Origin: an uncultured bacterium
GTDB lineage: Bacteria > Bacillota > Clostridia > Lachnospirales > Lachnospiraceae
Length of the DNA stretch: 64,000 nt
Assembly (NCBI GenBank): GCA_947177425.1
Contig: CAMWUN010000009.1
Location: 14,254 to 78,253 of the forward strand
Reading direction: 5' to 3'
Under the pieces are notes generated by a model. That model worked only from the letters and a program-made list of their open reading frames with translations. It did not search any database and was not told the DNA's origin. The translations under genes were made by a program, and so were the position numbers. Shown in pieces: positions 1 through 64,000 of the stretch (the stretch's first letter is position 1; every line of letters begins with the position of its first letter).

Positions 1-140
1 ACAACACAATCGTCCATTTTAAAGGGGATGAAAGCCTGATTGGGAAAATTGTTCCCGTATACTTAAAGGAATGTCACGGCTTTTATTATCTCGGTGAAAT
101 CCGGGATGCAGGCTGTGTGCAGTCAACGCCCCTGCAATAG
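1..140 (+). CDS. miaB: tRNA methylthiotransferase MiaB, C-terminal TRAM domain (5'-truncated by window edge)
   Basis: Frame from position 3 reads NTIVHFKGDESLIGKIVPVYLKECHGFYYLGE...TAG(138-140), which is TRAM-like. Position directly before mutS-mutL-miaA matches the clostridial order. Confidence 0.75.
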   Translation, partial: NTIVHFKGDESLIGKIVPVYLKECHGFYYLGEIRDAGCVQSTPLQ

Positions 141-237
141 CTGCGGGGTATAGACCATCGCGGCAGTCGCCCAAAATATGCATAAGCGCATCTGCTTGGA
201 TCGTCGCCCGCGGGAATAAAAAACGGATGGTGAAAAA

Positions 238-2886
238 ATGGCAGAAATGACACCAATGATGAAGCAATATCTTGAAACGAAAAAGGAATACCCTGACTGT
301 ATTCTTTTTTACAGGCTGGGGGACTTTTATGAAATGTTCTTTGAGGATGCCCTTACCGCGTCCAAAGAGCTGGAAATCACCCTGACAGGGAAAAGCTGCG
401 GTCTGGAAGAGAGGGCGCCTATGTGCGGCATTCCCTATCATGCAGTGGAAGGATATCTGAATAAACTGATCTCAAAAGGCTACAAGGTGGCCATCTGCGA
501 GCAGATGGAAGACCCGAAACAGGCAAAAGGGCTGGTCAAAAGGGACGTTACGAGAATCGTTACCCCGGGTACCAACCTGAATGTACAGGGGATGGACGAG
601 GGAAAGAATAACTTTCTCATGGGTATCGCCTACTTTCAGGGAAAGACAGGGATTTCCGTTGCGGATGTCACTACTGGGGATTATTATCTGACAGAAGTGG
701 AGGACAACAAAAAGCTTCTGGACGAAATCAACAAATACGCCCCCAGTGAAATTATCTGCAACGATGCCTTTCTGGTCAGCGGCATTGACATAGAGGATTT
801 AAAGGGCAGGCTGGGAATGGCTGTCTACCCATTGGAAGCCCATTACTTTGACGAGGACAGGTGCAGAAAGATTCTCCTTAAGCATTTCCATGTTACCACC
901 CTGCAGGGCATGGGTATTGAGGATTTCCCCGCAGGGCTGATTGCTGCCGGAGGAATTATGCTGTATCTGACGGACACCCAGAAGACTACTTCCTTAAACC
1001 ATTTTACCCATTTATATCCCTATCTTACTAGCAGATATATGCTGCTTGACAGTTCAACCAGAAGAAATCTGGAACTGACGGAAACCTTGCGGGAAAAGCA
1101 GAAAAGAGGATCTCTCCTTTGGGTTCTGGATAAGACCAGGACTGCCATGGGGGCCAGGACTTTACGCCAATTTATCGAGCAGCCTTTGATAGACAGGAAG
1201 GAAATTGAAAAGCGTCTTGACAGTGTGGAGAGCCTGTCAGGGCAGGCCATAAGCAGAGATGAAATCCGGGAATACCTGAATCCCGTTTACGATTTGGAAA
1301 GGCTTTTGGGAAAGGTCAGTTATAAAACCGCCACCCCCCGGGATTTGATTGCTTTCCGGAATTCCTTAAGAATGCTTCCCCATCTGAAAACCCTGCTGGC
1401 GGATTTTGAAGAAGAAATGCTGGTACAGATCCGGGAGGAAATGGATGAATTGTCTGATATCTGTACGCTGATTGAAAGGGCTGTCTGTGACGAACCGCCC
1501 ATTGCCATCCGGGAGGGCGGCATTATCCGGGAAGGCTTTGATGAAACCGTTGACAATCTGCGCAGGGCCAAGACCGAAGGAAAAGACTGGCTGGCGAAGC
1601 TGGAAGAGACGGACAGGGAACGGACAGGAATCAAAAATTTGAGAATCCGTTATAATAAAGTATTTGGCTATTACTATGAAGTAACAAACTCCTACAAAAA
1701 TCTGGTTCCCGATGATTATATCAGGAAACAGACACTTGCCAATGCGGAGCGCTATACCAATGCCCGTTTAAAGGAGCTGGAGGATACGATTTTAAATGCG
1801 GAGGACAAGCTGTATACGCTGGAGTACGACCTTTTCTGCCAGATACGGGACGCCATAGCAGGGGAGATGGAACGGATACAGAAAACCGCCAAGGCCATTG
1901 CCAAACTGGATGTCCTTGCTTCCTTTTCCTTTGTGGCAGAGCGGAATCATTTCGTGCGGCCTGTCATAAACGAAAAAGGCGTTATTGACATCAAAGGGGG
2001 ACGGCACCCGGTAGTGGAGCAGATGATAAACGGGGATATGTTCATCGCTAACGACACCTATCTGGATAACAGTAAATACTGTGTTTCCATTATCACAGGA
2101 CCTAATATGGCAGGAAAGTCCACCTATATGCGGCAGGCGGCGCTGATTGTGCTGATGGCCCAGATTGGTTCTTTTGTTCCTGCAAACAGTGCGAATATCG
2201 GCCTTGTGGACAGGATTTTCACGCGGGTGGGGGCTTCTGACGATTTGGCAAGCGGCCAGAGCACTTTCATGGTGGAGATGAACGAGGTTGCCAATATTTT
2301 AAGAAATGCCACTGCCAACAGTCTTCTGATACTGGACGAAATCGGAAGAGGGACTTCCACCTTTGACGGCCTCAGCATTGCCTGGGCGGTGATCGAACAC
2401 ATCAGTAACAAAAAGCTGCTGGGAGCCAAGACACTGTTTGCCACCCATTACCACGAACTGACGGAACTGGAAGGCAAAATGAATAACGTAAACAACTACT
2501 GCATTGCCGTCAAGGAAAAAGGGGATGATATCGTATTCCTGCGCAAAATCATCAAAGGCGGCGCAGATAAAAGCTATGGTATTCAGGTGGCAAAACTTGC
2601 GGGCGTACCGGATATGGTCATCGACCGTGCCAAAGAGATTGTGGCCCAGCTCTGTGACAATGATATCCTTGAGAAGGTACAGAGCATTGCGGTAGAACAG
2701 AAGGAAACCAGACACAAGCCTGTCAAATATGATGAAGTGGATTTGAGCCAGATGTCACTGTTTGATACCGTGACAGACGAGGATGTGCTGAACGAACTAA
2801 AAGAGATTGACGTCTCAAACCTTACCCCATTAGATGCCCTGAACACTCTGTACAGACTTCAGAATAAACTGAAAAACAGATGGTAA
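238..2886 (+). CDS. mutS: DNA mismatch repair protein MutS
   Basis: 882 aa. N-terminal TPMMKQY...FYRLGDFYEMF, Walker A GPNMAGKST, DEIGRGTST motif. Confidence 0.98.
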   Translation: MAEMTPMMKQYLETKKEYPDCILFYRLGDFYEMFFEDALTASKELEITLTGKSCGLEERAPMCGIPYHAVEGYLNKLISKGYKVAICEQMEDPKQAKGLVKRDVTRIVTPGTNLNVQGMDEGKNNFLMGIAYFQGKTGISVADVTTGDYYLTEVEDNKKLLDEINKYAPSEIICNDAFLVSGIDIEDLKGRLGMAVYPLEAHYFDEDRCRKILLKHFHVTTLQGMGIEDFPAGLIAAGGIMLYLTDTQKTTSLNHFTHLYPYLTSRYMLLDSSTRRNLELTETLREKQKRGSLLWVLDKTRTAMGARTLRQFIEQPLIDRKEIEKRLDSVESLSGQAISRDEIREYLNPVYDLERLLGKVSYKTATPRDLIAFRNSLRMLPHLKTLLADFEEEMLVQIREEMDELSDICTLIERAVCDEPPIAIREGGIIREGFDETVDNLRRAKTEGKDWLAKLEETDRERTGIKNLRIRYNKVFGYYYEVTNSYKNLVPDDYIRKQTLANAERYTNARLKELEDTILNAEDKLYTLEYDLFCQIRDAIAGEMERIQKTAKAIAKLDVLASFSFVAERNHFVRPVINEKGVIDIKGGRHPVVEQMINGDMFIANDTYLDNSKYCVSIITGPNMAGKSTYMRQAALIVLMAQIGSFVPANSANIGLVDRIFTRVGASDDLASGQSTFMVEMNEVANILRNATANSLLILDEIGRGTSTFDGLSIAWAVIEHISNKKLLGAKTLFATHYHELTELEGKMNNVNNYCIAVKEKGDDIVFLRKIIKGGADKSYGIQVAKLAGVPDMVIDRAKEIVAQLCDNDILEKVQSIAVEQKETRHKPVKYDEVDLSQMSLFDTVTDEDVLNELKEIDVSNLTPLDALNTLYRLQNKLKNRW

Positions 2887-2915
2887 AATGAAAGATATCT
2901 TTTGACAAATAATTC

Positions 2916-4943
2916 ATGAAAATGGAGGAAACTATGCCGGTTATCAATTTATTAAGCCAGAGTACCATAGATAAGATTGCTGCCGGGGAAGTGGTGGAGC
3001 GTCCTTTAAGCGTGGTAAAGGAACTGACGGAAAATGCCATAGACGCCGGGGCTGCGGCCATCACTGTGGAAATTAAAGAGGGCGGCATTTCTTTTATCCG
3101 GGTTACGGATAATGGATGGGGCATTGAAAAGGAGCAGGTGAAAAAGGCGTTTTTAAGACATGCCACCAGCAAAATCGCTTCCATTGACGATTTAAATAAT
3201 GTGAAAAGCTTAGGCTTTAGGGGGGAGGCTTTATCCAGTATTGCTGCTGTCTCCCAGATGGAGGTCATTACCAAGACGGAGAATGACCTGACAGGCGTGC
3301 GTTACTGTATTGCCGGCGGTGTGGAGGAGGCTTTCGAAGAAATCGGCGCGCCGGGGGGAACCACTTTTCTGGTGCATAATTTATTTTTTAATACCCCCGT
3401 GCGGAAGAAATTTTTGAAACAGCCCCAGACAGAGGGCAGTTATGTATCAGATATGATGGAGCATCTTGCCTTGTCCCATCCCCATATATCCATTAAGTTC
3501 ATCCAGAACGGCCAGATAAAGTTCCACACTTCCGGCAACGGGAACTTAAAGGAGGTTATCTACCGCATCTACGGAAAGGATATCACAGAAGCGCTTTTAC
3601 CTTTTTCATGGGAGGGAGAACTCTTTTCCGTCAGGGGCTTTTTAGGAAAGCCGGAAATCAACCGCGCCAACAGGAACTTTGAAACCTATTTTGTCAATGG
3701 GCGCTATGTGAAGAATGATATTATCACAAAGGCTATGGAGGAAGGATACCGGGATTATCTGATGCAGCATAAATTCCCCTTTTTTGTACTGCATTTTACT
3801 ATGGAGCCGGATACGCTGGATGTGAATGTACATCCGGCTAAAATGGAAATCCGTCTGATACGGGGAAACGAGTTTTATGACCAGCTTTCAGGGGCAGTCC
3901 GGGACCAGCTTCATAAGAGGGAACTGATTCCCGGTGTGAAACTTGAGGAGCCCGGAAAACGGCAGGAATCCCTTAAGGAAAAGCAGTTACTTCTTAAGAA
4001 AACGCCTGAACCTTTTGAGGTAAAACGTTCGGCAATGCTTAAGGAGCAGGAGGCCCTGTATCATACAGACGGAAATAATCCGGCAAAGTCAACAGAATGC
4101 CGGGAACCTGTCAGCCAGGGAGAAGCCCCAGTCCATGACGGGGTGAAAACTGTCGCTGCAGCCAAGGAAGGGAAAAAGGCCGGAGCGGACGATTTCCTGC
4201 AGAAAATAACCGCTAACAAGATAATTGGGACAGAAAATAACGGCAAATTTAATATAGATGAAGGAATTCATGCAAATGTCATCAAGGCAAAAGAACATAT
4301 TCTTGTGGAGCGGCCTGCCCAGCTAAATTTGTTTGAGGAGAAGTTTTTAACCAGAGAAGCCAAAGATGAATATCAGATTATGGGGCAGATTTTTGACACC
4401 TACTGGCTGGTGGCCTTTAAGGACAAGCTTTTTATCATAGACCAGCATGCAGCCCATGAGAAAGTAAAATATGAACGCCTTGTGAAAGAACTGAAAGGCA
4501 GAAGCGTTGCTTCCCAAATGCTCAATCCCCCCATTATCGTTACCCTGACGGGAAAGGAAGAGGAGCTTCTGAAAGAGTACCTTGACTTCTTTTTGCATAT
4601 GGGCTTTGAAATAGAGGAATTTGGGAGCGGTTCCGTGGCTTGCCGGAGCATGCCGGCGGATTTGTATGGATGTAACGAAAAGGAACTGTTCCTTGATATT
4701 TTGGATGAACTCTCTGAAAACCCTTTAAGAGGCACCCAGCCGGAAGTGATTTTACAAAAGCTTGCTTCCATGGCATGTAAATCGGCGGTAAAAGGAAATA
4801 ATAAACTGGACGAACGGGAAATGAAGGAATTAATCGATGAACTGCTCACCCTTGAGAATCCTTATCATTGTCCTCATGGGCGTCCCACCATTATATCTAT
4901 GAGCAAATATGAGATTGAGAAGAAATTTAAACGTATTATTTAA
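2916..4943 (+). CDS. mutL: DNA mismatch repair endonuclease MutL
   Basis: KIAAGEVVERP and GFRGEAL (GHKL ATPase); endonuclease motifs DQHAAHE, ACK and CPHGRP. Confidence 0.98.
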   Translation: MKMEETMPVINLLSQSTIDKIAAGEVVERPLSVVKELTENAIDAGAAAITVEIKEGGISFIRVTDNGWGIEKEQVKKAFLRHATSKIASIDDLNNVKSLGFRGEALSSIAAVSQMEVITKTENDLTGVRYCIAGGVEEAFEEIGAPGGTTFLVHNLFFNTPVRKKFLKQPQTEGSYVSDMMEHLALSHPHISIKFIQNGQIKFHTSGNGNLKEVIYRIYGKDITEALLPFSWEGELFSVRGFLGKPEINRANRNFETYFVNGRYVKNDIITKAMEEGYRDYLMQHKFPFFVLHFTMEPDTLDVNVHPAKMEIRLIRGNEFYDQLSGAVRDQLHKRELIPGVKLEEPGKRQESLKEKQLLLKKTPEPFEVKRSAMLKEQEALYHTDGNNPAKSTECREPVSQGEAPVHDGVKTVAAAKEGKKAGADDFLQKITANKIIGTENNGKFNIDEGIHANVIKAKEHILVERPAQLNLFEEKFLTREAKDEYQIMGQIFDTYWLVAFKDKLFIIDQHAAHEKVKYERLVKELKGRSVASQMLNPPIIVTLTGKEEELLKEYLDFFLHMGFEIEEFGSGSVACRSMPADLYGCNEKELFLDILDELSENPLRGTQPEVILQKLASMACKSAVKGNNKLDEREMKELIDELLTLENPYHCPHGRPTIISMSKYEIEKKFKRII

Positions 4944-4958
4944 TTTAAGGGGAAATGT

Positions 4959-5921
4959 ATGGAATCTGAAAACAGACTGATTATCCTGACAGGTCCTACG
5001 GCAGTGGGAAAAACGGCCCTTTCCATCCGGCTGGCGAAAAGAATAAAAGGAGAAATTGTGTCGGCGGATTCCATGCAGGTTTATAAACATATGGATATCG
5101 GCTCGGCAAAAATAACCGGGGAAGAAATGGACGGGGTTCCACATCATCTGATAAATATTCTTGAACCGGATGAGGAATTTAATGTTTTCCGTTTCAAGTC
5201 TCTTGCCCGGGAGGCGTTAAAAGGCATTTACGGGCGGGGACACATTCCCATTCTGACCGGAGGTACAGGATTTTACATTCAGGCTCTTTTGTATGACATT
5301 GATTTCTCTTCTGAAGAGGATCACAGCCTTATCCGCGCCCGGCTGGAAGAGACAGGACGTGAAAAGGGCAGCCTGTATCTGCATGCACGCCTGATGGAGA
5401 CGGATCCTGCATCGGCAGAGTCTATCCACCCCAACAACCTAAAGCGCATTATCCGGGCACTGGAGTTTTACCAGTTGACAGGAACGCCTATTTCCGCCCA
5501 CAACCAAAAACAGCGGGAGAAGAAAGCTTTCTATAACGCCTGTTATTTTGTACTTAACGACCATAGGGACACACTTTATAGGAAAATCGAGAAGCGTGTG
5601 GATGAAATGATGGAAGCAGGGCTTGTGGCAGAGGTGGAAAGCTTAAGGAAAATGGGCTGCTGCAAAGATATGGTGTCCATGCAGGGCCTTGGTTATAAGG
5701 AAATTTTATCCTGTCTCGAGGGGGACTGTACCCTTGAGGAAGCTGTTGCCCTTATTAAGCGTGATACCCGCCGTTTTGCCAAACGGCAGCTTACCTGGTT
5801 CCGGCGGGAGAGGGATGTGATATGGGTCAATAAGCCGGATTTTGCATATGATGATGACCGGATACTGGATTTTATGATGGAACATATAGAAAGGATGGAC
5901 AGGGGCCATGGACAGGAATGA
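4959..5921 (+). CDS. miaA: tRNA dimethylallyltransferase
   Basis: GPTAVGKT, DSMQVY, GGTGFY and KRQLTWFR motifs. Confidence 0.97.
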   Translation: MESENRLIILTGPTAVGKTALSIRLAKRIKGEIVSADSMQVYKHMDIGSAKITGEEMDGVPHHLINILEPDEEFNVFRFKSLAREALKGIYGRGHIPILTGGTGFYIQALLYDIDFSSEEDHSLIRARLEETGREKGSLYLHARLMETDPASAESIHPNNLKRIIRALEFYQLTGTPISAHNQKQREKKAFYNACYFVLNDHRDTLYRKIEKRVDEMMEAGLVAEVESLRKMGCCKDMVSMQGLGYKEILSCLEGDCTLEEAVALIKRDTRRFAKRQLTWFRRERDVIWVNKPDFAYDDDRILDFMMEHIERMDRGHGQE

Positions 5922-7236
5922 AAACAGGGAAGCTGATATAATGCCAGCATCCTTAGAGCAGATATACAAAGAAATGGGAATTAGTAAAGAAGTGTATGCT
6001 TACGGGGAAAAGGTATGGAATTCCCTGAAAGAAAGATGGGATGAAATTGACGCTCTTTCAGAGTACAACCAGTTAAAGGTGATTGGCGCCATGCAGAAAA
6101 ACAAAGTCAGCGAAGCCTGTCTTTCAGGTACCACCGGATACGGGTATAATGATCTTGGAAGGGAAACATTAGAGAAGGTTTATGCCGATATTTTCCATAC
6201 GGAAGACGCCCTCGTACGTCCCCAGATCACCTGCGGCACCCACGCCCTTGCCCTTGCCCTTATGAGCAATCTGCGTCCTGGCGATGAACTGCTTTCCCCT
6301 GTGGGGAAACCTTACGATACCCTGGAAGAGGTCATCGGCATCCGCCCTTCCAAAGGTTCCTTAAAAGAATATGGAATCAGCTACCGGCAGGTGGATCTTC
6401 TGCCCGACGGCAGCTTTGATTTTGAAGCTATTAAGGAGGCAGTAAATGAAAAAACGAAGCTGGTGACGATCCAGCGCTCCAAAGGCTACCAGACAAGGCC
6501 TACCCTGTCTGTGGAGCGGATTGGGGAACTGATTTCCTTTATAAAAGGAATCAAACCTGAGGTAATCTGCATGGTGGATAACTGTTACGGAGAATTTACC
6601 GACACAAGAGAGCCTTCCGATGTGGGGGCGGATTTGGTAGTAGGCTCCCTTATCAAGAATCCGGGAGGCGGCCTGGCTCCCATAGGCGGCTATCTGGCAG
6701 GAAAAAAGGAATGTATTGAAAATGCGGCTTTCCGTCTCACTTCCCCGGGGCTTGGGAAGGAGGTGGGCGCTTCCCTGCAGGTTCTTGGGGCATTCTATCA
6801 GGGACTGTTCCTTGCCCCTTCCGTCACGGCAAATGCGTTAAAAGCCGCCATTTTTGCGGCAAATCTCTATGAAAATCTGGGATTTTCAGTGGTTCCTGAC
6901 GGCAGGGAGCCAAGACACGATATTATTCAGGCTGTCACCTTCAAGAATCCAGAGGGGGTCATTGCGTTCTGTCAGGGAATTCAGCAGGCGGCCTCCGTAG
7001 ACGGCCATGTAACGCCGGAGCCCTGGGACATGCCCGGTTACGACAGCCCGGTTATTATGGCGGCAGGGGCATTTGTGTCCGGTTCTTCCATTGAACTGAG
7101 CGCTGACGGGCCCATCAAACCTCCCTACAGTGTCTTTTTCCAGGGAGGGCTGACCTGGCAGCACGGAAAATTCGGAATTATGAAAACCTTACAGAAATTA
7201 GTGGAAAAAGAAATTATTATGAAGGAATTTGACTAA
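5908..7236 (+). CDS. PLP-dependent methionine gamma-lyase family protein (YnbB/aluminium-resistance type); true start may be a later ATG (5941 or 5968)
   Basis: GTTGYGYNDLGRE, CGTHAL, VDNCYGEF and GSLIKNPGGG motifs are typical of YnbB-like proteins. Confidence 0.88.
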   Translation: MDRNENREADIMPASLEQIYKEMGISKEVYAYGEKVWNSLKERWDEIDALSEYNQLKVIGAMQKNKVSEACLSGTTGYGYNDLGRETLEKVYADIFHTEDALVRPQITCGTHALALALMSNLRPGDELLSPVGKPYDTLEEVIGIRPSKGSLKEYGISYRQVDLLPDGSFDFEAIKEAVNEKTKLVTIQRSKGYQTRPTLSVERIGELISFIKGIKPEVICMVDNCYGEFTDTREPSDVGADLVVGSLIKNPGGGLAPIGGYLAGKKECIENAAFRLTSPGLGKEVGASLQVLGAFYQGLFLAPSVTANALKAAIFAANLYENLGFSVVPDGREPRHDIIQAVTFKNPEGVIAFCQGIQQAASVDGHVTPEPWDMPGYDSPVIMAAGAFVSGSSIELSADGPIKPPYSVFFQGGLTWQHGKFGIMKTLQKLVEKEIIMKEFD

Positions 7237-7387
7237 CGAAACTTATAAAAATTCCATGAAATCAGTATACATAAATTTCCAACTGTGTTAATATAATTGT
7301 TGGCTATGTTTAATTTCAGCCATACAAAGGAGGGTTGATATTTTTCTTTTTATTCCAGATTGAGAGAAGGGATTAGAAAGGAAATGG

Positions 7388-8074
7388 ATGAACAAAAATA
7401 CAAAAAAGAACGGGGAACTGCCTTACGAAAAATTTATTGCACGGGGGCCGGGAGCCCTTACGGAGGCGGAACTGCTTGCAGTGATTTTAAGGACAGGTAC
7501 GAAAGACTGCCCGGCACTGGAACTGGCGCAGAAAGTGCTTTCCCTTGCGCGGGGACAGGATACAGGGCTTAACAGCCTTCACCATATTTCATTAAAAGAA
7601 CTGATGGAAATTCCCGGAATCGGGGAAGTAAAGGCAGTGAAAATTAAGTGTCTTACCGAACTGGCGGTGAGGATGGCGTGCGAAAGAGCGGCAAAAGGCT
7701 TAAGCTTCCAGTCGCCTCTCACAGTAGCGGAATACTATATGGAGAAAATGCGCCATCAGGAAAAAGAAGTAATATTATTGCTATTGCTGGATAATAAATT
7801 AAAGTTAATCGAAGAATATATGGTATCTTTGGGGACGGTCAGGGCTTCCCTTCTTTCGGCAAGGGAGGTTTTTGTTGAAGCCTTAAAGTGCAGGGCCTGT
7901 TATCTGATGCTCCTGCATAATCATCCCAGCGGGGATCCCCATCCCAGCACACAGGATATCGAAATCACGCAGAAGATAAAAGAAGCAGGCGAACTGATGG
8001 ACATTCCCCTGATAGACCATATGATTTTGGGGGATAACTGTTATATCAGTTTAAAAGAAGAAGAATTATTATAG
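7388..8074 (+). CDS. radC: RadC family JAB-domain protein
   Basis: PYEKF...G...LTEAELLAVILRTG and the HNHPSGDPHPS..D JAB motif; lies upstream of mreBCD. Confidence 0.93.
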   Translation: MNKNTKKNGELPYEKFIARGPGALTEAELLAVILRTGTKDCPALELAQKVLSLARGQDTGLNSLHHISLKELMEIPGIGEVKAVKIKCLTELAVRMACERAAKGLSFQSPLTVAEYYMEKMRHQEKEVILLLLLDNKLKLIEEYMVSLGTVRASLLSAREVFVEALKCRACYLMLLHNHPSGDPHPSTQDIEITQKIKEAGELMDIPLIDHMILGDNCYISLKEEELL

Positions 8075-8089
8075 AAAGGGGTACTCACT

Positions 8090-9100
8090 TTGTCTATTAA
8101 CGCATTTGGCATTGACCTTGGAACCAACAATATTAAAATCTACAACCGTGCAGACGATGCAATTCTGGTTGAAAAAAATATGATTGCCATTGAAAATAAG
8201 GATACCTTATTTGCTTACGGCGATTCTGCTTTTGAAATGTATGAGAAGGCGCCGGGAAATATTCATATTTCCTATCCTCTTTCCAACGGAGTCATTGCAG
8301 ATATCAAAAATATGGAACTGCTGGTGAAATATTTTATCAGCGACATGACCAGAAGCAACATAAAGCCCGGGGATTACTATATTGCCGTGCCTACGGACGT
8401 TACCGGCGTGGAAAAGAGGGCTTTTTATGATTTGGTGAAGAACGCAGGCGTAAAGGCCAGAAGGGTCATGGTAGTGGAAAAGGCGGTTGCGGACGGACTG
8501 GGCCTGGACATTGACGTGAAGAACTCCCAGGGTGTCCTGATTGTCAACGTGGGATTCCATACCACGGAAATTTCCATCCTTTCCTTGGGGGGCATTGTAT
8601 TAAGCCGTCTGATTAAAACCGGCGGACAGAAATTTGATGACGCCATCCGGGCGGCAGTGCGGAAGGAATTCAGCCTGATTATCGGCGGAAAGACTGCGGA
8701 AAATGTGAAAATGGCCTTAAGCGACCTTGAAAAGGAAGGAAAGGGCGCAGTCGTTTATGGAAGGGATATTGTCACCGGGCTTCCCGTGGAAAGGGAACTT
8801 CCCACCCAGCTTATTGACGAGTCCTTAACAGAGCACTTCCATACCATCATCGACAATGTGAAAGTTATTCTGGAGAGGACGCCGCCGGAACTGGCGGCGG
8901 ACATTTACCGCCACGGTATCTATTTGACCGGAGGGGCTTCCCAGGTGAACCATCTGGCCCAGTTGATCCAGAAAGGAACGGGGCTTAAAGTCAATGTATC
9001 CGAAAATCCCGTTACCAGTGTAGCGTTAGGGCTTTCCAAGATTATTAAAGACGATAACTATAAGTCGGTTGCCTATGCAATTGAAGGAATGAGCACATGA
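8090..9100 (+). CDS. mreB: Rod shape-determining actin-like protein MreB (TTG start)
   Basis: GIDLGTNN, GGQKFD and IYLTGGAS actin-fold motifs; first gene of mreBCD. Confidence 0.92.
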   Translation: MSINAFGIDLGTNNIKIYNRADDAILVEKNMIAIENKDTLFAYGDSAFEMYEKAPGNIHISYPLSNGVIADIKNMELLVKYFISDMTRSNIKPGDYYIAVPTDVTGVEKRAFYDLVKNAGVKARRVMVVEKAVADGLGLDIDVKNSQGVLIVNVGFHTTEISILSLGGIVLSRLIKTGGQKFDDAIRAAVRKEFSLIIGGKTAENVKMALSDLEKEGKGAVVYGRDIVTGLPVERELPTQLIDESLTEHFHTIIDNVKVILERTPPELAADIYRHGIYLTGGASQVNHLAQLIQKGTGLKVNVSENPVTSVALGLSKIIKDDNYKSVAYAIEGMST

Positions 9101-9972
9101 GTCCAATCGTAAAGAAAAAAGGAGAGAAGTTTACATTACCCGGTAAATATCTCCTTTTTATTTTAACATTACTATGTACGGGTTTAATCGTAATAACTTT
9201 TAATACCAATTTTTTAAGCGAGCCTGTCAGCGCCGTGGGAGGTTCCCTGATAGCCCCTTTGCAGGAAGGCGTAAGCAAGGCGGGAAGCTGGATCGCCAAC
9301 CGTTCCGAGGAACTGGTGCAGATCCGTTCCCTGCTTGAGGAAAATGCGGAACTGAAGGCCCAGATCGACGAACTGACTATGGAAAATATCAGGCTCCAGC
9401 AGGGCCGGTATGAACTGACAAACTTAAGGGAACTTTACGACCTTGACGCCCAGTACGACGAGTATGAAAAGCTGGGGGCGCGGATTATCGCCAAAGACTC
9501 CGGCAACTGGTTTCATTCTTTTGTCATCAACAAAGGGTCCAACGACGGGCTGCAGATCGATATGAACGTTATGGCAGGCAGCGGCCTTGTGGGACGCATT
9601 GTGGATGTAGGGCCTAACTGGTCCAAAGTCATGTCCATCATTGACGACAATGCCAAGACCAGCGGCATGGTACTTTCCACCTCAGATAACTTAATCGTAT
9701 GCGGGGATCTGGAACTTTATGCAGACGGCCTTATCAGCTTTGAAAAGCTGATTGACAGTGCGGACAGAGTGGTGGAGGGGGATAAGATTGTGACCTCCCA
9801 CATCAGCGACAAATATCTGCCGGGGATTTTAATCGGCTATATTTTCAGCATCAATGTGGATTCTAATAATCTGACGAAATCCGGCCTGATTACGCCGGCG
9901 GTGGATTTTGAACATCTGGAGGAAGTGTTGGTGGTGACACAGCTAAAACAGACGGCAGGTGAAAGTGATTGA
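9097..9972 (+). CDS. mreC: Rod shape-determining protein MreC
   Basis: N-terminal TM helix, coiled coil, then INKGSNDG...GLVGRI and PAVDFEHLEEV. Confidence 0.94.
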   Translation: MSPIVKKKGEKFTLPGKYLLFILTLLCTGLIVITFNTNFLSEPVSAVGGSLIAPLQEGVSKAGSWIANRSEELVQIRSLLEENAELKAQIDELTMENIRLQQGRYELTNLRELYDLDAQYDEYEKLGARIIAKDSGNWFHSFVINKGSNDGLQIDMNVMAGSGLVGRIVDVGPNWSKVMSIIDDNAKTSGMVLSTSDNLIVCGDLELYADGLISFEKLIDSADRVVEGDKIVTSHISDKYLPGILIGYIFSINVDSNNLTKSGLITPAVDFEHLEEVLVVTQLKQTAGESD

Positions 9973-10487
9973 GAAGATTTATTGTATCGGTATTTATGAT
10001 TGTCATATGCTTTTTATTCCAGACGACAGTCTTTCAGGGCATTGATTTCGGAGGCATCGTGCCCAATCTTATGATTGTCCTTACCGCATCCTTCGGCTTT
10101 ATGCGTGGGGAAAGGACAGGCCTTATCATGGGATTTGCCTGTGGTTTTCTGGCAGATGTATTTTTCGGGAATGTGCTGGGATTAAATGCAATGATCTATA
10201 TGTACATAGGATACGCCAACGGAAAATTTAACCGGATATTTTACCAGGAGGATATTAAGCTTCCGCTGGGCCTTATTTTACTTAGCGATCTGGCCTACGG
10301 ATTTCTATACTATATTACCCTGTTTTTGATGCGGGGACGGTTCAACATCGGCTATTATTTTATGCATATCATACTGCCTGAGGTTGTCTACACCATACTG
10401 GTGACATTGCTTTTGTATCCTCTTGTTTTGTGGATCAACAAGAAACTGGAGGAACTGGAAAAAAGGAGTGCTAGAAAGTTTGTTTGA
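9969..10487 (+). CDS. mreD: Rod shape-determining protein MreD
   Basis: 172 aa hydrophobic protein with a PNLMI motif; overlaps the mreC stop. Confidence 0.92.
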   Translation: MRRFIVSVFMIVICFLFQTTVFQGIDFGGIVPNLMIVLTASFGFMRGERTGLIMGFACGFLADVFFGNVLGLNAMIYMYIGYANGKFNRIFYQEDIKLPLGLILLSDLAYGFLYYITLFLMRGRFNIGYYFMHIILPEVVYTILVTLLLYPLVLWINKKLEELEKRSARKFV

Positions 10488-13347
10488 AAATTTTAAAGAA
10501 AATTTTATAAATATGGTGACTTCAAGGGTTTTTGTGCTGATTCTTGTATTAATCGGTATCGGCGTTATTATGATTAACCGGATTTTCGACCTCCAGATTG
10601 TGCATGGGGAGGAGTATCTGGATTCCTTTCAGATGAAAATCATGAAGGAACGCACCATTAAAGGCAGCCGCGGCTGTATCTATGACAGGAACGGCAATCT
10701 GCTGGCTTATAACGAACTGGCCCATTCCGTGACCATTGAGGATGTCTATGAAAGCGGCAGGTTCAAGAATTTAAACCTCAACAACACTATCTACAGACTG
10801 ATTCAGATTATTGAGGGCAACGGCGATAATATTGTAAGTGATTTTAAGATTGTCCTTGATAAAAACGGACGTTATACTTTTACCGTGGAGGGAACCCAGC
10901 TTTACCGTTTTCTGGCGGATGTATACGGACGTCTGACCATAGAAGATTTAAAAGAGGCGGAACGCACTGCCACAGCCCAGGAGGTTGTGGACTACCTGTG
11001 CGGGTGGGACAGGTTCCGCATCGGAAATTATACGGAGGACGATCAAAAGGAAACCTTTGTCCCCGGCAATGGCTATACCAGAGAAGAAGCCCTTAAAATA
11101 CTGACTATCCGTTATGACATGAACAACAACAGCTTCCAGAAATACATTGCCACCACAGTGGCTACAGATGTCAGTGAAAAGACGGTGGCAATGGTCATGG
11201 AAAACTCTCTGGAGCTTGAGGGTGTGGCTATTGCGGAGGATACCATCCGAAAATATGTGGACAGTATTTATTTTGCCCATATTCTGGGCTACACAGGCAA
11301 AGTATCCCAGGACGAACTTGCTGACCTGTTAGAAGCCAACGGTGAGGATTCCTACGACAGCAGTGATACCGTAGGGAAACTGGGAATTGAGAAATCCATG
11401 GAGTCCTACCTCCAGGGTACCAAGGGAAGTGAGAAGATTTTCGTCAACAGTGTGGGAAAAGTGACAGAAACCACGGATTATGTGGAGCCGGTGGCAGGGA
11501 ACAATGTGTACCTTACCATCGACAAAGATTTACAGATAGCCGCCTACAGGATTTTGGAGGAGCGGCTTGCCAGTATTTTATATTCAACCATCATTAACGC
11601 CAAAGAGTTTGATACTTCCAGCGTCAGCAGCAGTAAAATCAAGATTCCTATCTATGATGTATATTTTGCGCTCATAAACAATAATGTGATTGACATAGGT
11701 CATTTTGGCGAACCCGGCGCGGCGGAGATGGAGCAGACCGTTTACAGCCAGTATTTGGAGCGTAAAAATTTTGTCTTTGACAGCCTGCGGACGGAGCTGA
11801 CCGAAACCCTTACAGCCTATGAAAATCTGGACATGGAGTATCAGATATATGAAAGTTATATTGCGGAAATGCTTTATAATAACGGGATTATCGTAAGGGA
11901 CAGAGTGGATACTTCCGACGAGACTTATATTGCATGGACTACCCAGGAGGTTATTAGTCTCAACGAATACTTAAATTACTGTATTGCCATGAACTGGATT
12001 GATGTTACCCGTCTGGAACTGGACAGCCAGTATTCGGATTCCGATGAAATCTACAGCCAGATAGTGAATTACATTTTTAAACAGCTTGAGGATGATTTGG
12101 ATTTTACCAAAAGGATTTACCGTTTCATGATTAAGAAGGATGTCATATCCGGCGCCCAGATCTGCCGGATACTGTTGGAGCAGAATCTGGTGGAAATCCC
12201 GGATGATGAGGAAGAACAGTTCCTAAAAGGCTCCGAAAGCGCCTATACCTTTATGATGAACAGGATTAAAAATCTGGATATCACCCCGGCCCAGCTTGCC
12301 CTGGATCCCCATTCGGCCTCCATGGTTATTACTGACGTCAATACCGGGGACGTGCTTGCCCTGGTTTCCTATCCGGGTTACGACAACAACAAAATGGCCA
12401 ACGGAGTCAATGCAGAATACTATTCCCAGCTTTTGAATGACCAGTCAACCCCTCTGATCAACTATGCCACCAGACAGATGACGGCTCCTGGCTCCACCTT
12501 TAAGCTGGTGACGGCCACTGCAGGGCTTATGGAAGGTATTATCAACACAAGTACCACCTTTACCTGTAACGGGGTATTTGATAAAATAGAACCGCCCCCC
12601 ACCTGCTGGATTAATCCTGGCAGGCATGGTTCCTTAAATCTGACCGCAGGCATCAGACATTCCTGTAACCCTTTCTTTTATGAACTTGCATACCGGATGG
12701 GTACGATTGGAGATACGTATTCACCTGATGCAGGGATAAAAAAACTGGGATATTATGCAGATTTATATGGTCTTACAGAAACTTCGGGCATTGAAATTGA
12801 AGAATCCATCCCGGAGGTTTCCTCCATGGACCCTGTCCGCGGCGCTATCGGGCAGGATAACAGCGCATATTCCACAGCAGGAATTGCCAGATATATCACC
12901 GCAGTAGCCAACAGCGGCACCTGCTATGACTTAACTTTGGTGGACCAGATTACAGACCACAGCGGAATACTGCTGAAAGAAGGCGGTGCAAAGGTAAGAA
13001 ATACCATAGATTTGGACACGGCAGGCTGGAACGCCATTCATCAGGGGATGCGGCAGGTAATCGAAGACAAGTCATATTATAAGGATCTGGGCATTAACAT
13101 TGCAGGAAAAACCGGTACGGCGGAAGAAAATAAGAACCGTGCCAACCATGCCCTGTTTGTCTGCTATGCGCCTTATGAACAACCGGAGATTGCCGTGGTG
13201 ACAAGAATTGCCTACGGCTACACTTCAAACTATGCAGCCCGCACCACCAAAGACGTTATCCAGTATTATTTTAATCTGGTGGACGAGGATGAACTGATTA
13301 AGGGAACAGTCGATCAGATGAATGTCAGCACGGCTGTCACAGATTAA
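10480..13347 (+). CDS. mrdA: Class B penicillin-binding protein (PBP2/MrdA-like) with large insertion; likely TTG start at 10480
   Basis: N-terminal TM anchor, RGCIYDRNG, and transpeptidase motifs STFK (SxxK), SCN and KTG. AGGAG at 10464-10468 precedes the TTG. Confidence 0.88.
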   Translation: MFENFKENFINMVTSRVFVLILVLIGIGVIMINRIFDLQIVHGEEYLDSFQMKIMKERTIKGSRGCIYDRNGNLLAYNELAHSVTIEDVYESGRFKNLNLNNTIYRLIQIIEGNGDNIVSDFKIVLDKNGRYTFTVEGTQLYRFLADVYGRLTIEDLKEAERTATAQEVVDYLCGWDRFRIGNYTEDDQKETFVPGNGYTREEALKILTIRYDMNNNSFQKYIATTVATDVSEKTVAMVMENSLELEGVAIAEDTIRKYVDSIYFAHILGYTGKVSQDELADLLEANGEDSYDSSDTVGKLGIEKSMESYLQGTKGSEKIFVNSVGKVTETTDYVEPVAGNNVYLTIDKDLQIAAYRILEERLASILYSTIINAKEFDTSSVSSSKIKIPIYDVYFALINNNVIDIGHFGEPGAAEMEQTVYSQYLERKNFVFDSLRTELTETLTAYENLDMEYQIYESYIAEMLYNNGIIVRDRVDTSDETYIAWTTQEVISLNEYLNYCIAMNWIDVTRLELDSQYSDSDEIYSQIVNYIFKQLEDDLDFTKRIYRFMIKKDVISGAQICRILLEQNLVEIPDDEEEQFLKGSESAYTFMMNRIKNLDITPAQLALDPHSASMVITDVNTGDVLALVSYPGYDNNKMANGVNAEYYSQLLNDQSTPLINYATRQMTAPGSTFKLVTATAGLMEGIINTSTTFTCNGVFDKIEPPPTCWINPGRHGSLNLTAGIRHSCNPFFYELAYRMGTIGDTYSPDAGIKKLGYYADLYGLTETSGIEIEESIPEVSSMDPVRGAIGQDNSAYSTAGIARYITAVANSGTCYDLTLVDQITDHSGILLKEGGAKVRNTIDLDTAGWNAIHQGMRQVIEDKSYYKDLGINIAGKTGTAEENKNRANHALFVCYAPYEQPEIAVVTRIAYGYTSNYAARTTKDVIQYYFNLVDEDELIKGTVDQMNVSTAVTD

Positions 13348-13369
13348 CACCTAAAAGGAGCGGTTTATT

Positions 13370-14053
13370 TTGAAAAATTCGGTCATAATTAAGAGTTTTC
13401 CCAGCGGAATCGTACTGTATCTGGATGCAGAGATGCCTTTTGACCTTCTGCTGGAGGATATTGAAGAAAAATTCAGGGAATCCAGCAGCTTTTTTAAAGA
13501 TGCACGCATGGCCCTTTCCATTAAGGGCAGGGATTTGTCGCCCCGGGAAGAACAGAAAATCATCTATGCCATCCAGAATAACTCCCAGCTTCGCATCATC
13601 TGCCTGGTAGGAGAGGATGATGAAACCAACCAGAGTTTTGTAAAGGCTTTGCAGCAGACCGACTTTTCAGGAGAATTCTCCCTGAATAATGAAGGGCATT
13701 TTTACAGAGGTACTCTGAAAAACGGTCAGGTTCTGGAAACAGAATCCAGTATTGTGATACTGGGAGATGTCTATCCCGGGTCCGCCATTATATCTGCAAG
13801 GGATGTGATTGTCCTTGGGGGACTGTACGGGGAAGCCTATGCCGGAGGAAACGGCAGTTCCGGCCACTATGTGGCAGCGCTTGAAATGTCACCTGAAAGA
13901 CTCAAAATCGGTGATTTCAAATATAAATCCAAAGACAAAATCTCTAAATGGTCCATAAAACCGAAAGTACAGCCGAAAATTGCATACGTAAAAGATAAGA
14001 AAGTAATCATTGATTCTCTTACAAAAGATTTACTGAGTGATTTGCCTGTTTAA
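13370..14053 (+). CDS. minC: Septum site-determining protein MinC
   Basis: RGTLKNGQVLE..SSIVILGDVYPG beta-helix motif; precedes minD. Confidence 0.92.
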   Translation: MKNSVIIKSFPSGIVLYLDAEMPFDLLLEDIEEKFRESSSFFKDARMALSIKGRDLSPREEQKIIYAIQNNSQLRIICLVGEDDETNQSFVKALQQTDFSGEFSLNNEGHFYRGTLKNGQVLETESSIVILGDVYPGSAIISARDVIVLGGLYGEAYAGGNGSSGHYVAALEMSPERLKIGDFKYKSKDKISKWSIKPKVQPKIAYVKDKKVIIDSLTKDLLSDLPV

Positions 14054-14121
14054 ATACGGATATTTCTCAGGAGACGATAATTCATTATATCAGCCGCCTG
14101 CGCGGCGAAACGGAGGTATGT

Positions 14122-14913
14122 ATGAGTGAAGTAATTGTCGTCACATCAGGGAAAGGCGGTGTGGGTAAGACCACCACATCTGCAAACATAGGAACAGGTC
14201 TTGCCGCTATGGGAAAACGTGTGGTGCTTATCGACACGGATATCGGCCTTCGGAATCTTGATGTAGTGATGGGATTGGAAAACAGAATTGTGTACAATCT
14301 TGTGGATGTGGTGGAAGGGAAGTGCCGTATCAAACAGGCGCTTATCAAGGACAAGCGCTACCCCAGCCTTTATCTGATGCCATCCGCCCAGACAAAAGAC
14401 AAGACCGCGGTAAATCCCGAACAGATGGTCAGAATGATTAACCAGCTTAGGGAACAGTTCGACTATATCATTCTGGACTGTCCTGCCGGAATTGAGCAGG
14501 GATTTAAAAATGCCATAGCAGGCGCCGACAGGGCGCTGGTGGTGACAACTCCCGAAGTGTCTGCAATCAGGGATGCCGACCGCATTATCGGCCTTCTGGA
14601 AGCCAATGATTTCAGCAAGATAGATCTGATTATCAACAGGCTCCGGTATGACATGGTAAAGCGCGGCGATATGATGAGTGCAGCGGATGTTGTGGATATT
14701 CTGGCTATCAGCCTGATAGGAATTGTGCCCGATGATGAAAACGTGGTCATAGCCACCAATCAGGGAGAACCTCTGGTAGGGAATAATACACTGGCAGGAA
14801 AAGCATATCAGAATATATGCTACCGGGTAACAGGAAAGGAAATCCCTTATCTTGAACTTGAGAAAGGGGTATCCTTCTGGACTAAAGTGACAGGTATTTT
14901 CCATAAAAATTAG
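14122..14913 (+). CDS. minD: Septum site-determining ATPase MinD
   Basis: SGKGGVGKTT, DIGLRNLD and DCPAGIEQG motifs. Confidence 0.97.
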   Translation: MSEVIVVTSGKGGVGKTTTSANIGTGLAAMGKRVVLIDTDIGLRNLDVVMGLENRIVYNLVDVVEGKCRIKQALIKDKRYPSLYLMPSAQTKDKTAVNPEQMVRMINQLREQFDYIILDCPAGIEQGFKNAIAGADRALVVTTPEVSAIRDADRIIGLLEANDFSKIDLIINRLRYDMVKRGDMMSAADVVDILAISLIGIVPDDENVVIATNQGEPLVGNNTLAGKAYQNICYRVTGKEIPYLELEKGVSFWTKVTGIFHKN

Positions 14914-14923
14914 GAGGTGGCAT

Positions 14924-15196
14924 ATGGGAATCAGAAATTTTTTCAGCAGAAGAAAATCAAGGGAAATTGCAAAAGACCGTTTAAAGATACTGCTTATTTC
15001 CGACAGGGTAAACTGCTCGCCGGAAATGATGGAAATGATTAAAACAGATATCGCAAAGGTTATTTCCAAGTATATGAAGATAGATACCCAGAGTATGGAA
15101 ATACAGATCAGCAAAACCGACAGTAAAGGAAGAGATAAAACGCCTACCTTATATGCCAATATCCCTATTTTAGATTTACATAAGAATGTCAACTGA
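14924..15196 (+). CDS. minE: Cell division topological specificity factor MinE
   Basis: S..IAKDRLKILLISDR motif; directly follows minD. Confidence 0.93.
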   Translation: MGIRNFFSRRKSREIAKDRLKILLISDRVNCSPEMMEMIKTDIAKVISKYMKIDTQSMEIQISKTDSKGRDKTPTLYANIPILDLHKNVN

Positions 15197-15245
15197 CCCT
15201 TTTGCTCCTTAAGGCGCGAAAGGGTCACAGGGAAGGTGAAACAAG

Positions 15246-16361
15246 ATGCTAAGACAATATAAAATACGACACTATAATTTTAAACTGGTAATCATGGTGA
15301 TTGCCTTAGCGGTCATAGGAATCGTTGCCGTAGGCAGCGCCGAGCCGTCTCTGCAGAACAGACAGATTGCCGGATTTGCTTTCGGCGTGTTTCTGATGCT
15401 GGTAATTTCGCTTTTTGACTACTCCGTGCTGCTTAACCTGTACTGGCTTATGTACCTTTTTAATATTGTACTGCTTGCCATGGTTATTTTCATGGGTGAC
15501 GATTCCAAAGGGGCACAGAGATGGCTGGAAATTGCGGGAATCCGTTTCCAGCCGTCGGAGGTAGCCAAAATACTGATTATCTTATTTTTTGCACAGTTTA
15601 TCTATAAACACAGGGAGGAACTTAATACCTTCAAATATATTGCATTGTGTGTGGTTTTGTTTGCATTTCCGGCATTTTTAGTCTATTACCAGCCTGATTT
15701 GTCCACCACTATTGTCATCTGTCTGATTTTCTGCATTATCATGTTTACTGGAGGATTAAGCTGGAAGGTAATCGGCGGTATTTTAGCAGTGGTAGTGCCT
15801 GTTTTTATGATTTTCATGTACCTGATTTTACAGCCGGACCAGAAGATCATTCCCGAAAAGCATATGTACCAGTTAAACCGTATTATCTCCTTTTTCAACA
15901 AGGAGGAGTTTTCCAATACCTTAGGATATCAGCAGGAGTATTCGGTCATGGCAATCGGATCCGGACAGCTTACAGGGAAGGGCTATAAAAATAATGAAAT
16001 CAGTTCCGTCAAAAATGCCGATTTCATTGCCGAGCAGCAGACGGATTTTATCTTTGCTGTTATTGGGGAAGAATTTGGGTTTGTGGGAGCCTGCGCAGTC
16101 ATCGTGCTGGTGCTTTTAATCAGCGTGGAGTGCCTTCTTATCGCAAGGAGAGCCAAGGATATTGCGGGAACGATTATAGCGGCGGGAATCGGATCTATGC
16201 TGGGGATACAATCCTTTATCAACATTGGCGTAGTCACATATCTGCTTCCAAACACCGGGCTTCCCCTTCCTTTTGTCAGCTACGGGCTGACATCTCTTGT
16301 GAGTTCTTTTATCGGAATTGGATTTGTTTTAAATGTGGGGTTACAATGCCGGCAAAAATGA
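15246..16361 (+). CDS. rodA: SEDS family glycosyltransferase RodA/FtsW
   Basis: GAQRW, FQPSEVAK, QPDLST, TDFIFAVIGEEFG and LPFVSYG motifs. Confidence 0.93.
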   Translation: MLRQYKIRHYNFKLVIMVIALAVIGIVAVGSAEPSLQNRQIAGFAFGVFLMLVISLFDYSVLLNLYWLMYLFNIVLLAMVIFMGDDSKGAQRWLEIAGIRFQPSEVAKILIILFFAQFIYKHREELNTFKYIALCVVLFAFPAFLVYYQPDLSTTIVICLIFCIIMFTGGLSWKVIGGILAVVVPVFMIFMYLILQPDQKIIPEKHMYQLNRIISFFNKEEFSNTLGYQQEYSVMAIGSGQLTGKGYKNNEISSVKNADFIAEQQTDFIFAVIGEEFGFVGACAVIVLVLLISVECLLIARRAKDIAGTIIAAGIGSMLGIQSFINIGVVTYLLPNTGLPLPFVSYGLTSLVSSFIGIGFVLNVGLQCRQK

Positions 16362-16445
16362 TGTATAATAGAATTAGTTTTGACCAGAAATTTTGGCTGG
16401 CAGATTTTATAGAGGAGTAACTATATAATAGCAGGAGGGGCCAAT

Positions 16446-16841
16446 ATGAATATTGCATTGATCGCACATGATGCCAAGAAAAAATTAATGCAGAATTTTT
16501 GTATCGCTTACAGGGGGATTTTAAGCAAAAACGAACTATACGCAACAGGGACTACAGGCAGACTGGTGGAAGAAGTGACAAATCTTACTATTCATAAATT
16601 CCTTGCCGGGCATCTTGGAGGAGAACAGCAGATAGGCGCGCAGATTGAACACAATCAGATGGATCTGGTCATCTTTTTAAGAGACCCTTTGACATCCAAA
16701 AATCATGAGCCTGATGTGAATAATGTAGTTAAGCTATGTGATATGTATAACATTCCGCTTGCAACCAATATTGCCACGGCGGAGTTACTGATCAAGTCCC
16801 TGGACAGAGGAGATTTAGAGTGGCGTGAAATGTACCGATAA
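16446..16841 (+). CDS. mgsA: Methylglyoxal synthase family protein
   Basis: IALIAHD, ATGTTG, GGEQQIG, DLVIFLRDP and NIPLATN motifs (variant active site, see findings). Confidence 0.88.
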   Translation: MNIALIAHDAKKKLMQNFCIAYRGILSKNELYATGTTGRLVEEVTNLTIHKFLAGHLGGEQQIGAQIEHNQMDLVIFLRDPLTSKNHEPDVNNVVKLCDMYNIPLATNIATAELLIKSLDRGDLEWREMYR

Positions 16842-17838
16842 GAATTGCAGCAGCAATAGATTTACCCTATATACCAAAAAACTATTTTCAGTTCTGCCCA
16901 TGGCCGTCCTGCTTCTTCTGACAGGCTGTGGACAGGCCCGGTTTGATATGCCGTACACGACCGATTTGGAGGTCAGCAGTTTTCGGATTGTCAACCTTGA
17001 GGAGGAGAGGGGGACAGCAGTCCCTTTTGCCTCAGAGTTGTGTGTTGTGGAATCCGATATCACTTCCAGCAGCGTGGACATGTCAAAAGCACAGGGGGCA
17101 GGTCTTTTCGACCTGAATAAACATAATACCCTTTATGCAAAGAATGTCCACGAAAGGCTTTATCCTGCCAGTCTCACCAAAATCATGACAGCTCTGGTGG
17201 CTATGAAACACGGCTCAAACGATATGATACTTACCGCGTCGGCCAATGTCAGGATTCTGGAATCCGGCGCCCAGGTCTGCGGTATTAAGGAAGGAGATAA
17301 AATGACGCTGGATCAGGCGCTGCATCTTCTGCTGATTAATTCCGCCAATGACGCTGCGGTAATGGTTGCTGAGGGAATCGCCGGGTCAGTGGAAGCTTTT
17401 GTGGCAATGATGAACGAGGAGGCTTTAGCGCTTGGCGCCACCAACACCAATTTTGTCAATCCCCACGGGCTTAACGATGAAAACCATTACACGACAGTTT
17501 ATGACATGTACCTGATTATGAATGAGGCAGTCAATTATTCCTTATTTAACGAAATTATACGCACAGATTCTTACACAACTGTCTACACAGATAAAAACGG
17601 CGCTTCCAAGGAAGTCAGCGTAAACAACACCAACCGCTATTTACAGGGAGAGGAGGTTCCGGGCGGCCTGTCGGTTCTTGGCGGGAAAACAGGTACTACC
17701 AGCGCGGCAGGACACTGCCTTTCCCTGATAACAAGGGATTCTTCCGGCAATCCGTATATTTCCATTATCATGAAAGCGGAAAGTGGGGATCTGCTTTATT
17801 CACAGATGACAGATTTATTGGAAGAAATAAATAATTAG
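16825..17838 (+). CDS. D-alanyl-D-alanine carboxypeptidase (peptidase S11), probable lipoprotein
   Basis: Lipobox LLTGC; ASLTK (SxxK), SAN, NPHGL and KTG motifs. Confidence 0.9.
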   Translation: MKCTDKNCSSNRFTLYTKKLFSVLPMAVLLLLTGCGQARFDMPYTTDLEVSSFRIVNLEEERGTAVPFASELCVVESDITSSSVDMSKAQGAGLFDLNKHNTLYAKNVHERLYPASLTKIMTALVAMKHGSNDMILTASANVRILESGAQVCGIKEGDKMTLDQALHLLLINSANDAAVMVAEGIAGSVEAFVAMMNEEALALGATNTNFVNPHGLNDENHYTTVYDMYLIMNEAVNYSLFNEIIRTDSYTTVYTDKNGASKEVSVNNTNRYLQGEEVPGGLSVLGGKTGTTSAAGHCLSLITRDSSGNPYISIIMKAESGDLLYSQMTDLLEEINN

Positions 17839-17927
17839 CAGTTGTTTTTTAATCTGTTATCACTTATAATTAGATTAGGCATAACCGAAATTTACATACA
17901 GCCAATATACTTCAGGAGGGATTACCA

Positions 17928-18347
17928 ATGGTTCAGTTTATAATTGGAAAAAAGGGAAAAGGCAAGACCAAACATTTATTAGAGAAGGTTAATACTGAGG
18001 TACAGAATGTATCCGGCAATATTGTATATCTGGATAAGAGCACAAAACACATGTACGAATTGAATAATAAAATCAGGCTGATTGACGTATCTTCTTACCT
18101 GATTACAAATCCAGATGAGTTTGCCGGTTTTGTCAGTGGTATCATTTCGCAGGATCATGATTTAGAGCAGATGTATTTCGACAGCTTTTTAAAGATTGCA
18201 TGTCTTGAAGATGGAAATATTGAGCCGGTTATCAAAAAATTAGAAAAAATCAGCGAGGCGTTTCATGTAAATTTCGTCATCAGCGTATCACTGGACGAAG
18301 ATGAACTTCCCGCTTCTGTTAAAGATAAAATTATCGTTTCTTTATAA
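17928..18347 (+). CDS. Conserved small P-loop-containing hypothetical protein
   Basis: 139 aa with an N-terminal GKKGKGKT motif; GGAGG RBS upstream. Confidence 0.75.
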   Translation: MVQFIIGKKGKGKTKHLLEKVNTEVQNVSGNIVYLDKSTKHMYELNNKIRLIDVSSYLITNPDEFAGFVSGIISQDHDLEQMYFDSFLKIACLEDGNIEPVIKKLEKISEAFHVNFVISVSLDEDELPASVKDKIIVSL

Positions 18348-18469
18348 ATACAAAAGATTTTCGTAAACTACATAAGCGTCCCCGGAGTTATCCGGGGCGT
18401 TTTCGTATGGGCTTCAATAAGCCGCCGCAAAGTATACAGTGTTTTTTGTTTGAATTTGGGAGGAAAGTC

Positions 18470-19864
18470 TTGGAAGGAAATGGCAGCAATAAGATAGTTA
18501 AATACAGAAGGCCCCTCAATATCAATATAGGAATGGTGATCTTTACGGTTATCTTTATTTATATTGTTATCTGTGTCTTTATGTATTTTACACAGAAGCA
18601 TATTGAAGGGCATCAGGTTAAGATGGGATCCTTATCCACCAATAATATCTACAAAGGCATTGCCCTTCGTGACGAGGAGATTGTCACTGCCTCCAAGGCC
18701 GGATATGTCAATTATTACAGCCGTGAAGGTGAGCGGGTAGGTGTGGGAAATCTGGTTTATACTTTAGACGAATCCGGCAGGCTGGCAGATTACATGAACG
18801 CGGAAACCGACGGCAGCACCCTCACATCCGGGGATTTAACGGAGTTAAAGAGTGAAATTCTTGGATTTACCAACAGTTTTGATCCACAGTATTTTTCTTC
18901 TGTCTACGACTTTAAATTCAACGTAAAGGGAACCGTATTAAAGCTGGCAAATGTGAGCATTCTTGAAAATATCGACAAGATAAACAGTGCCGGCCTGTCT
19001 GAACTGATTTCTTTCTGTAATGCGCCAAATACAGGGATATTGATTTATTCTGTAGATGGATATGAAGACCTGAAGCTGGAGCAGTTCACCAGCGCCCTTT
19101 TCGATACCAAAGAATATGAAAAGACCCAGCTTATCAGCAATGAACTGGTGGAAGCCGGCCAGCCGGTATATAAACTGTCCACCAACGAGGACTGGTCCAT
19201 TGTCATCCAGACGGATAAGGAAAAGGCCGATGAACTGCTGGAGAAGGAGTTTGTGAAGGTGAAATTCCTTAAAAACCAGAATACTTCATGGGGCGAGGTT
19301 TCCAGCTATACCAATGAGGAAGGCGAGATTTTCGTTGCCCTTACCTTTAATAATTCCATGGTATCCTTCTGTACAGACCGCTTTATAGACATAGAGTTGA
19401 TTTTAGAGGATGAAGCGGGGCTAAAAATTCCCAATTCATCCATTGTTGAAAAGGAATTTTTTATTGTTCCCAAGGATTATGTAACCAAAGGTGGGAACAG
19501 CAGCAGCGATGGCGTGCTCCGTGAAACCTACACGGAAGATGGAACGCCCACCACGGAATTTATCGAGACAACAATTTACAATGAAACGGAGACAGAATAT
19601 TATATTGACGATTCTGTCTTAAGAATCGGAGAGTATATCATCAAACCCGAATCAACGGAAAAGTTTGCCTTGAGCAAACGCGGGAGTCTGAAAGGAGTCT
19701 ATAATATTAATAAAGGCTATGCTGACTTTAAGCAGATTAATATTTTATATGACAATGAAGAATACTCCATTGTAAAATCCAATACCCAGTACGGCCTGAA
19801 CGTGTATGACTATATCGTACTGGATGCCACCACCGTGGCAGACGATGAACTGGTTTACAATTAA
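18470..19864 (+). CDS. HlyD/membrane-fusion-like periplasmic adaptor domain protein (TM-anchored); likely TTG start at 18470
   Basis: Single N-terminal TM helix, then GIALRDEEIV...GYVNYYSREGERV biotinyl-lipoyl-like segment and a helical hairpin. GGGAGG RBS lies before the TTG. Confidence 0.7.
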   Translation: MEGNGSNKIVKYRRPLNINIGMVIFTVIFIYIVICVFMYFTQKHIEGHQVKMGSLSTNNIYKGIALRDEEIVTASKAGYVNYYSREGERVGVGNLVYTLDESGRLADYMNAETDGSTLTSGDLTELKSEILGFTNSFDPQYFSSVYDFKFNVKGTVLKLANVSILENIDKINSAGLSELISFCNAPNTGILIYSVDGYEDLKLEQFTSALFDTKEYEKTQLISNELVEAGQPVYKLSTNEDWSIVIQTDKEKADELLEKEFVKVKFLKNQNTSWGEVSSYTNEEGEIFVALTFNNSMVSFCTDRFIDIELILEDEAGLKIPNSSIVEKEFFIVPKDYVTKGGNSSSDGVLRETYTEDGTPTTEFIETTIYNETETEYYIDDSVLRIGEYIIKPESTEKFALSKRGSLKGVYNINKGYADFKQINILYDNEEYSIVKSNTQYGLNVYDYIVLDATTVADDELVYN

Positions 19865-19898
19865 CTGCAGCAGGAAACCCATACAGGAGGCATCAACC

Positions 19899-20594
19899 AT
19901 GATAAAGGATAATCTTGCCATTGTACATCAAACTATTGAAAAAGCATGTGAAAATACGGGCAGAAACAAGGAAGAGGTTACGCTGATTGCTGTAAGCAAA
20001 ACCAAGCCAGTTTCCATGCTGATGGAAGCCTATGCATGCGGATGCAGGGATTTTGGGGAGAATAAAGTCCAGGAGCTGACTGCAAAGTATGAGGTTATGC
20101 CCAAAGATATCAGATGGCATATGATTGGGCATTTACAGACCAATAAAGTAAAATATATTGTAGATAAGGTCTGTTTCATCCATAGTGTGGATTCCTTAAA
20201 GCTTGCACAGGAAATCAGTGCCCAGGCCGTGAAAAAGCAGGTTAATGTATCCATTCTAATAGAAGTAAATATCGCACAGGAAGAAACAAAATTTGGCGTA
20301 AAATCTGCGGATGCAGAGGAACTGATACGTGAAGCGGCCCTGTTGCCAGGTATTTCCATTAAAGGGCTTATGACCATAGCGCCATACGTAGAAGATGCAG
20401 ATGAGAACAGGCAATATTTTAAACAGCTAAAACAATTAGCTGTTGACATAAGTAATAAAAACATTGATAATGTTAGTATGAATGTTCTGTCCATGGGGAT
20501 GACAGGAGATTATATGACTGCCATAGAAGAGGGCGCATCCTGCGTCCGGGTGGGAACAGGCATCTTTGGGGAACGACAATATCTGGTTAAATGA
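19899..20594 (+). CDS. yggS: YggS family pyridoxal phosphate homeostasis protein
   Basis: LIAVSKTKP, FGENKVQE, HMIGHLQTNK, SMGMT and VRVGTGIFG motifs; AGGAGG RBS before ATG 19899. Confidence 0.96.
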   Translation: MIKDNLAIVHQTIEKACENTGRNKEEVTLIAVSKTKPVSMLMEAYACGCRDFGENKVQELTAKYEVMPKDIRWHMIGHLQTNKVKYIVDKVCFIHSVDSLKLAQEISAQAVKKQVNVSILIEVNIAQEETKFGVKSADAEELIREAALLPGISIKGLMTIAPYVEDADENRQYFKQLKQLAVDISNKNIDNVSMNVLSMGMTGDYMTAIEEGASCVRVGTGIFGERQYLVK

Positions 20595-20607
20595 GGAGCG
20601 TTTTATA

Positions 20608-21108
20608 ATGGGAGTAATGGATAAATTCCTTAATTACATGAAACTGAATGAGGACGACGATGATTTTTACGATGATGACTATTATGAAGAACGGCCTGTA
20701 GAAGAAAAACCCAAAAAGCTTCCGGCAGCAAGGGAAGATGTCGTTATGGAAGAAGAGAAAGCCGTCAAAAAGACCACGCCCAAGGTTACGCCCATGCGAC
20801 AGACAAAGAAGACCGGGGCGGGAATGGAAGTATGTGTCATTAAGCCGACCTCCATTGAGGATGCAAGGGAAATCACGGAGACACTGTTAGCCAACAGAAC
20901 CGTAGTACTGAATCTGGAAGGCCTGGACGTAGATATAGCACAGCGTATCATTGATTTCACATCCGGTTCCTGTTTTGCCATCAGCGGTAATTTACAGAAA
21001 ATTTCCCATTACATATTTATTATTACACCTGCAATCGTCGATATATCAGGTGATTTCCAGGAAATTTTATCAGGTTCTTTTGATGTGCCGATTAATAATG
21101 GCGTTTAA
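20608..21108 (+). CDS. sepF: Cell division protein SepF
   Basis: Acidic linker followed by VVLNLEGL...AQRIIDFTSG; downstream of yggS. Confidence 0.94.
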   Translation: MGVMDKFLNYMKLNEDDDDFYDDDYYEERPVEEKPKKLPAAREDVVMEEEKAVKKTTPKVTPMRQTKKTGAGMEVCVIKPTSIEDAREITETLLANRTVVLNLEGLDVDIAQRIIDFTSGSCFAISGNLQKISHYIFIITPAIVDISGDFQEILSGSFDVPINNGV

Positions 21109-21121
21109 ATTGATTTTAAAG

Positions 21122-21148
21122 CTTCCTGCCTTGGGCAGGAAGTTTTAT
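21122..21148 (+). terminator. Rho-independent terminator after sepF
   Basis: CTTCCTGCC-TTG-GGCAGGAAG stem followed by TTTTATT. Confidence 0.75.
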
Positions 21149-21149
21149 T

Positions 21150-21225
21150 GCAATAAGCTGGCTCGCAAAGCGTGGCAGCATCTGCTACAATAAACTGCTT
21201 TTACGAAAGCATGGCGGCACTTGCT
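21150..21225. repeat. Two degenerate copies of the ~37-bp intergenic repeat family
   Basis: GCAATAAGCTGGCTCGCAAAGCGTGGCAGCATCTGCT plus a more degenerate neighbour; reverse complement of the 31571-31681 unit. Confidence 0.7.
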
Positions 21226-21292
21226 ACAGTAGGCAGGAAAAGCAGACAGACATATCTGTTGTTTGTTATATAAAGAAAGGATAATCCAGAAA

Positions 21293-22396
21293 ATGAACAG
21301 CCGACTTAACATTTTATATGAAAAAAAACCTTGTTATGACATTGTCTTTTCAACAGACTTTCAGTCTCTTCCCGAAGAACTTAAAAAACTGGATATAGAG
21401 AACAGGAAAGTCTGTATTATAACGGATTCCCATGTCTTATCCCTTTATGGTGATGAGATTATGGATATCCTTGGAGAAATCTGCAGGAAGAATGTTTTAT
21501 TTTCTTTTGCAGCAGGGGAAGAGAATAAAACCCTGCAGACGGTAAAAGATATATATACTTTCTTAATCAGCGAAAAGTTTGACCGGAAAGATTTGATTAT
21601 TGCCCTGGGCGGAGGCGTTGTGGGGGATATCGCAGGCTTTACGGCGGCAACCTACCTTCGGGGGATTGACTTTATTCAGATTCCAACCACTCTGCTGGCA
21701 CAGGCAGATTCCAGTATAGGAGGGAAGACAGGGGTTGACTTTGATGGTTACAAAAATATGGTTGGAGCCTTTTATATGCCGAAGCTGGTCTACATGAATG
21801 TCAGCACCTTGAAAACATTGGATGACCGCCAGTTCTTCAGCGGATTTGCGGAAGTAATGAAACATGGACTTATCAAGGACGGTATTTTTTATGAATGGCT
21901 CCTTGATAAGATGTATGAAATCTGTGACAGGGATCCGGCTACCCTTCTTGAAATGGTGGAACGGAGTTGTAAAATCAAAAAACTTGTGGTGGAGAAAGAT
22001 CCCACAGAAAAAGGAGACAGGGCACTTTTAAATTTTGGGCATACCATTGGACATGCTATCGAAAAAGCCAGCAATTTCTCCCTTTCCCATGGGGAATGTG
22101 TGGCTCTCGGCGCCATTGCCGCCGCTTTCATTTCCTGGAAGCATGAGTGGCTTTCCATGGATGAATATTATGAGATACGGGATATGTTCGTCCCTTTTAA
22201 TCTGCCTATTTCCATCAGCGATATTGAGCCGGAAGAAATCCTGAGACTGACCAAATCCGACAAGAAAATGGAAGGCGGTTCCATTAAATTCATTTTGCTG
22301 AAAAAGGTGGGGAAAGCACTGATTGACAGAAATGTAACGGATGAAGATATTTTGAATGCCATTTCCGAAATACATTTTGTGGAAGATGGTGAATAG
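21293..22396 (+). CDS. aroB: 3-dehydroquinate synthase
   Basis: GEENKT, GGGVVGD, PTTLLAQADSSIGGKTG and LNFGHTIGHAIE motifs. Confidence 0.96.
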   Translation: MNSRLNILYEKKPCYDIVFSTDFQSLPEELKKLDIENRKVCIITDSHVLSLYGDEIMDILGEICRKNVLFSFAAGEENKTLQTVKDIYTFLISEKFDRKDLIIALGGGVVGDIAGFTAATYLRGIDFIQIPTTLLAQADSSIGGKTGVDFDGYKNMVGAFYMPKLVYMNVSTLKTLDDRQFFSGFAEVMKHGLIKDGIFYEWLLDKMYEICDRDPATLLEMVERSCKIKKLVVEKDPTEKGDRALLNFGHTIGHAIEKASNFSLSHGECVALGAIAAAFISWKHEWLSMDEYYEIRDMFVPFNLPISISDIEPEEILRLTKSDKKMEGGSIKFILLKKVGKALIDRNVTDEDILNAISEIHFVEDGE

Positions 22397-22945
22397 GTGG
22401 ATATGGACAGTAAAAAAAGAAAACTACTGATATTTGATGTGTTGTTAATGATTGTTCTGGCAGCGGCTGACCAGTTTACAAAATATCTGGCCGTCATAAA
22501 GCTGAAAGACCAGCCGTCCTTTGATATTATCAGCGGCGTCCTTGAGTTAAGCTATCTGGAAAACCGCGGAGCCGCTTTTGGCATGCTGCAGAACCAGAAA
22601 GTCTTTTTCGTGTTTGTTGCAGTGGTATTTTTGTGTGCAATTGTGTATGTACTGTTGAAAGCCCCCAGCCAGAATAAATATTATAGTCTGCATTTTCTGC
22701 TTGTCATGATTGCCGCCGGTGCAATTGGCAACTTAATTGACAGACTGCGTCTTGATTATGTGGTGGATTTCATATATATTGTGCTGATTAATTTTCCTAT
22801 TTTCAATGTAGCCGATATGTATGTCACAATTTCCGCCGCCATCCTTGTTATCCTGATGCTTTTCGTTTATAAGGAGGAGGATTTTGCGTTTCTGGGGTTT
22901 CACCAGGCACAGGCGTCAGAAGCCAAAGAAGAATCCAGAGAATGA
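22397..22945 (+). CDS. lspA: Lipoprotein signal peptidase II
   Basis: DQFTK, NRGAAFG, GAIGNLIDR, VVDF and FNVAD motifs. Confidence 0.96.
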   Translation: MDMDSKKRKLLIFDVLLMIVLAAADQFTKYLAVIKLKDQPSFDIISGVLELSYLENRGAAFGMLQNQKVFFVFVAVVFLCAIVYVLLKAPSQNKYYSLHFLLVMIAAGAIGNLIDRLRLDYVVDFIYIVLINFPIFNVADMYVTISAAILVILMLFVYKEEDFAFLGFHQAQASEAKEESRE

Positions 22946-23862
22946 ATGAATTAAATCAGAAAGATTTTTTATTTGTTGTAACAGAAGATATGGAAAATGA
23001 GAGAGTCGATAAGTGTGCAGGCAGCCTTGTGGACTCTTTGTCCCGTTCCTATATTCAGAAACTTCTCACAGAAGGGAAAATTACAGTAAATGGACAGAGC
23101 GTCAAAAACAGCAGCCGGGTAAGGGCAAATGACCGGATACAGATTGCCCTGCCGCCTGCCGTCACGCCGGATATTCTTCCGGAGGATATTCCCCTGGATA
23201 TTCTCTATGAGGACGGGGACGTTATCGTCGTAAACAAGCCCAAGGGCATGGTAGTGCACCCGGCTCCGGGCCATTACAGCGGCACACTGGTAAACGCCCT
23301 GTTATTCCATTGTCAGGGAAACTTAAGCGGAATCAACGGTGTCCTGCGTCCTGGAATTGTCCACCGGATTGACCGTGACACCACAGGCTCCATCATTGCA
23401 TGTAAAAATGACAAATCCCATGCCTGCATTGCAGAGCAGCTAAAAGAACACAGCATTGTAAGAAAGTATCATGCCATCGTACACGGAAAACTGAAAGATG
23501 ACCAGGGAACTATACACACGCTGATTGGACGGCATCCCCAGGAGCGGAAGAAGATGGCTGTCCTAAACAGCGGCGGCAAGGACGCTGTTACTCACTATAA
23601 GGTTCTTTCACGCTTTGATAAGTTTACTTACATAGAATGTATGCTGGAAACCGGGCGTACCCATCAGATCAGAGTCCATATGGCTTATCTTGGGCACCCT
23701 TTGCTGGGAGATACGGTATACGGTTCTAAGAATAACCCTTTACATCTGGAAGGGCAGACGCTTCATGCAAAAGTTTTAGGTTTCCGCCATCCCTCCACAG
23801 GCAGCTTCATTGAGACGGACGCGCCGCTTCCGGATTATTTCAAAAAAATTTTATTACAATAA
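22942..23862 (+). CDS. rluD: RluA/RluD family 23S rRNA pseudouridine synthase
   Basis: N-terminal S4 domain, VNKPKG, HRIDRDTTG, TGRTHQIR and GD..YG; follows lspA. Confidence 0.88.
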   Translation: MNELNQKDFLFVVTEDMENERVDKCAGSLVDSLSRSYIQKLLTEGKITVNGQSVKNSSRVRANDRIQIALPPAVTPDILPEDIPLDILYEDGDVIVVNKPKGMVVHPAPGHYSGTLVNALLFHCQGNLSGINGVLRPGIVHRIDRDTTGSIIACKNDKSHACIAEQLKEHSIVRKYHAIVHGKLKDDQGTIHTLIGRHPQERKKMAVLNSGGKDAVTHYKVLSRFDKFTYIECMLETGRTHQIRVHMAYLGHPLLGDTVYGSKNNPLHLEGQTLHAKVLGFRHPSTGSFIETDAPLPDYFKKILLQ

Positions 23863-23891
23863 GCCGACTCCCAAAGTGCGGCAACGTTGTT
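23856..23891. repeat. Degenerate copy of the ~37-bp repeat, overlapping the rluD stop codon
   Basis: ACAATAAGCCGACTCCCAAAGTGCGGCAACGTTGTT compared with consensus ACAATAAGCTGACTCGCAAAGGGTGACAGCGTTTGTT. Confidence 0.6.
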
Positions 23892-23907
23892 ACTTATTCA
23901 TGGCTCA

Positions 23908-23932
23908 GGAATGCGCACGGGCTGCGCATTCC
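23908..23932. terminator. Hairpin downstream of rluD (probable terminator)
   Basis: GGAATGCGCA-CGGGC-TGCGCATTCC perfect 10-bp stem. Confidence 0.6.
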
Positions 23933-23960
23933 GTGACGTAACGTTTATTTTTAAAACTTA

Positions 23961-24006
23961 AATTTTCAGACAATAGATTGAATTTTTCTCTTATTTTTTG
24001 TATAAT
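23961..24006 (+). promoter_or_regulatory. Sigma-A promoter with adjacent CodY-box-like site
   Basis: TTGAAT(23978)-N17-TATAAT(24001) with extended TG. AATTTTCAGACAATA at 23961-23975 has 2 mismatches to AATTTTCWGAAAATT. Confidence 0.55.
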
Positions 24007-24037
24007 AATTATATCAGAATATAAGGGAGGTATTTTA

Positions 24038-24664
24038 ATGAATACAGTAATTACTATTGGCCGTCAATTTGGTTCTGCTGGGCGTGAAATCGGCGAGAAG
24101 GTAGCAGAATACTTTGGAATTAAATGTTATGATAAAGAGCTTTTAAGCAGAGCGGCAAAGGAGAGCGGCTTCTGTGAGGAAATGCTTGAAAACCATGATG
24201 AAAGACCTACCAATTCGTTTCTCTACAATCTGGTTATGGATACCTATTCCTTTGGTTACAATGCATCCCACTTTGTAGATATGCCTATCAGCCATAAAGT
24301 TTTTCTGGCACAGTTTGATACAATAAAAAAGATTGCCAAAGAAGGCCCCTGTGTTATCGTTGGCCGCTGTGCAGATTATGCACTCAGCGATATGAAAAAT
24401 TGTGTACACATTTTTATATACGGCAATGAAGAAACCAAGACAAAACGTATTATGAAAAAATACGATTTAGATGCCGCAAAGGCTAAAGACATGTGTATCA
24501 AAAAAGATAAACAGCGTCAAAGCTATTATAATTATTATTCCTCTAAAAAGTGGGGACGCGCTGACAGCTACGATTTATGTATTAATAGCAGTGTCCTTGG
24601 GCCTGACGGAACCGTGAAACTTTTAACACAATACATTGAGGATTTTGAGGCAAAAAATAAATAG
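24038..24664 (+). CDS. Cytidylate kinase-like family protein (paralog 1)
   Basis: VITIGRQFGSAG, CVIVGRCADY and YDLCINSS motifs; GGGAGG RBS before ATG 24038. Confidence 0.88.
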   Translation: MNTVITIGRQFGSAGREIGEKVAEYFGIKCYDKELLSRAAKESGFCEEMLENHDERPTNSFLYNLVMDTYSFGYNASHFVDMPISHKVFLAQFDTIKKIAKEGPCVIVGRCADYALSDMKNCVHIFIYGNEETKTKRIMKKYDLDAAKAKDMCIKKDKQRQSYYNYYSSKKWGRADSYDLCINSSVLGPDGTVKLLTQYIEDFEAKNK

Positions 24665-24757
24665 AGGTCTCGATCCAACTATTCGCAAAACACAAGTTTA
24701 ACGAATAGTTGAATGATGATTTGAGTATTTCCACGCTATGCATGATAGCTAGCCTAA

Positions 24758-24788
24758 AAAAATAAGCCCTGTATTTGGGCTTATTTTT
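24758..24788. terminator. Bidirectional terminator between convergent genes
   Basis: AAAAATAAGCCC-TGTATTT-GGGCTTATTTTT. Confidence 0.75.
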
Positions 24789-25872
24789 AATCCAGTATTT
24801 CTACAATTGATATATCTTTACGCGCCGATAAATCAATAAAACTGTTTCCCACCTGAATCAGAGGCCGGGTCAGGTTGAACTTGTTAATTAGCACTATATG
24901 GCCTGTTAATCCATTACTCAAACGGACGGTATGTCTGATAAAATTATTTGTGATACGTGCGATAAATGTCATGAGCATATTGGGATCATATTTCTGATAT
25001 CCTGCATCCTCCAGGCGTTTGAGGAGCCAGAATGATGATTTAGGCTTTATTCCCTCTTCTTTCATAGTCATGGTATCATATGTATCCGCTATGGAAATAA
25101 TCCTGGAAATAGGATTGATATTTTTCAACGTAACTTTCAACGGAAAACCGCTTCCATCCCGGCACTCGTGATGGGTCAGGACAGTCTGTTTTACTTTCAA
25201 ATCTAAATTTTTTTCTTTTAGCAGGTTATAGCCAAGTACAGTATGTTTACTGTATTTATCTCCATTTAATTCCGCATGAAAAGTAAACCCGCTGGGAAGT
25301 TCACCGGTATTTGTTAACTTTAACAGGCCGATATCATGTAAAAGTCCTGCCACTCCTACTAGTTCAATATCTTCTTCTTTAAATCCCATCCACTTTGCCA
25401 GTACTTGTCCCCAGAGAGCAACATTAATGGAATGCACATACAGCCCTTCTGCATTATTTTTCATAGCAAAAAGCATATTACACAAATTAACCTCATTTTT
25501 TGATTTGTCTAAAATTCCATTTAATGCGTCAAGAAGAACGGATATGTCCACATCTTTATCTTTTATAGCAACATCCTTTAAAGTATCAGACAATACAGTT
25601 TCTGCGACCTGAAAGCTTTCCTTGAATTCTTCGAGCTGCTTCTCCTCAATTTGAGGCTCTGATTCAGGAGAAGGAATGTCAGCAGGAACGGAAGAAGTTG
25701 CCTGATAATCAACCATGACATATTCAATAAAGTGTTTTGTCAAAATCGCTACGACTTCTTTTGTTACAGGAGTATCTATAGGGACAAGAACTGCACCAGT
25801 TCTGGCATAAACATCATTCTTTATTACCATGCCCTTACGCAGGCGGTCTGTACGTACTCTAAAATATGCCAT
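24787..25872 (-). CDS. HD-GYP domain protein (putative c-di-GMP phosphodiesterase)
   Basis: HSINVA, GLLHDIG, HHECRDGSGFP and IADTYD motifs. Confidence 0.85.
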   Translation of the reverse strand: MAYFRVRTDRLRKGMVIKNDVYARTGAVLVPIDTPVTKEVVAILTKHFIEYVMVDYQATSSVPADIPSPESEPQIEEKQLEEFKESFQVAETVLSDTLKDVAIKDKDVDISVLLDALNGILDKSKNEVNLCNMLFAMKNNAEGLYVHSINVALWGQVLAKWMGFKEEDIELVGVAGLLHDIGLLKLTNTGELPSGFTFHAELNGDKYSKHTVLGYNLLKEKNLDLKVKQTVLTHHECRDGSGFPLKVTLKNINPISRIISIADTYDTMTMKEEGIKPKSSFWLLKRLEDAGYQKYDPNMLMTFIARITNNFIRHTVRLSNGLTGHIVLINKFNLTRPLIQVGNSFIDLSARKDISIVEILD

Positions 25873-26005
25873 ATCTGTTACTTTCTCCTAAAAAATTAAT
25901 ACAAGCATATTAATTATAATATATAAACGTAATTTGGAAAAGTCTTTTTTAGAAAAATTTGTAAATCTAAAATGGAATAATAATAAAACTTAACCACCAA
26001 TATTT

Positions 26006-26032
26006 GGTTTACATAAATTTATTATGTAAACC
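26006..26032. other. dif-like palindromic site (candidate chromosome dimer resolution site)
   Basis: GGTTTACATAA-ATTTA-TTATGTAAACC. The right arm matches 10/11 of the B. subtilis dif right arm TTATGTAAACT, and the site lies in the strand-switch zone. The spacer is 5 bp rather than the canonical 6. Confidence 0.5.
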
Positions 26033-26338
26033 TTTGCGTTTCTGCCTTGAGGTATATTTTGAACTGTGCAATGGGGATGGGGTTGCCGCACTGGCAGCCT
26101 CCCTAAAAAATTCATCTTTATCAACATAGTCCACTGTGCTATTATATTTTGTAGTGTATCTGGTATATTTTTCAGAAGTTTGAGGAGGCTTTGATTCTGC
26201 CATCCTGCTTTTTAAATACACATTTCTAAAACTGTCTACAGTATTTGTCCTCTTCCTTTTTTGCTTTTTATATTTCAAAAAAGTATAGCCATTAATAATA
26301 ATTACAACTACAACAATAAATACGATTAAAGTTTTCAT
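26009..26338 (-). CDS. Hypothetical small membrane-anchored protein
   Basis: 109 aa with an N-terminal hydrophobic helix followed by a basic stretch; AAGGA RBS. Confidence 0.6.
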   Translation of the reverse strand: MKTLIVFIVVVVIIINGYTFLKYKKQKRKRTNTVDSFRNVYLKSRMAESKPPQTSEKYTRYTTKYNSTVDYVDKDEFFREAASAATPSPLHSSKYTSRQKRKGLHNKFM

Positions 26339-26376
26339 TATATATCCTTCCTTAAAAACGGAATTACCTTATGAAT

Positions 26377-26413
26377 AACAAACGCTGTCACACTTCACGA
26401 GTCAGCTTATTAT
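26377..26413. repeat. Single copy of the ~37-bp intergenic repeat
   Basis: AACAAACGCTGTCACACTTCACGAGTCAGCTTATTAT. Confidence 0.8.
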
Positions 26414-26437
26414 AATCAATTTGCTTTGTTTGCAAAA

Positions 26438-26884
26438 CTACAACTCATCTGAATCCAGAATGACCGTAAAAGGCCCATTGTTAATAAGGGATACCTCCAT
26501 TTGCGCACCAAAAACACCATGGGCAACATGTGGAATTTCATCAGAACATTTTTTTATAATATATTCATATATTTTTTCTGCAAGTTCCGGGTTTCCGGCA
26601 TTTATGAAGGAAGGCCTGTTTCCTTTCCGGCAGTCTGCATATAAGGTAAATTGAGAAATAATTAACAGTTCCCCGTCTATGTTTTTGAGACTTAAGTTTG
26701 TCTTTCCATTCTCATCTGGAAAAATTCTTAAATTAATTAACTTGCGAATCATTTTATCAGCAATTTCGTATGTATCTATATTGCTGATGCCTGTCAGTAC
26801 CACAAACCCATTTTTAATTTCGCCAACGGTTTTCCCTTCTACACAAACTCCGGCCTCATCTACTCTCTGAATAACAAATCTCAT
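26438..26884 (-). CDS. dtd: D-aminoacyl-tRNA deacylase
   Basis: MRFVIQRV, SQFTL, GNRPSF and NNGPFT motifs. Confidence 0.96.
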   Translation of the reverse strand: MRFVIQRVDEAGVCVEGKTVGEIKNGFVVLTGISNIDTYEIADKMIRKLINLRIFPDENGKTNLSLKNIDGELLIISQFTLYADCRKGNRPSFINAGNPELAEKIYEYIIKKCSDEIPHVAHGVFGAQMEVSLINNGPFTVILDSDEL

Positions 26885-26889
26885 AGCAT

Positions 26890-28218
26890 TTACTCCTGTT
26901 TTTTTTCTGATGAGGTGTCCTGCTCATCCTTCTTTGTTTTCTTTTTTCCAAGTTTAAAAAATGCAGTATTTTTATTTTCATCTATGGGGATGAAAACATT
27001 ATCCTGTATGTAATCCACATCCAGATACTTGCTGGTTTCCAGTGGAAGTCCTCTTTTGACAAGAAGTTTATTCGTCACACGCCGTATCATTGCGTAGATG
27101 ACTGCAAAAAAAGGGACGCCAATAATCATTCCAGGAATTCCCATAATGCCTCCAAATATGGTAATGGAAAAAATAACCCAGAAACCCGATAAACCAGTTG
27201 ACTGTCCAAGAATCTTAGGGCCAATTAAGTTGCCATCAACCTGCTGCAATATCAAAATGAAAATAATAAAGTAAATACATTTAATTGGGTTAACCATAAG
27301 AATCAGTATTGCGCTTGGGATGGCGCCAAGATACGGACCGAAAAAGGGAATTACATTAGTTATCCCTACAATTACGCTTATGAGCAGCGCATAAGGCATT
27401 TTCATAATACTGGTTCCGGCAAAACAGATAATCCCAATAATAATTGAATCGACAATTTTACCGCTGATAAAGCCTATAAATGTGTTGCTGATAAAACGGA
27501 TATCTTTGATAAACTGGTTCGCTGTACTGGTTTTAAAGACAGCGAATACAATTTTTTTGGCCTGCCCTGCAAATGTTTCCTTACTGTAAAGAACATAAAT
27601 CGAAATGATGATTCCAATAATAAAATTCCATAAAAGCTTGAGAACGCTGATCATGCTCAATGATACCTGTTTTACCAGCGTTTCCATTTGAGGAACAATA
27701 CTGTTGTTTAAATAGCTGGTAAATTCCCCTGAGTATTTATCAAATAGATTAAAAACCATCTTCTCAATATCAGGATTGTCATCCAGGAATTTAGCCGACC
27801 AGTTCATAAGGTTCTGCACATAATAAGGAAACTGATAGGAAATGCTCCTGACACTCTTGGTAATATTAGGAATCAGTATCGAGAAAAATCCATAAATCAG
27901 ACAGCCTACAATATAAATAGTGAGAAGGATAGAAATAATCCGCATACATTTTTTCTGTTTAACCGAAACCGGCTTTCCTCCATTAGCGAAAAAAAACGGC
28001 ATCAAAAAGCGGCTCTCTATTCCGTTTACCATGGGCGTCATAAGATAGGCAAAGATTATACCATACATAACCGGGCTGGCTACTCTCATGAGTGCGCTTA
28101 GCTGTGCAGAAAAACGATCTCCATGAAAAATCAGATAGTAAAAACAAATGGATGCTGCAATTACAAGAAAGGCGGTTATACCGATACGCAGATATCTTTT
28201 ATTAAACTGGATTTTCAT
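26890..28218 (-). CDS. AI-2E family (PerM/UPF0118) transporter
   Basis: Multi-TM protein with NVIPFFGPYLG and QQVDGNLIGPKILG motifs. Confidence 0.92.
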   Translation of the reverse strand: MKIQFNKRYLRIGITAFLVIAASICFYYLIFHGDRFSAQLSALMRVASPVMYGIIFAYLMTPMVNGIESRFLMPFFFANGGKPVSVKQKKCMRIISILLTIYIVGCLIYGFFSILIPNITKSVRSISYQFPYYVQNLMNWSAKFLDDNPDIEKMVFNLFDKYSGEFTSYLNNSIVPQMETLVKQVSLSMISVLKLLWNFIIGIIISIYVLYSKETFAGQAKKIVFAVFKTSTANQFIKDIRFISNTFIGFISGKIVDSIIIGIICFAGTSIMKMPYALLISVIVGITNVIPFFGPYLGAIPSAILILMVNPIKCIYFIIFILILQQVDGNLIGPKILGQSTGLSGFWVIFSITIFGGIMGIPGMIIGVPFFAVIYAMIRRVTNKLLVKRGLPLETSKYLDVDYIQDNVFIPIDENKNTAFFKLGKKKTKKDEQDTSSEKKQE

Positions 28219-28429
28219 TATTTCATTGAAAAATTTTCAGGGAACCCCAAAAACTCTTCCGGCCTCCTTTTCTGATTATAGTCTTTAATCACGGAAATTA
28301 ATTTTCAAAATCCCTGACCGGGGTTTTGGAAATTGATTTCCGCGGTCTTTATTAGTATAACATTTTTTTTTTTAGGATACTATGGTATAATTGTAAAATA
28401 TGTTTGAACTTATTTAAGCAGGAGGAATT

Positions 28430-29158
28430 ATGACATTACAGAAAGTACTTAGCTATATCCGGCGTGCAGCCGATGATTACCATATGATAGAATCAGGCGA
28501 TAAGATTGCCATCGGCATTTCCGGCGGTAAGGACAGCCTGACACTTCTCTATGGTCTTCACGGTCTTATGCGGTTTTATCCAAATCCATTTACTATTCAT
28601 GCGGTTACGGTTGATTTGGGGTTCCATAATCTTGATTTAACTGGAATACAGGAATTATGCAGTAAGCTTGAGATTCCCTATACAATTGTTAAAACAGACA
28701 TAGCCAATATAATATTTCAACAGCGTAAAGAAAGCAATCCCTGTTCTCTCTGTGCCAAAATGAGAAAAGGCGCCCTAAATGAAGCTATAAAAAAAGCAGG
28801 CTGTAACAAGGTAGCTTATGCGCACCACAAAGATGATGTAGTGGAAACCATGCTGATGTCCCTTATTTTTGAAGGAAGGTTCCACACCTTTAATCCGGTT
28901 ACATATTTAGACCGTATGGATTTAACAGTAATCAGGCCGCTTATGTATATGAATGAGTCAGATGTGATTGGATTCGTAAATAAATTCCAGATACCTGTAG
29001 TGAAAAGCCCCTGCCCTGCTGACGGCCATACGAAACGGGAATATATCAAAAACCTCTTACAGAAACTGAATCAGGAAAATCCCGGCGTAAAAGAGAGAAT
29101 GTTTACCGCCATACAAAACGGCAGGATGGAAGGATGGAGTTATTATGGAAAACAGTAA
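28430..29158 (+). CDS. ttcA: TtcA-family tRNA thiolation protein (PP-loop)
   Basis: SGGKDS, PCSLCAKMRKG, AHHKDD and IRPL motifs. Confidence 0.85.
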   Translation: MTLQKVLSYIRRAADDYHMIESGDKIAIGISGGKDSLTLLYGLHGLMRFYPNPFTIHAVTVDLGFHNLDLTGIQELCSKLEIPYTIVKTDIANIIFQQRKESNPCSLCAKMRKGALNEAIKKAGCNKVAYAHHKDDVVETMLMSLIFEGRFHTFNPVTYLDRMDLTVIRPLMYMNESDVIGFVNKFQIPVVKSPCPADGHTKREYIKNLLQKLNQENPGVKERMFTAIQNGRMEGWSYYGKQ

Positions 29159-30197
29159 AAATTATCATGATGAACAAAATAATTTAAACACCTTAAAGAT
29201 GCGGGAAGTACTTGCTGCCCTGCCCTCTTTCTGCAAGCAGTTTTTCAGGGGGATTCAGGAATACACCTCATCAAGGACAAGGCTTGCCTATGCCTATGAC
29301 CTGCGGGTGTTCTTTGAGTTCCTCCATGCAAATAACAGTGTCTGTGCTAAAATGGAAATTGTGGAGTTCCCATTGTCCATTCTGGACCAGATTACCAGAG
29401 AGGATATTGAGGAATATATGGACTATATTACTTATTATATAAAGGACGGCAGGGAATATGCCAATAACGAGAGAGGTAAAAAGAGAAAACTCTCTGCGCT
29501 GAAAAGCTTTTATAATTACTATTTCTGTGCAGAACTTATTAAAACCAATCCGGCAGCACTGGTGCCGCTCCCCAAACAGCATGAAAAGGAAATTATCCGG
29601 CTGGATGCAGACGAAGTGGCAATTCTGCTGGATCAGGTTGAAGAAGGGGAAAAACTTACCAAGTGCCAGCTAAAATATCATTCCAAAACCAAAATCCGCG
29701 ATATAGCGCTTCTCACTCTTCTACTGGGGACAGGCATACGTGTATCAGAATGTGTAGGACTAGATATCAGCGATGTGGATTTTAAAAACAACGGAATAAA
29801 AATAAGAAGAAAAGGCGGTTATGAAACAGTGGTATATTTTGGAGAGGAGGTTTCAGACGCACTTCACGATTATCTGGAAAAAAGACATCACATTATTCCG
29901 CTGGAAGGTCATGAAAACGCACTTTTCCTATCCATTCAGAACCGCCGTATCACCGTACGCGCGGTGGAGAATCTTGTAAAAAAATATACAGCTAACGTAA
30001 CGGGACTTAAAAAAATTACTCCGCATAAGCTTAGAAGCACCTATGGGACAACTCTGTATCAGGAAACCGGCGATATCTATCTGGTAGCCGATGTATTAGG
30101 GCATAAAGATGTAAATACAACCAGAAAACATTATGCTGCAATCGAGGACAACCGCCGCAGGAAAGCAGCTAAAGTGGTACGGCTGCGTGAAAAGTAA
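29145..30197 (+). CDS. Chromosomal tyrosine recombinase, Xer family (long, XerS-like N-terminus)
   Basis: 350 aa with intact catalytic residues (TGIRVSE, RRKGG, HKLR, LGH, HYA). Overlaps the ttcA stop, and no mobile-element context is visible. Confidence 0.85.
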   Translation: MENSKNYHDEQNNLNTLKMREVLAALPSFCKQFFRGIQEYTSSRTRLAYAYDLRVFFEFLHANNSVCAKMEIVEFPLSILDQITREDIEEYMDYITYYIKDGREYANNERGKKRKLSALKSFYNYYFCAELIKTNPAALVPLPKQHEKEIIRLDADEVAILLDQVEEGEKLTKCQLKYHSKTKIRDIALLTLLLGTGIRVSECVGLDISDVDFKNNGIKIRRKGGYETVVYFGEEVSDALHDYLEKRHHIIPLEGHENALFLSIQNRRITVRAVENLVKKYTANVTGLKKITPHKLRSTYGTTLYQETGDIYLVADVLGHKDVNTTRKHYAAIEDNRRRKAAKVVRLREK

Positions 30198-30214
30198 GTC
30201 GCCTTCTTCCAATA

Positions 30215-30275
30215 CCCTTAAGTTAAGATGTGTGTGGAGCGCACAGCAACTCATACAACATTTTTAACTTAAGGG
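30215..30275. terminator. Long hairpin between convergent xer and LysM genes
   Basis: CCCTTAAGTTAA ... TTAACTTAAGGG 12-bp perfect arms with imperfect extension. Confidence 0.55.
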
Positions 30276-30278
30276 CAT

Positions 30279-30665
30279 TCATCCATTATCTGCATCCATA
30301 GCAGTCCCAGAACCATAATAAGGAAGAATAAGGTATTGCCCAGCCACAATCTTATGATCAGAGAGGGAATTCAAACGCATAACTTCCTTTATATAGTCCC
30401 TGCTGTCCTCATATTCACCACTGCCTCCATACTCACTGGCATAATCCCAGAGAGTATCTCCATTCTGCACTACGATACTCTTATAATATTTATACAAAAC
30501 CGCCTCGGAATTACTCTGTGCTTTGGCTCTGAAACTGAAAAATATCAGAGAAAAACCTATAGCCAGCAATGTAGTCATAAGATACATGCGTATATTATGG
30601 CGAAGCTGACGTCTCCTTCTAATTCGATTATTTGCAATTCTACGTTCACTTATCCGGGAATCCAT
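30279..30665 (-). CDS. LysM-domain membrane protein, YneA-like SOS cell-division inhibitor
   Basis: TM helix followed by a LysM motif (VQNGDTLWDYA...I..VMRLNSL..HKIVAGQYLILP); divergent from lexA as in the Bacillus yneA/lexA layout. Confidence 0.8.
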   Translation of the reverse strand: MDSRISERRIANNRIRRRRQLRHNIRMYLMTTLLAIGFSLIFFSFRAKAQSNSEAVLYKYYKSIVVQNGDTLWDYASEYGGSGEYEDSRDYIKEVMRLNSLSDHKIVAGQYLILPYYGSGTAMDADNG

Positions 30666-30691
30666 TCTGAACACCTCCATGATATATTATA

Positions 30692-30801
30692 CGAACAAAT
30701 GTTACGAACAATTGTTTGTATAAGTGAATTATATCGAACAAACATTCTTATGTCAATACATTTGCGGAAAAAATCGAACAAATATTTGGAATATACGTTT
30801 G
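30692..30801. promoter_or_regulatory. Cluster of LexA (Cheo) box-like operators
   Basis: Matches to CGAAC-N4-GTTCG: CGAACAAATGTTAC (30692), CGAACAATTGTTTG (30705), CGAACAAACATTCT (30735), CGAACAAATATTTG (30775), GGAATATACGTTTG (30788). Confidence 0.75.
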
Positions 30802-30904
30802 TGTTTTCCTGTTTTGTGTGATATAATATAAAAGGAACAGAATAAGCCATTATTCAGCGGATAGTGGCTTATAACATAATTAACCAGGTAAAAGGAGGAT
30901 ATTC

Positions 30905-31519
30905 ATGGGATACGGGAAAATTAGCAGTAAGCAGCAGGAAATACTAGATTATATTAAAGAAGAAATTTTAAAGCGGGGATATCCGCCTGCTGTCCGGGAA
31001 ATTTGCGAGGCCGTTCATTTAAAGTCAACCTCTTCTGTCCATTCCCATCTTGAAACACTTGAGAAAAACGGCTATATCCGCCGTGACCCTACCAAACCAA
31101 GGGCAATAGAGATATGCGACGATAATTTCCAGATGGTCCGCACAGAGATGGTCAGCCTTCCGGTAATCGGTCAGGTTGCCGCAGGACTGCCTATTCTGGC
31201 AGAGGAAAATATTGAAAGCTATTTCCCTGTCCCGGCAGAGATGGTTCCCCACGGAGAATCTTTTATCTTAAAGGTTAAGGGGGATTCTATGATAAATGCA
31301 GGGATACTAAATGGCGACCGGATTTTTGTCAATGCCTGTAATTCAGCCAGGAATGGGGATATGGTGGTGGCCCTTATTGATGATTCCGCTACAGTCAAAA
31401 CCTTCTACCGGGAAGACGGGCATGTACGCCTTCAGCCTGAAAATGATACGATGGACCCTATTATTGTAGATGACTGCCAGATTCTCGGAACAGTTTTCGG
31501 GGTATTCAGACTTTTCTGA
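30905..31519 (+). CDS. lexA: SOS transcriptional repressor LexA
   Basis: GYPPAVREI HTH, VAAG cleavage site, VKGDSM (Ser) and ATVK (Lys). Confidence 0.97.
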   Translation: MGYGKISSKQQEILDYIKEEILKRGYPPAVREICEAVHLKSTSSVHSHLETLEKNGYIRRDPTKPRAIEICDDNFQMVRTEMVSLPVIGQVAAGLPILAEENIESYFPVPAEMVPHGESFILKVKGDSMINAGILNGDRIFVNACNSARNGDMVVALIDDSATVKTFYREDGHVRLQPENDTMDPIIVDDCQILGTVFGVFRLF

Positions 31520-31570
31520 ACTTAAGGAAGATGAGGCATACGGCATACTGACATGTCACTTTACTATAAA

Positions 31571-31681
31571 AACAAACGCTGTCATGCTTCGCAAGCCAGC
31601 TTATTGTAACAAACGCTGTCACCCTTTGCGAGTCAGCTTATTGTAACAAACGCTGTCACCCTTTGCAAGCCAGCTTATTGC
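31571..31681. repeat. Three tandem 37-bp repeats (no spacers)
   Basis: Units 31571-31607, 31608-31644 and 31645-31681; consensus AACAAACGCTGTCACCCTTTGCRAGYCAGCTTATTGT. Confidence 0.92.
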
Positions 31682-31771
31682 AATGAAATATCCGGCGATA
31701 CAGGTTGACCCTGAACCGCCGGATGCCTTCAAATAGTTTTAAATTTTTAAACCATATACTTATAACAATTA

Positions 31772-32404
31772 TTATTGTCGTGTTTTAAACCGCACATTAA
31801 TATAGGAAATAATCTCTTCAACACACCGGTCATATCCAAGTTTGGAACTGTCCAGACACAAATCATAATTTCTTGCGTCCGTCCATTCTCTTCCAGTGTA
31901 ATATTTGTAGTATTCAGCTCTGTGTTTATCTGTCTTCTGGATAAAACGTTCCAACTCTTTCGAGGGCATGCTGTGTTTCTTGGCCGCCTGTTCCATGCAG
32001 TATTCAGAGGGCGCATGAATAAACACACTGAGAACATTGTCATAGTCCTTCAATATGAAATCTGCACACCGTCCTACAATCACGCAGGCTTCTTCATTTG
32101 CAAGCTGTTTGATGATTTTCGCCTGATAGTTAAATAGATTTTGTGTGGATACAAAATCATCGCTTTCAGGCGGAATCAGTTCCCCATGGTATACACTGTG
32201 GGCGATTTTAAAGAGAATCGTATTTTTGATTTTCTCATCAGCATTGGCAAAGAGAGCTTCGTTGATTCCACTCTCCTCCGAAGCCAGCTTTAAAAGCTCT
32301 TTGTCATAAAAATGAACGCCCAGCTTTTGTGCAAGCATTTTTCCTATGGTAAGCCCGCCGCTCCCATACTGTCTTGCAATGGTAATAACAATTTTGTCCT
32401 TCAT
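31772..32404 (-). CDS. Cytidylate kinase-like family protein (paralog 2)
   Basis: VITIARQYGSGG, CVIVGRCADF and YDLCLDSS motifs; ATG at 32404; follows livF. Confidence 0.87.
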   Translation of the reverse strand: MKDKIVITIARQYGSGGLTIGKMLAQKLGVHFYDKELLKLASEESGINEALFANADEKIKNTILFKIAHSVYHGELIPPESDDFVSTQNLFNYQAKIIKQLANEEACVIVGRCADFILKDYDNVLSVFIHAPSEYCMEQAAKKHSMPSKELERFIQKTDKHRAEYYKYYTGREWTDARNYDLCLDSSKLGYDRCVEEIISYINVRFKTRQ

Positions 32405-32441
32405 GGAACATACCCCCTTTTCAGCAAAATAAATGCCGGAT

Positions 32442-33152
32442 TTATTCACCCAGATATGCTTTTTTGATTGAATCGTTGTTCAGCAGTTCCTCAGCATCTC
32501 CTTCTAAGACAATTTTACCAGTCTCAAGGACATAAGCTCGGTCTGAAATTGACAGAGCCTTCTTAGCGTTCTGCTCTACCAGAAGCACGGTGGTGCCGCT
32601 GGCGCTTACTTCTTGTATGATATTAAAAATTTCATTAACAAAAATAGGGGAAAGTCCCATGGAAGGTTCATCCATCAGAATAATCCTGGGGTGTGACATA
32701 AGCGCCCTGCCCATGGCAAGCATCTGCTGCTCCCCGCCGCTTAGTGTGCCGGCAAGCTGATTCTGCCGCTCTTCCAGCCTTGGAAAACGCTGGTATACAG
32801 TTTTCAGCGTTTCTTCAATTTCCTCCTTGTCCTTCCGCGTGTAAGCACCCATTCTTAAATTCTGCAAAACTGTAAGATTTGCAAATACACGCCTTCCCTC
32901 AGGTACATGGGCCATTCCCATGGACACAATCTTGTGTGCGGGAACCTTTGTAATATTTTTTCCATCAAATAATACAGAACCGGATTTCGCTTCTAGAAGG
33001 CCGGTCACTGTATGCAGGATTGTGGTCTTTCCGGCGCCGTTTGCACCGATAAGAGCAATAACTTCTCCTTCGTTTACTTCAAATGATACGCCTTTTATGG
33101 CTTGAATCATACCATAATATACTTCTAAATCTTTAATTTCAAGCATTGCCAT
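32442..33152 (-). CDS. livF: Branched-chain amino acid ABC transporter ATP-binding protein
   Basis: GANGAGKTT, VPEGRRVF, LSGGEQQML and DEPSMGL motifs. Confidence 0.93.
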   Translation of the reverse strand: MAMLEIKDLEVYYGMIQAIKGVSFEVNEGEVIALIGANGAGKTTILHTVTGLLEAKSGSVLFDGKNITKVPAHKIVSMGMAHVPEGRRVFANLTVLQNLRMGAYTRKDKEEIEETLKTVYQRFPRLEERQNQLAGTLSGGEQQMLAMGRALMSHPRIILMDEPSMGLSPIFVNEIFNIIQEVSASGTTVLLVEQNAKKALSISDRAYVLETGKIVLEGDAEELLNNDSIKKAYLGE

Positions 33153-33215
33153 AGTTTTATCCTCCACGCTGTAACAGCCCAGACTGGCCGGACTCTCACT
33201 CTATGCATCCTTCCA

Positions 33216-33977
33216 TTATTCGCCCAGATATGCTGTGATAACCTGAGGATCATTGAGCACTCTGCTGGTCTTACCCTGTGACAGAATACGTCCGAAATTC
33301 AGCACAGTAAGTTCCTCACATATGCCTGAAACCAGTTTCATATCATGTTCGATCAAAAGAATCGTCATATCAAAATTGTCCCGGACAAAACGGATGGTGT
33401 CCATAAGTTCCATAGTCTCGTTGGGATTCATGCCTGCAGCCGGCTCATCTAACAGAAGCAGTCTGGGCTCTGTTGCTAAAGCTCTGGCAATCTCCAGCTT
33501 CCGCTGTTTACCGTAAGGGAGATTAGCCGCCAGATAGTCTGCCTCCCCTTCCAGTTCAAATACTTTTAAAAGTTCCATGGCCTTTTCGTTCATGGCCTTT
33601 TCCATCTTAAAATAATTAGGCAGCCTTAAAATGCCTTCCAGAGTAGAATATTTATAATGGTTGTGAAGGCCTGCCTTTACATTGTCCAGTACACTTAAAT
33701 CTTTAAATAATCTAATATTCTGGAAAGTTCTGGCAATCCCCGCCTTGTTTATTTCAATGGTCTTTAATCCGGTAATATTGTTTCCTTCCAGTGAGATAAC
33801 GCCTTCACTGGGTTTATAGACGCCTGTAAGGAGATTAAATATGGTTGTTTTCCCAGCTCCATTGGGGCCAATCAGACCATAAAGCTGCCCCTTTTTTATG
33901 GAAATCTCAAAATCATCCACTGCCCGGAGTCCGCCAAAGGAAATGCCCAAGTTTTTAACTTCCAATAATGCTGCCAT
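33216..33977 (-). CDS. livG: Branched-chain amino acid ABC transporter ATP-binding protein
   Basis: GPNGAGKTT, ARTFQNIRLF, LPYGKQRKLEIARAL and DEPAAGMN motifs. Confidence 0.93.
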   Translation of the reverse strand: MAALLEVKNLGISFGGLRAVDDFEISIKKGQLYGLIGPNGAGKTTIFNLLTGVYKPSEGVISLEGNNITGLKTIEINKAGIARTFQNIRLFKDLSVLDNVKAGLHNHYKYSTLEGILRLPNYFKMEKAMNEKAMELLKVFELEGEADYLAANLPYGKQRKLEIARALATEPRLLLLDEPAAGMNPNETMELMDTIRFVRDNFDMTILLIEHDMKLVSGICEELTVLNFGRILSQGKTSRVLNDPQVITAYLGE

Positions 33978-33979
33978 AG

Positions 33980-35047
33980 TCACTGTACCTCCCTGGTTCT
34001 TTTCAACAGCCGTTTAAGGGAATATCTTTTCCTAAGGTCAATCAGCTTTGGACTCCAGTTAAACAGCATCATAACAATCAATACAATAGAATAAATCAGC
34101 ATACGGTAGTTACTGAGCCCCCGCAGCAGTTCAGGAAGCAGGGTTAAGACAACCGCCGAAATAATGGATCCCCTGATATTTCCAATGCCGCCAAGAACCA
34201 CAAATACAAGTATCATAATGGACATATTGTAACCGAAATTCTTAGGCGTCGCCATAAGGCTGTTTAAATTATGGGAATACAAAACACCTGCCACTCCCGC
34301 TAATGCCGCAGAAATGGAAAATGCCATAAGCTTATATTTGGTAATGTTAATGCCGATTGATTCCGCCGCAATCAGATTATCTCTGATGGACATGATTGCC
34401 CGGCCGTCTCTGGAATGAATCAGGTTAAGGACAATAATTAAGGTAAGGATAATCAGTATGACCCCGATTGTAAAGGTAGAATCTTTCGGTGTCCCGGTAA
34501 TGCCCTGCGCACCATTAATAATAACATCTCCCTCCGGCTCCAGTCCCAGGGACAGGGAATCTTTTGTGGAAAAGTGAAGCCCACGGCTGTCTTTTCCTAT
34601 ATAAAGTACATTAATTACATTTTTAATTATTTCTCCAAAAGCAAGGGTCACAATTGCAAGGTAGTCTCCCCTCAGCCGCAGCACCGGCATGCCGATTAAA
34701 AAGCCAATGATGCCGGCAGCCAGCGCACCAATCAGAATCGCAAGCACAAAACGCAGCAAACCAAATGTAATCACATTTTTCATGCATTTGGAAAAGAATG
34801 CCCCTGCAAAAGCGCCTACACACATAAACCCTGCGTGTCCAAGGCTCAGTTCACCTAAAATCCCAACTGTCAGGTTCAGGGAGACGGCAAGGATCACATA
34901 CACACATAAGGGGACAAGCAGTCCCTGCATCAGACTGGAAACATGTCCTGTGCTTACAAGAATCTGCATAATCACATAGGCAATGATTACGATTCCATAG
35001 GTGATGATATTATCTTTCATATTTTTACCAAGTTTAAATTTTTTCAC
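33980..35047 (-). CDS. livM: Branched-chain amino acid ABC transporter permease
   Basis: LSLGHAGF, LRLRGDYLAIVTLAFGE and VVLGG.G motifs. Confidence 0.92.
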   Translation of the reverse strand: MKKFKLGKNMKDNIITYGIVIIAYVIMQILVSTGHVSSLMQGLLVPLCVYVILAVSLNLTVGILGELSLGHAGFMCVGAFAGAFFSKCMKNVITFGLLRFVLAILIGALAAGIIGFLIGMPVLRLRGDYLAIVTLAFGEIIKNVINVLYIGKDSRGLHFSTKDSLSLGLEPEGDVIINGAQGITGTPKDSTFTIGVILIILTLIIVLNLIHSRDGRAIMSIRDNLIAAESIGINITKYKLMAFSISAALAGVAGVLYSHNLNSLMATPKNFGYNMSIMILVFVVLGGIGNIRGSIISAVVLTLLPELLRGLSNYRMLIYSIVLIVMMLFNWSPKLIDLRKRYSLKRLLKRTREVQ

Positions 35048-35060
35048 TGATGTATCCTCC

Positions 35061-35945
35061 CTATACCTTCTCCTGAATTTTTCTGCCTAATATGCCGGTA
35101 GGCTTAACAAGCAGGACTACAATCAGAACCATGAACACAATAGCATCCGCCATCTGGGAGGAAATATATGCTTTGCCTAATATTTCAATAATTCCCAGGA
35201 CAATTCCTCCAATCAGGGCGCCGGGAATAGAGCCGATTCCGCCAAATACGGCGGCTACAAAGGCTTTGATTCCAGGCATGGAACCAGTATACGGCGTAAG
35301 GGACGGATAGGCAGAGCAAAGAAGCATGCCCGCAATGGCTGCCAGCGCAGAACCAATAGCAAAAGTCAGGGAGATAGTCCCGTTTACATTAATTCCCATA
35401 AGCTGCGCCGCACCCTTATCCTCGGAAACTGCCAGCATGGCCTGCCCGGCTTTGGTCCTGTTGATAAAAAGGCTAAGGCCAATCATAATAATGATACAGG
35501 AAATAATAGTAACAATCGTCTCGCCAGAGATGATAATCTGGTCATTTGCAAGTTTAACTGCCGGAATGGTGACAACAGAAGTAAACGCCTTGGTATTGGC
35601 TCCGAAAATCAGCAGGGCAATATTCTGCAGAAAATAGCTGACGCCGATTGCCGTAATCAGAACCGCCAGCGATGAGGCTGCCTGCCTAAGGGGCCGGTAT
35701 GCGATATATTCAATGGTAATGCCTAATAGTGTGCACAAAACAACCGCCAGAAGAACACCTGCAAAGGTAGGCAGTCCCTGCATACTAACCGCAAAGAAAA
35801 TTGTGAACCCGCCTACCATAATGACATCCCCATGGGCAAAATTCAGCATCTTGGCAATACCATATACCATGGTATAGCCAAGCGCTATAATTGCATATAC
35901 GCTTCCCAAGCTTATTCCGTTAATCAAATAAGATATAAAACTCAT
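35061..35945 (-). CDS. livH: Branched-chain amino acid ABC transporter permease
   Basis: GSVYAIIALGYTMVYG, NFAHGD and KAFVAAVFGGIG motifs. Confidence 0.93.
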   Translation of the reverse strand: MSFISYLINGISLGSVYAIIALGYTMVYGIAKMLNFAHGDVIMVGGFTIFFAVSMQGLPTFAGVLLAVVLCTLLGITIEYIAYRPLRQAASSLAVLITAIGVSYFLQNIALLIFGANTKAFTSVVTIPAVKLANDQIIISGETIVTIISCIIIMIGLSLFINRTKAGQAMLAVSEDKGAAQLMGINVNGTISLTFAIGSALAAIAGMLLCSAYPSLTPYTGSMPGIKAFVAAVFGGIGSIPGALIGGIVLGIIEILGKAYISSQMADAIVFMVLIVVLLVKPTGILGRKIQEKV

Positions 35946-36148
35946 AAGAACACCTCTGTATGAAAAATTATTTCTGCCGGCCGTATCCGGGCAGATTCCG
36001 ACTTATCCAGTATAGCAGATATACCAGTCTGCTGGCAAGTAAAAAGAGTTTGCAGGACAGATTTTACAGGTCAGCCTGCATGGCTGTCTATAAAATCTGT
36101 CCCATAAACTACAAAAAGAGGGCTGCACTCCGGCAACCCTCTCTGGTT

Positions 36149-36220
36149 TCAATAAACTGACCACCAAGCGCGTGACAGTGTTATCAATAAGCTGCCCCGC
36201 CAAGGGTGACAGCGTTTGAT
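36149..36220. repeat. Two copies of the ~37-bp repeat between livK and livH
   Basis: TCAATAAACTGACCACCAAGCGCGTGACAGTGTTA and TCAATAAGCTGCCCCGCCAAGGGTGACAGCGTTTGAT; a further 12-bp-arm hairpin lies at 36055-36102. Confidence 0.75.
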
Positions 36221-36239
36221 ATGAAAAATGCACGAAACA

Positions 36240-37493
36240 TTATTGGATTAAGGAATAGTTGCCGTTTACAATTTCCATAGCCTTAGGCGCTTTGTTGACT
36301 GCACCGTCGGAATCCCATGACATTGCTTCGCCTGTAAGGCCGTCTACTGTAATTTCAACCATAGAGCCTTTAAGCTTCTCGCAGATATCAGAAGCGCTTT
36401 CATCTGCTGTTGCACCGCTCTTTTCAAGGGCTGCCTTAAGGATATATACGGCATCATATGCATCAGCAGCAAACTGGTTAGGCGTATCGCCATAAGCATC
36501 CTGATATGCGCTTACGAAAGATTTCGTTGCATCGTCTTCTGCATCTGCTGCGAAAGGTGTAAGGAGCATAACGCCTTCTGCCAGGGCTGTGTCAAAGTTT
36601 TCTACATTAAGAATACCGTCAAGGCCGTCGCATCCGAAGAACTTAGGTGCATATCCCATTCCGTTTGCCTGTGTCAGGATAAGGGATGCCTCTGTGTAGT
36701 AAATAGGCAGGAAAATAAGTTCTGCCCCTGCATCTTTTGCTTTCTGTAGCTGTACAGAAAAGTCTGTCTTGTTGTCAGCGGTAAAAGCTTCTGCTGAAAC
36801 AATTTCAAAAGGCTGGTTGGCAGCTTCCTGTGCAAACTTCTCATAGATGCCTGAAGAATATACATCAGAACTGTCATAAATAACTGCAACCTTTTCAGCA
36901 ACTGCGTTTGTTCCAATGTACTGGGCAGCGCCCACACCCTGGTTAGGGTCTGTAAAGCATACCTGGAAGACATTGTCATTGTCCTTAAGGATATCTACAG
37001 ATGAACCTGAAGGGGTAAGCTGGAACAGGTTGTCATTTGCAGACTCCGCTGCCACCGCGATACAGCATCCGCTGGTGGTGGTTCCCACTAACATCTGCAT
37101 GCCCCAGTCCTTTAAGGTATTGTATGCATTGACAGATTTTTCATTGTCACATTCATCATCCTGGAAGTTGTACTCAATCTGGTACCCGTTGATGCCTCCT
37201 GCTGCATTGATTTCTTTTACTGCAAGGTCAGCGCCGTTCTGGACTGCAATGCCGTAAACTGCTGCACCTCCTGTGGAAGGGCCGATTGCTCCGATTTTAA
37301 ATGAAGCGCCTGAACCTCCTGCATTTTCAGTTCCGTCTGTGCTCTCTGCTGCTTCAGTTCCGGATTCTGTGCTGGCTGCTTCCTGGGTATCTGAGCCCTG
37401 CTGTGCAGCATCGCTGCCGCCACATGCTGAAAGCATTGTCGCTGTCATTGCCGCTGCAGCTAAAAGACTCACTGCTTTTTTGAATTTCTTCAT
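36240..37493 (-). CDS. livK: Branched-chain amino acid ABC transporter substrate-binding lipoprotein
   Basis: Lipobox LSAC; GADLAVKEINAAGGING and AADAYDAV (Leu/Ile/Val-binding family). Confidence 0.88.
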   Translation of the reverse strand: MKKFKKAVSLLAAAAMTATMLSACGGSDAAQQGSDTQEAASTESGTEAAESTDGTENAGGSGASFKIGAIGPSTGGAAVYGIAVQNGADLAVKEINAAGGINGYQIEYNFQDDECDNEKSVNAYNTLKDWGMQMLVGTTTSGCCIAVAAESANDNLFQLTPSGSSVDILKDNDNVFQVCFTDPNQGVGAAQYIGTNAVAEKVAVIYDSSDVYSSGIYEKFAQEAANQPFEIVSAEAFTADNKTDFSVQLQKAKDAGAELIFLPIYYTEASLILTQANGMGYAPKFFGCDGLDGILNVENFDTALAEGVMLLTPFAADAEDDATKSFVSAYQDAYGDTPNQFAADAYDAVYILKAALEKSGATADESASDICEKLKGSMVEITVDGLTGEAMSWDSDGAVNKAPKAMEIVNGNYSLIQ

Positions 37494-37527
37494 AATTATT
37501 CCTCCTCAAAATTTTATTTCATGAGAA

Positions 37528-37556
37528 ATAATAACGCAAATGCAAATTATTGTCAA
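37528..37556 (-). promoter_or_regulatory. Sigma-A promoter of the liv operon
   Basis: On the - strand: TTGACA (37556-37551)-N17-TATTAT (37533-37528). Confidence 0.65.
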
Positions 37557-37590
37557 CTTTGTAATTTAATTTTTCTTGATATTTTCCTTA

Positions 37591-37602
37591 TATTTATGCA
37601 AA
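37591..37602. repeat. Putative attL core
   Basis: TATTTATGCAAA, identical to 46173-46184. Confidence 0.65.
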
Positions 37603-37742
37603 TACAATACATTATATTGAGTCAATGTTAATATTTTGCTGTCATTAGCTTTTTAATCCGCATAAAGCCCGGGTCTATAGTACATAACACCATAAACCGA
37701 CCTTTTGTCTTATCCTGTCTTAATCTTCGTTCTGATAAGCAT

Positions 37743-37778
37743 ATTGGAGTATAAATTGGGGTACAGATTGGGGTATGC
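37743..37778. repeat. Putative integrase arm-type sites (left), 3 x 12-bp period
   Basis: ATTGGAGTATAA / ATTGGGGTACAG / ATTGGGGTATGC. Confidence 0.7.
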
Positions 37779-38257
37779 TTATTTACTTAAAATTGCCAAA
37801 CTACCAATATGAGAATGTCCAGAAGTGTTCCCGCCGGTTTAATGTCATTACCTCTAATTCTGCTGTATCCACTTTAGCCTGTTTCAATCCGATTTATTCA
37901 TATTTCCCCCTCTGAAGACGCAAAAGCTCTATTTCTTTTTTGCGTCTGTTAACTCTTAAACTCCTGTACTATCTGCTAAACTGCGACTGTTGTACTGTCC
38001 TACTTTCTGGTATGGCGGATGCTTTTCTTTTTCCAGTAATTATGCGGTTTTTGGCAGTTCTTGCTATTCTGGCAAGCTCCTTAAATGTTATTAATTTAAC
38101 GTCTTCTTAAAACATCATTTTTGTACACCGTCCTGTCACGCGCACGCAAACACTGAAAAAAAAATCTTATAGCTAGGCAGCTTATGGGCCTCGGAAGCAC
38201 CGCATAGAGGTTATCTTTTTTGACAGTACCTTTTTGGAGTTTAAGCCCGCATTATAA

Positions 38258-38294
38258 AAAGCAGAGGCTATATATATATTCCAACCTCTGCTTT
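38258..38294 (-). terminator. Hairpin downstream of integrase
   Basis: AAAGCAGAGG ... CCTCTGCTTT 10-bp arms. Confidence 0.55.
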
Positions 38295-38317
38295 ACCTCT
38301 TTCCGTATGCCTGCTGC

Positions 38318-39445
38318 CTATAATGCTATATTGATACTGTTCATTTCTTCCTGCTTTGTATTGGGTAGTACATGGGAATATAAATCCATTGTCATTGACA
38401 GGCTGGCATGTCCAAGGATGGTCTTCAATACCTGGGCGCTCCCTCCCTGCTCTATGTACCTTGTCGCAAAGGTATCTCTTAATGCATGGGCAGAAAAGTG
38501 TTCTATCCTTTCCCCTCCTACTGTATTTATCCTTTTAAGGGTATCGCTGATTGCTTTATTTACGCTGGCATCGTATACCATGCCACCATAAGCCCCTTCA
38601 AAAACTGCCTGCGACAATGGTATCACATTGCCATGGACAAGGCTTAGTTTTTCCTTCTGGCTCTTTAAACCCCTTTTTATGGAATCATTCAACGGAATAT
38701 CCCTTATACTGGTCTTACTCTTAGGTGTGTCTGTAATATATTCACCTGTGGCGGCCCTACTGATTGTCTTGGTCACGTGGATCACATTGTTAATATAATC
38801 TATGTCACTCCATGTAAGGGCAGTTGCTTCCCCCACCCTCATACCGGTACATAGTAGCAGCGCTATCAGTTCGTATAGCCATTCCTGTTTCACATTCTCC
38901 ATAAACAGTTTCTGTTCATCCAGTGTTAATGCCCTGTGATAGGTTTCAGTTGCGGCCATGCCCTCCAACTTCAATGCCTTGACGCCTGCTGCTGGGCTCT
39001 TGATTATTACCCCGTCCACTACTGCATCATTAAAAATACTCTTAAGTTGTACAATCGTTATATTAACCGTTGTGGCCTTTAGTTTCTGTGCAAGTTCCTT
39101 TTGAAGACGTACGATTTCCCTTTTCTCTATATCCACCATCTTCCGTGAACCCATTGCTGGACTGATATGCTTCCGGTACCTGCACTCTATGTTAAGGGCT
39201 GTATTTCCCTTTATGGTCCCCTCCCTCGCGGCTTTCCACTCTTCATAATACTGGTCTAAGGTTATATTGCGGCTGCTTACATATGATCCAGATCTAATCT
39301 TTTCCCGTAGTTCTGCATCTTTGGCCTTACATTCTTTTAATGTATCAGCATACACACTGTAGCGCTTCCCGTTAATTGTGAACCGTGATTCGTACTTGCC
39401 ATCTTTCCTTTGCCGGTATCCGGCTGACAAACTCCTTTTAGCCAT
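38318..39445 (-). CDS. int: Tyrosine recombinase/integrase (phage/Tn916-like with N-terminal arm-binding domain)
   Basis: N-terminal RQRKDGKYESRF; catalytic TGMRVGE, TPKS, HALR, LGH and LYSH are intact; AAGGAG RBS. Confidence 0.93.
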   Translation of the reverse strand: MAKRSLSAGYRQRKDGKYESRFTINGKRYSVYADTLKECKAKDAELREKIRSGSYVSSRNITLDQYYEEWKAAREGTIKGNTALNIECRYRKHISPAMGSRKMVDIEKREIVRLQKELAQKLKATTVNITIVQLKSIFNDAVVDGVIIKSPAAGVKALKLEGMAATETYHRALTLDEQKLFMENVKQEWLYELIALLLCTGMRVGEATALTWSDIDYINNVIHVTKTISRAATGEYITDTPKSKTSIRDIPLNDSIKRGLKSQKEKLSLVHGNVIPLSQAVFEGAYGGMVYDASVNKAISDTLKRINTVGGERIEHFSAHALRDTFATRYIEQGGSAQVLKTILGHASLSMTMDLYSHVLPNTKQEEMNSINIAL

Positions 39446-39486
39446 ATCGCAATAACTCCTTTCTTTAGCATGAGGCAGCAGGCTTA

Positions 39487-40002
39487 TTAAACCTGCTTAT
39501 CCCCTTTCTTTTCTGCGGTCTCTCTGGCCGCTTTGGCGGCTGCGCGCTTGGCTTTCCTCTCCGCTCGCCTGCGTTCTTCCTCTGCCTCCCGCTCATCCAG
39601 TCTGCGGAGGCGTGCTTCTGTGTATCTGTCAATAAGCTGTCCGCCCCTGCTCTCATTATGGGCTTTTATGATATGCAAATAATTATGCTCTTGTACCAAT
39701 TTTAGGAAGCCGGTCTTATAAAAGTATTCAGTGAATGGACGTTCATCATTACACGCACCCCAGCCACTGTAATCCCTGCCAATTTCAAAATATGCCCTTT
39801 TCTCCCTACATTCATTAATAAATGCCGCTGCCCATTCTCCAAAAAGCTCTACTGCCCTGTAAAAAGGGACTGCATCATCACTCCCGATTAAGACAGCCTC
39901 CCCCTCAAAAAGTTCCACTGCTGCCGCTTTGTTTAACACTTCGTCTATCAATTTTCCATTTCCTTTCTTTACATGAGGCAGCAGGCATGATATACTGCCC
40001 AC
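39487..40002 (-). CDS. Hypothetical protein with charged helical C-terminus (true start probably near 39950-39960)
   Basis: ORF track; a Shine-Dalgarno-like AAAGAAAGGA at 39961-39970 suggests the first ~14 codons are not translated. Confidence 0.55.
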   Translation of the reverse strand: MGSISCLLPHVKKGNGKLIDEVLNKAAAVELFEGEAVLIGSDDAVPFYRAVELFGEWAAAFINECREKRAYFEIGRDYSGWGACNDERPFTEYFYKTGFLKLVQEHNYLHIIKAHNESRGGQLIDRYTEARLRRLDEREAEEERRRAERKAKRAAAKAARETAEKKGDKQV

Positions 40003-40086
40003 ATACCCCTAATTTACTTGTTACCGGGTTACCGCCCTTATCAATGCGTCACCATTGGTAAGGGCATTTTTATGTCTTTTTTGCTT

Positions 40087-40518
40087 TCATGCTGTAATGC
40101 TTACCAATGCACCAAACGACTCTTTATAGGCATATCCTCCGATGATCCTTGTTTCGGCTTTCAGTTCCATGCCACTATCAAGTACCGCTGCAATGCTCTG
40201 GGCTATGCCCTTTGGCAGATATCCTATATGTGCATACCCAATACTTTTTATGCCGATCACCACAGCTACCGCATATTTGTCAAATGCGTTTGCCCTGTCG
40301 CGTCTAAGGTAAGTGGTAAACTCTTCCGGCTTCCTCCCTGCTATGAACTGCAGTAACTCCTGTCTGTTATCAAAAGTAACGCCCTGGGCCTTTACGGACA
40401 TACCTTCCTTGATTCTTTTCCATGCCGTCTTAAATGCCTTGGAAAGGGAGTACCCAAGTTTGTGTAGCTGGTTCGCTATCGTTGTCACCGCCTTTCTTAT
40501 CTTTGTGATTTGTTCCAT
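40087..40518 (-). CDS. Stand-alone HIRAN-domain protein
   Basis: GVTFDNRQ..L...LRRDRANAFDKYAVAV...IGYLPK..A..IA..LD pattern is characteristic of HIRAN. Confidence 0.78.
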   Translation of the reverse strand: MEQITKIRKAVTTIANQLHKLGYSLSKAFKTAWKRIKEGMSVKAQGVTFDNRQELLQFIAGRKPEEFTTYLRRDRANAFDKYAVAVVIGIKSIGYAHIGYLPKGIAQSIAAVLDSGMELKAETRIIGGYAYKESFGALVSITA

Positions 40519-40680
40519 ATCCTGTACCTCTTTCTTTCATTTATGTTTATATTATAAATGTTTATATTTAAATTGCCAATGCATTAATTTAAACTTTTTT
40601 ATTTACTTTTTTCACGTACCTATTGTATTTTTAAACACTTTCATTTATAATATAGATAGATTGAAAGAGAGGTGACCACT

Positions 40681-40896
40681 TTGGCAGTATCAGAACAAAT
40701 CAAAATCCTATGTGTAAAATTGAATATCAGCGTTTCAGAATTGGCACGTTTATGTAATACCAGCCCGCAAGCATTTAGCCAGAAAATGAAACGTGAGGGA
40801 TTTACTCCTGCCGATTTAAAGAAAGTAGCAAAAGCGGCAGGGTGCAAATATGAAGGCTCGTTTATTCTACCTGATGGCGATAGGGTAACAGATTAA
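40681..40896 (+). CDS. Small XRE-family helix-turn-helix protein (TTG start)
   Basis: IKILCVKLNISVSELARLCNTSPQAFSQKM HTH; GAGAGGTG RBS; divergent from the HIRAN gene. Confidence 0.75.
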   Translation: MAVSEQIKILCVKLNISVSELARLCNTSPQAFSQKMKREGFTPADLKKVAKAAGCKYEGSFILPDGDRVTD

Positions 40897-41037
40897 GTGA
40901 AATAACAATGAAAGAGCATGGGCGAAAGCATGAACTCTTTTGTTATTCGGGCCATTGCGAAACCATTGAACATGACAACCAAAAAGAATAGCCACTACCA
41001 TAAACGAATACAATAACCATGAAAGGAAGTGCACATT

Positions 41038-41259
41038 ATGAGCAACCGTGAATTAGCAAAACAACTAATAGACCAGATACCCGAAAGCAAGATGTATTAT
41101 ATCGTCTCATACCTGCAGGGAGCAGCAGTCCCGGAAGAAACGCCCAACGCGGAAACTCTGGAAGCAATGGCCGAGGTACAGGATATGATTGAAAGCGGTA
41201 CCGGGGAACATTTCAGCGGCCCGACTTCTGATTTCCTTGCCATGCTGGCGGAGGGATAA
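41038..41259 (+). CDS. Putative antitoxin with DinJ/RelB-like C-terminus
   Basis: PNAETLEAMAE...F...SDFL resembles the DinJ toxin-binding tail; ends 3 bp before the toxin gene. Confidence 0.72.
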   Translation: MSNRELAKQLIDQIPESKMYYIVSYLQGAAVPEETPNAETLEAMAEVQDMIESGTGEHFSGPTSDFLAMLAEG

Positions 41260-41262
41260 GCC

Positions 41263-41535
41263 ATGTTGAGATTAAATACCTCCACCAGATTTAAACGGGA
41301 TTTTAAGCTGTGCCTGAAACGTGGGTATGACATACAGCTTCTTGAGGCTGTCATTGACACCCTGCGTATTCCCAGGCCACTTCCGGCAAAGAACCGGGAC
41401 CATAAGCTGTCTGGCAACCATTCGGGAGAGAAGGAATGTCATATCGCCCCGGACTGGCTTCTGATTTACCGTATCAGTGATGATGAATTATATCTTGTCC
41501 GTACAGGTACACATGCCGATCTGCTCAATATGTAA
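41263..41535 (+). CDS. yafQ: YafQ-family (RelE superfamily) mRNA interferase toxin
   Basis: FKRDFK, RDHKLSG, ECHIAPDWLLIY and RTGTHADL motifs. Confidence 0.9.
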   Translation: MLRLNTSTRFKRDFKLCLKRGYDIQLLEAVIDTLRIPRPLPAKNRDHKLSGNHSGEKECHIAPDWLLIYRISDDELYLVRTGTHADLLNM

Positions 41536-41866
41536 TAATCATTGTACCGGAGTTTCCGACTTCAAACCGGGAAACTGACACCAATATTGTTGTGAGAGGC
41601 AGCAGGCGTCACATTTACTCTTCCCCAATTATGGGGGTATGTATTGTGCCCTGCTGCCGTCCTGCATGATTTGGGGACGAAGTCTATGACGAAAGATCCA
41701 GTGCGTACGATTCAGTTTTGCGGGTCACACGGATGCAGAGGGCAAACTGCCCTGACTATCCAAAGCTGGAAAAGCATTTGATATCTTAAAGCCCACCCTA
41801 CAGGGAGTTCTGACTATTTATGGACGGGTTCCCTCTGTCCTCCCCGTAATGTTCTGCCAAAAGCTG

Positions 41867-42003
41867 TTGTGGCCTGCTGCCAGATATGCTATATTAGACG
41901 GGAAAGGGAACGCCACGGAAGCGGCCTGTCCCTGAAATATATTTCAACGTCACCCTCTTACGAGGCTGGCCGTCACTATTCGCAGTAGTGGCGGCTGTTT
42001 TTT
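41867..42003 (+). ncRNA. Candidate ~100-nt small RNA (promoter + terminator, no ORF)
   Basis: TTGTGG(41867)-N17-TATATT(41890) with extended TG; terminator GCCGTCACTA-N7-TAGTGGCGGC-TGTTTTTT at 41969-42003. Confidence 0.4.
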
Positions 42004-42168
42004 CGTCCTCCTTTACACATCGTGCATCTCCTTACAGAGCATTTGTAATAATTAATTGATTTTTAAAGCCAATTTCGCATTTTACCCCCTTACCCTTATA
42101 AAGTTCTACCCTACATCGTTTTAAGCCCGATTTGCTCATTTTCAAGCCCTGCTATAAGGAATTTCAAA

Positions 42169-42621
42169 CTACTTCCGCTTAAATCTCTCTGCCATCGCTT
42201 TACGCTGTTCCTCCGAAAGCCGTTTTGCCGGGCTAATCTTTATCCACGCTACCGGAATATGGGCGCACATGCTGCCGTCTGTATTTTCTGCAACAATCTG
42301 ACATTCCTCCGGGTGCCCTGCTGCCAGTTTCTTTATGCGGCTCTTATACCGCTCTTGTGAGAAAGAAACAGTTGCCCTCTCGCTGTTCTTGCTGAATTCA
42401 ATCACGTTTTCTATATTGCCGGTTATTTCCGGCAGCAGGATTTCACCCACTGTTACGCCAATGGCATCTGCTATTCTTTCCGCTGCGCTCTTGGATGCGT
42501 CACAACCTTTCATAATCCACTGGAAAGACTTTTGATAAAGCCCCGTCCTGCTGCATATTGTTTCTTCTGTCAGTTTCCTCTTCACCATGGTTTCCATAAT
42601 CTTTTTGCTGTTCAGTCTCAT
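42169..42621 (-). CDS. Hypothetical protein: N-terminal XRE-like HTH fused to a phage-type domain
   Basis: N-terminal ..LTEETICSRTGL......IM...ASKSAAERIADAIGVTVGEIL; C-terminal ENVIEF...RATVSFSQ..YKSRIKKLA..HPEEC. Confidence 0.65.
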   Translation of the reverse strand: MRLNSKKIMETMVKRKLTEETICSRTGLYQKSFQWIMKGCDASKSAAERIADAIGVTVGEILLPEITGNIENVIEFSKNSERATVSFSQERYKSRIKKLAAGHPEECQIVAENTDGSMCAHIPVAWIKISPAKRLSEEQRKAMAERFKRK

Positions 42622-43099
42622 ATTGTACCTTTCCTTCCCCGACTTACCGCCGTTACCTTAACACCTGTCTGTACTGTACTTTCCATGTCTGCCCCTGCCA
42701 ACGACCGTTTTAAATCTTAGCATTTCTTAGCATCCCTGAACCGGCTTTTCTCCACAATTTCCCCTGCCTCCGCATGCCTCAAACACTGATACAGACGGGA
42801 AATATTTATCATTGCATGCCAGCCGCTATTGTATGCAACGTTGCGTTTCAAAAATGCAACGTTGCAATCAGGACAGGGCATAAAAGAACTGTATTCCCGG
42901 ACGTTTCCCGCATGGCCCCCTGTTTTAACCTTAGCATTTTAGTATCACCAAACCGGATTTTCCCCACTGTCTTACCTGCCTCCACATGCTTCAGACACTG
43001 ATGCGGGCGGGGGTGCCATTACCATGCCGCCCCTATTGACTGAATGTTGTACAACATTGCAACCGGGAAAGCCCTTTAAAGGACTATAGCCCCCACTGA

Positions 43100-43215
43100 T
43101 ACGGTTCAACGCCATCATTTCCCCACTTGTGGCCCTGCCGGGGTTGCTGTCCGGGTGATACATTTTAGACAGCGCGCGGTAAAACTTTTTCAGGATGGCC
43201 TTTTCAGCTTCATCA
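43100..43215 (-). pseudogene. J-domain (DnaJ-like HPD) remnant
   Basis: EKAILKKFYRALSKMYHPDSNPG...EMMALN lies within ORF 42972-43283; the flanking translation looks non-native. Confidence 0.55.
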
Positions 43216-43245
43216 TCGCCTCTGTGGCAGCAGGGCATACCAGAT

Positions 43246-44186
43246 TCATTTCCCCGCAGTGCTGCTGCCCCATGGTGAACCATTTATCTTTTCAAGAAGC
43301 TTCTGCTTTTCCTGCCGCATGATACTCCTTCTTACAGGTTCTTCCGGGAGCTTTACAAAAAACGTTGCACACTCTATCCTGTCTGTTATCCTGTCATTTA
43401 TTTTCAGATGTTCTATGGGTATATTGCTGGTATAGACTGTCGGGAGCCGGTTCACATACCTTTCATTTACCAGCCTGTACAGCACCGTGTCTATCCATTC
43501 TTTTGCCGACATCTGCACGCCGATATCATCCAGTACCAGAAGTCCGGTCCCATAGAGCGCCTTTACATCTTCGTCTTTCCCGTCGAATCCTTTTTTGGTC
43601 ATTTCCAGGAAATCCAGTATATTTACAAACTTTACACTTCCTGTGTATCTTTTGGCGATCTCATTCAGCAGGCAGCAGGACAGCATGGTTTTGCCGCTCC
43701 CCTTTGTGCCGGAATATATGTACAGCCCCATCCCACTATCCCGAAACTCCTGATATCTGGTAATGTAACTGTTGACAAGATTTTTTCGGATGTGGTGTCA
43801 GCCTTATACCTGTCCCATCTGAAATCCCTTCCGTCCAGACCGATAAATTCAAATGGCATCATTGCCCTTATCCTTCTGTACTCCGCCTCACCACTGGTGA
43901 CACCTGCCGGAGGTAAAAATATCTCATACCCTTTCCTGTCTTCCAGAAGGTACCCTTTTTCGGTTACAGAAAGGCATATATCATTAAGTTCATCGTTTGT
44001 CAGGTTCTCCCATCTGGGATAGTCCTTAAGGGCTTTCCGCATGTATATGCGCCTTTCGCTCAATTCTTCCAGATTCATTTCCATGGCCCGGTATGTAAGG
44101 CCGTCTTTTTTCAGCAGCCTGAACCCTGCAAGCTCTTTTCCGCTTAACCCGGCCGTTGCACCGGTGCAACTTCTTTCTTCCATCAT
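43246..44186 (-). pseudogene. DnaC/IstB-like AAA+ helicase loader, split by a 1-nt frameshift at 43781-43786
   Basis: The upstream ORF runs into the downstream frame (NLVNSYITRYQEFRDSGMGLYIYSGTKGSGKT, Walker B LLVLDDIG) if one A is added to an A6 run. Confidence 0.78.
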
Positions 44187-44194
44187 CCTGTCTC

Positions 44195-45013
44195 CTAAAA
44201 TGGCCCGTCCGTGTCTGAAACACTATTTCCACCAAGCCCCTTATACATCTCCTTATACTCCGGCGGGTACTCATATTCCTCCTGCCTCTGATCCTGCTGC
44301 CGCCCGGATGCTTTATACGCGCCGCCCCTGTCCTGTTCCCTTGAAAGCCAGTTATTGATAAAGCGGTCTATCCCCCTTCTGGTTTTCCTGCGTACAGGGT
44401 TTGAGTCAAGCCATGCGGCCATCTTATACAGTTCCTGCTTAATGTCCACCGCCGGATAGGCTCCGCCCCATTTTTCAATCCGCTGTAATGGCACATCATA
44501 GTCCGTACCGTCTATCAGAGGCAGCAGTATCCCACTCAAATCTGCCGCCGGCTGTTCTGGCTCCGGGCATATAGTATTTATACTATACTTATCTATACTA
44601 TACTTACCTATACTAACCTTATCTGGGTTTCCCGCAGGTATGTCGCTTGGTATACCATCCGGTATGCCAGTGGGAAACAACTCATATTTCCCGTTATTAC
44701 TGCACAACATCCCTTTTTCCCTTAAAAATCTGGTTTCCTTATATCTGTCAGTCCTAATGCTGTTATTCTGCTTCCAGTGGCATATAACAATTATCCCGTT
44801 TTCAAAGGGTATCACATATCCCTTTGAAAACAGTATCTTCATATCGTCACTGGAACAATTTGCAATCTTGACAATCCGCCTTGGACTTGAAACGAATCCA
44901 TCATCGTCTGCCCTCATTCCCAAATGGAAGTACAGGCATTGCGCTGAAATAGGCATGTCCAAAAAATTATCCGTATCCACTACATCAAGACTGAACATCC
45001 TTCTGTTTGCCAT
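44195..45013 (-). CDS. Phage-type replication initiator (replisome organiser)
   Basis: MANRRMFSLDVVDTDNFLDMP.SAQCLYFHLGMRADDDGFV N-terminus, typical of Firmicutes phage replisome organisers; internal tandem repeats; precedes the DnaC-like gene. Confidence 0.82.
   Translation of the reverse strand: MANRRMFSLDVVDTDNFLDMPISAQCLYFHLGMRADDDGFVSSPRRIVKIANCSSDDMKILFSKGYVIPFENGIIVICHWKQNNSIRTDRYKETRFLREKGMLCSNNGKYELFPTGIPDGIPSDIPAGNPDKVSIGKYSIDKYSINTICPEPEQPAADLSGILLPLIDGTDYDVPLQRIEKWGGAYPAVDIKQELYKMAAWLDSNPVRRKTRRGIDRFINNWLSREQDRGGAYKASGRQQDQRQEEYEYPPEYKEMYKGLGGNSVSDTDGPF
44577..44621. repeat. Three tandem 15-bp AT-rich repeats inside rep (putative origin)
   Basis: TTTATACTATACTTA / TCTATACTATACTTA / CCTATACTAACCTTA. 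Confidence 0.7.
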
Positions 45014-45029
45014 CTGAACTCCTTTCACA

Positions 45030-45251
45030 TCACAGCGCATTTTTCTTCTGTACTTCATTGCCTGCCAGTCCGTCAAGATATCGCTCTATCCTGTCCACCT
45101 TGTAAAGAACCCTTTTCCCTATCTGGATCCTTGCACCTGCTGCCTCGCCTATTTTTATGGCGGTAGGTCTTCCACAGTCCAGTATCTTAGCGAGTGTTTC
45201 CGCGTTAACTGATACTTTGTTACTGGCTTCCATTGTCCTGGTTTTCCTCAT
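45030..45251 (-). CDS. Small excisionase/Cro-like DNA-binding protein
   Basis: VNAETLAKILDCGRPTAIKI...ARIQIGKRVLYKVDRIERYL winged-HTH pattern; divergent from the repressor. Confidence 0.68.
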   Translation of the reverse strand: MRKTRTMEASNKVSVNAETLAKILDCGRPTAIKIGEAAGARIQIGKRVLYKVDRIERYLDGLAGNEVQKKNAL

Positions 45252-45313
45252 ACTTTGAAATCTCCTTTACATGTTTTGTCTTTATCATTTACTTGTACTG
45301 ATATGTATGATAT

Positions 45314-45396
45314 TATTGTTGCGTAACGTGATTATATCGCAACAATAGTTAGAAGTAAATATTTGTTGCTTATATTTTTATTGATGCAACAAATAT
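45314..45396. promoter_or_regulatory. Paired inverted-repeat operators in the repressor/xis switch
   Basis: TATTGTTGCG-N14-CGCAACAATA (45314-45347) and ATATTTGTTGC-N16-GCAACAAATAT (45359-45396). Confidence 0.65.
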
Positions 45397-45417
45397 ATTC
45401 GCAAGGAGGGATTTCTT

Positions 45418-46086
45418 ATGTTGAGTGAAACAAAAATAAATGAAAATATGCAAATATTTAAAGAGCGGCTAAAGGCTTTACGCGGTAAGAGAAGTCTTCA
45501 AGAGGTTGCCCATGACTTGGGTATATCAAGGGCAACTTTAGGATATTATGAAAACGGAGATAGGAAACCGGATGTTGAAGTATTATTAAAAATTGCATCA
45601 TACTACAATGTTTCCTGTGATTACCTATTAGGTCTAACCGACTGCTTAACACCTGACATTGACAATAGGGCAATTTCGGAAAAAACTGGATTAAGTGAAG
45701 AAGCTGTAGAATACTTATGCTTTTGCAATGATATCGCACATACTGAAACGGATAGTAAGTATGGAAATTATTTCATGCATACAGTTAATTTACTTTTATT
45801 TCCAGAATGTAGATTAGTAGACCAAATATCCGGCTATCTAAACTTCAATTTTGATTTTGCGGCAGAAGTACAGTATAATGAATCCGAACACAATTATGAA
45901 ATATCCTCCAATACCATTTCCCTTGATGCTTTTGCGATTTTTGATAAAAATGGTGCCATGTCAATTCGAGTTAACAGTGAACTTATTAATAAAGCACTAT
46001 TGGTTAACATCCAAAATGAACTTGTGCAAATGAGAAAGCAAATTCTGGAAAGTAAATTATCAAATTGCGGTTTGGATAAAGAATAA
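45418..46086 (+). CDS. XRE-family repressor (HTH + uncharacterised C-terminal domain)
   Basis: FKERLKALRG..SLQEVAHDLGISRATLGYYENGDRKPD....LKIASYYNVSCDYLLG. Confidence 0.88.
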   Translation: MLSETKINENMQIFKERLKALRGKRSLQEVAHDLGISRATLGYYENGDRKPDVEVLLKIASYYNVSCDYLLGLTDCLTPDIDNRAISEKTGLSEEAVEYLCFCNDIAHTETDSKYGNYFMHTVNLLLFPECRLVDQISGYLNFNFDFAAEVQYNESEHNYEISSNTISLDAFAIFDKNGAMSIRVNSELINKALLVNIQNELVQMRKQILESKLSNCGLDKE

Positions 46087-46093
46087 AATTACT

Positions 46094-46117
46094 ATTGGGG
46101 TAAAAATTGGGGTAGAA
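46094..46117. repeat. Putative integrase arm-type sites (right), 2 x 12-bp period
   Basis: ATTGGGGTAAAA / ATTGGGGTAGAA, in the same orientation as the left set. Confidence 0.7.
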
Positions 46118-46172
46118 ACCATTTACCGTAGGCGGAAAGCCTTATAAATAGGGCACTTTTCTCAAAAAAATG

Positions 46173-46184
46173 TATTTATGCAAA
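46173..46184. repeat. Putative attR core
   Basis: TATTTATGCAAA, identical to 37591-37602. Confidence 0.65.
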
Positions 46185-46272
46185 AAGTATATCTTTTATG
46201 TTTTCGGAGAGAATAAAACTGACGATCTTAAAACATAGAGATCTCAAAATGATTTTAATGGAGGTGCCTGAA

Positions 46273-46491
46273 ATGAATAATAAATATTTAGACTGTATTG
46301 CATTGACAATTGCCATTATCGGTGCAGTCAACTGGGGATTAATCGGATTTTTTTCAATTGATCTTGTATCATTTATTTTTGGTAACATGTCCTGGATATC
46401 CAGAATCATTTATGCGGTTGTCGGAGTCAGCGGTCTTTATCTGATTACTTTTTATATGTACACCGGCGGCAGCGCACATGCAAAAGAATAA
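46273..46491 (+). CDS. DUF378 family small membrane protein
   Basis: L.IIGAVNWGLIGFF..DLV..IFG......RIIY.VVG.SGLY pattern; GGAGG RBS. Confidence 0.87.
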   Translation: MNNKYLDCIALTIAIIGAVNWGLIGFFSIDLVSFIFGNMSWISRIIYAVVGVSGLYLITFYMYTGGSAHAKE

Positions 46492-46505
46492 ACAGTTTTA
46501 AAATG

Positions 46506-46538
46506 CCGGACGCCCTGTTGAAAACACAGGGCGTCTGG
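46506..46538. terminator. Bidirectional hairpin between convergent genes
   Basis: CCGGACGCCCTGT-N7-ACAGGGCGTCTGG. Confidence 0.65.
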
Positions 46539-46907
46539 TTATTTCAATTCTTCTATATCCATGCTTCTTCCATCCCGCCAGATCCTTTCCAGATCGTAAA
46601 AAAGACGGTTCTCCTGATCAAAAATATGGACAATAATATCGCCAAAATCAAGCAGCACCCAATTGGCATTTTGATATCCTTCAATTTGCTTTACAGGATA
46701 TCCGGCCTTACCAAGCTTCTCTTCCACTGCATCTGAAAGGGTCTGTATCTGGCTCCGGTTGCTTCCACTTGCTATAATAAAGTAATCGGCAAGCACGCTG
46801 ACCTGGCTGATATCAATGACTCTTATATCCTCCGCTTTTTTATCCTCCATCGCTTCTATTGCCAGTCTGGCCATTTCCTTCACTTTTTCCAAAGAAAAAT
46901 TTCCCAT
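46539..46907 (-). CDS. rsfS: Ribosome silencing factor
   Basis: DKKAEDI, ADYFIIASG, WVLLDFGDIIVHIF and FYDLERIW motifs. Confidence 0.96.
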   Translation of the reverse strand: MGNFSLEKVKEMARLAIEAMEDKKAEDIRVIDISQVSVLADYFIIASGSNRSQIQTLSDAVEEKLGKAGYPVKQIEGYQNANWVLLDFGDIIVHIFDQENRLFYDLERIWRDGRSMDIEELK

Positions 46908-46923
46908 TTTACTCCTCCTGTCT

Positions 46924-47505
46924 TTATATTCTCTTATTCAGCACATAGTAATTGTAGGTTTCCTGCGTCATGGGGTCCACCGGGCTGTCAATGTTCTGAA
47001 GATACCCAAGTGTATCCTTCAGTATCTGCAGCAACGCAGCATCTATATCCCTAAAGGCAAGCTTGCGCACCTGTGTAAGGTTCGGCGCATGTTTTCTTTC
47101 CGGTTCAATATAATCTGCAATATAAATAATTTTTTCAAGACGGGACATTCCCGGCCTTCCGGTGGTATGGTTAAGGATTGCATTAAGTACATCTTCATCT
47201 TTTACATGAAATTGTTTTCTGGCAAGATATCTTCCGACTTTTGCATGTAAAAGGAAGGGATTTTTCTTTTCCATTTCTGTTATTTCAATTCCCTGTTTCT
47301 GGCAGATATCCATTTTTTTTTCATTGCTCATACATTTTGCGCAGTCGTGAAGCAGGCCGGCAACCTTGGCTTTTTCAATATCCGCCTGAAAGCACATGGC
47401 AAGAGCTGCTGCTGTATAGGCAACGCCCAAGGTATGTTCATATCTTTTGGCGTCTAGTGTTTTTTCCAGTTTCTTTCTTATTTTTTTAATATTGACGTTT
47501 TTCAT
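46924..47505 (-). CDS. yqeK: YqeK HD-domain Ap4A hydrolase
   Basis: RYEHTLGVA, GLLHDCAK, HTTG and IADYIEP motifs; start placed at ATG 47505. Confidence 0.9.
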   Translation of the reverse strand: MKNVNIKKIRKKLEKTLDAKRYEHTLGVAYTAAALAMCFQADIEKAKVAGLLHDCAKCMSNEKKMDICQKQGIEITEMEKKNPFLLHAKVGRYLARKQFHVKDEDVLNAILNHTTGRPGMSRLEKIIYIADYIEPERKHAPNLTQVRKLAFRDIDAALLQILKDTLGYLQNIDSPVDPMTQETYNYYVLNKRI

Positions 47506-47506
47506 T

Positions 47507-48136
47507 TTAACCCGATACCTCCCGGTATAATCCCTTTTCATCAATATATTTAAGGACATTTTCGGGCAGCATGTAACGGACCGATTTATGTTCCTTAAGT
47601 CTTTGTCTGATCTCGGAAGAAGAAATATCAATGTATCTGGCTGGCAGGATGTCAATACAGGCATGGTATCTGTCCCTTAGATGCCTGGCAGCGCTTTCTA
47701 TCCTGCTTTCTGTGCCGTCACCCCTCACAGCGGCTATGACAATACAATTCTGCAAAATAAGACCAGGATTTTTCCAGCTTTCTAAAGTGAGCAGGTTGTC
47801 GGCGCCCATGATGAAATAATACTGGTTCTGTGGATGCATTTTTTTTAACTGAGCCAGTGTATCGCAGGTATAGGTAGGGCCTTCCCTGTTTAAATCTATC
47901 CAGGACAGACCAAAATAAGGATTCCCTTCAAGGGCAAGTTCAATCATACAGGCCCTTATGCTGCCCGCAAGTATGGATGCTGCATCTTTCATGTATGAAT
48001 TGCCGCTGGGGATAAAAAGAATCTCATCCAGCGCAAAGGCTTCCCTGGCATTTTCTGCAAGGAGCAGATGGCCGTTGTGGATAGGATTAAAGGTTCCGCC
48101 CATAATGCCGACTTTCTTTCCCATAACAATCTCCAT
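47507..48136 (-). CDS. nadD: Nicotinate-nucleotide adenylyltransferase
   Basis: GGTFNPIHNGH, FIMGAD and ISSSEIR motifs. Confidence 0.95.
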   Translation of the reverse strand: MEIVMGKKVGIMGGTFNPIHNGHLLLAENAREAFALDEILFIPSGNSYMKDAASILAGSIRACMIELALEGNPYFGLSWIDLNREGPTYTCDTLAQLKKMHPQNQYYFIMGADNLLTLESWKNPGLILQNCIVIAAVRGDGTESRIESAARHLRDRYHACIDILPARYIDISSSEIRQRLKEHKSVRYMLPENVLKYIDEKGLYREVSG

Positions 48137-48143
48137 TCCTGTT

Positions 48144-48431
48144 TTAAGGGAGTATTATTTTTTTATGCTCATTACTTTCTTTGTATAAAACAATCTTTTT
48201 TCCGATTACCTGAACTACCTGTGAACCGGTACGGGAGGCAATCATCTCCGCCATTACTTTCGGATCCTCCCCACAGTTTTTCAGCACGGCAATTTTAACC
48301 AGTTCCCTGGTGTTGAAAGTCTCTCTGACTGCCTCCGTAACTTCGGGAGTAAGGCCGGATTTCCCAATCTGGAATACAGGCTCAATATTCATTGCAAGCC
48401 CTTTCAAATATGCACGTTGTTTACTTGTCAT
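48144..48431 (-). CDS. yhbY: YhbY/CRM-domain RNA-binding protein
   Basis: MTSKQRAYLKGLA..IEPVFQIGKSG...RELVKI...QVIG motif. Confidence 0.92.
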   Translation of the reverse strand: MTSKQRAYLKGLAMNIEPVFQIGKSGLTPEVTEAVRETFNTRELVKIAVLKNCGEDPKVMAEMIASRTGSQVVQVIGKKIVLYKESNEHKKIILP

Positions 48432-48568
48432 CTGTGTCTCCTTATTTATAGTTCCGCATATGTCCTCCCAAGCACCAGTACCGGCAGAGGAAACCATGCC
48501 TGCTCTGCAGTCTTGTTTTCCTCTGGGCACTTGTCCGGACATATGCTGTTTTAGTTCCGCATATGCTG

Positions 48569-49925
<1,357 letters not shown>

Positions 49926-49977
49926 ATATGAAAAGGCTTCAAACATGATTTTTGTTTGAAGCCTGCCATAATTCGCA

Positions 49978-50262
49978 TTATTTTTCTACAGGATATACGG
50001 AAGCCTGTTTTTTGTCTCTTCCTTTTCTTTCGAATCTAAGTACACCGTCAACTAATGCGAACAAAGTATCGTCACCGCCGCGTCCGACATTGATGCCGGG
50101 GTGGATTTTTGTCCCGCGCTGTCTGTATAAAATATTTCCTGCTTTTACGAATTGTCCGTCAGCTCTCTTCGCACCTAATCTTTTGGATTCGGAATCTCTG
50201 CCGTTCTTGGTAGAACCAACACCCTTTTTATGCGCGAAAAATTGAAGGTTCAGTTTTAACAT
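49978..50262 (-). CDS. rpmA: 50S ribosomal protein L27 (bL27) with N-terminal Prp-cleaved extension
   Basis: MLKLNLQFF|[15 protein letters not shown]. Confidence 0.98.
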
Positions 50263-50265
50263 AAT

Positions 50266-50595
50266 TTACACCTCCTTAAATTTAAGTTTTAAATACTTCC
50301 TGCCGTATTGTGAAACGACGCCCTCTAATCCAAGAATCATGGAATCCACTAAAAGTCTGCCTTTTCCATCAAGGTTTTCCGTAAACTGGCAGTCAATCAG
50401 CCCTTTCTCTTCGTCGCTGTCCACCTGCATAGGCACTTTCAACAGTTCATCAAGAGAATTAATTGTATTGATAACCAGCATGGAAACTGCGCTGCACACA
50501 ATATCCCTGCCTGGTTTTGCAAACTCTGCATGTCCTTCACAGAGTATCCTTTTATAATTCCCGTTTCCGGATTTAAAAATCGTAATGGTAGTCAT
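50266..50595 (-). CDS. prp: Ribosomal-processing cysteine protease Prp
   Basis: GHA...G.DIVCSAVS motif; lies between rplU and rpmA. Confidence 0.92.
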   Translation of the reverse strand: MTTITIFKSGNGNYKRILCEGHAEFAKPGRDIVCSAVSMLVINTINSLDELLKVPMQVDSDEEKGLIDCQFTENLDGKGRLLVDSMILGLEGVVSQYGRKYLKLKFKEV

Positions 50596-50599
50596 ACTT

Positions 50600-50905
50600 T
50601 TAAGCGTTGATTTTTTCAATCTTTACCTGTGTGTATGCTTGCCTGTGACCGTTTTTCTTATGATAACCGGTTTTTCTCTTATATTTGTAGACGATTACCT
50701 TGCGGTATTTACCCTGTTCCATAACTGTGGCAGTTACACTGGCATTCGCTACATCACCGGCAACCTTAAGTCCGTTATCGCTGACTGCGACAACCTGGTC
50801 AAATGTTACAGTGTTTCCGGGTTCTACATCAAGCTTTTCAACTTTGATTACATCTCCTTCGGAAACTTTGTACTGTTTTCCACCTGTTGCAATGATTGCG
50901 TACAT
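50600..50905 (-). CDS. rplU: 50S ribosomal protein L21 (bL21)
   Basis: [14 protein letters not shown] ... GHRQAYT. Confidence 0.98.
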
Positions 50906-50914
50906 ATGGCACCT

Positions 50915-51005
50915 CCTATACTAACCAGATTTATCTGGCTTTACTCGCTAACTGCGGCGGGCCTGGCATTCAGACTCACTTAAGCCCCGTTATGCGGCAT
51001 ACTCA
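50915..51005 (-). ncRNA. Probable L21 leader (ribosomal protein operon cis-regulatory RNA)
   Basis: Structured GC-rich leader directly upstream of rplU, where Firmicutes L21 leaders occur; not confirmed by covariance model. Confidence 0.4.
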
Positions 51006-51033
51006 TACAATATAGCATCCAGCCCTGAATCTG

Positions 51034-52224
51034 TCAAGCATTTAAATGCAATTTAAAAAAATCCGAAAGGGGCCTGCTGACTTTTTTTCTGGTAATTTCC
51101 ACAATTCCAAGGGCAGTCATGTCAATCAGGTTTGTCTTAATATTATCTTCTTTTAAATAGGCGTCCAGCCTGTCCATCAGAAGCTGTCTGTCCCGGGCGG
51201 AATCCATATTGATAAAATCCACCATAATCATGCCCGAATAATTCCTGATGCGGAGTTGTCTGGCAACTTCCTTTGCTGCCTCAAGGTTAACTTTCAGATA
51301 ATAGTCGCTGCTCTTTTTTCCGTTGCTCTGGGCTCTTCCTGAATTCACATCAATGGCAACCAGGGCTTCAGTAGGTTCAATTACCAGATATCCCCCGCCT
51401 GCAAGCCAGACCCTTTTCCCCAGTGCTTCCTGCAGATGGGTGTTGATGCTGTATAAACTGGCAAGGGAAAGCATATCGTCCTGATAAAGCCGGACGGGCT
51501 TGTCCTTAAATTCTTCTGAAAGCAGCTCCCAGACTTCCCTCTCATCAGTAACAATCTCCTCATAGATTTTCAGGGAAATGTTTTTGATCTGGTTAATGAT
51601 TTCCGTTTCCCTGTGATAAAAACAGGTATAGCAGGTCCGGTATTTGTAGGTATCCGTAATATAGTCAAAAACACGGATAAAAGACTGCATTTCCTGTGAA
51701 AGCAGAGAAAAATCCGTTAGATTTTCCGCATTCGTCCGAACAGTAAAATGGTATTTCTCACGGCCCTCTATGATAGTATTTTCAAGATAACTGCCGATAA
51801 GTTCCTTTTTTCCATGCGTAAGTTTTTTGGAATAATGGAGACCGTGTCCAAAGTAATTGCATACGCAGAACTGGCCTCTTAAGGTAAGCAGCGCGGAAGA
51901 CGAGGGCTGTTTGGATTTCAGGGCTTCCCCTGTAACCTGAATTACAATTTCATCCCCCTGCTGTATGGATTTCGACGGTTCCCGGTTGGCAATAAGCACC
52001 TGCCTGCACTGGTCCATGGGCAGATAAATGGCCTGCTTTGTGCCGATGGAAAGGAACGCCCCCTGAATCCCCCTGACAATATCCTTTACCTTTGCCAGAT
52101 AAATGTTTCCCAGAATATCCTCTTCATCAAGAAGAGGCGCCGTCCTCATAAGATAAGGCTTATTACCGTCAAATAGGGCTAAAAGGAGCCTGTTGTGCTG
52201 TTTGGTTATGATTATTTTTCCCAT
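51034..52224 (-). CDS. rng: RNase E/G family ribonuclease
   Basis: GNIYLAKV (S1 domain), IEPTEALVAIDVNSG, RQLRIRNYSGMIMVDFI and EITRKK motifs. Confidence 0.92.
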   Translation of the reverse strand: MGKIIITKQHNRLLLALFDGNKPYLMRTAPLLDEEDILGNIYLAKVKDIVRGIQGAFLSIGTKQAIYLPMDQCRQVLIANREPSKSIQQGDEIVIQVTGEALKSKQPSSSALLTLRGQFCVCNYFGHGLHYSKKLTHGKKELIGSYLENTIIEGREKYHFTVRTNAENLTDFSLLSQEMQSFIRVFDYITDTYKYRTCYTCFYHRETEIINQIKNISLKIYEEIVTDEREVWELLSEEFKDKPVRLYQDDMLSLASLYSINTHLQEALGKRVWLAGGGYLVIEPTEALVAIDVNSGRAQSNGKKSSDYYLKVNLEAAKEVARQLRIRNYSGMIMVDFINMDSARDRQLLMDRLDAYLKEDNIKTNLIDMTALGIVEITRKKVSRPLSDFFKLHLNA

Positions 52225-52254
52225 AAAGTAGTCTCCAGTGCCGGAAAACGCGGC

Positions 52255-52932
52255 TCATGATATAAGCGGCGCAAGACGGCCGTTTTCTTCTCTTTTATAA
52301 GTTTCTAATCTGTGAATCCTGAAAGGGTATTCCGGCAGGCTGACGCCGGATTTTTCAAAAAAGGTTTCCAATACAAAGCCAGGTTTGATGTTGCTGCCGC
52401 TGCCTGCATCTACCAGCATGTATACATCCTCTCCCCGCACTTCAAGGAGATAGACGCCCTCCTTTAAATCAATTTCCCGCTGGCCTTTTTTGGTGGTTTT
52501 GGTGACAGGGATACTTTCCTGTCGGTAAAAATCCATAAGTCCGGCCTTCCAGTTTTCCGGCAGCGGCACCTTGTCTGAAAAGGAAACCAGATAGTCCGCA
52601 GCCGCAACCCCTGCCATGGCGTTTTTTTCTTTGTCGGGAAGCAACTGCACTTTCAATATGTCAAATCCTTCCACCATAACACTCTGCAATTTTTCCCGCA
52701 AATCTTCTTCACTGGTGAACCTGTTGACCTCAATGTCAAAATACTCTCCGCTGCTGGTGTGGCCCACAGATAAAGGAGCGGCGAAGGACATAATCTGATG
52801 GGGGCTGAACCCTTCAGAGTAGGCTACATCAATATCTGCCCGCCGCAGGGCTTTCTGGAAATAACGCATTACATCCAGATGCCCAAGAAAACGCACAGGG
52901 CCGTATTTGGAAAATTTTATTCTTACTTTCAT
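52255..52932 (-). CDS. Radical SAM-linked protein (TIGR03936-type)
   Basis: FLGHLDVMRYFQKALRRA.I..AYSEGFSPH..MSFA.PL; overlaps the radical SAM gene. Confidence 0.85.
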   Translation of the reverse strand: MKVRIKFSKYGPVRFLGHLDVMRYFQKALRRADIDVAYSEGFSPHQIMSFAAPLSVGHTSSGEYFDIEVNRFTSEEDLREKLQSVMVEGFDILKVQLLPDKEKNAMAGVAAADYLVSFSDKVPLPENWKAGLMDFYRQESIPVTKTTKKGQREIDLKEGVYLLEVRGEDVYMLVDAGSGSNIKPGFVLETFFEKSGVSLPEYPFRIHRLETYKREENGRLAPLIS

Positions 52933-54803
52933 GACTGTTCTCTCCGTTCTTCCAGACACACGCCTGCCCGGTAACGCCCGGCGCCGCATGCGCTGCATTT
53001 GCTCCGGCAGTTGGGGGTAACAATTTCTTTCCGGGCTTTGTGCCATTCCCTTAGCAGAAATTCTTTTTTTACGCCACAGTCAAGAAAATCCCAGGGGAAT
53101 ATTTCCCCATCCTCCCGTTCCCTTGTATAAAAATCAGGGGAAATTCCGCACTCATCAAAGGTTTCAAACCATAAACCGTTTTTGTAATATTCGCTCCAGG
53201 CATCATACATACAGCCCTTCTTGTAAGCTTTCAAAATTACCTGATTCAAACGCCTGTCCCCCCTGGCCATAATTCCCTCCAGCACACTGACATCCGCCTC
53301 ATGCCAGTTATACTTGATGCTTTTCTGGTTTAGCTGGCCGGCAATAGCGCTTCTGGTCTGATAAGCTTTGTCAAGGAATTCTTCCTTCGTGCACTGTCCT
53401 GCCCATTGAAAAGGCGTAAAGGGCTTAGGGATGAAAAAGGAAGTACTGGCGACAATCTGTACCCGGCCTGTCCGCTTTTCTTTGGGAACTGTCTCGTAAA
53501 ACAGAGCTGCGATTTTGTTGCATAAAGCGGCAATCTCCTGAATATCCTCCGGGGTTTCCGTAGGAAGCCCCAGCATAAAGTAAAGTTTGACCCGGCTCCA
53601 TCCCCCCGCAAAGGCAAGACGGGCTCCCTCAAGAATGACTTCTTCGGTCAACCCCTTGTTGATAACATTTCTCAGCCTTTGGGAACCTGCCTCCGGCGCG
53701 AAAGTAAGACTGCTTTTTTTTACATCCTGCACTTTATTCATAACATCCAGGGAAAATGCGTCAATTCTAAGGGAAGGCAGGGAAATATTCACTTTCTTCC
53801 CGGCGCAGTTTTCAATAAGGAAATCCAGCAGTTCCGGCAGTTTGGAATAATCGCTGGAACTTAAGGAACTTAAGGAGATTTCTTCATGTCCTGTATTCTT
53901 TAACATTTCCATGGCATAATGTTTTAACATTTCCACATTCCGCTCCCGCACTGGACGGTACAACTGCCCTGCCTGGCAGAAACGGCATCCCCTGATACAG
54001 CCTCTCTGGAGTTCAAGGACTACTCTGTCCTGGGTTACTTTGATAAAGGGAACCACGGGTTTGTCAGGGTAGCAGGTATCCGTCACGTCCCGGACCAGCT
54101 CCTTTTCGATTTTCACAGGAATCCCTTCTTCCAGGGAAATTCTTTGACTGATAGTCCCATTTTCGTGGTAAGTTACCTCATACAAAGAGGGCACATACAT
54201 ACCGGGAATGGAAGCTGCCTTTTTTAAAAATTCTCTCCGTCCCAGACCATTCTTTTTGCAGTTTTTATATAAATCCAGCAGATTCCGGTACTGAGTCTCC
54301 CCTTCACCGATGTAAAAAATATCAAAAAAATCGCAGATTGGCTCCGGATTATAGGTGCAGGGGCCTCCTCCAATTACAATAGGGAAATCCTCCCCCCTTT
54401 CAGCCGCAAGAAGGGGAATACCTGATAAATCTAAAATCTGCAGAATATTCGTATAACACATTTCATACTGGATGGTAATACCCAGAAAATCAAAATCTTT
54501 AACAGGCTCTTGGGATTCCAGCGCAAATAATGGAATCTTTTCCCTGCGCATAAGGGCGTCCAGATCCACCCATGGAGAATAAACCCTCTCGCACCAGACA
54601 TCTTCAAATTTATTCAGCATGTCATAGAGAATCTGTATGCCAAGATGGGACATACCGATTTCATATACATCGGGAAAGCACATGGCAAAACGGATTTCCA
54701 CTTCCTTTTTATCCTTTATGACTGCGTTTACCTCATTTCCAATATAACGGGCAGGTTTCTCTACCTGCATCAATATTTCATCGCTTAATGCCAAGTTCCT
54801 CAT
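52929..54803 (-). CDS. B12-binding radical SAM protein (TIGR03960-type)
   Basis: VEKPARYIGNE, PDVYEIGMSHLG, CxxxCxxC (CIRGCRFC) and FIPKPFTPFQW motifs. Confidence 0.88.
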   Translation of the reverse strand: MRNLALSDEILMQVEKPARYIGNEVNAVIKDKKEVEIRFAMCFPDVYEIGMSHLGIQILYDMLNKFEDVWCERVYSPWVDLDALMRREKIPLFALESQEPVKDFDFLGITIQYEMCYTNILQILDLSGIPLLAAERGEDFPIVIGGGPCTYNPEPICDFFDIFYIGEGETQYRNLLDLYKNCKKNGLGRREFLKKAASIPGMYVPSLYEVTYHENGTISQRISLEEGIPVKIEKELVRDVTDTCYPDKPVVPFIKVTQDRVVLELQRGCIRGCRFCQAGQLYRPVRERNVEMLKHYAMEMLKNTGHEEISLSSLSSSDYSKLPELLDFLIENCAGKKVNISLPSLRIDAFSLDVMNKVQDVKKSSLTFAPEAGSQRLRNVINKGLTEEVILEGARLAFAGGWSRVKLYFMLGLPTETPEDIQEIAALCNKIAALFYETVPKEKRTGRVQIVASTSFFIPKPFTPFQWAGQCTKEEFLDKAYQTRSAIAGQLNQKSIKYNWHEADVSVLEGIMARGDRRLNQVILKAYKKGCMYDAWSEYYKNGLWFETFDECGISPDFYTREREDGEIFPWDFLDCGVKKEFLLREWHKARKEIVTPNCRSKCSACGAGRYRAGVCLEERREQS

Positions 54804-54865
54804 ATTTTCCTCATTTCTACGCTGACGACTCCGCATGGCACAGTTTGCATGTAATCTATACAATT

Positions 54866-54902
54866 AATTACCAGCCCTGCTTGAACTACAAGGCTGGTAA
54901 TT
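54866..54902. terminator. Hairpin downstream of the nuclease-like fragment
   Basis: AATTACCAGCC ... GGCTGGTAATT 11-bp arms. Confidence 0.5.
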
Positions 54903-54918
54903 TTCAGGATATGAGACG

Positions 54919-55272
54919 TTATATGCCAAACATTTTTAATGTATCCAGAACTTCTGAAACGGTACATCCTACTTTTTTCGCAATATGCTCCAGCACTTTA
55001 TTGGCCATATCGATAATTGTACATCTTGTATATTCACTTATTATCCCTTGATTTAGCAGTTCCTCAAGTCTGTTCTTTATCTGCTCATACTCCTGTTTTA
55101 ACAATTCCAGCTTCAAATTATCCTGCTCATATTCTTCAAACCGGCTTTCATGGGAAAAAATATAAAAGGGAATCAGAAACAAAAGCTTTTTCTCAAATAT
55201 TTCTTTGATTGTATACCGCTGGGATTTCATCACGGAGATATCATAAATGAGTTCACCGCCAGGTGTTATCAT
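54919..55272 (-). pseudogene. C-terminal fragment of an Rpn/PD-(D/E)XK 'putative transposase'-like protein
   Basis: EIFEKKLLFLIPFYIFSHE...TIIDMANKVLEHIA resembles the C-terminal half of such clostridial proteins (recalled, not searched); no nuclease N-terminus is present. Confidence 0.45.
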
Positions 55273-55340
55273 TTTGACTTTATTTTATCATGTATTTAAC
55301 ATTTACTCAATTGCATTTCTGATTCTATATTCGTTATAAT

Positions 55341-55739
55341 TCAGGGAAACATATCCAGCAATTCCCCGACATCCGGGCTGCTGGTAATCCGCTCAAATAT
55401 GGTATCCGCATTTTCGCCTCCGTAGCTGATATTGTTGGCGTCGCACAAAACAAAAGAAAGCAGCAGAATCAGCGCAATCATAAAACGGAGCCTGAATCCG
55501 CTCATGGTGCTTTTATTATCTTCGGGGACGGCAGGGGCCGGGTTTTGCGGCTCTTCCAGACTGTACAGTTCCCCATAATGTCCCTGGGCAGGTCCGGAGT
55601 AGAGAATCCCTTCCCGATGCCTGAAAAGCTGCCTGTTGTACTGGTTCTGCATACGGATTGCCTTTATCAGTTCCAGTTTTTTGGCAGCGTTTACTCTGGT
55701 ATTTATTTTTCCATTTGTTTTGCTCATATATAAGTCCAT
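55341..55739 (-). CDS. Hypothetical membrane protein
   Basis: KLELIKAIRMQN helix and a C-terminal TM segment (FRLRFMIALILLLSFVLCD); start at ATG 55739 or 55727. Confidence 0.6.
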   Translation of the reverse strand: MDLYMSKTNGKINTRVNAAKKLELIKAIRMQNQYNRQLFRHREGILYSGPAQGHYGELYSLEEPQNPAPAVPEDNKSTMSGFRLRFMIALILLLSFVLCDANNISYGGENADTIFERITSSPDVGELLDMFP

Positions 55740-55778
55740 GCTTTGGTTTATAAAAAAATATGCACGCAGCAGGCGAAA

Positions 55779-55808
55779 TATGCGCCGCGTAAACTTACGC
55801 GGCGCATA
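55779..55808. terminator. Strong hairpin after the his operon
   Basis: TATGCGCCGCGTAA-AC-TTACGCGGCGCATA perfect 14-bp arms. Confidence 0.65.
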
Positions 55809-55812
55809 AAAC

Positions 55813-55888
55813 ATCAAACGCTGCTACCCTTCGCAGAACAGCGTTTAATCCAACAAACACTGCCACTCTTTGCGAGCCGGATTATTGT
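55813..55888. repeat. Two copies of the ~37-bp repeat family
   Basis: ATCAAACGCTGCTACCCTTCGCAGAACAGCGTTTAATCC and AACAAACACTGCCACTCTTTGCGAGCCGGATTATTGT. Confidence 0.72.
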
Positions 55889-55931
55889 AATAAGACGGTT
55901 CGTAAAACGAATTGATGTTGATTACGGAGTA

Positions 55932-57218
55932 TTATCTACGGTCAAGTTCGTCTGTGATTTCTTCCCAAGTTACACCTTTCTCAACCATAAGAACCATCAT
56001 ATGGTAAAGGAAATCGGCAATTTCATATTTAATCTCATTGGCATTGGGATTTTTGGCCGCAATGACAATTTCCGTGGCTTCTTCCCCAAGTTTCTTTAAT
56101 ATTTTGTCAATACCTTTGTCAAAAAGGTAATTGGTATAAGAACCTTCCTTAGGATGAACCTTCCGGTCTTTGATTACATTAAGCACCGATTCAAAGACTT
56201 CAAGAGGATTGGTCACATCATATTCTTTCTTCATGATTTCGTTAAAGAAGCAGCTCCGGCTTCCTGTATGGCAGGCAGCTCCCACCTGGGAAACTTTAGC
56301 AAGAATCGTATCCTTGTCGCAATCGGCAGTCAGTTCCTTCACATACTGGAAATGTCCGCTGGTTTCGCCCTTTAACCACTGCTCTTTACGGCTCCTGCTG
56401 TAGTAGTTCATCCGGCCGCTCTTTAATGTGGCAAGATAGGCTTCCTCATTCATATAGGCAGCCATAAGGACTTCCCGGGTTTTATAATCCTGTACCACCA
56501 CCGGCACCAGGCCGTCAGAATTCTTTTTAAATTCTTCCCACTTAATGGCAGGCTCAAAAATTTTGACCTTCACACCGTTTCCTGCACATAAATCTTTAAT
56601 GTCATTTAATTCCTTTACATTTTCGTTGATGGCAGGCCCGGTGATGCCTGCAATGATTTCATAGGACAAAAGTTCTATGATTTTATCCAGAGATACCTCA
56701 GGCAGAGTGACAATTATCGGTATCTTTGACACTTCAATGGCTTTTTTGATGGTTTTTACGCCGATTAAAATCACCTGCTCCACAAATTCCGTAAGAATCC
56801 CCTCGTTTGCTTCTATCTCCGAGGCTTCTGCAATGCAGGCAAGAATCTTGTCTTTGCCGAATTTAAGGGAAACCTCTTTCGTCAGTTCCACATTATCTTC
56901 TTTGGAATAATTCAGCGCCGCCTTTGCACAGCCGGCATAAAGGAGTTTCTTAATATCCTCCATGCGTTTCACATTGCCTGCGCCGATTACGGGTATCTGG
57001 GCTTCCCTGCAAATAATCTGTATCATGTCAAGAGCCTCTTCATGGGCTTCGTCATCACAGGAAAGGTCAAAGACAATCAGTTCATCGGCATTGTTTTCCC
57101 AGTAGAATCTGGCAAGGGATGCCGGATTTTCACTGATAACTGTACTGTCCTTAAATCCGGCAACGGCTTTTTTGTTTAAAAGGTAAATGCATGGTATCAA
57201 TTTTTTGTAGCTGTTCAT
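55932..57218 (-). CDS. hisIE: HisIE bifunctional enzyme with extra N-terminal HisF/HisA-like domain
   Basis: HisI motifs ([39 protein letters not shown]), HisE motifs ([17 protein letters not shown]) and an N-terminal TIM-barrel-like ~220 aa. Confidence 0.92.
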
Positions 57219-57251
57219 GTTATAGTTATTTCCTTTTTTGGCATTTGTATA

Positions 57252-58541
57252 TCATTCAAATCTAACTTTAATAGAGTTTGCGTGCGCCGTCAAGCCCTCT
57301 TTTTGTGCAAACAGTTCAATCTCATTATGTACCGCAAAAAGGGCCTCTCTGGAATAAGAGATAATGCTGGTCTTTTTCATGAAATCATCCACATTTAAGG
57401 GGGAAAAAAACCTTGCGGTGCCGTTGGTTGGAAGAATATGGTTAGGCCCTGCAAAATAATCCCCCAAAGGCTCCGAAGAATATTCCCCAAGAAAAACAGC
57501 CCCTGCGTTTTTGATTTTTGTCATAATCTCAAAAGGATTTATGGTAAGGATTTCCAAATGCTCGGAAGCAATTTCGTTGGCGGCCTCTATAGCCTGGTCC
57601 ATATTTTCCGCTATCAGTATATAACCGTAATTGTCAAGGGATGCCTGTATAATTTCCTTTCTGGAAAGGGTTTCCGCAAGGGCGTCAGCCTCTCTGGAAA
57701 CCTGCTGTGCAAGGGGGCGGCTTGTGGTGATTAAAATAGCGCTTGCCATCTCGTCATGCTCAGCCTGGGAAAGGAGGTCAGCGGCAATAAACTTAGGATT
57801 GGCGCTCTCATCGGCAAGTATCAGAATTTCACTGGGGCCGGCAATGGAATCCACACTTACATAACCAAAACAGGCCTTCTTTGCCAGGGCAACAAAAATA
57901 TTTCCCGGCCCGGTAATCTTGTCCACCCGGGGGATACTTTCCGTCCCAAAGGCCATGGCGGCAATGGCCTGTGCGCCTCCGGCCTTATAGATCTCATCCA
58001 CTCCTGCAATGTGGGCGGCAACCAGCGTTCCGGGGTTGACCTTCCCGTCTGCACCGGGCGGTGTGGTCATAATAATTCTGGACACTCCTGCCACTTTTGC
58101 AGGCAGTACATTCATGAGAACACTGGAAGGATATGCTGCTTTGCCGCCGGGCACATAAACCCCCGACCTTTCAATGGGCGTAATCTTCTGGCCCAGAATC
58201 GTGCCGTCAGCTTCCGGAGAAAACCAACTGTTATGCCGTTGCTTTTCGTGGAATTTCGTAATGTTGGCCGCTGCTTTTTTCATCACAGCCACAAATTCAG
58301 GGTCAGTCACTTCATAGGCTTCCTTTATCTCTTCATCAGTGACTTTGATGGTGTCTGCGGTGACGGTGCATTTATCAAACTTTAAGGTATATGCAAAGAG
58401 CGCCTCGTCTTTCCTTTGGCGCACTTCACGGATAATTTCATTTACTGTCTGCTCATACTGTCCGTAACTGCCGGGGCTTCTCTTCAAAAGATTTTCCAGC
58501 AGGTTATTTTTGGTCTTATCATTTAATTCTATAATACGCAT
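57252..58541 (-). CDS. hisD: Histidinol dehydrogenase
   Basis: YVPGG, GGAQAIAAMAFG, GPGNIFV, AGPSE, QAEHD and PNHILPT motifs. Confidence 0.97.
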   Translation of the reverse strand: MRIIELNDKTKNNLLENLLKRSPGSYGQYEQTVNEIIREVRQRKDEALFAYTLKFDKCTVTADTIKVTDEEIKEAYEVTDPEFVAVMKKAAANITKFHEKQRHNSWFSPEADGTILGQKITPIERSGVYVPGGKAAYPSSVLMNVLPAKVAGVSRIIMTTPPGADGKVNPGTLVAAHIAGVDEIYKAGGAQAIAAMAFGTESIPRVDKITGPGNIFVALAKKACFGYVSVDSIAGPSEILILADESANPKFIAADLLSQAEHDEMASAILITTSRPLAQQVSREADALAETLSRKEIIQASLDNYGYILIAENMDQAIEAANEIASEHLEILTINPFEIMTKIKNAGAVFLGEYSSEPLGDYFAGPNHILPTNGTARFFSPLNVDDFMKKTSIISYSREALFAVHNEIELFAQKEGLTAHANSIKVRFE

Positions 58542-58583
58542 GGATTTTCCTTTCAATTTACTATAAAATTTGATATTAAGATA

Positions 58584-59228
58584 TCAGCACAATTCTTTCA
58601 ACTGCGAAATCAGACCCTTGATGCGCTCTGTTTCCATCTGCATGCTTACCTGATTTACAATCATTCTGGCAGATAAGGGACAGATTTCCTCTAATACCTC
58701 CAGCCCGTTTTCTTTAAGGGTGGAACCAGTCTCCACAATGTCCACAATCACGTCCGAAAGCCCCACAATAGGCCCCAGTTCCACAGAGCCATTCAGCTTA
58801 ATAATATCCACAGTCTGATGCTTCTTATTGTAGAAATAATCCTTGGCAATAATGGGATATTTGGTAGCCACACGGATGCGCTCATGGTGAAGGAGAAGTT
58901 CTTTGGCCGGGGAAGGCCCGCACACACACATGCGGCATTTGCCAAACCCCAAATCAAGAACTTCATACACTCTTCTGTTCTCCTCCAAAATGGTGTCTTT
59001 CCCCACCACACCAATATCCGCCGCCCCATATTCCACATAGGTGGGCACGTCCGGCCCCTTGGAGAGAAAGAATTTTAATTTTTTCTCCTCATTGACAAAA
59101 ATCAGCTTCCTTGTATTTTTGTCCTGCATCTCCTGGCAGGTGATACCAATCTGCTCCAGAAGGGCAAGGGTTTTATCTGCAAGCCTGCCTTTTCCCAGTG
59201 CAAAGGTTAAATATCTGTCTTTACTCAT
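58584..59228 (-). CDS. hisG: ATP phosphoribosyltransferase, short form
   Basis: KGRL, DVPTYVEYGAADIGVVGKD, VATKYP and DIVETGSTL; 214 aa. Confidence 0.96.
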   Translation of the reverse strand: MSKDRYLTFALGKGRLADKTLALLEQIGITCQEMQDKNTRKLIFVNEEKKLKFFLSKGPDVPTYVEYGAADIGVVGKDTILEENRRVYEVLDLGFGKCRMCVCGPSPAKELLLHHERIRVATKYPIIAKDYFYNKKHQTVDIIKLNGSVELGPIVGLSDVIVDIVETGSTLKENGLEVLEEICPLSARMIVNQVSMQMETERIKGLISQLKELC

Positions 59229-60445
59229 AACTTATCCTCCTGCCCATGACTTTCCCCTTGAGAAGTATTATCAGCTTCAGAAACATTATCCTCTTGAGAA
59301 AACTTATCCCTAGGATTATAATCCTTAGGATTGTTCGCCTGCTCAGGAATAAGGGCAGTCCGTTTTCCCCGGGCCCTTAATTCCTTTGCCTTAGCCAGCA
59401 TACTGGCATAGCTGGAATCATTGTAGGTAAGGTAAGTAAGGTCTTCTTTTACAAAGGCCGTGTTCTGCCTTGCAAGGGCTAAGAGCAGGTCGTCAATCAC
59501 AACAGCAAAACCGATTGCCGGGGCTTCTTTCCCGAAGTAGCCAAGGAGGTTGTCATATCTGCCGCCTTTGACCACAGGTTCCCCCACGCCGTAGGTATAC
59601 ACTTTAAAAATAACCCCTGTATAGTAATTATATTTGCTGAGCATCCCCAAATCAAAGGAAATATATTTCTCTACACCATACTGGCAGAGAACCTGATAAA
59701 GCTTTTCCAGCCGCTCCACAGCCCTTAGGGAGCGTTCATTGGAAACCAGTTCCCGGGCGGTTTTGAGTATTTCCATAGAGCCGAAGCAGTCCGTCACCTT
59801 AAGAAGCATATCGCAGTGAGACTCTTTTAATCCACAGCCTGCCAAAAGCTCCTGTGCGCCGAAAATATTTTTCCCGGATATAAATTTACGCAGTTCACTT
59901 TCCGTCTGTTCATCCAAACCTGCCTGTGCACAGATGCCTTTAAAATATTCAATCTGCCCTATGCTTACCTGAAACTCTTTCAGCCCGGCGGCAAGAAGGG
60001 ATTCCACCACCATGGCAATCATCTCTCCGTCCGCCTCCGGGGTGCCGTCGCAGATAAGCTCGGCCCCCATCTGGGTCACTTCTTTTAATTTTCCCTGTAG
60101 GCTGCTGGTGTTGGTAAACGTGTTTCCCACATAGCAGAAACGGACAGGAATATCCTCATCCATAAAGTATTTGGCGGCACACCTTGCCATGGAAGGGGTA
60201 AAATCCGGCCTAAGCACCAGGGTATTTCCCTCCTTGTCAAAAAACTTATATAAATCTTTGGAAGGGGTGGTGCCTGTTTCTCTTGAAAACACATCAAAAA
60301 ATTCAAAGGTGGGCGTCTGGATGTCCTGATATCCATACAGGTTCAGACGGTTATGGATCAATTCCTCCACCGCCAGTTTCCCGGCATATTCTTTCCCATA
60401 AATATCCCTGACGCCTTCCGGCGTGTGAAGCAGTTGTCGGTTCAT
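59225..60445 (-). CDS. hisZ: ATP phosphoribosyltransferase regulatory subunit
   Basis: TPEGVRD, LRPDFTPSMAR, YYTGVIF and GGRYDNL; precedes short hisG. Confidence 0.93.
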   Translation of the reverse strand: MNRQLLHTPEGVRDIYGKEYAGKLAVEELIHNRLNLYGYQDIQTPTFEFFDVFSRETGTTPSKDLYKFFDKEGNTLVLRPDFTPSMARCAAKYFMDEDIPVRFCYVGNTFTNTSSLQGKLKEVTQMGAELICDGTPEADGEMIAMVVESLLAAGLKEFQVSIGQIEYFKGICAQAGLDEQTESELRKFISGKNIFGAQELLAGCGLKESHCDMLLKVTDCFGSMEILKTARELVSNERSLRAVERLEKLYQVLCQYGVEKYISFDLGMLSKYNYYTGVIFKVYTYGVGEPVVKGGRYDNLLGYFGKEAPAIGFAVVIDDLLLALARQNTAFVKEDLTYLTYNDSSYASMLAKAKELRARGKRTALIPEQANNPKDYNPRDKFSQEDNVSEADNTSQGESHGQEDKL

Positions 60446-60537
60446 AAATTCCCTCATTTCTGTCTTTATCATTTTAAAGCGTTAATCCGCTACTGTATTA
60501 GCGAAGTAAACCACCGATAAGTATACTAAATCCCATC

Positions 60538-61083
60538 TCATTTGTCAATGGCATCCCTCTCCTCCAAATCTTTGCTTAACACATCAAGGTAGGGAACCAG
60601 CACCCCATGCTTTTTAGGCAGGACATAGTCAGGATTCAGTTCCTCATAGAGGAAGCTTTTTCGTCCCCCTCCCTTTGCCCTGTCCCAGAAATATTTGAAG
60701 ATTTCAAAGGGCAGGTAATAGAATTCATCCCTGTGTGAAAAATATATCAGAAAAAAAGCGATTCCTTTCTGCTTTTCAAACTGTTCCATGAAATTTACCT
60801 GATGCTCATGGATGTTCTGAAGGGAAAAACGGTCAATGGCGCATTCCTTGGCGTCGAAACATACAGGGATCCCCTGTACAGCCCCAATATAGTCAACAGT
60901 GCTTTTCTGGTCGAAATAAGCAAGGGTGATATGTCTGGTAGCCTTATCAATATTGATGGGGGTAATGGGGGTAGGGATTTTCTGTATCAGCGCAAGGCCG
61001 TTCTCAAGGTATTTTTCATTTGTCCTGTTGATAAGGTCTTCTAAGGTGGAGCCCCTTAGTCCTCTGGAATTCCATGTAGCCAT
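60538..61083 (-). CDS. recU: Holliday junction resolvase RecU
   Basis: RG.TLEDLIN.TN..Y, IQKIPTP, STVDYIG, FDAKE and HEHQ motifs. Confidence 0.92.
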   Translation of the reverse strand: MATWNSRGLRGSTLEDLINRTNEKYLENGLALIQKIPTPITPINIDKATRHITLAYFDQKSTVDYIGAVQGIPVCFDAKECAIDRFSLQNIHEHQVNFMEQFEKQKGIAFFLIYFSHRDEFYYLPFEIFKYFWDRAKGGGRKSFLYEELNPDYVLPKKHGVLVPYLDVLSKDLEERDAIDK

Positions 61084-61089
61084 GCTTAT

Positions 61090-62088
61090 TTATGCCTTTC
61101 TGCTTTCACTAATCAGTCTTTGGAAGATTTCTGGGAGCGGCGCTGTTATGACTTTCCGGCTTAATTTTCCAAAAGGCTCCTCCATGGAAGGAAACTCCAG
61201 ACGGCACGCGCTTAAAAGCTGGCTGTCTATCCCATACTTATTTTTATATCCATCGTTCCATTTTTTGTCGCCATATTTATAATCTCCCAGCAAAGGATGT
61301 CCTGCCTGGGCCAAATGAATACGTATCTGATGGGTTTTTCCGGTAATAAGCTGGGCTTCCACCAAAGTTTTGTCTGACAGATGTCTGACAGGGTAATATC
61401 TGGTTTTTATAAAGGAAGCGTCTTCGCTGCCTTTCATAGAGAGAGAGACTTTGTTGGTCTTTTCATCCTTTATAAGATACCCTTCTAATGTTTCTTCCCT
61501 GTCCACACGCCCCTTTACCAGCATACGGTAATATTTTCCTATGGCATGGGCGCTGATTAACCGGTTCATCTCCTGACTGCCTGGAAGAGATTTTGCCCCG
61601 ATGACCAGCCCCCAGGTATTCCGGTCCAGACGGTTGCAGACGGAGGGTTTGTAAGTGGAAAGCTGGCTCTGTTCCAATGCCCCGCTTTCCAGCAGACAGC
61701 CAATCATCCATTCATTTAAAGACAGATCTCCCGCCCCTGCTTTCTGGGAGAGAATTCCTGCCGGTTTATTCATGACAAGGATATGGTCATCCTCATAAAG
61801 TACGGAAATGCCCTTCAGTTTACGGAAGGCGGCCTCATATTCCTTTATATCAGGCAGACTTTCCCGAAACCTTTGTATGGTTTCCTCCGACAGGAAAAAG
61901 CGTACCTGATCTCCTTCCATAAGCTTTTCATTTCCCTGGGCTTTTTTCCCGTTAAGAGTAATATTTTTCTTACGGAGCATTTTATAAAAAAAGGATACCG
62001 GGGCCAGGGGCATATATTTTTGGAGAAATTTATCCAGCCGCTGTCCGGCTTCGTTTGTTCCTATTTTTGTCTCCTGCATCTTTTTCAC
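61090..62088 (-). CDS. RluA family pseudouridine synthase (RluC-like)
   Basis: QRLDKFL S4 domain, NKPAG, NRLDRNTWG, TGKTHQIR and GDYKYG motifs. Confidence 0.9.
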   Translation of the reverse strand: MKKMQETKIGTNEAGQRLDKFLQKYMPLAPVSFFYKMLRKKNITLNGKKAQGNEKLMEGDQVRFFLSEETIQRFRESLPDIKEYEAAFRKLKGISVLYEDDHILVMNKPAGILSQKAGAGDLSLNEWMIGCLLESGALEQSQLSTYKPSVCNRLDRNTWGLVIGAKSLPGSQEMNRLISAHAIGKYYRMLVKGRVDREETLEGYLIKDEKTNKVSLSMKGSEDASFIKTRYYPVRHLSDKTLVEAQLITGKTHQIRIHLAQAGHPLLGDYKYGDKKWNDGYKNKYGIDSQLLSACRLEFPSMEEPFGKLSRKVITAPLPEIFQRLISESRKA

Positions 62089-62093
62089 CTGCT

Positions 62094-62663
62094 TTATAGG
62101 GAAATATCATAAAGGATACTCCTGACTTCATCGTCCTTTTGCGGATCGTTATCCTGTTCCATCTGGTTTAAATTTTTAAGCTGTCCTGTATAAGTTTCCA
62201 GGTTGTCAGAAATTTTGATGGTCATATCCTTAAAACCACCCTGCTTTAACATGGTCTGTAAATGCTCCTGACAGGCTTTCATGTCACACTTTCCGCTTTC
62301 TGTATAACCCAGAATGATTTTACCCTCCACAACCATATGGCTGATGGCAAAATTCTTCTGGTAGGATGTAAAATACATATCATACATGCCAATCAGCCGC
62401 CCCTGTGCCGGTATAAGGGCCTCCCTTACCCGGCTGCTGCATCCAGTCGCCCGAAACAGCATAATCACATCCACCAGACTTTTGCAGGCTGGAAGACAGC
62501 CCAGCACTGCAACAATTGTGAGCAGGTTTTCCTTTGAACCTGTAGTCACAATTCCTGCAATAAACAAAGACAGGGATATGGCAAAATACAGAACTGTCCT
62601 TGCCGCCGCCCAGCGGCGTTTCGCCGCCAGATATCCAAAATTTCCTTTTACTGCTCTCTTCAA
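62094..62663 (-). CDS. Conserved hypothetical membrane protein (TTG start)
   Basis: Two N-terminal TM helices (...NLLTIVAVLGCLPACKS); AGGAG RBS before TTG 62663. Confidence 0.65.
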   Translation of the reverse strand: MKRAVKGNFGYLAAKRRWAAARTVLYFAISLSLFIAGIVTTGSKENLLTIVAVLGCLPACKSLVDVIMLFRATGCSSRVREALIPAQGRLIGMYDMYFTSYQKNFAISHMVVEGKIILGYTESGKCDMKACQEHLQTMLKQGGFKDMTIKISDNLETYTGQLKNLNQMEQDNDPQKDDEVRSILYDISL

Positions 62664-62734
62664 ACTCTTGTCTCCTTCTGTCCTGCATTCGGACATTTGA
62701 CTTATCACTTCTTTTTTCGCTATTTTTTTATTTA

Positions 62735-64000
62735 CTAACTTTTCTTTTTATGAATATTGCGGATGGTCTTCTTTTTCTTGTGGGCAGGCCGCTTTTGACC
62801 AGGCTGGTCAGACACATATCTGCCCTTCTGCCCCTGTCCATGGGCAGTGTTTGGCATTTTTCCCCTGGGGCGTATCAGACATTTTTTATCAAAACCAATT
62901 AAATCTTCCCTTCCCGCCTTCAAAAGGGCTTCCTCCACAAGACCATGGTTTTTAGGATTCCTGTATTGGATCAAGGCCCTCTGCATGGCTTTTTCATGAG
63001 GGTTACGGCATACATACACTTCCTGTCCGTTTCTGGGATCAATTCCCGTATAGTACATGACGGTAGAAAGTGTGGACGGGGTGGGATAAAAATCCTGCAC
63101 CTGTTCCGGCATATATCCCAAATCCCGGAGATATTCGGCCAGTTCTATGGCTTCCTTTAAGGCAGAGCCTGGATGGGAAGACATAAGATAAGGCACCAGA
63201 AACTGTTTTTTGCCCATCTCTTCATTCAGTTTCCTGTACTTTTTGACAAATTTCTCATAGACACTGCGCCTTGGCTTTCCCATTTTTGCAAGGACAGTCT
63301 CTGAAATATGTTCCGGCGCCACTTTAAGCTGCCCGCTTATGTGATGGGCCACCAGTTCCCGAAAAAAGGCATCATTTCCGTCCGCCAGCAGATAATCAAA
63401 CCGGATGCCCGATCGGATAAATACTTTCTTCACCCCCGGCAGTGCCCGCAGTTTTCTAAGAAGGGAAAGATAATCCTGGTGATCCGTCTTCATGTTCGGG
63501 CAGGGAGCCGGATACAGGCACTGTCTGTTCCTACACACCCCGGACTTTAACTGCTTTTCGCAGGAAGGATGACGGAAATTGGCGGTAGGGCCGCCTACAT
63601 CATGAATATATCCTTTAAAGGAGGGATCTTGAATCATCATTTCTGCTTCTTCCAGAATGGATTCATGACTTCTGGTCTGGATAATCCGCCCCTGGTGGAA
63701 AGTCAGGGCACAGAAACTGCATCCCCCAAAACACCCTCTGTTGCTGATTAGGGAAAATTTGATTTCCTCCACAGCCGGAACACCGCCCGCTTCTTCATAG
63801 GATGGATGATAGGTGCGCATATATGGCAGACCATAAACCCCATCCATCTCCTGGGTGGACAGAGGTTTCTGGGGCGGATTCTGCACCACAAAAAGCCCGC
63901 CAGAATAGCTTTCCGCCAGCATCCGTGCGGTAAAAGGGTCTGTATTTTGGTACTGGACGGCAAAGCTTTCGGCATATCTGGAAGGTTCTGCTTTCATCTC
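62735..64000 (-). CDS. ygiQ: YgiQ-family radical SAM protein (5'-truncated by window edge)
   Basis: [41 protein letters not shown] and QVQDFYPTP motifs. Confidence 0.92.

Follow-up and report, generated by a model that had tools for sequence, protein, structure and literature searches.

We propose that a perfect 27-bp palindrome at the replichore junction of the window, the whole 64,000-nucleotide stretch of gut Lachnospiraceae DNA analysed here, is the chromosome's dif-type site in a variant form. This reading is probable, and the neighbouring tyrosine recombinase is the most probable enzyme. Judged from its sequence, the palindrome is likely, with good confidence, to be a Xer target or dif. 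The 350-aa recombinase would probably act on it. That it would do so alone is a tentative suggestion. The symmetric arms together with the 5-bp centre very probably represent an undescribed form of dif. The features of the region were as follows.

24700-26100, no strand: replichore-junction zone in which GC skew and gene orientation change sign, with the cumulative skew maximum at about 25044 (skew and ORF orientation).
26006-26032, no strand: candidate dif-type site, a 27-bp perfect palindrome with left arm 26006-26016 GGTTTACATAA, spacer 26017-26021 ATTTA and right arm 26022-26032 TTATGTAAACC.
26009-26338, minus strand: small membrane-protein ORF of 109 aa, with its final 7 codons and its stop inside the palindrome.
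28430-29158, plus strand: TtcA-like PP-loop ATPase gene, conserved alongside the recombinase gene across many lineages (profile and neighbourhood comparison).
29145-30197, plus strand: Xer-family tyrosine recombinase of 350 aa (Family A), candidate cognate enzyme (PF00589 and PF02899).
30279-30680, minus strand: yneA-like gene, divergent from lexA.
30693-30747, between the yneA-like gene and lexA: LexA-box-like repeats.
30905-31519, plus strand: lexA, divergent from the yneA-like gene.

The sequence at 26006-26032 was reread as GGTTTACATAA-ATTTA-TTATGTAAACC, and the perfect palindrome claimed by the original prediction was confirmed. It is an 11-5-11 inverted repeat whose two arms are exact reverse complements of each other. 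It was the sole match within the 64-kb window, even at 3 mismatches, with a chance expectation of 0 (100 shuffles). The arm TTATGTAAACC/T was identical at 11 of 11 positions to the right (XerD) arm of published dif sites, the matched examples being S. aureus ACTTCCTATAATATATATTATGTAAACT, Syntrophus ...TTATGTAAACC and Myxococcus ...TTATGTAAACT. The full pattern, RGTTNACATAA-N5-TTATGTNAACY, was carried by about 160 related loci in total, and the strict core was found in more than 120 metagenome contigs. Sites scoring above 28 bits were present in the window and in the loci of 25 of the 80 Lachnospiraceae species, and the remaining loci were all below 18 bits. These results supported the palindrome as a conserved element of specific sequence, both of whose arms match the canonical dif XerD arm exactly.

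The spacer of 5 bp had been regarded as either a real variant or an indel error. It proved to be real, as it was fixed in relatives and intact in three assemblies: contigs of three independent public runs spanned 25921-26295 with 0 letters inserted or missing. In loci picked by the recombinase gene, the spacer was 5 bp in all of about 40 sites when 4-8 bp were permitted. A relaxed pattern, [AT]TAA-Nk-TTATGTNAAN, was scanned over 1.84 Mb of related loci selected by the recombinase gene and not by the site. It gave 73 strand-hits at k=5, compared to 3, 4, 0 and 2 at k=4, 6, 7 and 8, respectively. All of the strong sites (>28 bits) also had a 5-bp spacer. The spacer was 89% A/T across sites, without conserved sequence. 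The 5-bp length is a real, invariant feature of the site.

GC skew and gene orientation were followed across the full 64 kb, and both flipped, in agreement with the replication terminus that had been predicted in the window. The skew was approximately +0.10 across 1-24 kb and −0.10 across 32-64 kb, and the cumulative peak was at 24-25 kb. Among non-overlapping ORFs of at least 150 aa, 19 were on the plus strand and 2 on the minus strand to the left of the palindrome; to the right, the numbers were 6 and 26. In 13 of 26 loci, against an expectation of about 1, the palindrome was located no more than 400 bp from the point at which the local cumulative skew peaked. In three loci (L009, L016 and L023), it occupied another place in the gene order, and the skew maximum was 1-22 bp from it. 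A dif site is expected at the terminus or GC-skew switch, and the palindrome was found there on both the 64-kb and the local-locus skew.

The 350-aa tyrosine recombinase predicted about 3.1 kb away was found as an ORF, and its start lay 3112 bp from the right end of the palindrome. It carried PF00589 (120 bits) and the N-terminal SAM-like domain PF02899 (28 bits). The predicted catalytic residues were R199, K223, H294, R297, H320 and Y330. This R-K-H-R-H-Y set was invariant in 32 sequences and aligned to XerD, and the domains and the residues together place Family A in the broad Xer subgroup of tyrosine recombinases. Identity across genera was 75-96%, a sequence conservation that is housekeeping-like. 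The best solved relatives by sequence were XerD and XerA, and the match to XerH was weak (E = 5e-11). The protein had been described as XerS-like. XerS was indeed the best-scoring named model, so that the description held for the nearest named family. However, the score on the XerS equivalog model NF003462 was 196.3 bits against a cut-off of 267, and therefore the protein is not an XerS equivalog. XerC (TIGR02224; 177 bits, cut-off 335) and XerD (TIGR02225; 157 bits, cut-off 330) equivalogs were likewise ruled out, both scores being under the curated cut-offs.

The ttcA-like gene overlaps the start of the recombinase gene by 14 bp, and thus the two are probably co-transcribed. The 109-aa ORF was conserved in L001, L009 and L023 at 39-70% identity. 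Further along, the yneA-like/lexA pair (30279-31519) is, from its sequence comparison, a conserved terminus-proximal context, and we claim no mechanistic part for it.

The palindrome was also sought near orthologous xer genes in Lachnospiraceae, and the linkage was strong, with many rearranged neighbourhoods. It was within 10 kb of a Family A ortholog in 25 of 80 species. The other 55 had neither the palindrome nor a substitute palindrome in this range, and the linkage is therefore not obligatory. The flanks of sites picked from metagenomes held 16 Family A orthologs in a total of 650 kb, a density estimated at roughly 100 times that of a single-copy gene. At least 6 different gene orders were observed. 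The palindrome followed lexA in some lineages and separated ttcA from the recombinase gene in others; elsewhere it came past the stop codon of the recombinase gene or upstream of its start, and the distance to this gene ranged between 0.1 kb and over 10 kb. In the case of Enterocloster citroniae, it was 164 bp upstream of the Family A gene in 8 of 8 contexts without ttcA, dtd and lexA. These three genes were otherwise likewise retained near the palindrome, and therefore shared ancestry of a terminus-proximal block may explain part of the linkage.

The palindrome was compared with known systems. It resembles XerCD/dif of E. coli (CodV-RipX/dif in Bacillus subtilis) in the replichore junction, the A/T-rich sequence, the 11-bp arms and the Xer-subgroup enzyme. 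It also shares with that system the canonical XerD sequence TTATGTAAAC(C/T) as its right arm and the inner symmetry CATAA...TTATG. However, in place of a distinct XerC arm it has another XerD arm on the left, and the centre is 5 bp instead of 6 bp wherever the spacing was left free, both of which depart from what defines a XerCD site. In addition, the nearby recombinase is about 50 aa longer and scores under the XerC and XerD cut-offs. XerH/difH of Helicobacter and Campylobacter and XerA/dif of archaea are single-recombinase precedents with nearly palindromic sites, but their arms are imperfectly symmetric. The central regions of these two systems are 6 bp. Plasmid Xer sites (cer, psi, Acinetobacter pdif modules) offer another likeness, since its arms recur on RepA_C plasmid-like contigs (L125 and L195), in keeping with a role in resolving multimers; accessory sequences were not found. 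In L196, a pair of sites with the same arms flanks a single ThiF gene, which is similar to the Acinetobacter dif modules.

XerS/difSL of streptococci and lactococci shares with the present case a Firmicutes host, a recombinase of about 350 aa and a gene linked to the presumed site. The difSL site spans 31 bp, its arms are unequal and it is bound asymmetrically (PMC2965235). Its sequence is unrelated to the palindrome and its architecture also differs (PMC2965235), and the gene-site distance of Family A, unlike that of xerS, is variable. In the case of XerL/dif of Legionellales, the dif arms show perfect dyad symmetry over 10-12 bp, and, as here, the site can lie away from the recombinase gene (PMC9765430). 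In contrast, the XerL arms are dissimilar to Xer-binding motifs, whereas ours are XerD arms, and XerL is a different, unrelated-looking proteobacterial recombinase (PMC9765430). XerL/dif was proven by genetics (PMC9765430), while the palindrome described here is a dif candidate from its sequence.

The alternative that survived best retains the palindrome as dif and changes the enzyme. The recombinase would be an XerD ortholog encoded elsewhere, or the 350-aa protein would be an XerC-like partner of XerD and the two binding sites would have converged. We regard this as unlikely, although several results are in its favour. Both arms are of XerD type, and the Family A gene is more than 10 kb from any palindrome in the 55 species mentioned above. 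A second Xer-like family of about 325 aa (Family B) was found in other Clostridia, with the same palindrome 2-20 bp past its stop codon (L137, L182, L215-L218), a placement that in itself favours the palindrome as a Xer target. It is XerC-like, and some of its members are named XerC by NCBI. In genomes with Family B, a 304-aa XerD-like gene adjoins spoIIM at a distance of 9.5 kb from the Family B gene with its palindrome, and a 186-aa N-terminal fragment of this XerD-like protein scored highest on the XerD model (173 bits). Lachnospiraceae also have at least one additional conserved Xer-like family, of 306 aa. The XerD-like gene and the 306-aa family weakened the claim of a single recombinase. 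On the other hand, one DNA-binding specificity fits the symmetry of the arms, in which even the degenerate position was symmetric in 98 of 122 sites. XerD-like genes were absent from the 64-kb window and from 78 of the 80 Lachnospiraceae loci. A third conserved Xer-like family of Lachnospiraceae (Family C) served as the negative control and had 0 palindromes within 10 kb in 7 loci. Its contexts were variable, with surface-polysaccharide genes, and it is more like a phase-variation invertase. Moreover, the site and the gene were 2-164 bp apart in several lineages, an adjacency that recalls xerS/difSL and xerH/difH.

It is very improbable that the palindrome binds another dimeric protein, as a transcriptional operator or a non-polar replication terminator of the RTP kind, and that the XerD-arm match reflects coincidence or shared ancestry. 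Perfect dyad symmetry is typical of homodimer operators, the palindrome in the window precedes a promoter-like site for the HD-GYP gene by about 66 bp, and a PadR/RTP-like gene is close to both sites in L196. However, the neighbouring genes and the relative position of the palindrome varied freely by lineage. The 1.84 Mb of unbiased loci contained one site per locus, unlike the spread of a regulon; the exception was L025, with two sites 80 bp apart. Among the loci as a whole, L196 also had two sites. The 11/11 match to the XerD arm at several sites and the enrichment beside two distinct Xer-like gene families were also against this explanation.

A mainly structural hairpin, either an inter-operon terminator or a cruciform with an incidental conserved core, is more improbable still. 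The DNA fold of −9.5 kcal/mol (z = −3.8) was stable for its composition, a terminator rule, though only a loose one, was passed on the plus strand, and in Family B the palindrome is directly 3' of the stop codon. The palindrome also reached 4-31 bp past the arms in about 40% of sites, with species-specific, compensating sequence: the stem was longer by at least 4 bp in 50 of 122 sites compared to 2.1 expected. This symmetric extension is superfluous for protein binding and is left unaccounted for by the dif model. Terminator stems, however, are not kept base for base across families with variable loops. In the window, no plus-strand gene ends upstream of the palindrome and the T-run was missing after the stem on the minus strand; A or T runs flanked the stem in only 31 of 122 sites. 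A covariance-model search of the palindrome against Rfam 15 gave no relevant match. A secondary terminator role on top of the recombination role may exist.

The left flank of the palindrome in Enterocloster was hypervariable, with inovirus-like and Rep_trans elements. The inovirus-like prophage was bounded by a 149-bp repeat (L094, 9104-9252) about 560 bp from the palindrome, and therefore there was no sign of a mobile element integrating at it. The palindrome as a target of IMEX, mobile elements that insert at dif in other bacteria, was rejected for this prophage, the element junctions being outside the site. It is equally improbable that the palindrome serves the attachment or resolution of a mobile element (plasmid, phage or integrated island) instead of chromosome maintenance: this would fit the Enterocloster flank and the same arms on the RepA_C contigs, on three tailed-phage contigs and around ThiF in L196, but the window and its relatives place the palindrome amid the housekeeping genes dtd, ttcA and lexA at the skew switch, the Enterocloster junction is off the site, the phage matches were close to a rough chance estimate for an A/T-rich 18-base pattern, and plasmid copies are expected where plasmids borrow the host Xer system.

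We return to the palindrome as a variant dif site. A Xer-family tyrosine recombinase would swap strands between sister chromosomes at the palindrome, at the replichore junction, and dimers formed by homologous recombination would be converted to monomers at cell division. The site would consist of two XerD-type arms (RGTTNACATAA and TTATGTNAACY) around an A/T-rich 5-bp centre of unconserved sequence, and four recombinase subunits would bind two sites. With identical arms, the spacer would be the only source of polarity, because a sequence of odd length is never self-reverse-complementary. Cleavage may occur at the arm/spacer borders, giving a stagger of 5 bp, or a single base into each arm, giving one of 7 bp (A-N5-T). 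Activation would presumably be by FtsK/SpoIIIE, as in other Xer systems. To our knowledge, a 5-bp central region is outside the 6-8 bp range of characterised tyrosine recombinases. A bolder form of this proposal is doubtful. In it, Lachnospiraceae, and probably many other Clostridia, would use a fully symmetric dif with scissile phosphates 5 bp apart, an unnamed XerS-like recombinase would act alone, and the species-specific stem extensions would point to a site that is used or maintained as an extruded hairpin or cruciform. If true, both the strand-exchange geometry and the substrate form would be new among Xer systems.

The resolution of chromosome dimers is nearly universal, yet little is known about dif sites in Clostridia. 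A 2011 dif survey was without any Lachnospiraceae, and some of its Clostridium predictions were approximately 175 degrees off the skew switch (PMC3025954). A site with a 5-bp centre would explain why dif searches with a 28-bp model missed these genomes, and a 27-bp symmetric site would supply a terminus marker for many gut Lachnospiraceae assemblies. It would raise the mechanistic question of strand exchange by a tyrosine recombinase over 5 bp, and the further question of directionality and FtsK control on identical arms. The palindrome extensions may record how palindromes grow or are selected at the replication terminus. A compact pair of recombinase and site would also serve genetic tools in gut anaerobes.

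When the sequence was re-read, the palindrome was present at 26006-26032 as the original prediction had described it. On the + strand it reads GGTTTACATAA-ATTTA-TTATGTAAACC, with two 11-bp arms around a 5-bp spacer. It was unique within the window even when up to three mismatches were allowed, and 100 shuffles gave no match. The predicted switch in gene orientation was also confirmed: the long ORFs were 19 + and 2 - on the left, and 6 + and 26 - on the right. The 350-aa tyrosine recombinase was confirmed by PF00589 and PF02899.

Features around the palindrome (window coordinates, strand, description)
23978-24664, + strand, cytidylate-kinase-like gene
24787-25872, - strand, HD-GYP protein
26006-26032, no strand, the site (palindrome)
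26009-26338, - strand, 109-aa membrane protein
26438-26884, - strand, D-aminoacyl-tRNA deacylase (dtd)
26890-28218, - strand, AI-2E permease
28430-29158, + strand, TtcA-like protein, overlapping the recombinase start by 14 bp
29145-30197, + strand, recombinase, 350 aa (PF00589 and PF02899)
30279-30680, - strand, YneA-like LysM protein
30905-31519, + strand, LexA
31772-32449, - strand, second cytidylate-kinase-like gene

The last seven codons and the stop codon of the 109-aa membrane-protein ORF lay inside the palindrome. The two cytidylate-kinase-like paralogs (23978-24664, +; 31772-32449, -) were inverted and flanked a 7-kb central zone; the pair could be a substrate for terminus-spanning inversions. 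A dispersed short repeat, AACGCTGTCACNCTTYRCGA, was located at 26376-26415, in the gap from dtd to the small ORF, where it overlapped a promoter-like site, and again at 31612-31631, after lexA. Many contigs from the same metagenome runs contained it, and depth there reached 26-55 times. Three LexA-box-like repeats (GAAC-N4-GTTN) were found at 30693-30747, in the intergenic region from which the yneA-like gene and lexA diverge. Because such boxes were located solely there, with none ahead of the ttcA-recombinase pair, SOS control of the recombinase was rejected.

GC skew was analyzed to place the site relative to the terminus. In the window, which alone provides a long-range view, the skew was about +0.10 up to about 24 kb and about -0.10 from about 32 kb, and the cumulative curve peaked at 24-25 kb. 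Of 26 loci, 13 had the site no more than 400 bp from the local peak of cumulative skew, against an expectation of about one; gene orientation is a confounder of local skew. In the remaining half, the maximum was located at the far edge of a small mixed-orientation zone. Among the loci retrieved from related genomes, metagenomes and viral collections (L-numbers), L009 and L016 carried the site after lexA, not before dtd, and in L023 its distance to the recombinase gene was about 0.9 kb greater. The skew maximum shifted with the site in each of these loci, to within 1-22 bp of it. The FtsK-orienting motifs GAGAAGGG, GGGNAGGG and GAAGAAG flipped polarity at the site, but they were given no weight, as G-rich motifs of this kind are confounded with skew.

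The palindrome was then sought near orthologs of the recombinase, as the original prediction had proposed. A position-weight scan permitting 4-8 bp spacers covered 10 kb on each side of the ortholog in 80 Lachnospiraceae species. The scores were bimodal, with 25 loci and the window at 28-38 bits and the remaining loci below 18. Thus the gene had the site less than 10 kb away in 25 of the 80 species, against an estimated chance expectation of about 0.5%. In the other 55 species it was more than 10 kb away or absent. A palindrome search found no substitute palindrome at these 55 loci, and together with ATAA-N5/6-TTAT scans for an alternative or canonical dif it gave only terminators and noise.

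All sites scoring 28-38 bits had a 5-bp spacer. In 1.84 Mb of loci, picked by gene and independent of the site, the pattern [AT]TAA-Nk-TTATGTNAAN gave 73 strand-hits at k=5, compared with 3, 4, 0 and 2 at k=4, 6, 7 and 8. In addition, contigs of three independent sequencing runs had no indel across the site. The original prediction had left open whether the 5-bp spacer was an indel error; these three results ruled out an error and settled it as a real variant.

Linkage to the recombinase was also observed from other starting points. A viral-contig scan led to an ortholog in Enterocloster citroniae with 67% identity; in 8/8 genomic contexts, 164 bp separated the site from the downstream start codon of this gene. 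This locus had no other neighbour gene of the window. An ortholog (identity of 55% or more) was present 115-6052 bp from the site in 16 of 120 metagenome contigs that had been selected solely for the site; over 650 kb of flank this is an estimated density of roughly 100 times that of a single-copy gene. The gene order was variable. In some orders the site preceded dtd or followed lexA; in others it was in the lexA-recombinase or the ttcA-recombinase interval, immediately upstream of ttcA, or 113 bp past the stop codon of the recombinase. This pattern resembles recurrent inversion about a terminus with the recombinase gene retained nearby. Since ttcA, dtd and lexA were likewise retained near the site, part of the linkage signal is shared terminus-proximal ancestry.

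The consensus was RGTTNACATAA-N5-TTATGTNAACY. Across 122 distinct sites, the spacer was 89% A/T and its sequence was unconserved. The TTATGTAAAC(C/T) arm is the XerD (RipX) side of dif. It is the XerD-side arm in published dif sites of Firmicutes and several other phyla: S. aureus dif is ACTTCCTATAA-TATATA-TTATGTAAACT, and the right arm is TTATGTAAACC in Syntrophus and TTATGTAAACT in Myxococcus. In the L001, L008 and L023 sites, both arms were identical at 11/11 positions to the B. subtilis / S. aureus arm. This identity on both sides indicated, at the sequence level, that the site is a dif with its XerC arm swapped for a second XerD arm, minus one central bp. Two full sites 80 bp apart were observed in L025 (7622-7728), differing in spacer and in the variant at the degenerate position. 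In Enterocloster, the left arm of the site was abutted by two or three tandem 14-bp units, CAGATTTCATACAA, which resemble a degenerate arm (L094 9768-9811; L082 9125-9152); the copy number was strain-dependent.

The symmetry extended beyond the arms in the 122 distinct sites. The two arms agreed at the single degenerate arm position in 98 sites, compared with an expected 47%, and seven positions outside the 10-bp core were complementary in 40-77% of sites against an expected 25%. The palindrome was at least 4 bp longer, in species-specific sequence, in 50 sites compared with 2.1 for shuffled partners. These extensions covered 4-31 bp with compensating sequence (for example L002 6790, L016 2780 and L123 2329); L123 had perfect arms of 31 bp, and the window site had no extension. 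Such extended symmetry exceeds what a homodimeric protein needs. It might speculatively arise by neutral palindrome growth and homogenisation, through template switching at an obligatory perfect core, or by selection for an extruded hairpin or cruciform. A terminator role accounts for few sites, because A or T runs were beside the stem in just 31/122. A BirA operator, which uses the half-site TGTAAACC, was informally set aside: its half-sites have the reverse orientation to the arms of the palindrome and lie 14-15 bp apart, and no biotin genes were nearby.

The same arms were found on mobile DNA. Contigs L125 and L195, with RepA_C plasmid-replication genes, carried them with G+C-rich spacers, and L195 also encoded a 203-aa tyrosine recombinase. 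These plasmid copies fit borrowing of a host multimer-resolution system. L125, L142, L195, L206 and related sequences were environmental RepA_C plasmid-like contigs with the spacers CAGGG and CGATG and conserved flanks. In L196 (1909-2730), two 11-5-11 sites flanked one ThiF-family gene, reminiscent of a dif module; a gene of a second recombinase family (Family B) was 1 kb from the pair, and a PadR/RTP-like gene was nearby. Prophage integration at the site was initially promising in Enterocloster. However, a 149-bp direct repeat delimited the inovirus-like prophage, at a distance of about 560 bp from the palindrome; since this junction was outside the site, the prophage was not counted as a mobile element using it. 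The DNA left of the E. citroniae site (L087-L094, about 8900-9300) was highly strain-variable, with an inovirus-like prophage (REP_ORF2-G2P, Zot-like), a Rep_trans element or other genes, and breakpoints at L094 8923, 9104 and 9251. Tailed-phage contigs from IMG/VR (L083-L085) had the strict core of the site next to genes for RecT, a DNA polymerase/primase-helicase or terminase, but their number was near a rough chance estimate for such an A/T-rich pattern, so they were not used as support. The L085 palindrome was extended by 5 bp.

The recombinase and its orthologs (Family A) shared 75-96% identity across genera and retained R199, K223, H294, R297, H320 and Y330. The original prediction had called the protein XerS-like. 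XerS was indeed the top-scoring model, but its 196 bits were under the cut-off of 267; XerC (177), XerA (174) and XerD (157) did not reach theirs either. Structure prediction, from a shallow alignment, gave a mean pLDDT of 56. Family B proteins (about 325 aa) scored 230 with XerC and 214 with XerD, both under cut-off, and some members, in uncultured Clostridia, are labelled 'XerC' by NCBI. The same 11-5-11 site was located 2-20 bp past the Family B stop codon (L137, L182, L215-L218), and these genomes had a XerD-like gene beside spoIIM, 9.5 kb off. Thus the site is linked to two families of Xer-like recombinases, A and B. Family C (306 aa, 74-84% identity, conserved in Lachnospiraceae) served as a useful negative control, as 7 of its loci lacked the site within 10 kb. 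It was located in variable surface-polysaccharide neighbourhoods with adjoining glycosyltransferase genes and is possibly a phase-variation invertase. Its members (L035/L039, about 3628-4560, and L221-L225) gave a weak MrpR_C_cat match.

We propose from these sequence features that the site behaves like dif/Xer in type. Canonical dif has unequal arms and a 6-bp centre, whereas the site has neither. The original prediction had set the site apart from difSL, and the architecture does differ, with Family A below the XerS model cut-off. The XerL/dif site of Legionellales is perfectly symmetric (PMC9765430). This symmetry is common to both, but only the arms studied here are recognisable XerD arms. 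Site asymmetry matters for synapsis and control in work on XerS (PMC2965235); polarity at the present site can come only from its odd-length spacer. The symmetry of the arms may point to a single recombinase. A literature search found no description of the site or of Xer in Lachnospiraceae, and the 2011 dif survey included no Lachnospiraceae and gave poor Clostridium predictions (PMC3025954). These results indicated that the palindrome is a real, conserved, terminus-located site, apparently of Xer type in a new variant form, and that the adjoining recombinase is a well-supported candidate for its enzyme.

Follow-up and report, generated by a model that had tools for sequence, protein, structure and literature searches.

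A compact Lachnospiraceae island as a candidate member of an undescribed family of PICI-like elements

The PICIs of Gram-positive bacteria are elements of about 9 kb that carry an integrase, a repressor divergent from an early operon led by a small excisionase-like HTH gene, a replication module and accessory cargo, but lack genes for virions or lysis (PMC10085698). These traits recur in an island of 8,582 bp that lies within a 64-kb stretch of DNA from an uncultured gut bacterium of the Lachnospiraceae (the window, i.e., the whole stretch of 64,000 nucleotides that was analysed), and its relatives add a gene for the small terminase subunit (terS) and, in one type, the combination of a D5 primase-helicase, HNH and terS. 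On the other hand, the window copy has neither terS nor a capsid-morphogenesis gene, it uses a replisome organiser and DnaC where the PICIs use a primase-replicase, its integrase gene lies at the far end behind an HTH-controlled HIRAN-u171 unit instead of adjoining the repressor, the integrase is Tn916-like, and the target is intergenic. The PICMIs of the Vibrionaceae are likewise small, with a reduced gene content and no capsid-remodelling genes; nevertheless, their genes, hosts and helpers are others, and their packaging has been shown experimentally (PMC10803314), whereas any packaging of the window island would be putative.

Parts of the island also resemble elements of other kinds. A replisome organiser, DnaC and a toxin-antitoxin pair are shared with Tn6104 of Clostridioides difficile and like integrative mobilizable elements, which are also small integrated elements of Firmicutes (PMC5704250); since these genes are the maintenance set of such elements as well, the set alone does not point to a phage. 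The organiser of the island (RepO) is 55% identical to gp42, the 'replisome organizer' of Ruminococcus phage phiRgIBDN1, and 39% identical to a protein of Tuc2009; however, the Lachnospiraceae siphophages of the former type and the lactococcal phages of the latter have genomes of 35-40 kb with full late regions. In phages of this kind, origin-like repeats lie inside the organiser gene. With Tn916 and Tn1549 the island shares the type of integrase, which has an N-terminal arm-binding domain, and short arm repeats flanking the core. No conjugation module was found in it, and its 12-bp core is fixed and its target a single specific one, whereas in Tn916 the coupling sequences vary and AT-rich targets are numerous. 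Elements like Tn6104 encode mobilisation genes and use serine recombinases; neither was found in the island.

The island is a discrete element that has been inserted precisely and site-specifically. It extends from 37591 to 46172 and is followed by the second copy of a 12-bp direct repeat, TATTTATGCAAA, which forms the attL core (37591-37602) and the attR core (46173-46184). In the empty site of a related strain (L009, JGI contig Ga0224740_10216) there is a single copy of this core, and livK (94% amino acid identity) directly adjoins the DUF378 gene (97%). The insertion point thus lies between the DUF378 gene and the livK promoter (TTGACA-17-TATTAT, 37556-37528, minus strand), which is intact at about 35 bp from the core. 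The motif ATTGGRGTA has five exact matches in the 64-kb window, all five of them at the island ends, on one strand and with a 12-bp period: three form the P' arm (37743-37775, plus strand; starts at 37743, 37755 and 37767) and two, ATTGGGGTA, the P arm (46094-46114, plus strand; starts at 46094 and 46106), a pair also present in the close relative L029. At least five matches anywhere were obtained in 3 of 100 shuffles, and such clustering at the ends is expected in none. The integrase, through its N-terminal domain of the Tn916 type (PF02920), probably binds to these repeats. An initial sequence-only reading had proposed the direct repeat, the three plus two arm repeats and the intergenic target upstream of the liv promoter, and had predicted a single core between livK and DUF378 in strains lacking the insert; the motif search, the shuffles and the empty site agree with it in every one of these points, and the junctions are exactly as predicted.

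The genes are arranged in two divergent HTH-controlled units. In the early unit, an XRE-family repressor of 222 residues (45418-46086, plus strand), in which an N-terminal HTH_3 domain but neither an S24 nor an M78 peptidase domain can be recognised, diverges from xis, repO and dnaC on the minus strand, the arrangement already noted from the sequence. Two palindromes, TTGTTGC-N16-GCAACAA, at 45316-45345 and 45363-45392 (region 45316-45392), overlap the early promoter (45359-45331, minus strand) and are the putative operators to which the repressor would bind. The first gene of the early operon (45030-45251, minus strand) encodes an HTH protein of 73 residues with a weak DUF6462 match; it is 80% identical to its counterpart in the relative L018, its equivalent in the relative L100 is a DUF6462 protein, and it presumably acts as an excisionase. 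It is followed by repO (44195-45013, minus strand), whose DnaD-like product of phage type has 272 residues and belongs to phrog_8489 (E 1e-55). This gene contains iteron-like repeats (44576-44611) as well as a palindrome (44627-44678), which together are the likely origin. Further along the same strand, u150 (42169-42621, phrog_1709) encodes a regulator in which a Cro/CI-type HTH is joined to a small C-terminal domain; it shares 41% identity with a protein from the early region of L021.

The second unit is organised around the integrase. A 74-residue HTH protein of the Cro/C1 type (40672-40896, plus strand, PF13443) diverges from HIRAN, u171 and int, and between them lies a second regulatory region (40548-40654) with a strong promoter-like site (TTGGCA-17-TATAAT, 40579-40551, minus strand) and an inverted repeat of 25 nt (40548-40572 / 40630-40654) that may serve as an operator. 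The HIRAN-domain protein (143 residues, 40087-40518, minus strand, PF08797) is also encoded in L018, L100 and L011-L013, and the small HTH protein is 79% identical to a likewise placed protein upstream of a 52%-identical integrase in the IMG/VR loci L031-L033. The next gene, u171 (39487-39951, minus strand), is the conserved partner of int; its product of 154 residues has no Pfam or PHROG match and belongs to a small family (74 clusters, 291 representatives) whose members always adjoin an integrase in the loci examined. Its AF2 model (pLDDT 93), of which the fold matches are weak, suggests an N-terminal domain similar to KilA-N/Bro-N or a winged helix, and then a long basic coiled coil. The tyrosine integrase itself (375 residues, 38318-39445, minus strand; PF00589, PF14659, PF02920) is intact, as had been claimed, with the catalytic residues R203, H320xxR323, H346 and Y356, and its closest solved structure is the 'Int protein' of 6EMY/6EMZ (E 9e-21), which we take to be the Int of Tn1549. 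A likely terminator, a hairpin followed by a T-run (38260-38292, minus strand), can be read just after its stop codon; the hairpin scan did not list it because its loop is of 17 nt.

The two units enclose a variable slot. In the window it holds a toxin-antitoxin pair on the plus strand (41029-41535), i.e., a toxin of the YafQ family (41263-41535; PF15738, E 6e-32) and a 76-residue protein (41029-41259) that, from its position, is the putative antitoxin; in L018 its place is taken by Uma2/PDC-S03. A non-coding stretch at 41873-42003, with a terminator-like hairpin (14-bp stem, 41967-41997), is 74% identical to one of L100 and marks a conserved module boundary. HIRAN and the small HTH had been regarded as cargo along with the YafQ pair; only the latter fits this description, given that the other two are kept in the relatives and are part of the conserved backbone. 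Similarly, int is indeed the last gene of the long minus-strand run, but it is more than the end of a single operon, in view of the promoter-like site that precedes HIRAN-u171-int.

The gene order and gene content support the assignment of the island to a recurrent family of compact islands of 8-11 kb in Lachnospiraceae and other Clostridia. Its members have the layout repressor | xis - replication module - variable cargo - HTH | HIRAN - 154-residue protein - Tn916/Tn1549-type integrase, where the replication module is either the replisome organiser with DnaC or a primase-helicase of the D5 type, and they carry phage-type regulation and replication genes with no transfer or virion genes. L018 is similar to the window copy in Int (79%), Xis (80%), RepO (68%) and DnaC (73%), and has a genuine terS after dnaC (phrog_57, E 1.5e-37), the product of which is 39-43% identical to proteins annotated as small terminases in Roseburia phage Shimadzu and the Faecalibacterium phages Lagaffe and Taranis. 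In L100-L103 a D5 primase-helicase replaces RepO and DnaC in an otherwise conserved backbone; in L100, as in L112, this protein is of the D5_N/DUF5906 kind. A more distant type, L112-L121, is widespread (941 collection blocks) and has the 154-residue protein, int, XRE, the D5 primase-helicase, HNH and a GP3_package TerS, which by gene content is the classic PICI set. terS was recognised in one (L018) of the three full HIRAN-u171-Int members, the others being L100 and the window copy. L012, an island with RepO, DnaC and HIRAN, came out of the assembly as a circle of 8.2 kb (a contig with an exact terminal overlap of 55 bp) and is a circular permutation of the integrated copy L011; as its integrase is a different one, this circle counts as evidence for a neighbouring lineage only. 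Decayed copies are common among the related islands (L017, L114, L115 and L118).

The window copy is itself not intact. Its dnaC (43246-44186, minus strand, phrog_50) is split into an N-terminal part of 173 residues (44186-43665) and an AAA+ C-terminal part of 161 residues (43731-43246), with the PRK08116 match starting only at position 116. The lesion is in a run of six A (43781-43786), also found in four other assemblies, where L029 has seven and an intact gene of 313 codons; dnaC is one reading frame of 306-313 residues in L018, L021 and L029. Thus, the organiser and DnaC pair pointed out earlier is present, but one of the two genes is frameshifted. The neighbouring J-domain gene (42972-43283, minus strand, phrog_32441) is a truncated remnant; compared with L029, about 936 bp have been deleted. 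terS is absent: no match was obtained with Pfam, PHROGs or NCBIfam, and tblastn with the L018 TerS gave no match within the island up to E 10. An orphan non-coding leader (38140-38235, minus strand) is homologous to the sequence just upstream of the L018 terS, with 77% identity over 99 nt up to its ribosome-binding site and ATG; at this position the window has ATGATGTTTTAA and no reading frame. Two other proteins were considered for this role. u171 was ruled out as TerS since its structure model is not terminase-like, and u150 was rejected as a terminase for the same reason, the N-terminal domain of its model (pLDDT 83) matching 434 Cro, SinR and C.AhdI. From all this, the window copy looks like a reduced member of the family.

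The absence of relaxase, type IV secretion (T4SS), terminase and capsid genes that had been noted from the open reading frames holds in searches of the island with Pfam, PHROGs and NCBIfam, which also gave no tail or lysis family; L018, L100 and L112 likewise gave no match to a relaxase, T4SS, capsid, tail or lysis family. Compared with the PICI core set of SatelliteFinder (PMC10085698), the island has the integrase (PF00589, intact catalytic residues) and no tail, holin or portal genes; where an alpA, merR or stl homologue would be expected, an XRE repressor and a small HTH protein (the weak DUF6462 match) are candidates. RepO and DnaC stand in place of the primase-replicase, the small terminase is missing from the island but present in the relatives L018 and L112, and the capsid-morphogenesis gene gave no match, as is also the case in the PICIs of the SaPI type (PMC10085698).

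We consider that there is about an even chance that the island is a phage-derived 'hitcher' element of an undescribed PICI-like family, of which the window holds a reduced copy. The idea of a satellite gains support because L018 carries terS and the L112 type has int, the repressor, the D5 primase-helicase, HNH and TerS, and for the family it is the best supported reading, although dependence on a helper is an inference. For induction and packaging by a helper phage the evidence is indirect, namely the terS genes of relatives and the circular contig L012. The sequence-only reading had suggested an undescribed satellite family of Lachnospiraceae; a recurrent family for which the literature searched gave no description agrees with this; the window copy, however, is not intact. 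In such an element, the XRE repressor, with no self-cleavage domain, would silence the early operon via the two operators until a product of a helper phage or another signal lifts the repression; Xis and Int would release the island in circular form, the host helicase would be brought to the internal origin by organiser and loader, and the amplified DNA would enter helper-phage capsids, in some relatives directed by the island's own small terminase. In the window copy, repression and excision are probably still possible, replication would be impaired by the loss of one nucleotide in the poly-A run of dnaC, and its own packaging could not be directed; it may persist mainly through vertical descent, aided by the toxin-antitoxin pair. 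The five copies found at the livK/DUF378 site are 99.9-100% identical to one another and thus give no hint that the element moved recently; the mobility of the window element is undocumented. Also counting against the PICI-like reading, its attP junction is absent from IMG/VR, and no deposited phage matches the island or its non-coding parts. A Tn916-type integrase, like the set of RepO, DnaC and toxin-antitoxin pair, is equally characteristic of islands mobilised by conjugation (PMC5704250).

An unlikely alternative is that the window copy is a fully functional, minimal satellite, in which the split dnaC is tolerated or mended by slippage on the A6 run, and the site of packaging, pac or cos, lies in a conserved non-coding stretch and is recognised by the terminase of the helper, as in PICMIs or cos-type PICIs. 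Satellites free of packaging genes are known (PICMI, PMC10803314), the genes int, xis, the repressor and the organiser are intact together with both att cores and all arm repeats, and the non-coding stretches are conserved with relatives. Moreover, slippage by -1 behind the Lys codon in GAA-AAA-A would restore exactly the protein sequence of L029, and the AAA+ half of dnaC retains its own ATG and Walker motifs. However, the uninterrupted A7 gene of L029, the closest relative, indicates that the frameshift is not a conserved feature, and a run of six A is short for efficient slippage; the truncated neighbour of dnaC, the lack of phage matches to the non-coding regions and the clonality of all copies at one site also argue against this alternative.

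Rather improbable is an integrative mobilizable element that, once excised, is maintained as a small plasmid with theta replication and moved by a co-resident conjugative element via an unrecognised oriT or a non-canonical relaxase. The island has the integration and excision module of such elements (int, the xis-like gene and the att sites), with a Tn916/Tn1549-type integrase that has an arm-binding domain, and its maintenance set is that of Tn6104 and of streptococcal elements (PMC5704250); islands devoid of conjugation genes may be elements that carry only an oriT (PMC5704250). The model of u171 resembles the oriT-binding TcpK of pCW3 (E 0.85-1.1), a resemblance that is not significant. Against this, searches with Pfam, NCBIfam and PHROGs gave no match to a relaxase, a coupling protein or any other family involved in conjugation, in the window or the relatives examined, and the relatives have genes for a small terminase, HNH and late-activator or sigma-like proteins along with phage-type early regions, which serve phage packaging rather than conjugation. 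Finally, a full temperate prophage that has lost its late genes is very improbable. In its favour are the occurrence of the N-terminal domain of the organiser in phiRgIBDN1 and many IMG/VR phage genomes of 30-40 kb, the frameshift and the truncated gene, and the decay of related islands. However, the searches gave not a single remnant of a structural or lysis gene, relatives with just 27-80% protein identity show this compact layout as well, and L012 was assembled as a circle. Moreover, the att cores are identical, arm repeats flank the unit on the side of int as well as on that of the repressor, and these sites enclose exactly 8.6 kb, in agreement with the empty site, so that this unit itself recombines.

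Returning to the PICI-like reading, a broader and more doubtful proposal is that a satellite family, widespread but so far undescribed, exists in Lachnospiraceae and related Clostridia of the gut, defined by the unit HTH | HIRAN - KilA-N-like coiled coil - Tn916-type Int, with swappable replication and an optional terS, whose members devoid of terS would be packaged through a helper terminase. The literature searched contained no account of phage satellites from Lachnospiraceae or from any other strictly anaerobic Firmicutes of the gut. If true, a common class of helper-dependent elements would be added to gut Lachnospiraceae, satellite backbones could exchange a primase-helicase for the organiser and loader pair of phages, and HIRAN and the 154-residue protein next to int would be marker genes to find such islands in metagenomes. 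The variable slot between the backbone units, which carries a toxin-antitoxin pair in the window and, in one of the relatives, a candidate gene for defence, is relevant to the dynamics between phages and bacteria in the gut.

The island lies at the liv site, between the livK promoter and a DUF378 gene, and occupies 8,582 bp (37591-46172). The 12-bp core TATTTATGCAAA is present at 37591-37602 (attL) and again at 46173-46184 (attR). Five copies of the arm repeat ATTGGRGTA were counted across the 64-kb window, on a single strand, with a 12-bp period and always within the ends of the island, three copies at 37743-37775 and two at 46094-46114. The terminal direct repeat and this three-plus-two array had been proposed in the sequence-only reading, and all of them were found in place. 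That reading also anticipated that a strain without the insert would show a single core between livK and the DUF378 gene; when the JGI metagenomes were queried with the predicted empty junction, one contig (L009) revealed precisely this arrangement. In it, the DUF378 gene (97% amino acid identity) directly abuts livK (94%), exactly one core is located between them, and one flank aligns to attL and the other to attR. Therefore, the core, the arm repeats and the empty junction of L009 establish that the island is an 8,582-bp insertion produced by site-specific recombination. Its G+C content is 0.435 versus 0.438 elsewhere in the window. The names given to the ribosomal-protein cluster and to close relatives of the island proteins indicate that the host is a member of the Lachnospiraceae; samples that carry the island include SRR27143633, SRR14411359 and ERZ14208427. 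Over the island, contig JAIEDB010000050 of GCA_029068185.1 is identical to the window, and all the liv-site copies found are 99.9-100% identical at the DNA level; judged from these sequences, they are one lineage. The length variants seen from copy to copy (171/154, 150/85 and 161/146 aa) turned out to be gene-caller differences. The attP junction sequence had no match in IMG/VR.

Two other observations concern the surroundings of the island. A weak promoter-like match (TTGATT-17-TATATT, L009 1420-1448) is oriented towards the DUF378 gene, with a -10 box that overlaps the att core; in the island carrier this match stays at attL (window 37577-37595), 8.6 kb from the DUF378 gene, and the insertion may alter the expression of this gene. 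In addition, a gene for a 350-aa Xer-like tyrosine recombinase (29145-30197), which overlaps an ATP_bind_3 (TilS-like) gene near lexA, appears to be unrelated to the island.

The XRE repressor gene (45418-46086, plus strand) encodes an HTH_3 domain, without a recognisable peptidase domain, and faces two predicted palindromic operators (TTGTTGC-N16-GCAACAA; 45316-45345 and 45363-45392) that overlap a promoter-like site. On the minus strand are located the genes for an excisionase-like HTH protein of 73 aa (45030-45251), a phage-type replisome organiser, RepO (44195-45013; phrog_8489, 55% identity to phiRgIBDN1 gp42), a DnaC-type loader (43246-44186), a J-domain remnant (42972-43283), and u150, a 150-aa protein with a Cro/CI-type HTH (42169-42621). 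The organiser gene holds iteron-like repeats and a palindrome (44576-44678). The pair formed by the organiser and DnaC, highlighted in the sequence-only reading, is there as regards both genes, but dnaC is split into two frames and is not intact. A role of u150 as a terminase was ruled out by its Cro/CI-type HTH and by the location of a homologue in an early region. Between u150 and the J-domain remnant there is a 73-nt direct repeat (42727-42799 and 42939-43011, 77% identical), whose two units may each be an incomplete copy of the 3' end of the truncated J-domain gene. At 41873-42003 there is a boundary of conserved non-coding sequence, which contains a terminator-like hairpin.

A strong promoter-like site (40579-40551, minus strand), flanked by an inverted repeat of 25 nt, opens the second unit, which is divergent from the gene of a small HTH protein of 74 aa (40672-40896); this gene and those for a putative antitoxin and a YafQ toxin (41029-41535) are on the plus strand, opposite to the main operons. 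The unit includes the minus-strand genes for a HIRAN protein (40087-40518), the conserved 154-aa protein u171 (39487-39951) and the integrase (38318-39445), which has a Tn916-type arm-binding domain, with 6EMY/6EMZ as its best solved match, and whose gene is separated from attL by a 715-bp non-coding arm. The u171 family is small, with 291 representatives among 1.84 billion proteins, and its predicted structure (pLDDT 93) combines long helices with a small N-terminal domain of the alpha/beta type. This confident model matched, always weakly, KilA-N/Bro-N (E 0.013), an excisionase and winged-helix regulators, and nothing else, so that u171 was ruled out as a terminase. The 10-mer GCCTGCTGCC has five copies in the 64-kb window (38309, 39474, 39977, 41598 and 41872), all within the island, where 0.08 would be expected by chance. 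Two of these copies are placed 26-33 nt 5' of the start codons of u171 and int, as they are in L100, a relative of the island, and there are 11 copies in another relative, L018. The DnaC coding sequence (CCLLNE) accounts for some of the copies in relatives, but not for the intergenic ones.

The organiser belongs to a very large family (4,952 clusters at E<=1e-10), whose N-terminal domain is common in phage genomes of 30-40 kb. Compact islands also recur (L018, L100-L103, L112-L121 and L011-L013), and no relaxase or other conjugation family, nor capsid, tail or lysis families, were seen in them. L018, a 7.7-kb contig, carries XRE, Xis (80%), RepO (68%), DnaC (73%), a 186-aa protein, a Uma2 cargo that is a PADLOC candidate, HIRAN, a u171 homologue and Int (79%). 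The 186-aa protein matches phrog_57 at E 1.5e-37 and is 39-43% identical to proteins annotated as TerS in Roseburia and Faecalibacterium phages, which identifies it as a small terminase. L100-L103, represented by 509 collection blocks, encode a repressor, DUF6462, a D5_N/DUF5906 primase-helicase, ERCC4, a small HTH protein, HIRAN, u171 (70%) and a Tn916-type Int, and each end bears paired arm repeats of an analogous kind. L100 (1-1160, 11948-12400) adjoins another Tn916-type integrase gene, and a second set of repeats (ACAACAAATTTACA...) encloses it besides its own paired TATCTCAAT arm repeats, which suggests tandem islands.

L112-L121 (941 blocks) represent a very common island of ~8.5 kb adjoining rpsI/rplM, in which XRE, Int, a 118-aa protein and u171 (48%) are divergent from two small genes, a D5 primase-helicase, HNH and a GP3_package TerS; this gene set is the classic PICI set. 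A serine resolvase is also encoded, and the integrase or the primase-helicase is truncated in several copies. L011-L013, from mouse-gut Clostridia, combine RepO, full-length DnaC and HIRAN with a different integrase. The ~8.3-kb island of L011 has integrated at the 3' end of a tRNA-Met gene, whereas the target in the window is intergenic, and it is flanked by an imperfect direct repeat of ~89 bp (87% identical) that includes the tRNA 3' end (L011 258-334 and 8575-8663). The two ends of the contig L012 (CANBAX010000035.1, 8254 bp) overlap exactly over 55 bp, and its sequence is circularly permuted relative to the integrated L011 island, which suggests either an excised circular form or tandem copies of the RepO/DnaC/HIRAN island. 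A late-activator-like gene is found in L012 and sigma-like genes in L015 and L107. A separate 12-kb island, L107-L110 (int-PemK-like-XRE divergent from cro-HTH_17-ERF-RepO-DnaC-...-SocA-...-sigma-like), contains no structural gene up to its end at the host azlCD genes, and is another compact phage-like element with the same organiser family. Decayed copies are frequent (L017, L114, L115 and L118); L017, from Clostridium sp. ASF356 of the Altered Schaedler Flora (NZ_CP097810, ~736-743 kb), is a decayed L013-type island with a truncated integrase, an organiser cut to 121 aa and dnaC deleted.

Other searches returned little. The whole island had no match among deposited phages and plasmids (megablast), nor the 715-bp arm among phages (sensitive blastn), and Rfam at E<=1 detected nothing in the island. 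In IMG/VR, the u171 profile retrieved one locus and the L018 TerS four, none in an island-like context. The IMG/VR integrase relatives L030-L034 were uninformative, and what they have in common with the island is limited to int, the small HTH and a portion of u150. Three short human-faecal 'Bacteriophage sp.' records (L104-L106) were discarded because they share a similar TerS and nothing else.

The copy in the window carries several defects. The loader is a single ORF of 306-313 aa in L018, L021 and L029; alignment with L029, which is 94-98% identical in DNA across the replication module, mapped the lesion to a poly-A run, A6 in the window (43781-43786) versus A7 in L029. The identical A6 is present in four other assemblies of the island, therefore it is not a one-assembly sequencing error. 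It is possible that dnaC is read exactly as in L029 through a low level of -1 slippage on GAA-AAA-A. Approximately 936 bp of L029 are missing from the window: an ORF of 110 aa is gone, and nothing but the tail persists of the phrog_32441/J-domain gene, which encodes 269 aa in L029. No terS remnant was found in the window. A non-coding stretch 3' of int (38100-38260, minus strand) is homologous to the L018 leader that reaches the terS start codon, and is followed in the window by three codons and a stop. This orphan leader may be a trace of a terS that was lost, or else a regulatory cassette that is portable; comparison of the two sequences showed no covariation indicative of RNA structure. If it holds a promoter, transcription would cross attL into livK. 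With the loader frameshifted and terS absent, this copy is probably impaired in replication and would not direct its own packaging.

Compared with the PICI core set of SatelliteFinder (PMC10085698), the island has an integrase, arguably a regulator, and none of the forbidden genes, and it lacks a primase-replicase, terS and capsid morphogenesis genes; therefore, it should not be filed as a PICI. The organiser, DnaC and toxin-antitoxin genes also define the maintenance set of some IMEs (PMC5704250); an element mobilised by conjugation is a less likely alternative, with no gene in its favour. By analogy, the family of the island would work in a PICI-like manner. The integration chemistry (core, arm repeats and empty site) and the identity of the parts are direct observations, and we infer the remaining steps of the life cycle from the analogy to PICIs and from those relatives that carry terS. 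XRE would repress the early operon at the two operators until a helper product relieves this repression; Int and Xis would then excise the island, an origin within repO would drive theta replication, and the helper would package the island DNA. The finding is real, and the family is probably new: it had been put forward as possibly undescribed, and a literature search found no description of it. Dependence on a helper would be a trait of this family, of which the copy in the window is a reduced member.

Follow-up and report, generated by a model that had tools for sequence, protein, structure and literature searches.

Why should one short word recur a dozen times, in both orientations, within a small part of a 64-kb stretch of Lachnospiraceae DNA (the window, meaning the whole sequence analysed)? 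An earlier note, made by reading the letters, had reported 12 copies of the 9-mer GGCAGCAGG and proposed that it is a selected, element-specific cis-signal. An exact search of the 64-kb window returned these 12 copies, six on each strand, with all coordinates reproduced (Table 1); they span 38310-45144, and the remainder of the window contains none. Dinucleotide-preserving shuffles gave a mean of 0.50 copies and a maximum of 3. The four single-mismatch copies named in the earlier note are also genuine (39917 and 44520, GGCAGCAGT; 42547, TGCAGCAGG; 43261, GGCAGCAGC), and three further ones were found in the island (38985, 42268 and 44278). The unit under selection is the core 8-mer GGCAGCAG, which occurs 15 times in an 8.6-kb island and not once in the other 55.4 kb of the window; a G comes next in about 60% of the 396 copies pooled from 81 loci. 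Enrichment is confined to the exact word. One-mismatch 8-mers stand at background level, with 13 in the island and 89 per 55.4 kb of host DNA, that is 13.8 per 8.6 kb. Exact identity alone counts, as expected if base-pairing is required. No shared flanks or flanking consensus were found around the copies of the window or of the pooled loci, and the copies are not duplicated segments because their flanks are unrelated. The strand ratio is 7:8 in the island and 158:88 overall, which is a weak skew.

The island is integrated between genes that Pfam matches mark as chromosomal, an ABC substrate-binding protein gene on the left (36240-37493, minus strand) and DUF378/RsfS genes on the right (46198-46907). 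Direct repeats TATTTATGCAAA at 37591 and 46173 would form its ends, and ATTGGGGTA repeats lie close to them (37742-37775 and 46093-46114). Its replisome organizer has 4663 homologues, which bear this name at NCBI. The DnaC/IstB-like gene is frameshifted into ORFs of 173 and 161 aa that correspond to residues 1-135 and 153-313 of the intact 313-aa protein of the close relative L201. The island has no FtsK-like gene. It is a slightly decayed member of a pool of Lachnospiraceae islands.

Table 1 Features of the island and copies of the word (L201 and L202 are related islands; numbers after them are positions in those loci).
Feature	Position	Strand	Remarks
Integrated 8.6-kb island	37591..46199		predicted boundaries
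Tyrosine integrase, Tn916-type N-terminal DNA-binding domain	38318..39445	-	Pfam PF00589, PF14659, PF02920
DnaC/IstB-like helicase loader	43246..44186	-	Pfam and PHROG matches
DnaD-like replisome organizer	44195..45013	-	PHROG 8489/5708
cI-like HTH_3 repressor	45418..46086	+	Pfam; divergent from lytic-type operon
Exact GGCAGCAGG	38310..38318	-	overlaps integrase stop; kept in L202 at 7471
One-mismatch copy AGCAGCAGG	38985..38993	-	within integrase gene; probable ortholog of exact L202 copy at 6799, mapped through the integrase alignment
Exact GGCAGCAGG	39474..39482	+	29 nt upstream of integrase start
Exact 8-mer (GGCAGCAGT)	39917..39925	-	within 171-aa ORF
Exact GGCAGCAGG	39977..39985	+	5' end of 171-aa ORF; final copy ahead of word-free cargo block
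Exact GGCAGCAGG	41598..41606	+	directly downstream of YafQ toxin gene; kept in L201 at 6096
Exact GGCAGCAGG	41650..41658	-	kept in L201 at 6044; inverted partner of 41598 copy, 43 nt apart, small hairpin 41622-41637 between them
Exact GGCAGCAGG	41873..41881	-	intergenic; preceded by AATATAGCA, a 24-nt direct repeat of the integrase-stop sequence; AATATAGCAYATYT+word context also in other loci
Exact GGCAGCAGG	42317..42325	-	sense, within 150-aa HTH ORF (42169-42621)
Exact GGCAGCAGG	42431..42439	+	antisense, same 150-aa HTH ORF, peptide I-L-L-P
Exact GGCAGCAGG	43226..43234	+	at deletion junction relative to L201
Exact 8-mer (GGCAGCAGC)	43261..43269	-	3' end of DnaC-like gene; kept in L201 at 3155
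Exact GGCAGCAGG	43671..43679	+	antisense, DnaC-like gene, peptide S-C-C-L; kept in L201 (2746) and L202 (2186)
Exact GGCAGCAGG	44293..44301	-	sense, near 3' end of replisome-organizer gene; kept in L201 and L202; decayed neighbour GGCAGGAGG at 44278
Exact 8-mer (GGCAGCAGT)	44520..44528	+	antisense, replisome organizer, conserved L-L-P
Exact GGCAGCAGG	45136..45144	-	sense, 73-aa DUF6462/xis-like HTH gene; kept in L201 (1288) and L202 (724)

In the form GGCAGCAG(G), the word is the signature of a large mosaic pool of small (~8-11 kb) islands of gut Lachnospiraceae that are integrative, self-replicating and phage-satellite-like. Dozens of related 8-11-kb islands from several Lachnospiraceae genera, with a gene set of integrase, repressor, replication genes and often a sigma factor, carry it at about 1-2 copies per kb. 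It is enriched in ~25 of 80 genome loci and also in further loci from metagenomes and IMG/VR, where the replisome organizers share only 45-61% identity. In some relatives one-letter variants (TGCAGCAGG, GGGAGCAGG and GGCAGAGG) replace GGCAGCAG: TGCAGCAG(G) is found in L010 and L014, GGGAGCAGG in L036, and GGCAGAGG in L038, L047, L304 and L205, the last with 14 copies against 0.6 expected. Distribution follows modules, recently acquired cargo and the repressor gene being without the word. In the present island neither the cargo block 40003-41597 (HIRAN, HTH_26, antitoxin-like ORF, YafQ toxin) nor the cI-like repressor gene holds a copy, and of 25 word-rich loci examined, 24 have a word-free repressor gene and one (L007) has a single copy there.

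Absence from the flanking chromosome and conservation in homologous elements, partly position by position, strongly support the proposed selected cis-signal. Five copies of the island are kept in L202 at ~72% nucleotide identity. Synonymous sites inside the word are fixed at one conserved peptide: at GILLPL the codons CTG CTG CC(N) are found in 9 of 10 word-rich lineages while neighbouring synonymous sites vary, and word-poor homologues use different Leu codons. The exact 8-mer is kept by DNA-level selection. Copies fall in ORFs as often as the coding fraction predicts (82.5% versus 84.5%, p=0.37), use all reading frames, show near-exponential spacing, and are 63% sense and 37% antisense when coding; no enrichment at gene starts, stops or in intergenic DNA was found. 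Two individual placements in the earlier note hold, namely at the integrase stop (38310-38318 overlaps the TAG at 38318-38320) and in a promoter spacer (39977 falls within a promoter-like match at 39968-39996, although such matches in the region are not above shuffles). These data show that the word does not depend on reading frame, on orientation, on gene borders or on any single island-encoded protein, and that the quantity conserved is the copy number per island (about 1.5-2 per kb), not positions.

The readers suggested in the earlier note fare less well. A binding site for an element protein is disfavoured in that no island-encoded protein tracks the word, be it the cI-like repressor, the replisome organizer or the xis-like HTH. 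The island and L201 share the word with cI-like repressors only 17% identical; the xis-like DUF6462 HTH is present in 19 of 30 word-rich loci and the HIRAN protein cluster in 5 loci only, and no protein family was universal among word-rich loci. The suggestion of a primase start site fares badly as well, since the word accompanies three different replication modules (DnaD-like organizer with DnaC-like loader, organizer with DnaB/primase, and D5-like primase).

Comparisons between islands show that homology starts and stops exactly at word copies. Of 87 homology-block ends, 15 lie within 10 nt of a copy (3.5% expected), and under stricter filtering the count within 6 nt is 10 of 64 (3.1% expected, p=2.8e-5). 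Deletions, cassette replacements and integrase-module swaps have their junctions inside the word. The 43226 copy combines two L201 sites, having the left flank of copy 3191 and the right flank of copy 4138, with the crossover inside CTGCTGCCA, and the 947-bp L201 segment between them is absent. The Uma2 cassette of L001, L030 and L202 begins its homology at GGCAGCAGGCG and stops at CCTGCTGCC, and three-way divergence between islands occurs, at the nucleotide level, directly after the word. The integrase module is bordered by the 38310 and 39474 copies, an inverted pair within the inverted repeat 38306-38319/39473-39486; the integrases of this island and L202 are 75% identical, with homology starting 10 nt from the 39474 copy and stopping exactly at the 38310 copy, the end of the module. 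Junctions obey no orientation rule (6 versus 4). About six independent junction events, no more, were resolved, and of the three internal junctions against L201 only one coincides with a copy. Any conserved word with another purpose could also yield such junctions as a by-product.

Our preferred explanation, which we hold tentatively, is that the word is number-dependent, of the uptake-sequence/Chi class, and may serve module exchange as a universal short-homology linker. As the only sequence common to otherwise unrelated modules, it would offer recombination intermediates an exact 9-13-nt patch for annealing and resolution. Candidate enzymes are Erf/Rad52-type annealing proteins, encoded by some islands and co-resident phages, and template switching during replication could be an alternative route to exchange. 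Modules carrying the word could enter any other word-carrying island and would spread through the pool, word included; such molecular drive, as proposed for DNA uptake sequences, would hold the word frequent and exact, and one-letter variants would mark partly separate exchange groups. Erf-type annealing proteins are encoded in 10 of 44 word-rich and 14 of 102 word-poor loci, and no enzyme using 9-13-nt patches efficiently was identified in this analysis. The explanation is demanding, because drive or second-order selection would need enough strength to retain even lone copies within conserved genes. Recognition by some enzyme would account equally well for the density and exactness.

The main rival is a reader supplied in trans; a dedicated protein from a helper phage or the host may also read the word in addition to its linker role. 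A reader from a helper phage, be it a small terminase, a replication or late-gene factor or a nuclease, is unlikely in our estimate but a serious candidate, and we place no more weight on the corollary that the many copies capture this protein for island packaging or protection, or starve the helper as decoys, with variant words tracking helper specificity. It would account for the lack of a universal island-encoded protein and for the confinement of the word to small islands that have no virion genes, or none beyond capsid and scaffold. The word is missing from the true R. gnavus phage phiRgIBDN1 despite a related replication gene; word-poor L006 (with a related replisome organizer) and word-rich L043 share one host genome; some relatives encode a Nu1-like small-terminase candidate; and number dependence, exactness and independence of position and orientation resemble enzyme-like recognition. 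Nevertheless no helper was identified and no phage with a functional word cluster was found, known satellites rely on a single pac or cos site, and imprecise terminase cuts would not produce nucleotide-exact junctions. The Mu-like-head phage L153 has 7 of its 8 copies in a 2.3-kb integrase/early region, with none in terS and one in terL. The single copy in its ~10 kb of structural genes likewise speaks against dispersed operators of a global silencing or regulatory protein, like cluster A stoperators or RK2 KorB sites, which we consider rather doubtful. An asymmetric word spread over the repressed lytic, replication and integration genes of a temperate element, with the repressor gene expressed in lysogeny left free, variant words among relatives resembling stoperator consensus variants, and some intergenic copies 5-8 nt downstream of -10-like boxes would all suit operators. 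However, the repressors diverge as described, none of the other HTH proteins is universal, copies show no excess in intergenic DNA or near promoters or starts, and one-mismatch variants are wholly unenriched, unlike those of protein operators. More than a third of the copies in genes are antisense, in contrast to stoperators, most of which lie between genes and run with transcription (PMC3029335).

A Chi-like signal that attenuates AddAB of the host, or some other helicase-nuclease, on island DNA in linear or rolling-circle form and that stimulates recombination would be short, exact, asymmetric, number-dependent and tied to recombination, as the word is. With copies in both orientations, a molecule that is circular or permuted would be shielded whichever side the enzyme came from. 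We regard it as improbable; the earlier note's version, a Chi against host AddAB, is at odds with the zero copies in 55 kb of host chromosome. Host flanks of related loci are word-poor as well, the junctions have no preferred orientation, the word is missing from a complete phage of this host family, and every Chi known to us is frequent in the core genome of its host. Equally hard to credit are initiator boxes (iteron- or DnaA-box-like), with an origin cluster at the organizer 3' end and dispersed titrating sites. In many loci one to three sense copies do lie at that end (here 44293 and 44278), and origins lie within initiator genes in lambda O and Tuc2009. The word is however just as dense in L148, whose contig encodes a D5-like primase-helicase but lacks an organizer, it occurs with DnaC-type and DnaB/primase-type partners alike, and organizers 52-61% identical occur in word-poor elements and phiRgIBDN1. 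Least plausible of all is a role at the RNA level, whether in antitermination, in processing or as an sRNA seed. The sense majority of coding copies and the location of some copies at predicted transcript 5' ends would fit, but the antisense copies, the lack of any concentration in leaders, the absence of an Rfam family and close pairs without hairpin logic do not, and the RNA-level antitermination proposed earlier fares badly too. The G-/A-rich word and gene composition skew would predict sense far above 1.7 to 1, so that antisense orientation is, if anything, probably favoured.

Several known systems share part of this picture. PICI-like islands and StCI of Streptococcus thermophilus are 7-20 kb long with integrase, regulators and replication genes (PMC13376191). 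The likeness to satellites without virion genes concerns the carrier, with no or few structural genes, and not the word, and helper dependence of the present islands is putative; a literature search found no dispersed signature word in such satellites. KOPS/SRS (FtsK/SpoIIIE) and TRS/clt (Streptomyces TraB) are likewise G-rich 8-mers, read by a DNA translocase, and TRS words are plasmid-specific; they are strongly polar or clustered at single loci, whereas the island word is dispersed with weak polarity. Chi of RecBCD/AddAB is also a short, exact, asymmetric, recombination-linked word of number-dependent effect, but it is over-represented and strand-skewed in the host core, whereas our word is absent from the host and weakly skewed, with junctions exactly inside it and not spread to one side. 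DUS of Neisseriaceae and USS of Pasteurellaceae come close, reportedly being exact 9-12-nt words at about one per kb in both orientations, in genes in all frames and between genes, with number over position, one- or two-letter 'dialects' separating related lineages and molecular drive proposed for them. They differ in filling the host chromosome and being read by the host competence machinery, whereas the present word is missing from the chromosome and is the property of a mobile-element gene pool, and no uptake receptor was found in this analysis. Stoperators (L5 gp71, Bxb1 gp69) are asymmetric and dispersed, 24 in L5 and 34 in Bxb1, with a consensus that varies among sub-lineages (PMC3029335). 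Sites spread over a temperate element with sub-lineage variants are common to both, but a stoperator is a 13-bp site in which as many as two deviations are tolerated; most are intergenic and run in the direction of transcription, and they vary together with the immunity repressor, whereas the word is 8-9 bp, exact only, 83% inside genes, in both orientations and repressor-independent. We know of no universal linker word documented for any phage or satellite family. The linker sequences said to underlie the modular theory of phage evolution are, like our word, short sequences common to unrelated modules at which exchange occurs; they are placed between functional modules, whereas most copies here are inside genes, and it is precisely at the word that islands exchange or drop gene modules.

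Counting over the 64-kb window reproduced, copy for copy, what the earlier note had reported, namely 12 exact occurrences of the 9-mer GGCAGCAGG, six on each strand and all inside 38310-45144, against 0.50 expected from dinucleotide-preserving shuffles. What is enriched is the 8-mer GGCAGCAG (hereafter the word, a copy being an exact occurrence), of which the island holds 15 and the remaining 55.4 kb of the window none, and which is the commonest 8-mer of the island. Seven copies lie on the plus strand and eight on the minus strand; the three that are not followed by the ninth G are listed in the table. One-mismatch versions occur 13 times in the 8.6-kb island and 89 times in the 55.4 kb of host DNA (13.8 per 8.6 kb), and since they stay at the host level the enrichment is limited to the exact word. 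The copies are dispersed over 6.8 kb, comparison of their flanks revealed no relatedness, and both the cargo at 40003-41597 and the gene of the cI-like repressor are free of the word. The proposal that this is an element-specific, selected cis-signal is borne out by the lack of any copy in the flanking chromosome and by the copies kept in L201 and L202, two close relatives of the island.

The island measures about 8.6 kb (37591-46199) and is bounded by a direct repeat TATTTATGCAAA. Just inside both ends lie ATTGGGGTA repeats (37742-37775 and 46093-46114), which are likely arm-type integrase sites; at two other loci ATTGGGGTA repeats are followed directly by GGCAGCAGG. The surrounding genes are chromosomal, encoding an ABC substrate-binding protein on one side and DUF378 and RsfS proteins on the other. 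The predicted organisation is that of a small phage-satellite-like (PICI-like) element, integrated and equipped with an integrase, a repressor and a replication module of its own, and no virion genes were found among the island products. Firmicutes satellites, which span 7-20 kb and combine an integrase, regulators and replication genes without virion genes (PMC13376191), resemble the island as carriers; the signature word, in contrast, is unreported for them. The cargo block, consisting of the HIRAN and HTH_26 genes and a YafQ toxin pair that is also present in L201, has a copy on either side, at 39977 and at 41598. The helicase-loader gene carries a frameshift near 43731-43780 that splits it into ORFs of 173 and 161 aa, its L201 homologue being intact (313 aa), and this lesion together with a deletion at 43226 suggests that the island is in decay. 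The stretch of about 700 bp that leads from the left repeat to the stop of the integrase gene (37591-38310) has no long ORF, word copy, Rfam match or tRNA match, and Rfam and tRNA/tmRNA scans of the window returned nothing. Megablast of the island against phage and plasmid collections gave no match, and a search for an empty integration site through the RsfS protein found none on record. Two palindromic boxes TGCAACGTTGCA at 42834-42866, about 210-240 nt upstream of the gene of the 150-aa HTH protein, recur five times around the homologous HTH gene of a related locus (L037, 316-361 and 5691-5881) and look like a classical dimeric operator, separate from the signature word. Elsewhere in the window, at ~24000-31000, the cumulative GC skew reaches its maximum and the genes change direction, with GC down to 35-37% at 24-28 kb; this resembles a replication terminus or, alternatively, a second foreign insert, at a distance of 10-20 kb from the island.

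Genes of the island and copies of the 8-mer without the ninth G
Feature	Position	Strand	Remark
8-mer copy	39917	-	next base T
8-mer copy	43261	-	next base C
8-mer copy	44520	+	next base T
Tyrosine integrase	38318-39445	-	Tn916-type N-terminal domain
171-aa ORF			
HIRAN protein			word-free cargo block
HTH_26 protein			word-free cargo block
76-aa ORF		+	antitoxin position, upstream of the YafQ gene; toxin pair spans 41029-41535
YafQ toxin	41263-41535	+	
150-aa HTH protein	42169-42621		
DnaJ-like remnant			
DnaC/IstB-like helicase loader	43246-44186	-	
DnaD-like replisome organizer	44195-45013	-	
73-aa DUF6462 xis-like HTH			
cI-like repressor			divergently transcribed

The replisome organizer has 4663 homologues. 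The close relatives come from Lachnospiraceae or Eubacteriales assemblies, which suggests that the host too belongs to the Lachnospiraceae. We fetched 80 reference-genome loci by alignment to the organizer; GGCAGCAG ranks first among the GC-containing 8-mers in about 25 of them (6 to 24 copies each), their organizers being just 45-61% identical to that of the island. Scans of metagenomes and IMG/VR added further word-rich loci (L210, L222-L224, L227, L229, L243, L252, L282, L300 and L345), and a motif-pair scan of IMG/VR returned mostly high-GC chance matches, of which only L081, L148 and L153, a phage with a Mu-like head, were useful. In each locus the copies fill the island and end at its borders, with a density of 1.0-1.6/kb between 1 kb before and 6 kb after the start of the organizer gene and 0.2-0.6/kb beyond. 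Other words take the place of GGCAGCAG in several loci, at similar density and dispersion: TGCAGCAG(G) in L010 and L014, GGGAGCAGG in L036, and GGCAGAGG in L038, L047, L205 and L304 (14 copies in L205 against 0.6 expected); two of these words are mixed in L044. Likewise an unrelated dispersed 8-mer, GTGCCGGA (8 copies, 10230-13949), replaces the GGCAGCAG family of words in L040, a related island bearing capsid and scaffold genes. The densest coding cluster seen, 4-6 8-mers in 900 bp, is in a sigma-70-like gene of L003 (14217-15104) and L005 (14967-15854), and a non-coding stretch of L043 (19567-20096) contains seven copies plus repeated TGCAAAA..GTGCGCACAAAAAAAA units. The signal is family-wide and, as far as we could find in the literature searched, undescribed: a full-text search returned the 9-mer under no named signal, and no paper on a dispersed word in satellites.

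A logo of 396 distinct copies holds no information beyond the 8-mer, except that about 60% have G as the ninth base. A longer repeat or a promoter as the unit is ruled out by the lack of any flanking consensus among these copies; the intergenic ones are weakly A-rich upstream, from -14 to -9, and show nothing else, and promoter- and terminator-like matches are no more frequent than in shuffles. The word has the same letters as a universally conserved part of the 16S rRNA at which the 341F/357 primers are directed, and because the bases upstream of the copies are unconserved we regard this identity as a coincidence. ORFs hold 82.5% of the copies and make up 84.5% of the DNA (p=0.37), all three frames and both strands are used by coding copies, and we saw no excess near gene starts or stops, with a slight depletion at starts. 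The spacing of copies is near exponential (median 448, mean 655), and close neighbours show no preference for the inverted orientation of hairpin or terminator pairs. Coding copies are sense or antisense in a ratio of 163:97, and relative to the organizer gene the ratio is 158:88 over all rich loci. GC and AT skews of the island genes are about 0.2 and the word is rich in G and A; if composition were the only factor, the preference for the sense strand should thus be far stronger, so that both orientations appear to be wanted.

Codon choice and positional sharing indicate that the word is under selection at the DNA level. In the organizer peptide G-I-L-L-P-L, the residues L-L-P are encoded by CTG CTG CC(N) in nine out of ten rich lineages, with free variation in the third Pro base and in the adjoining Ile and Gly codons; homologues poor in the word have TTG CTT, TTA CTT or TTG CTA at this place. 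Six copies of the island are positionally shared with L201 and five with L202, where the alignable DNA is about 72% identical and the chance survival of a 9-mer would be about 5%. Turnover is seen at 38985, where AGCAGCAGG in the island matches an exact copy in L202.

That crossovers occur at the word can be read directly from the alignments. In a first pass, 15 out of 87 homology-block ends had a copy no more than 10 nt away (3.5% for random positions), and after stricter filters and de-duplication 10 out of 64 lay within 6 nt (3.1% expected, p=2.8e-5); the GGCAGAGG variant group has too few close relatives for such a junction comparison. At ~43226 the island consists of the left flank of one L201 copy (3191) joined to the right flank of another (4138), with the crossover inside CTGCTGCCA and, relative to L201, 947 bp lost and two ORFs fused. 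A 756-bp cassette encoding a Uma2-family nuclease, common to L001 (4754-5509), L030 (5936-6691) and L202 (3757-4512), starts exactly with GGCAGCAGGCG and ends exactly after CCTGCTGCC, its ends being 13-nt inverted repeats on the word (GGCAGCAGGCRTAT ... ATAYGCCTGCTGCC); the flanks in L030 are unrelated. At another site three islands part right after the word, and in one of them it is cut mid-way, between GGCAG and AAAC. The integrase module of the island lies between inverted copies at 38310 and 39474, and its homology to L202 ends 10 nt from a copy on one side and exactly at a copy on the other; the integrase of L153, about 25% identical, is bracketed by copies likewise. Junctions have no consistent orientation and the flanking copies are direct (L201) or inverted (Uma2, integrase), which is easier to reconcile with crossing-over inside a short patch common to both partners than with a polar process such as Chi or a classical site-specific one of the attC kind.

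We searched for a reader encoded in cis by BLAST clustering and iterated HMM searches, and no family was found in all rich loci. The island and L201 share the word and have nearly identical lytic-side genes (89% for the xis-like HTH), whereas their cI-like repressors are 17% identical; a copy within the repressor gene was seen only in L007 among the 25 rich loci examined, and the DUF6462-like HTH is detectable in 19 out of 30. With no candidate in cis, the repressor divergence and the patchy HTH speak against a binding site for an element protein, which the earlier note had put forward. Genes for a sigma-70-like protein (24 out of 44 rich against 16 out of 102 poor loci) and a Uma2-type nuclease (10 out of 44 against 1 out of 102) are enriched but not universal, and both are missing from the island. 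A primase start site lost ground as well, for the word accompanies different replication modules: organizer with DnaC-type loader, organizer with DnaB/primase and, in L148, a D5-like primase-helicase in a contig that lacks an organizer. Members of the organizer subfamily are also present in elements poor in the word and in phiRgIBDN1, a phage of R. gnavus (organizer 55% identical, two copies in 37 kb). One genome carries the rich locus L043 and the poor locus L006, so that a general host factor is insufficient. The main rival explanation, which we consider unlikely, is that a helper phage provides the reader in trans. The word is missing from the recent cargo and the repressor, and in L153 it is concentrated in a 2.3-kb lysogeny/early region with nearly no copies in the structural genes, which argues for a property of exchangeable modules and not of a whole packaged or protected molecule.

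The reading that we tentatively prefer, at somewhat below an even chance, is that the word would be a universal short-homology linker joining modules, kept frequent by the preferential spread of the modules that carry it. Modules would join at the word as a shared patch of short homology, possibly by annealing or template switch, and drive or second-order selection would be strong enough to hold individual copies. More doubtful is that it may be a dedicated universal linker, a selected adapter splicing any module of the pool into any island, with the one-letter variants as exchange groups. As such a linker, the word would be the first concrete case of the linker sequences of modular theory in phage evolution, and an uptake-sequence-like molecular drive would act inside the gene pool of mobile elements, not the chromosome. 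As a recombination adapter it would give a mechanistic basis to the mosaicism of temperate elements, which has been debated for decades, and should its reader be a protein of a helper phage or of the host, the word would be a handle to find that protein and the helper. The word is sharper than a typical protein operator, has lineage variants and coincides with points of module exchange. It marks a very common, undescribed family of small gut Lachnospiraceae islands, and clusters of GGCAGCAG or its variants could serve as a cheap and specific metagenome marker for these islands and their exchange groups.

Every dispersed signature word of this sort, be it Chi, uptake sequences, KOPS or stoperators, has led to a machine that handles DNA. 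Three alternatives for the present word, namely Chi, initiator boxes and an operator array of the stoperator type, each fail tests made here. Chi is over-represented in the host core chromosome and skewed between strands in co-orientation with replication, whereas the word has low counts in the host flanks of related loci and comparable numbers on both strands of the island; its absence from the 55.4 kb of host DNA speaks against the earlier suggestion of a Chi-like protection against host AddAB. Stoperators, of which L5 has 24 and Bxb1 has 34, are asymmetric and 13 bp long; most lie between genes, they point in the direction of transcription and they match the repressor (PMC3029335). The word is unlike them on each of these points: it does not co-vary with the immunity repressor between the island and L201, 17.5% of its copies are non-coding against 15.5% of the DNA, and the sense bias is modest. 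Replication iterons form one origin cluster served by one initiator family, whereas the word is dispersed and also accompanies the D5-like primase of L148. KOPS, SRS and TRS have strong polarity, or a single clt cluster, and an FtsK-like translocase; the word is weakly polar, and no FtsK-like domain was found among the island ORFs. Integron attC sites are imperfect palindromes on both sides of each cassette, in direct orientation and with a dedicated integrase, in contrast to a bare 8-9-mer without palindromic flanks. Like the uptake sequences DUS and USS, the word is exact, occurs about once per kb in both orientations in coding and non-coding DNA, and is indifferent to gene position, but those sequences span the whole host genome and the word is confined to the island, where no candidate competence receptor was found among the genes. 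Its exactness, position independence, use of both orientations, lineage variants and upkeep across unrelated modules without a cis reader place it with number-dependent, position-independent signature words, for which uptake sequences are the nearest formal analogue; unlike uptake sequences it belongs to the mobile gene pool and not to the chromosome. The linkers of modular theory are placed between modules, whereas about 83% of the word copies lie inside ORFs with no excess at gene borders; like those linkers, the word is a short sequence that unrelated modules have in common and that marks the limits of homology blocks.
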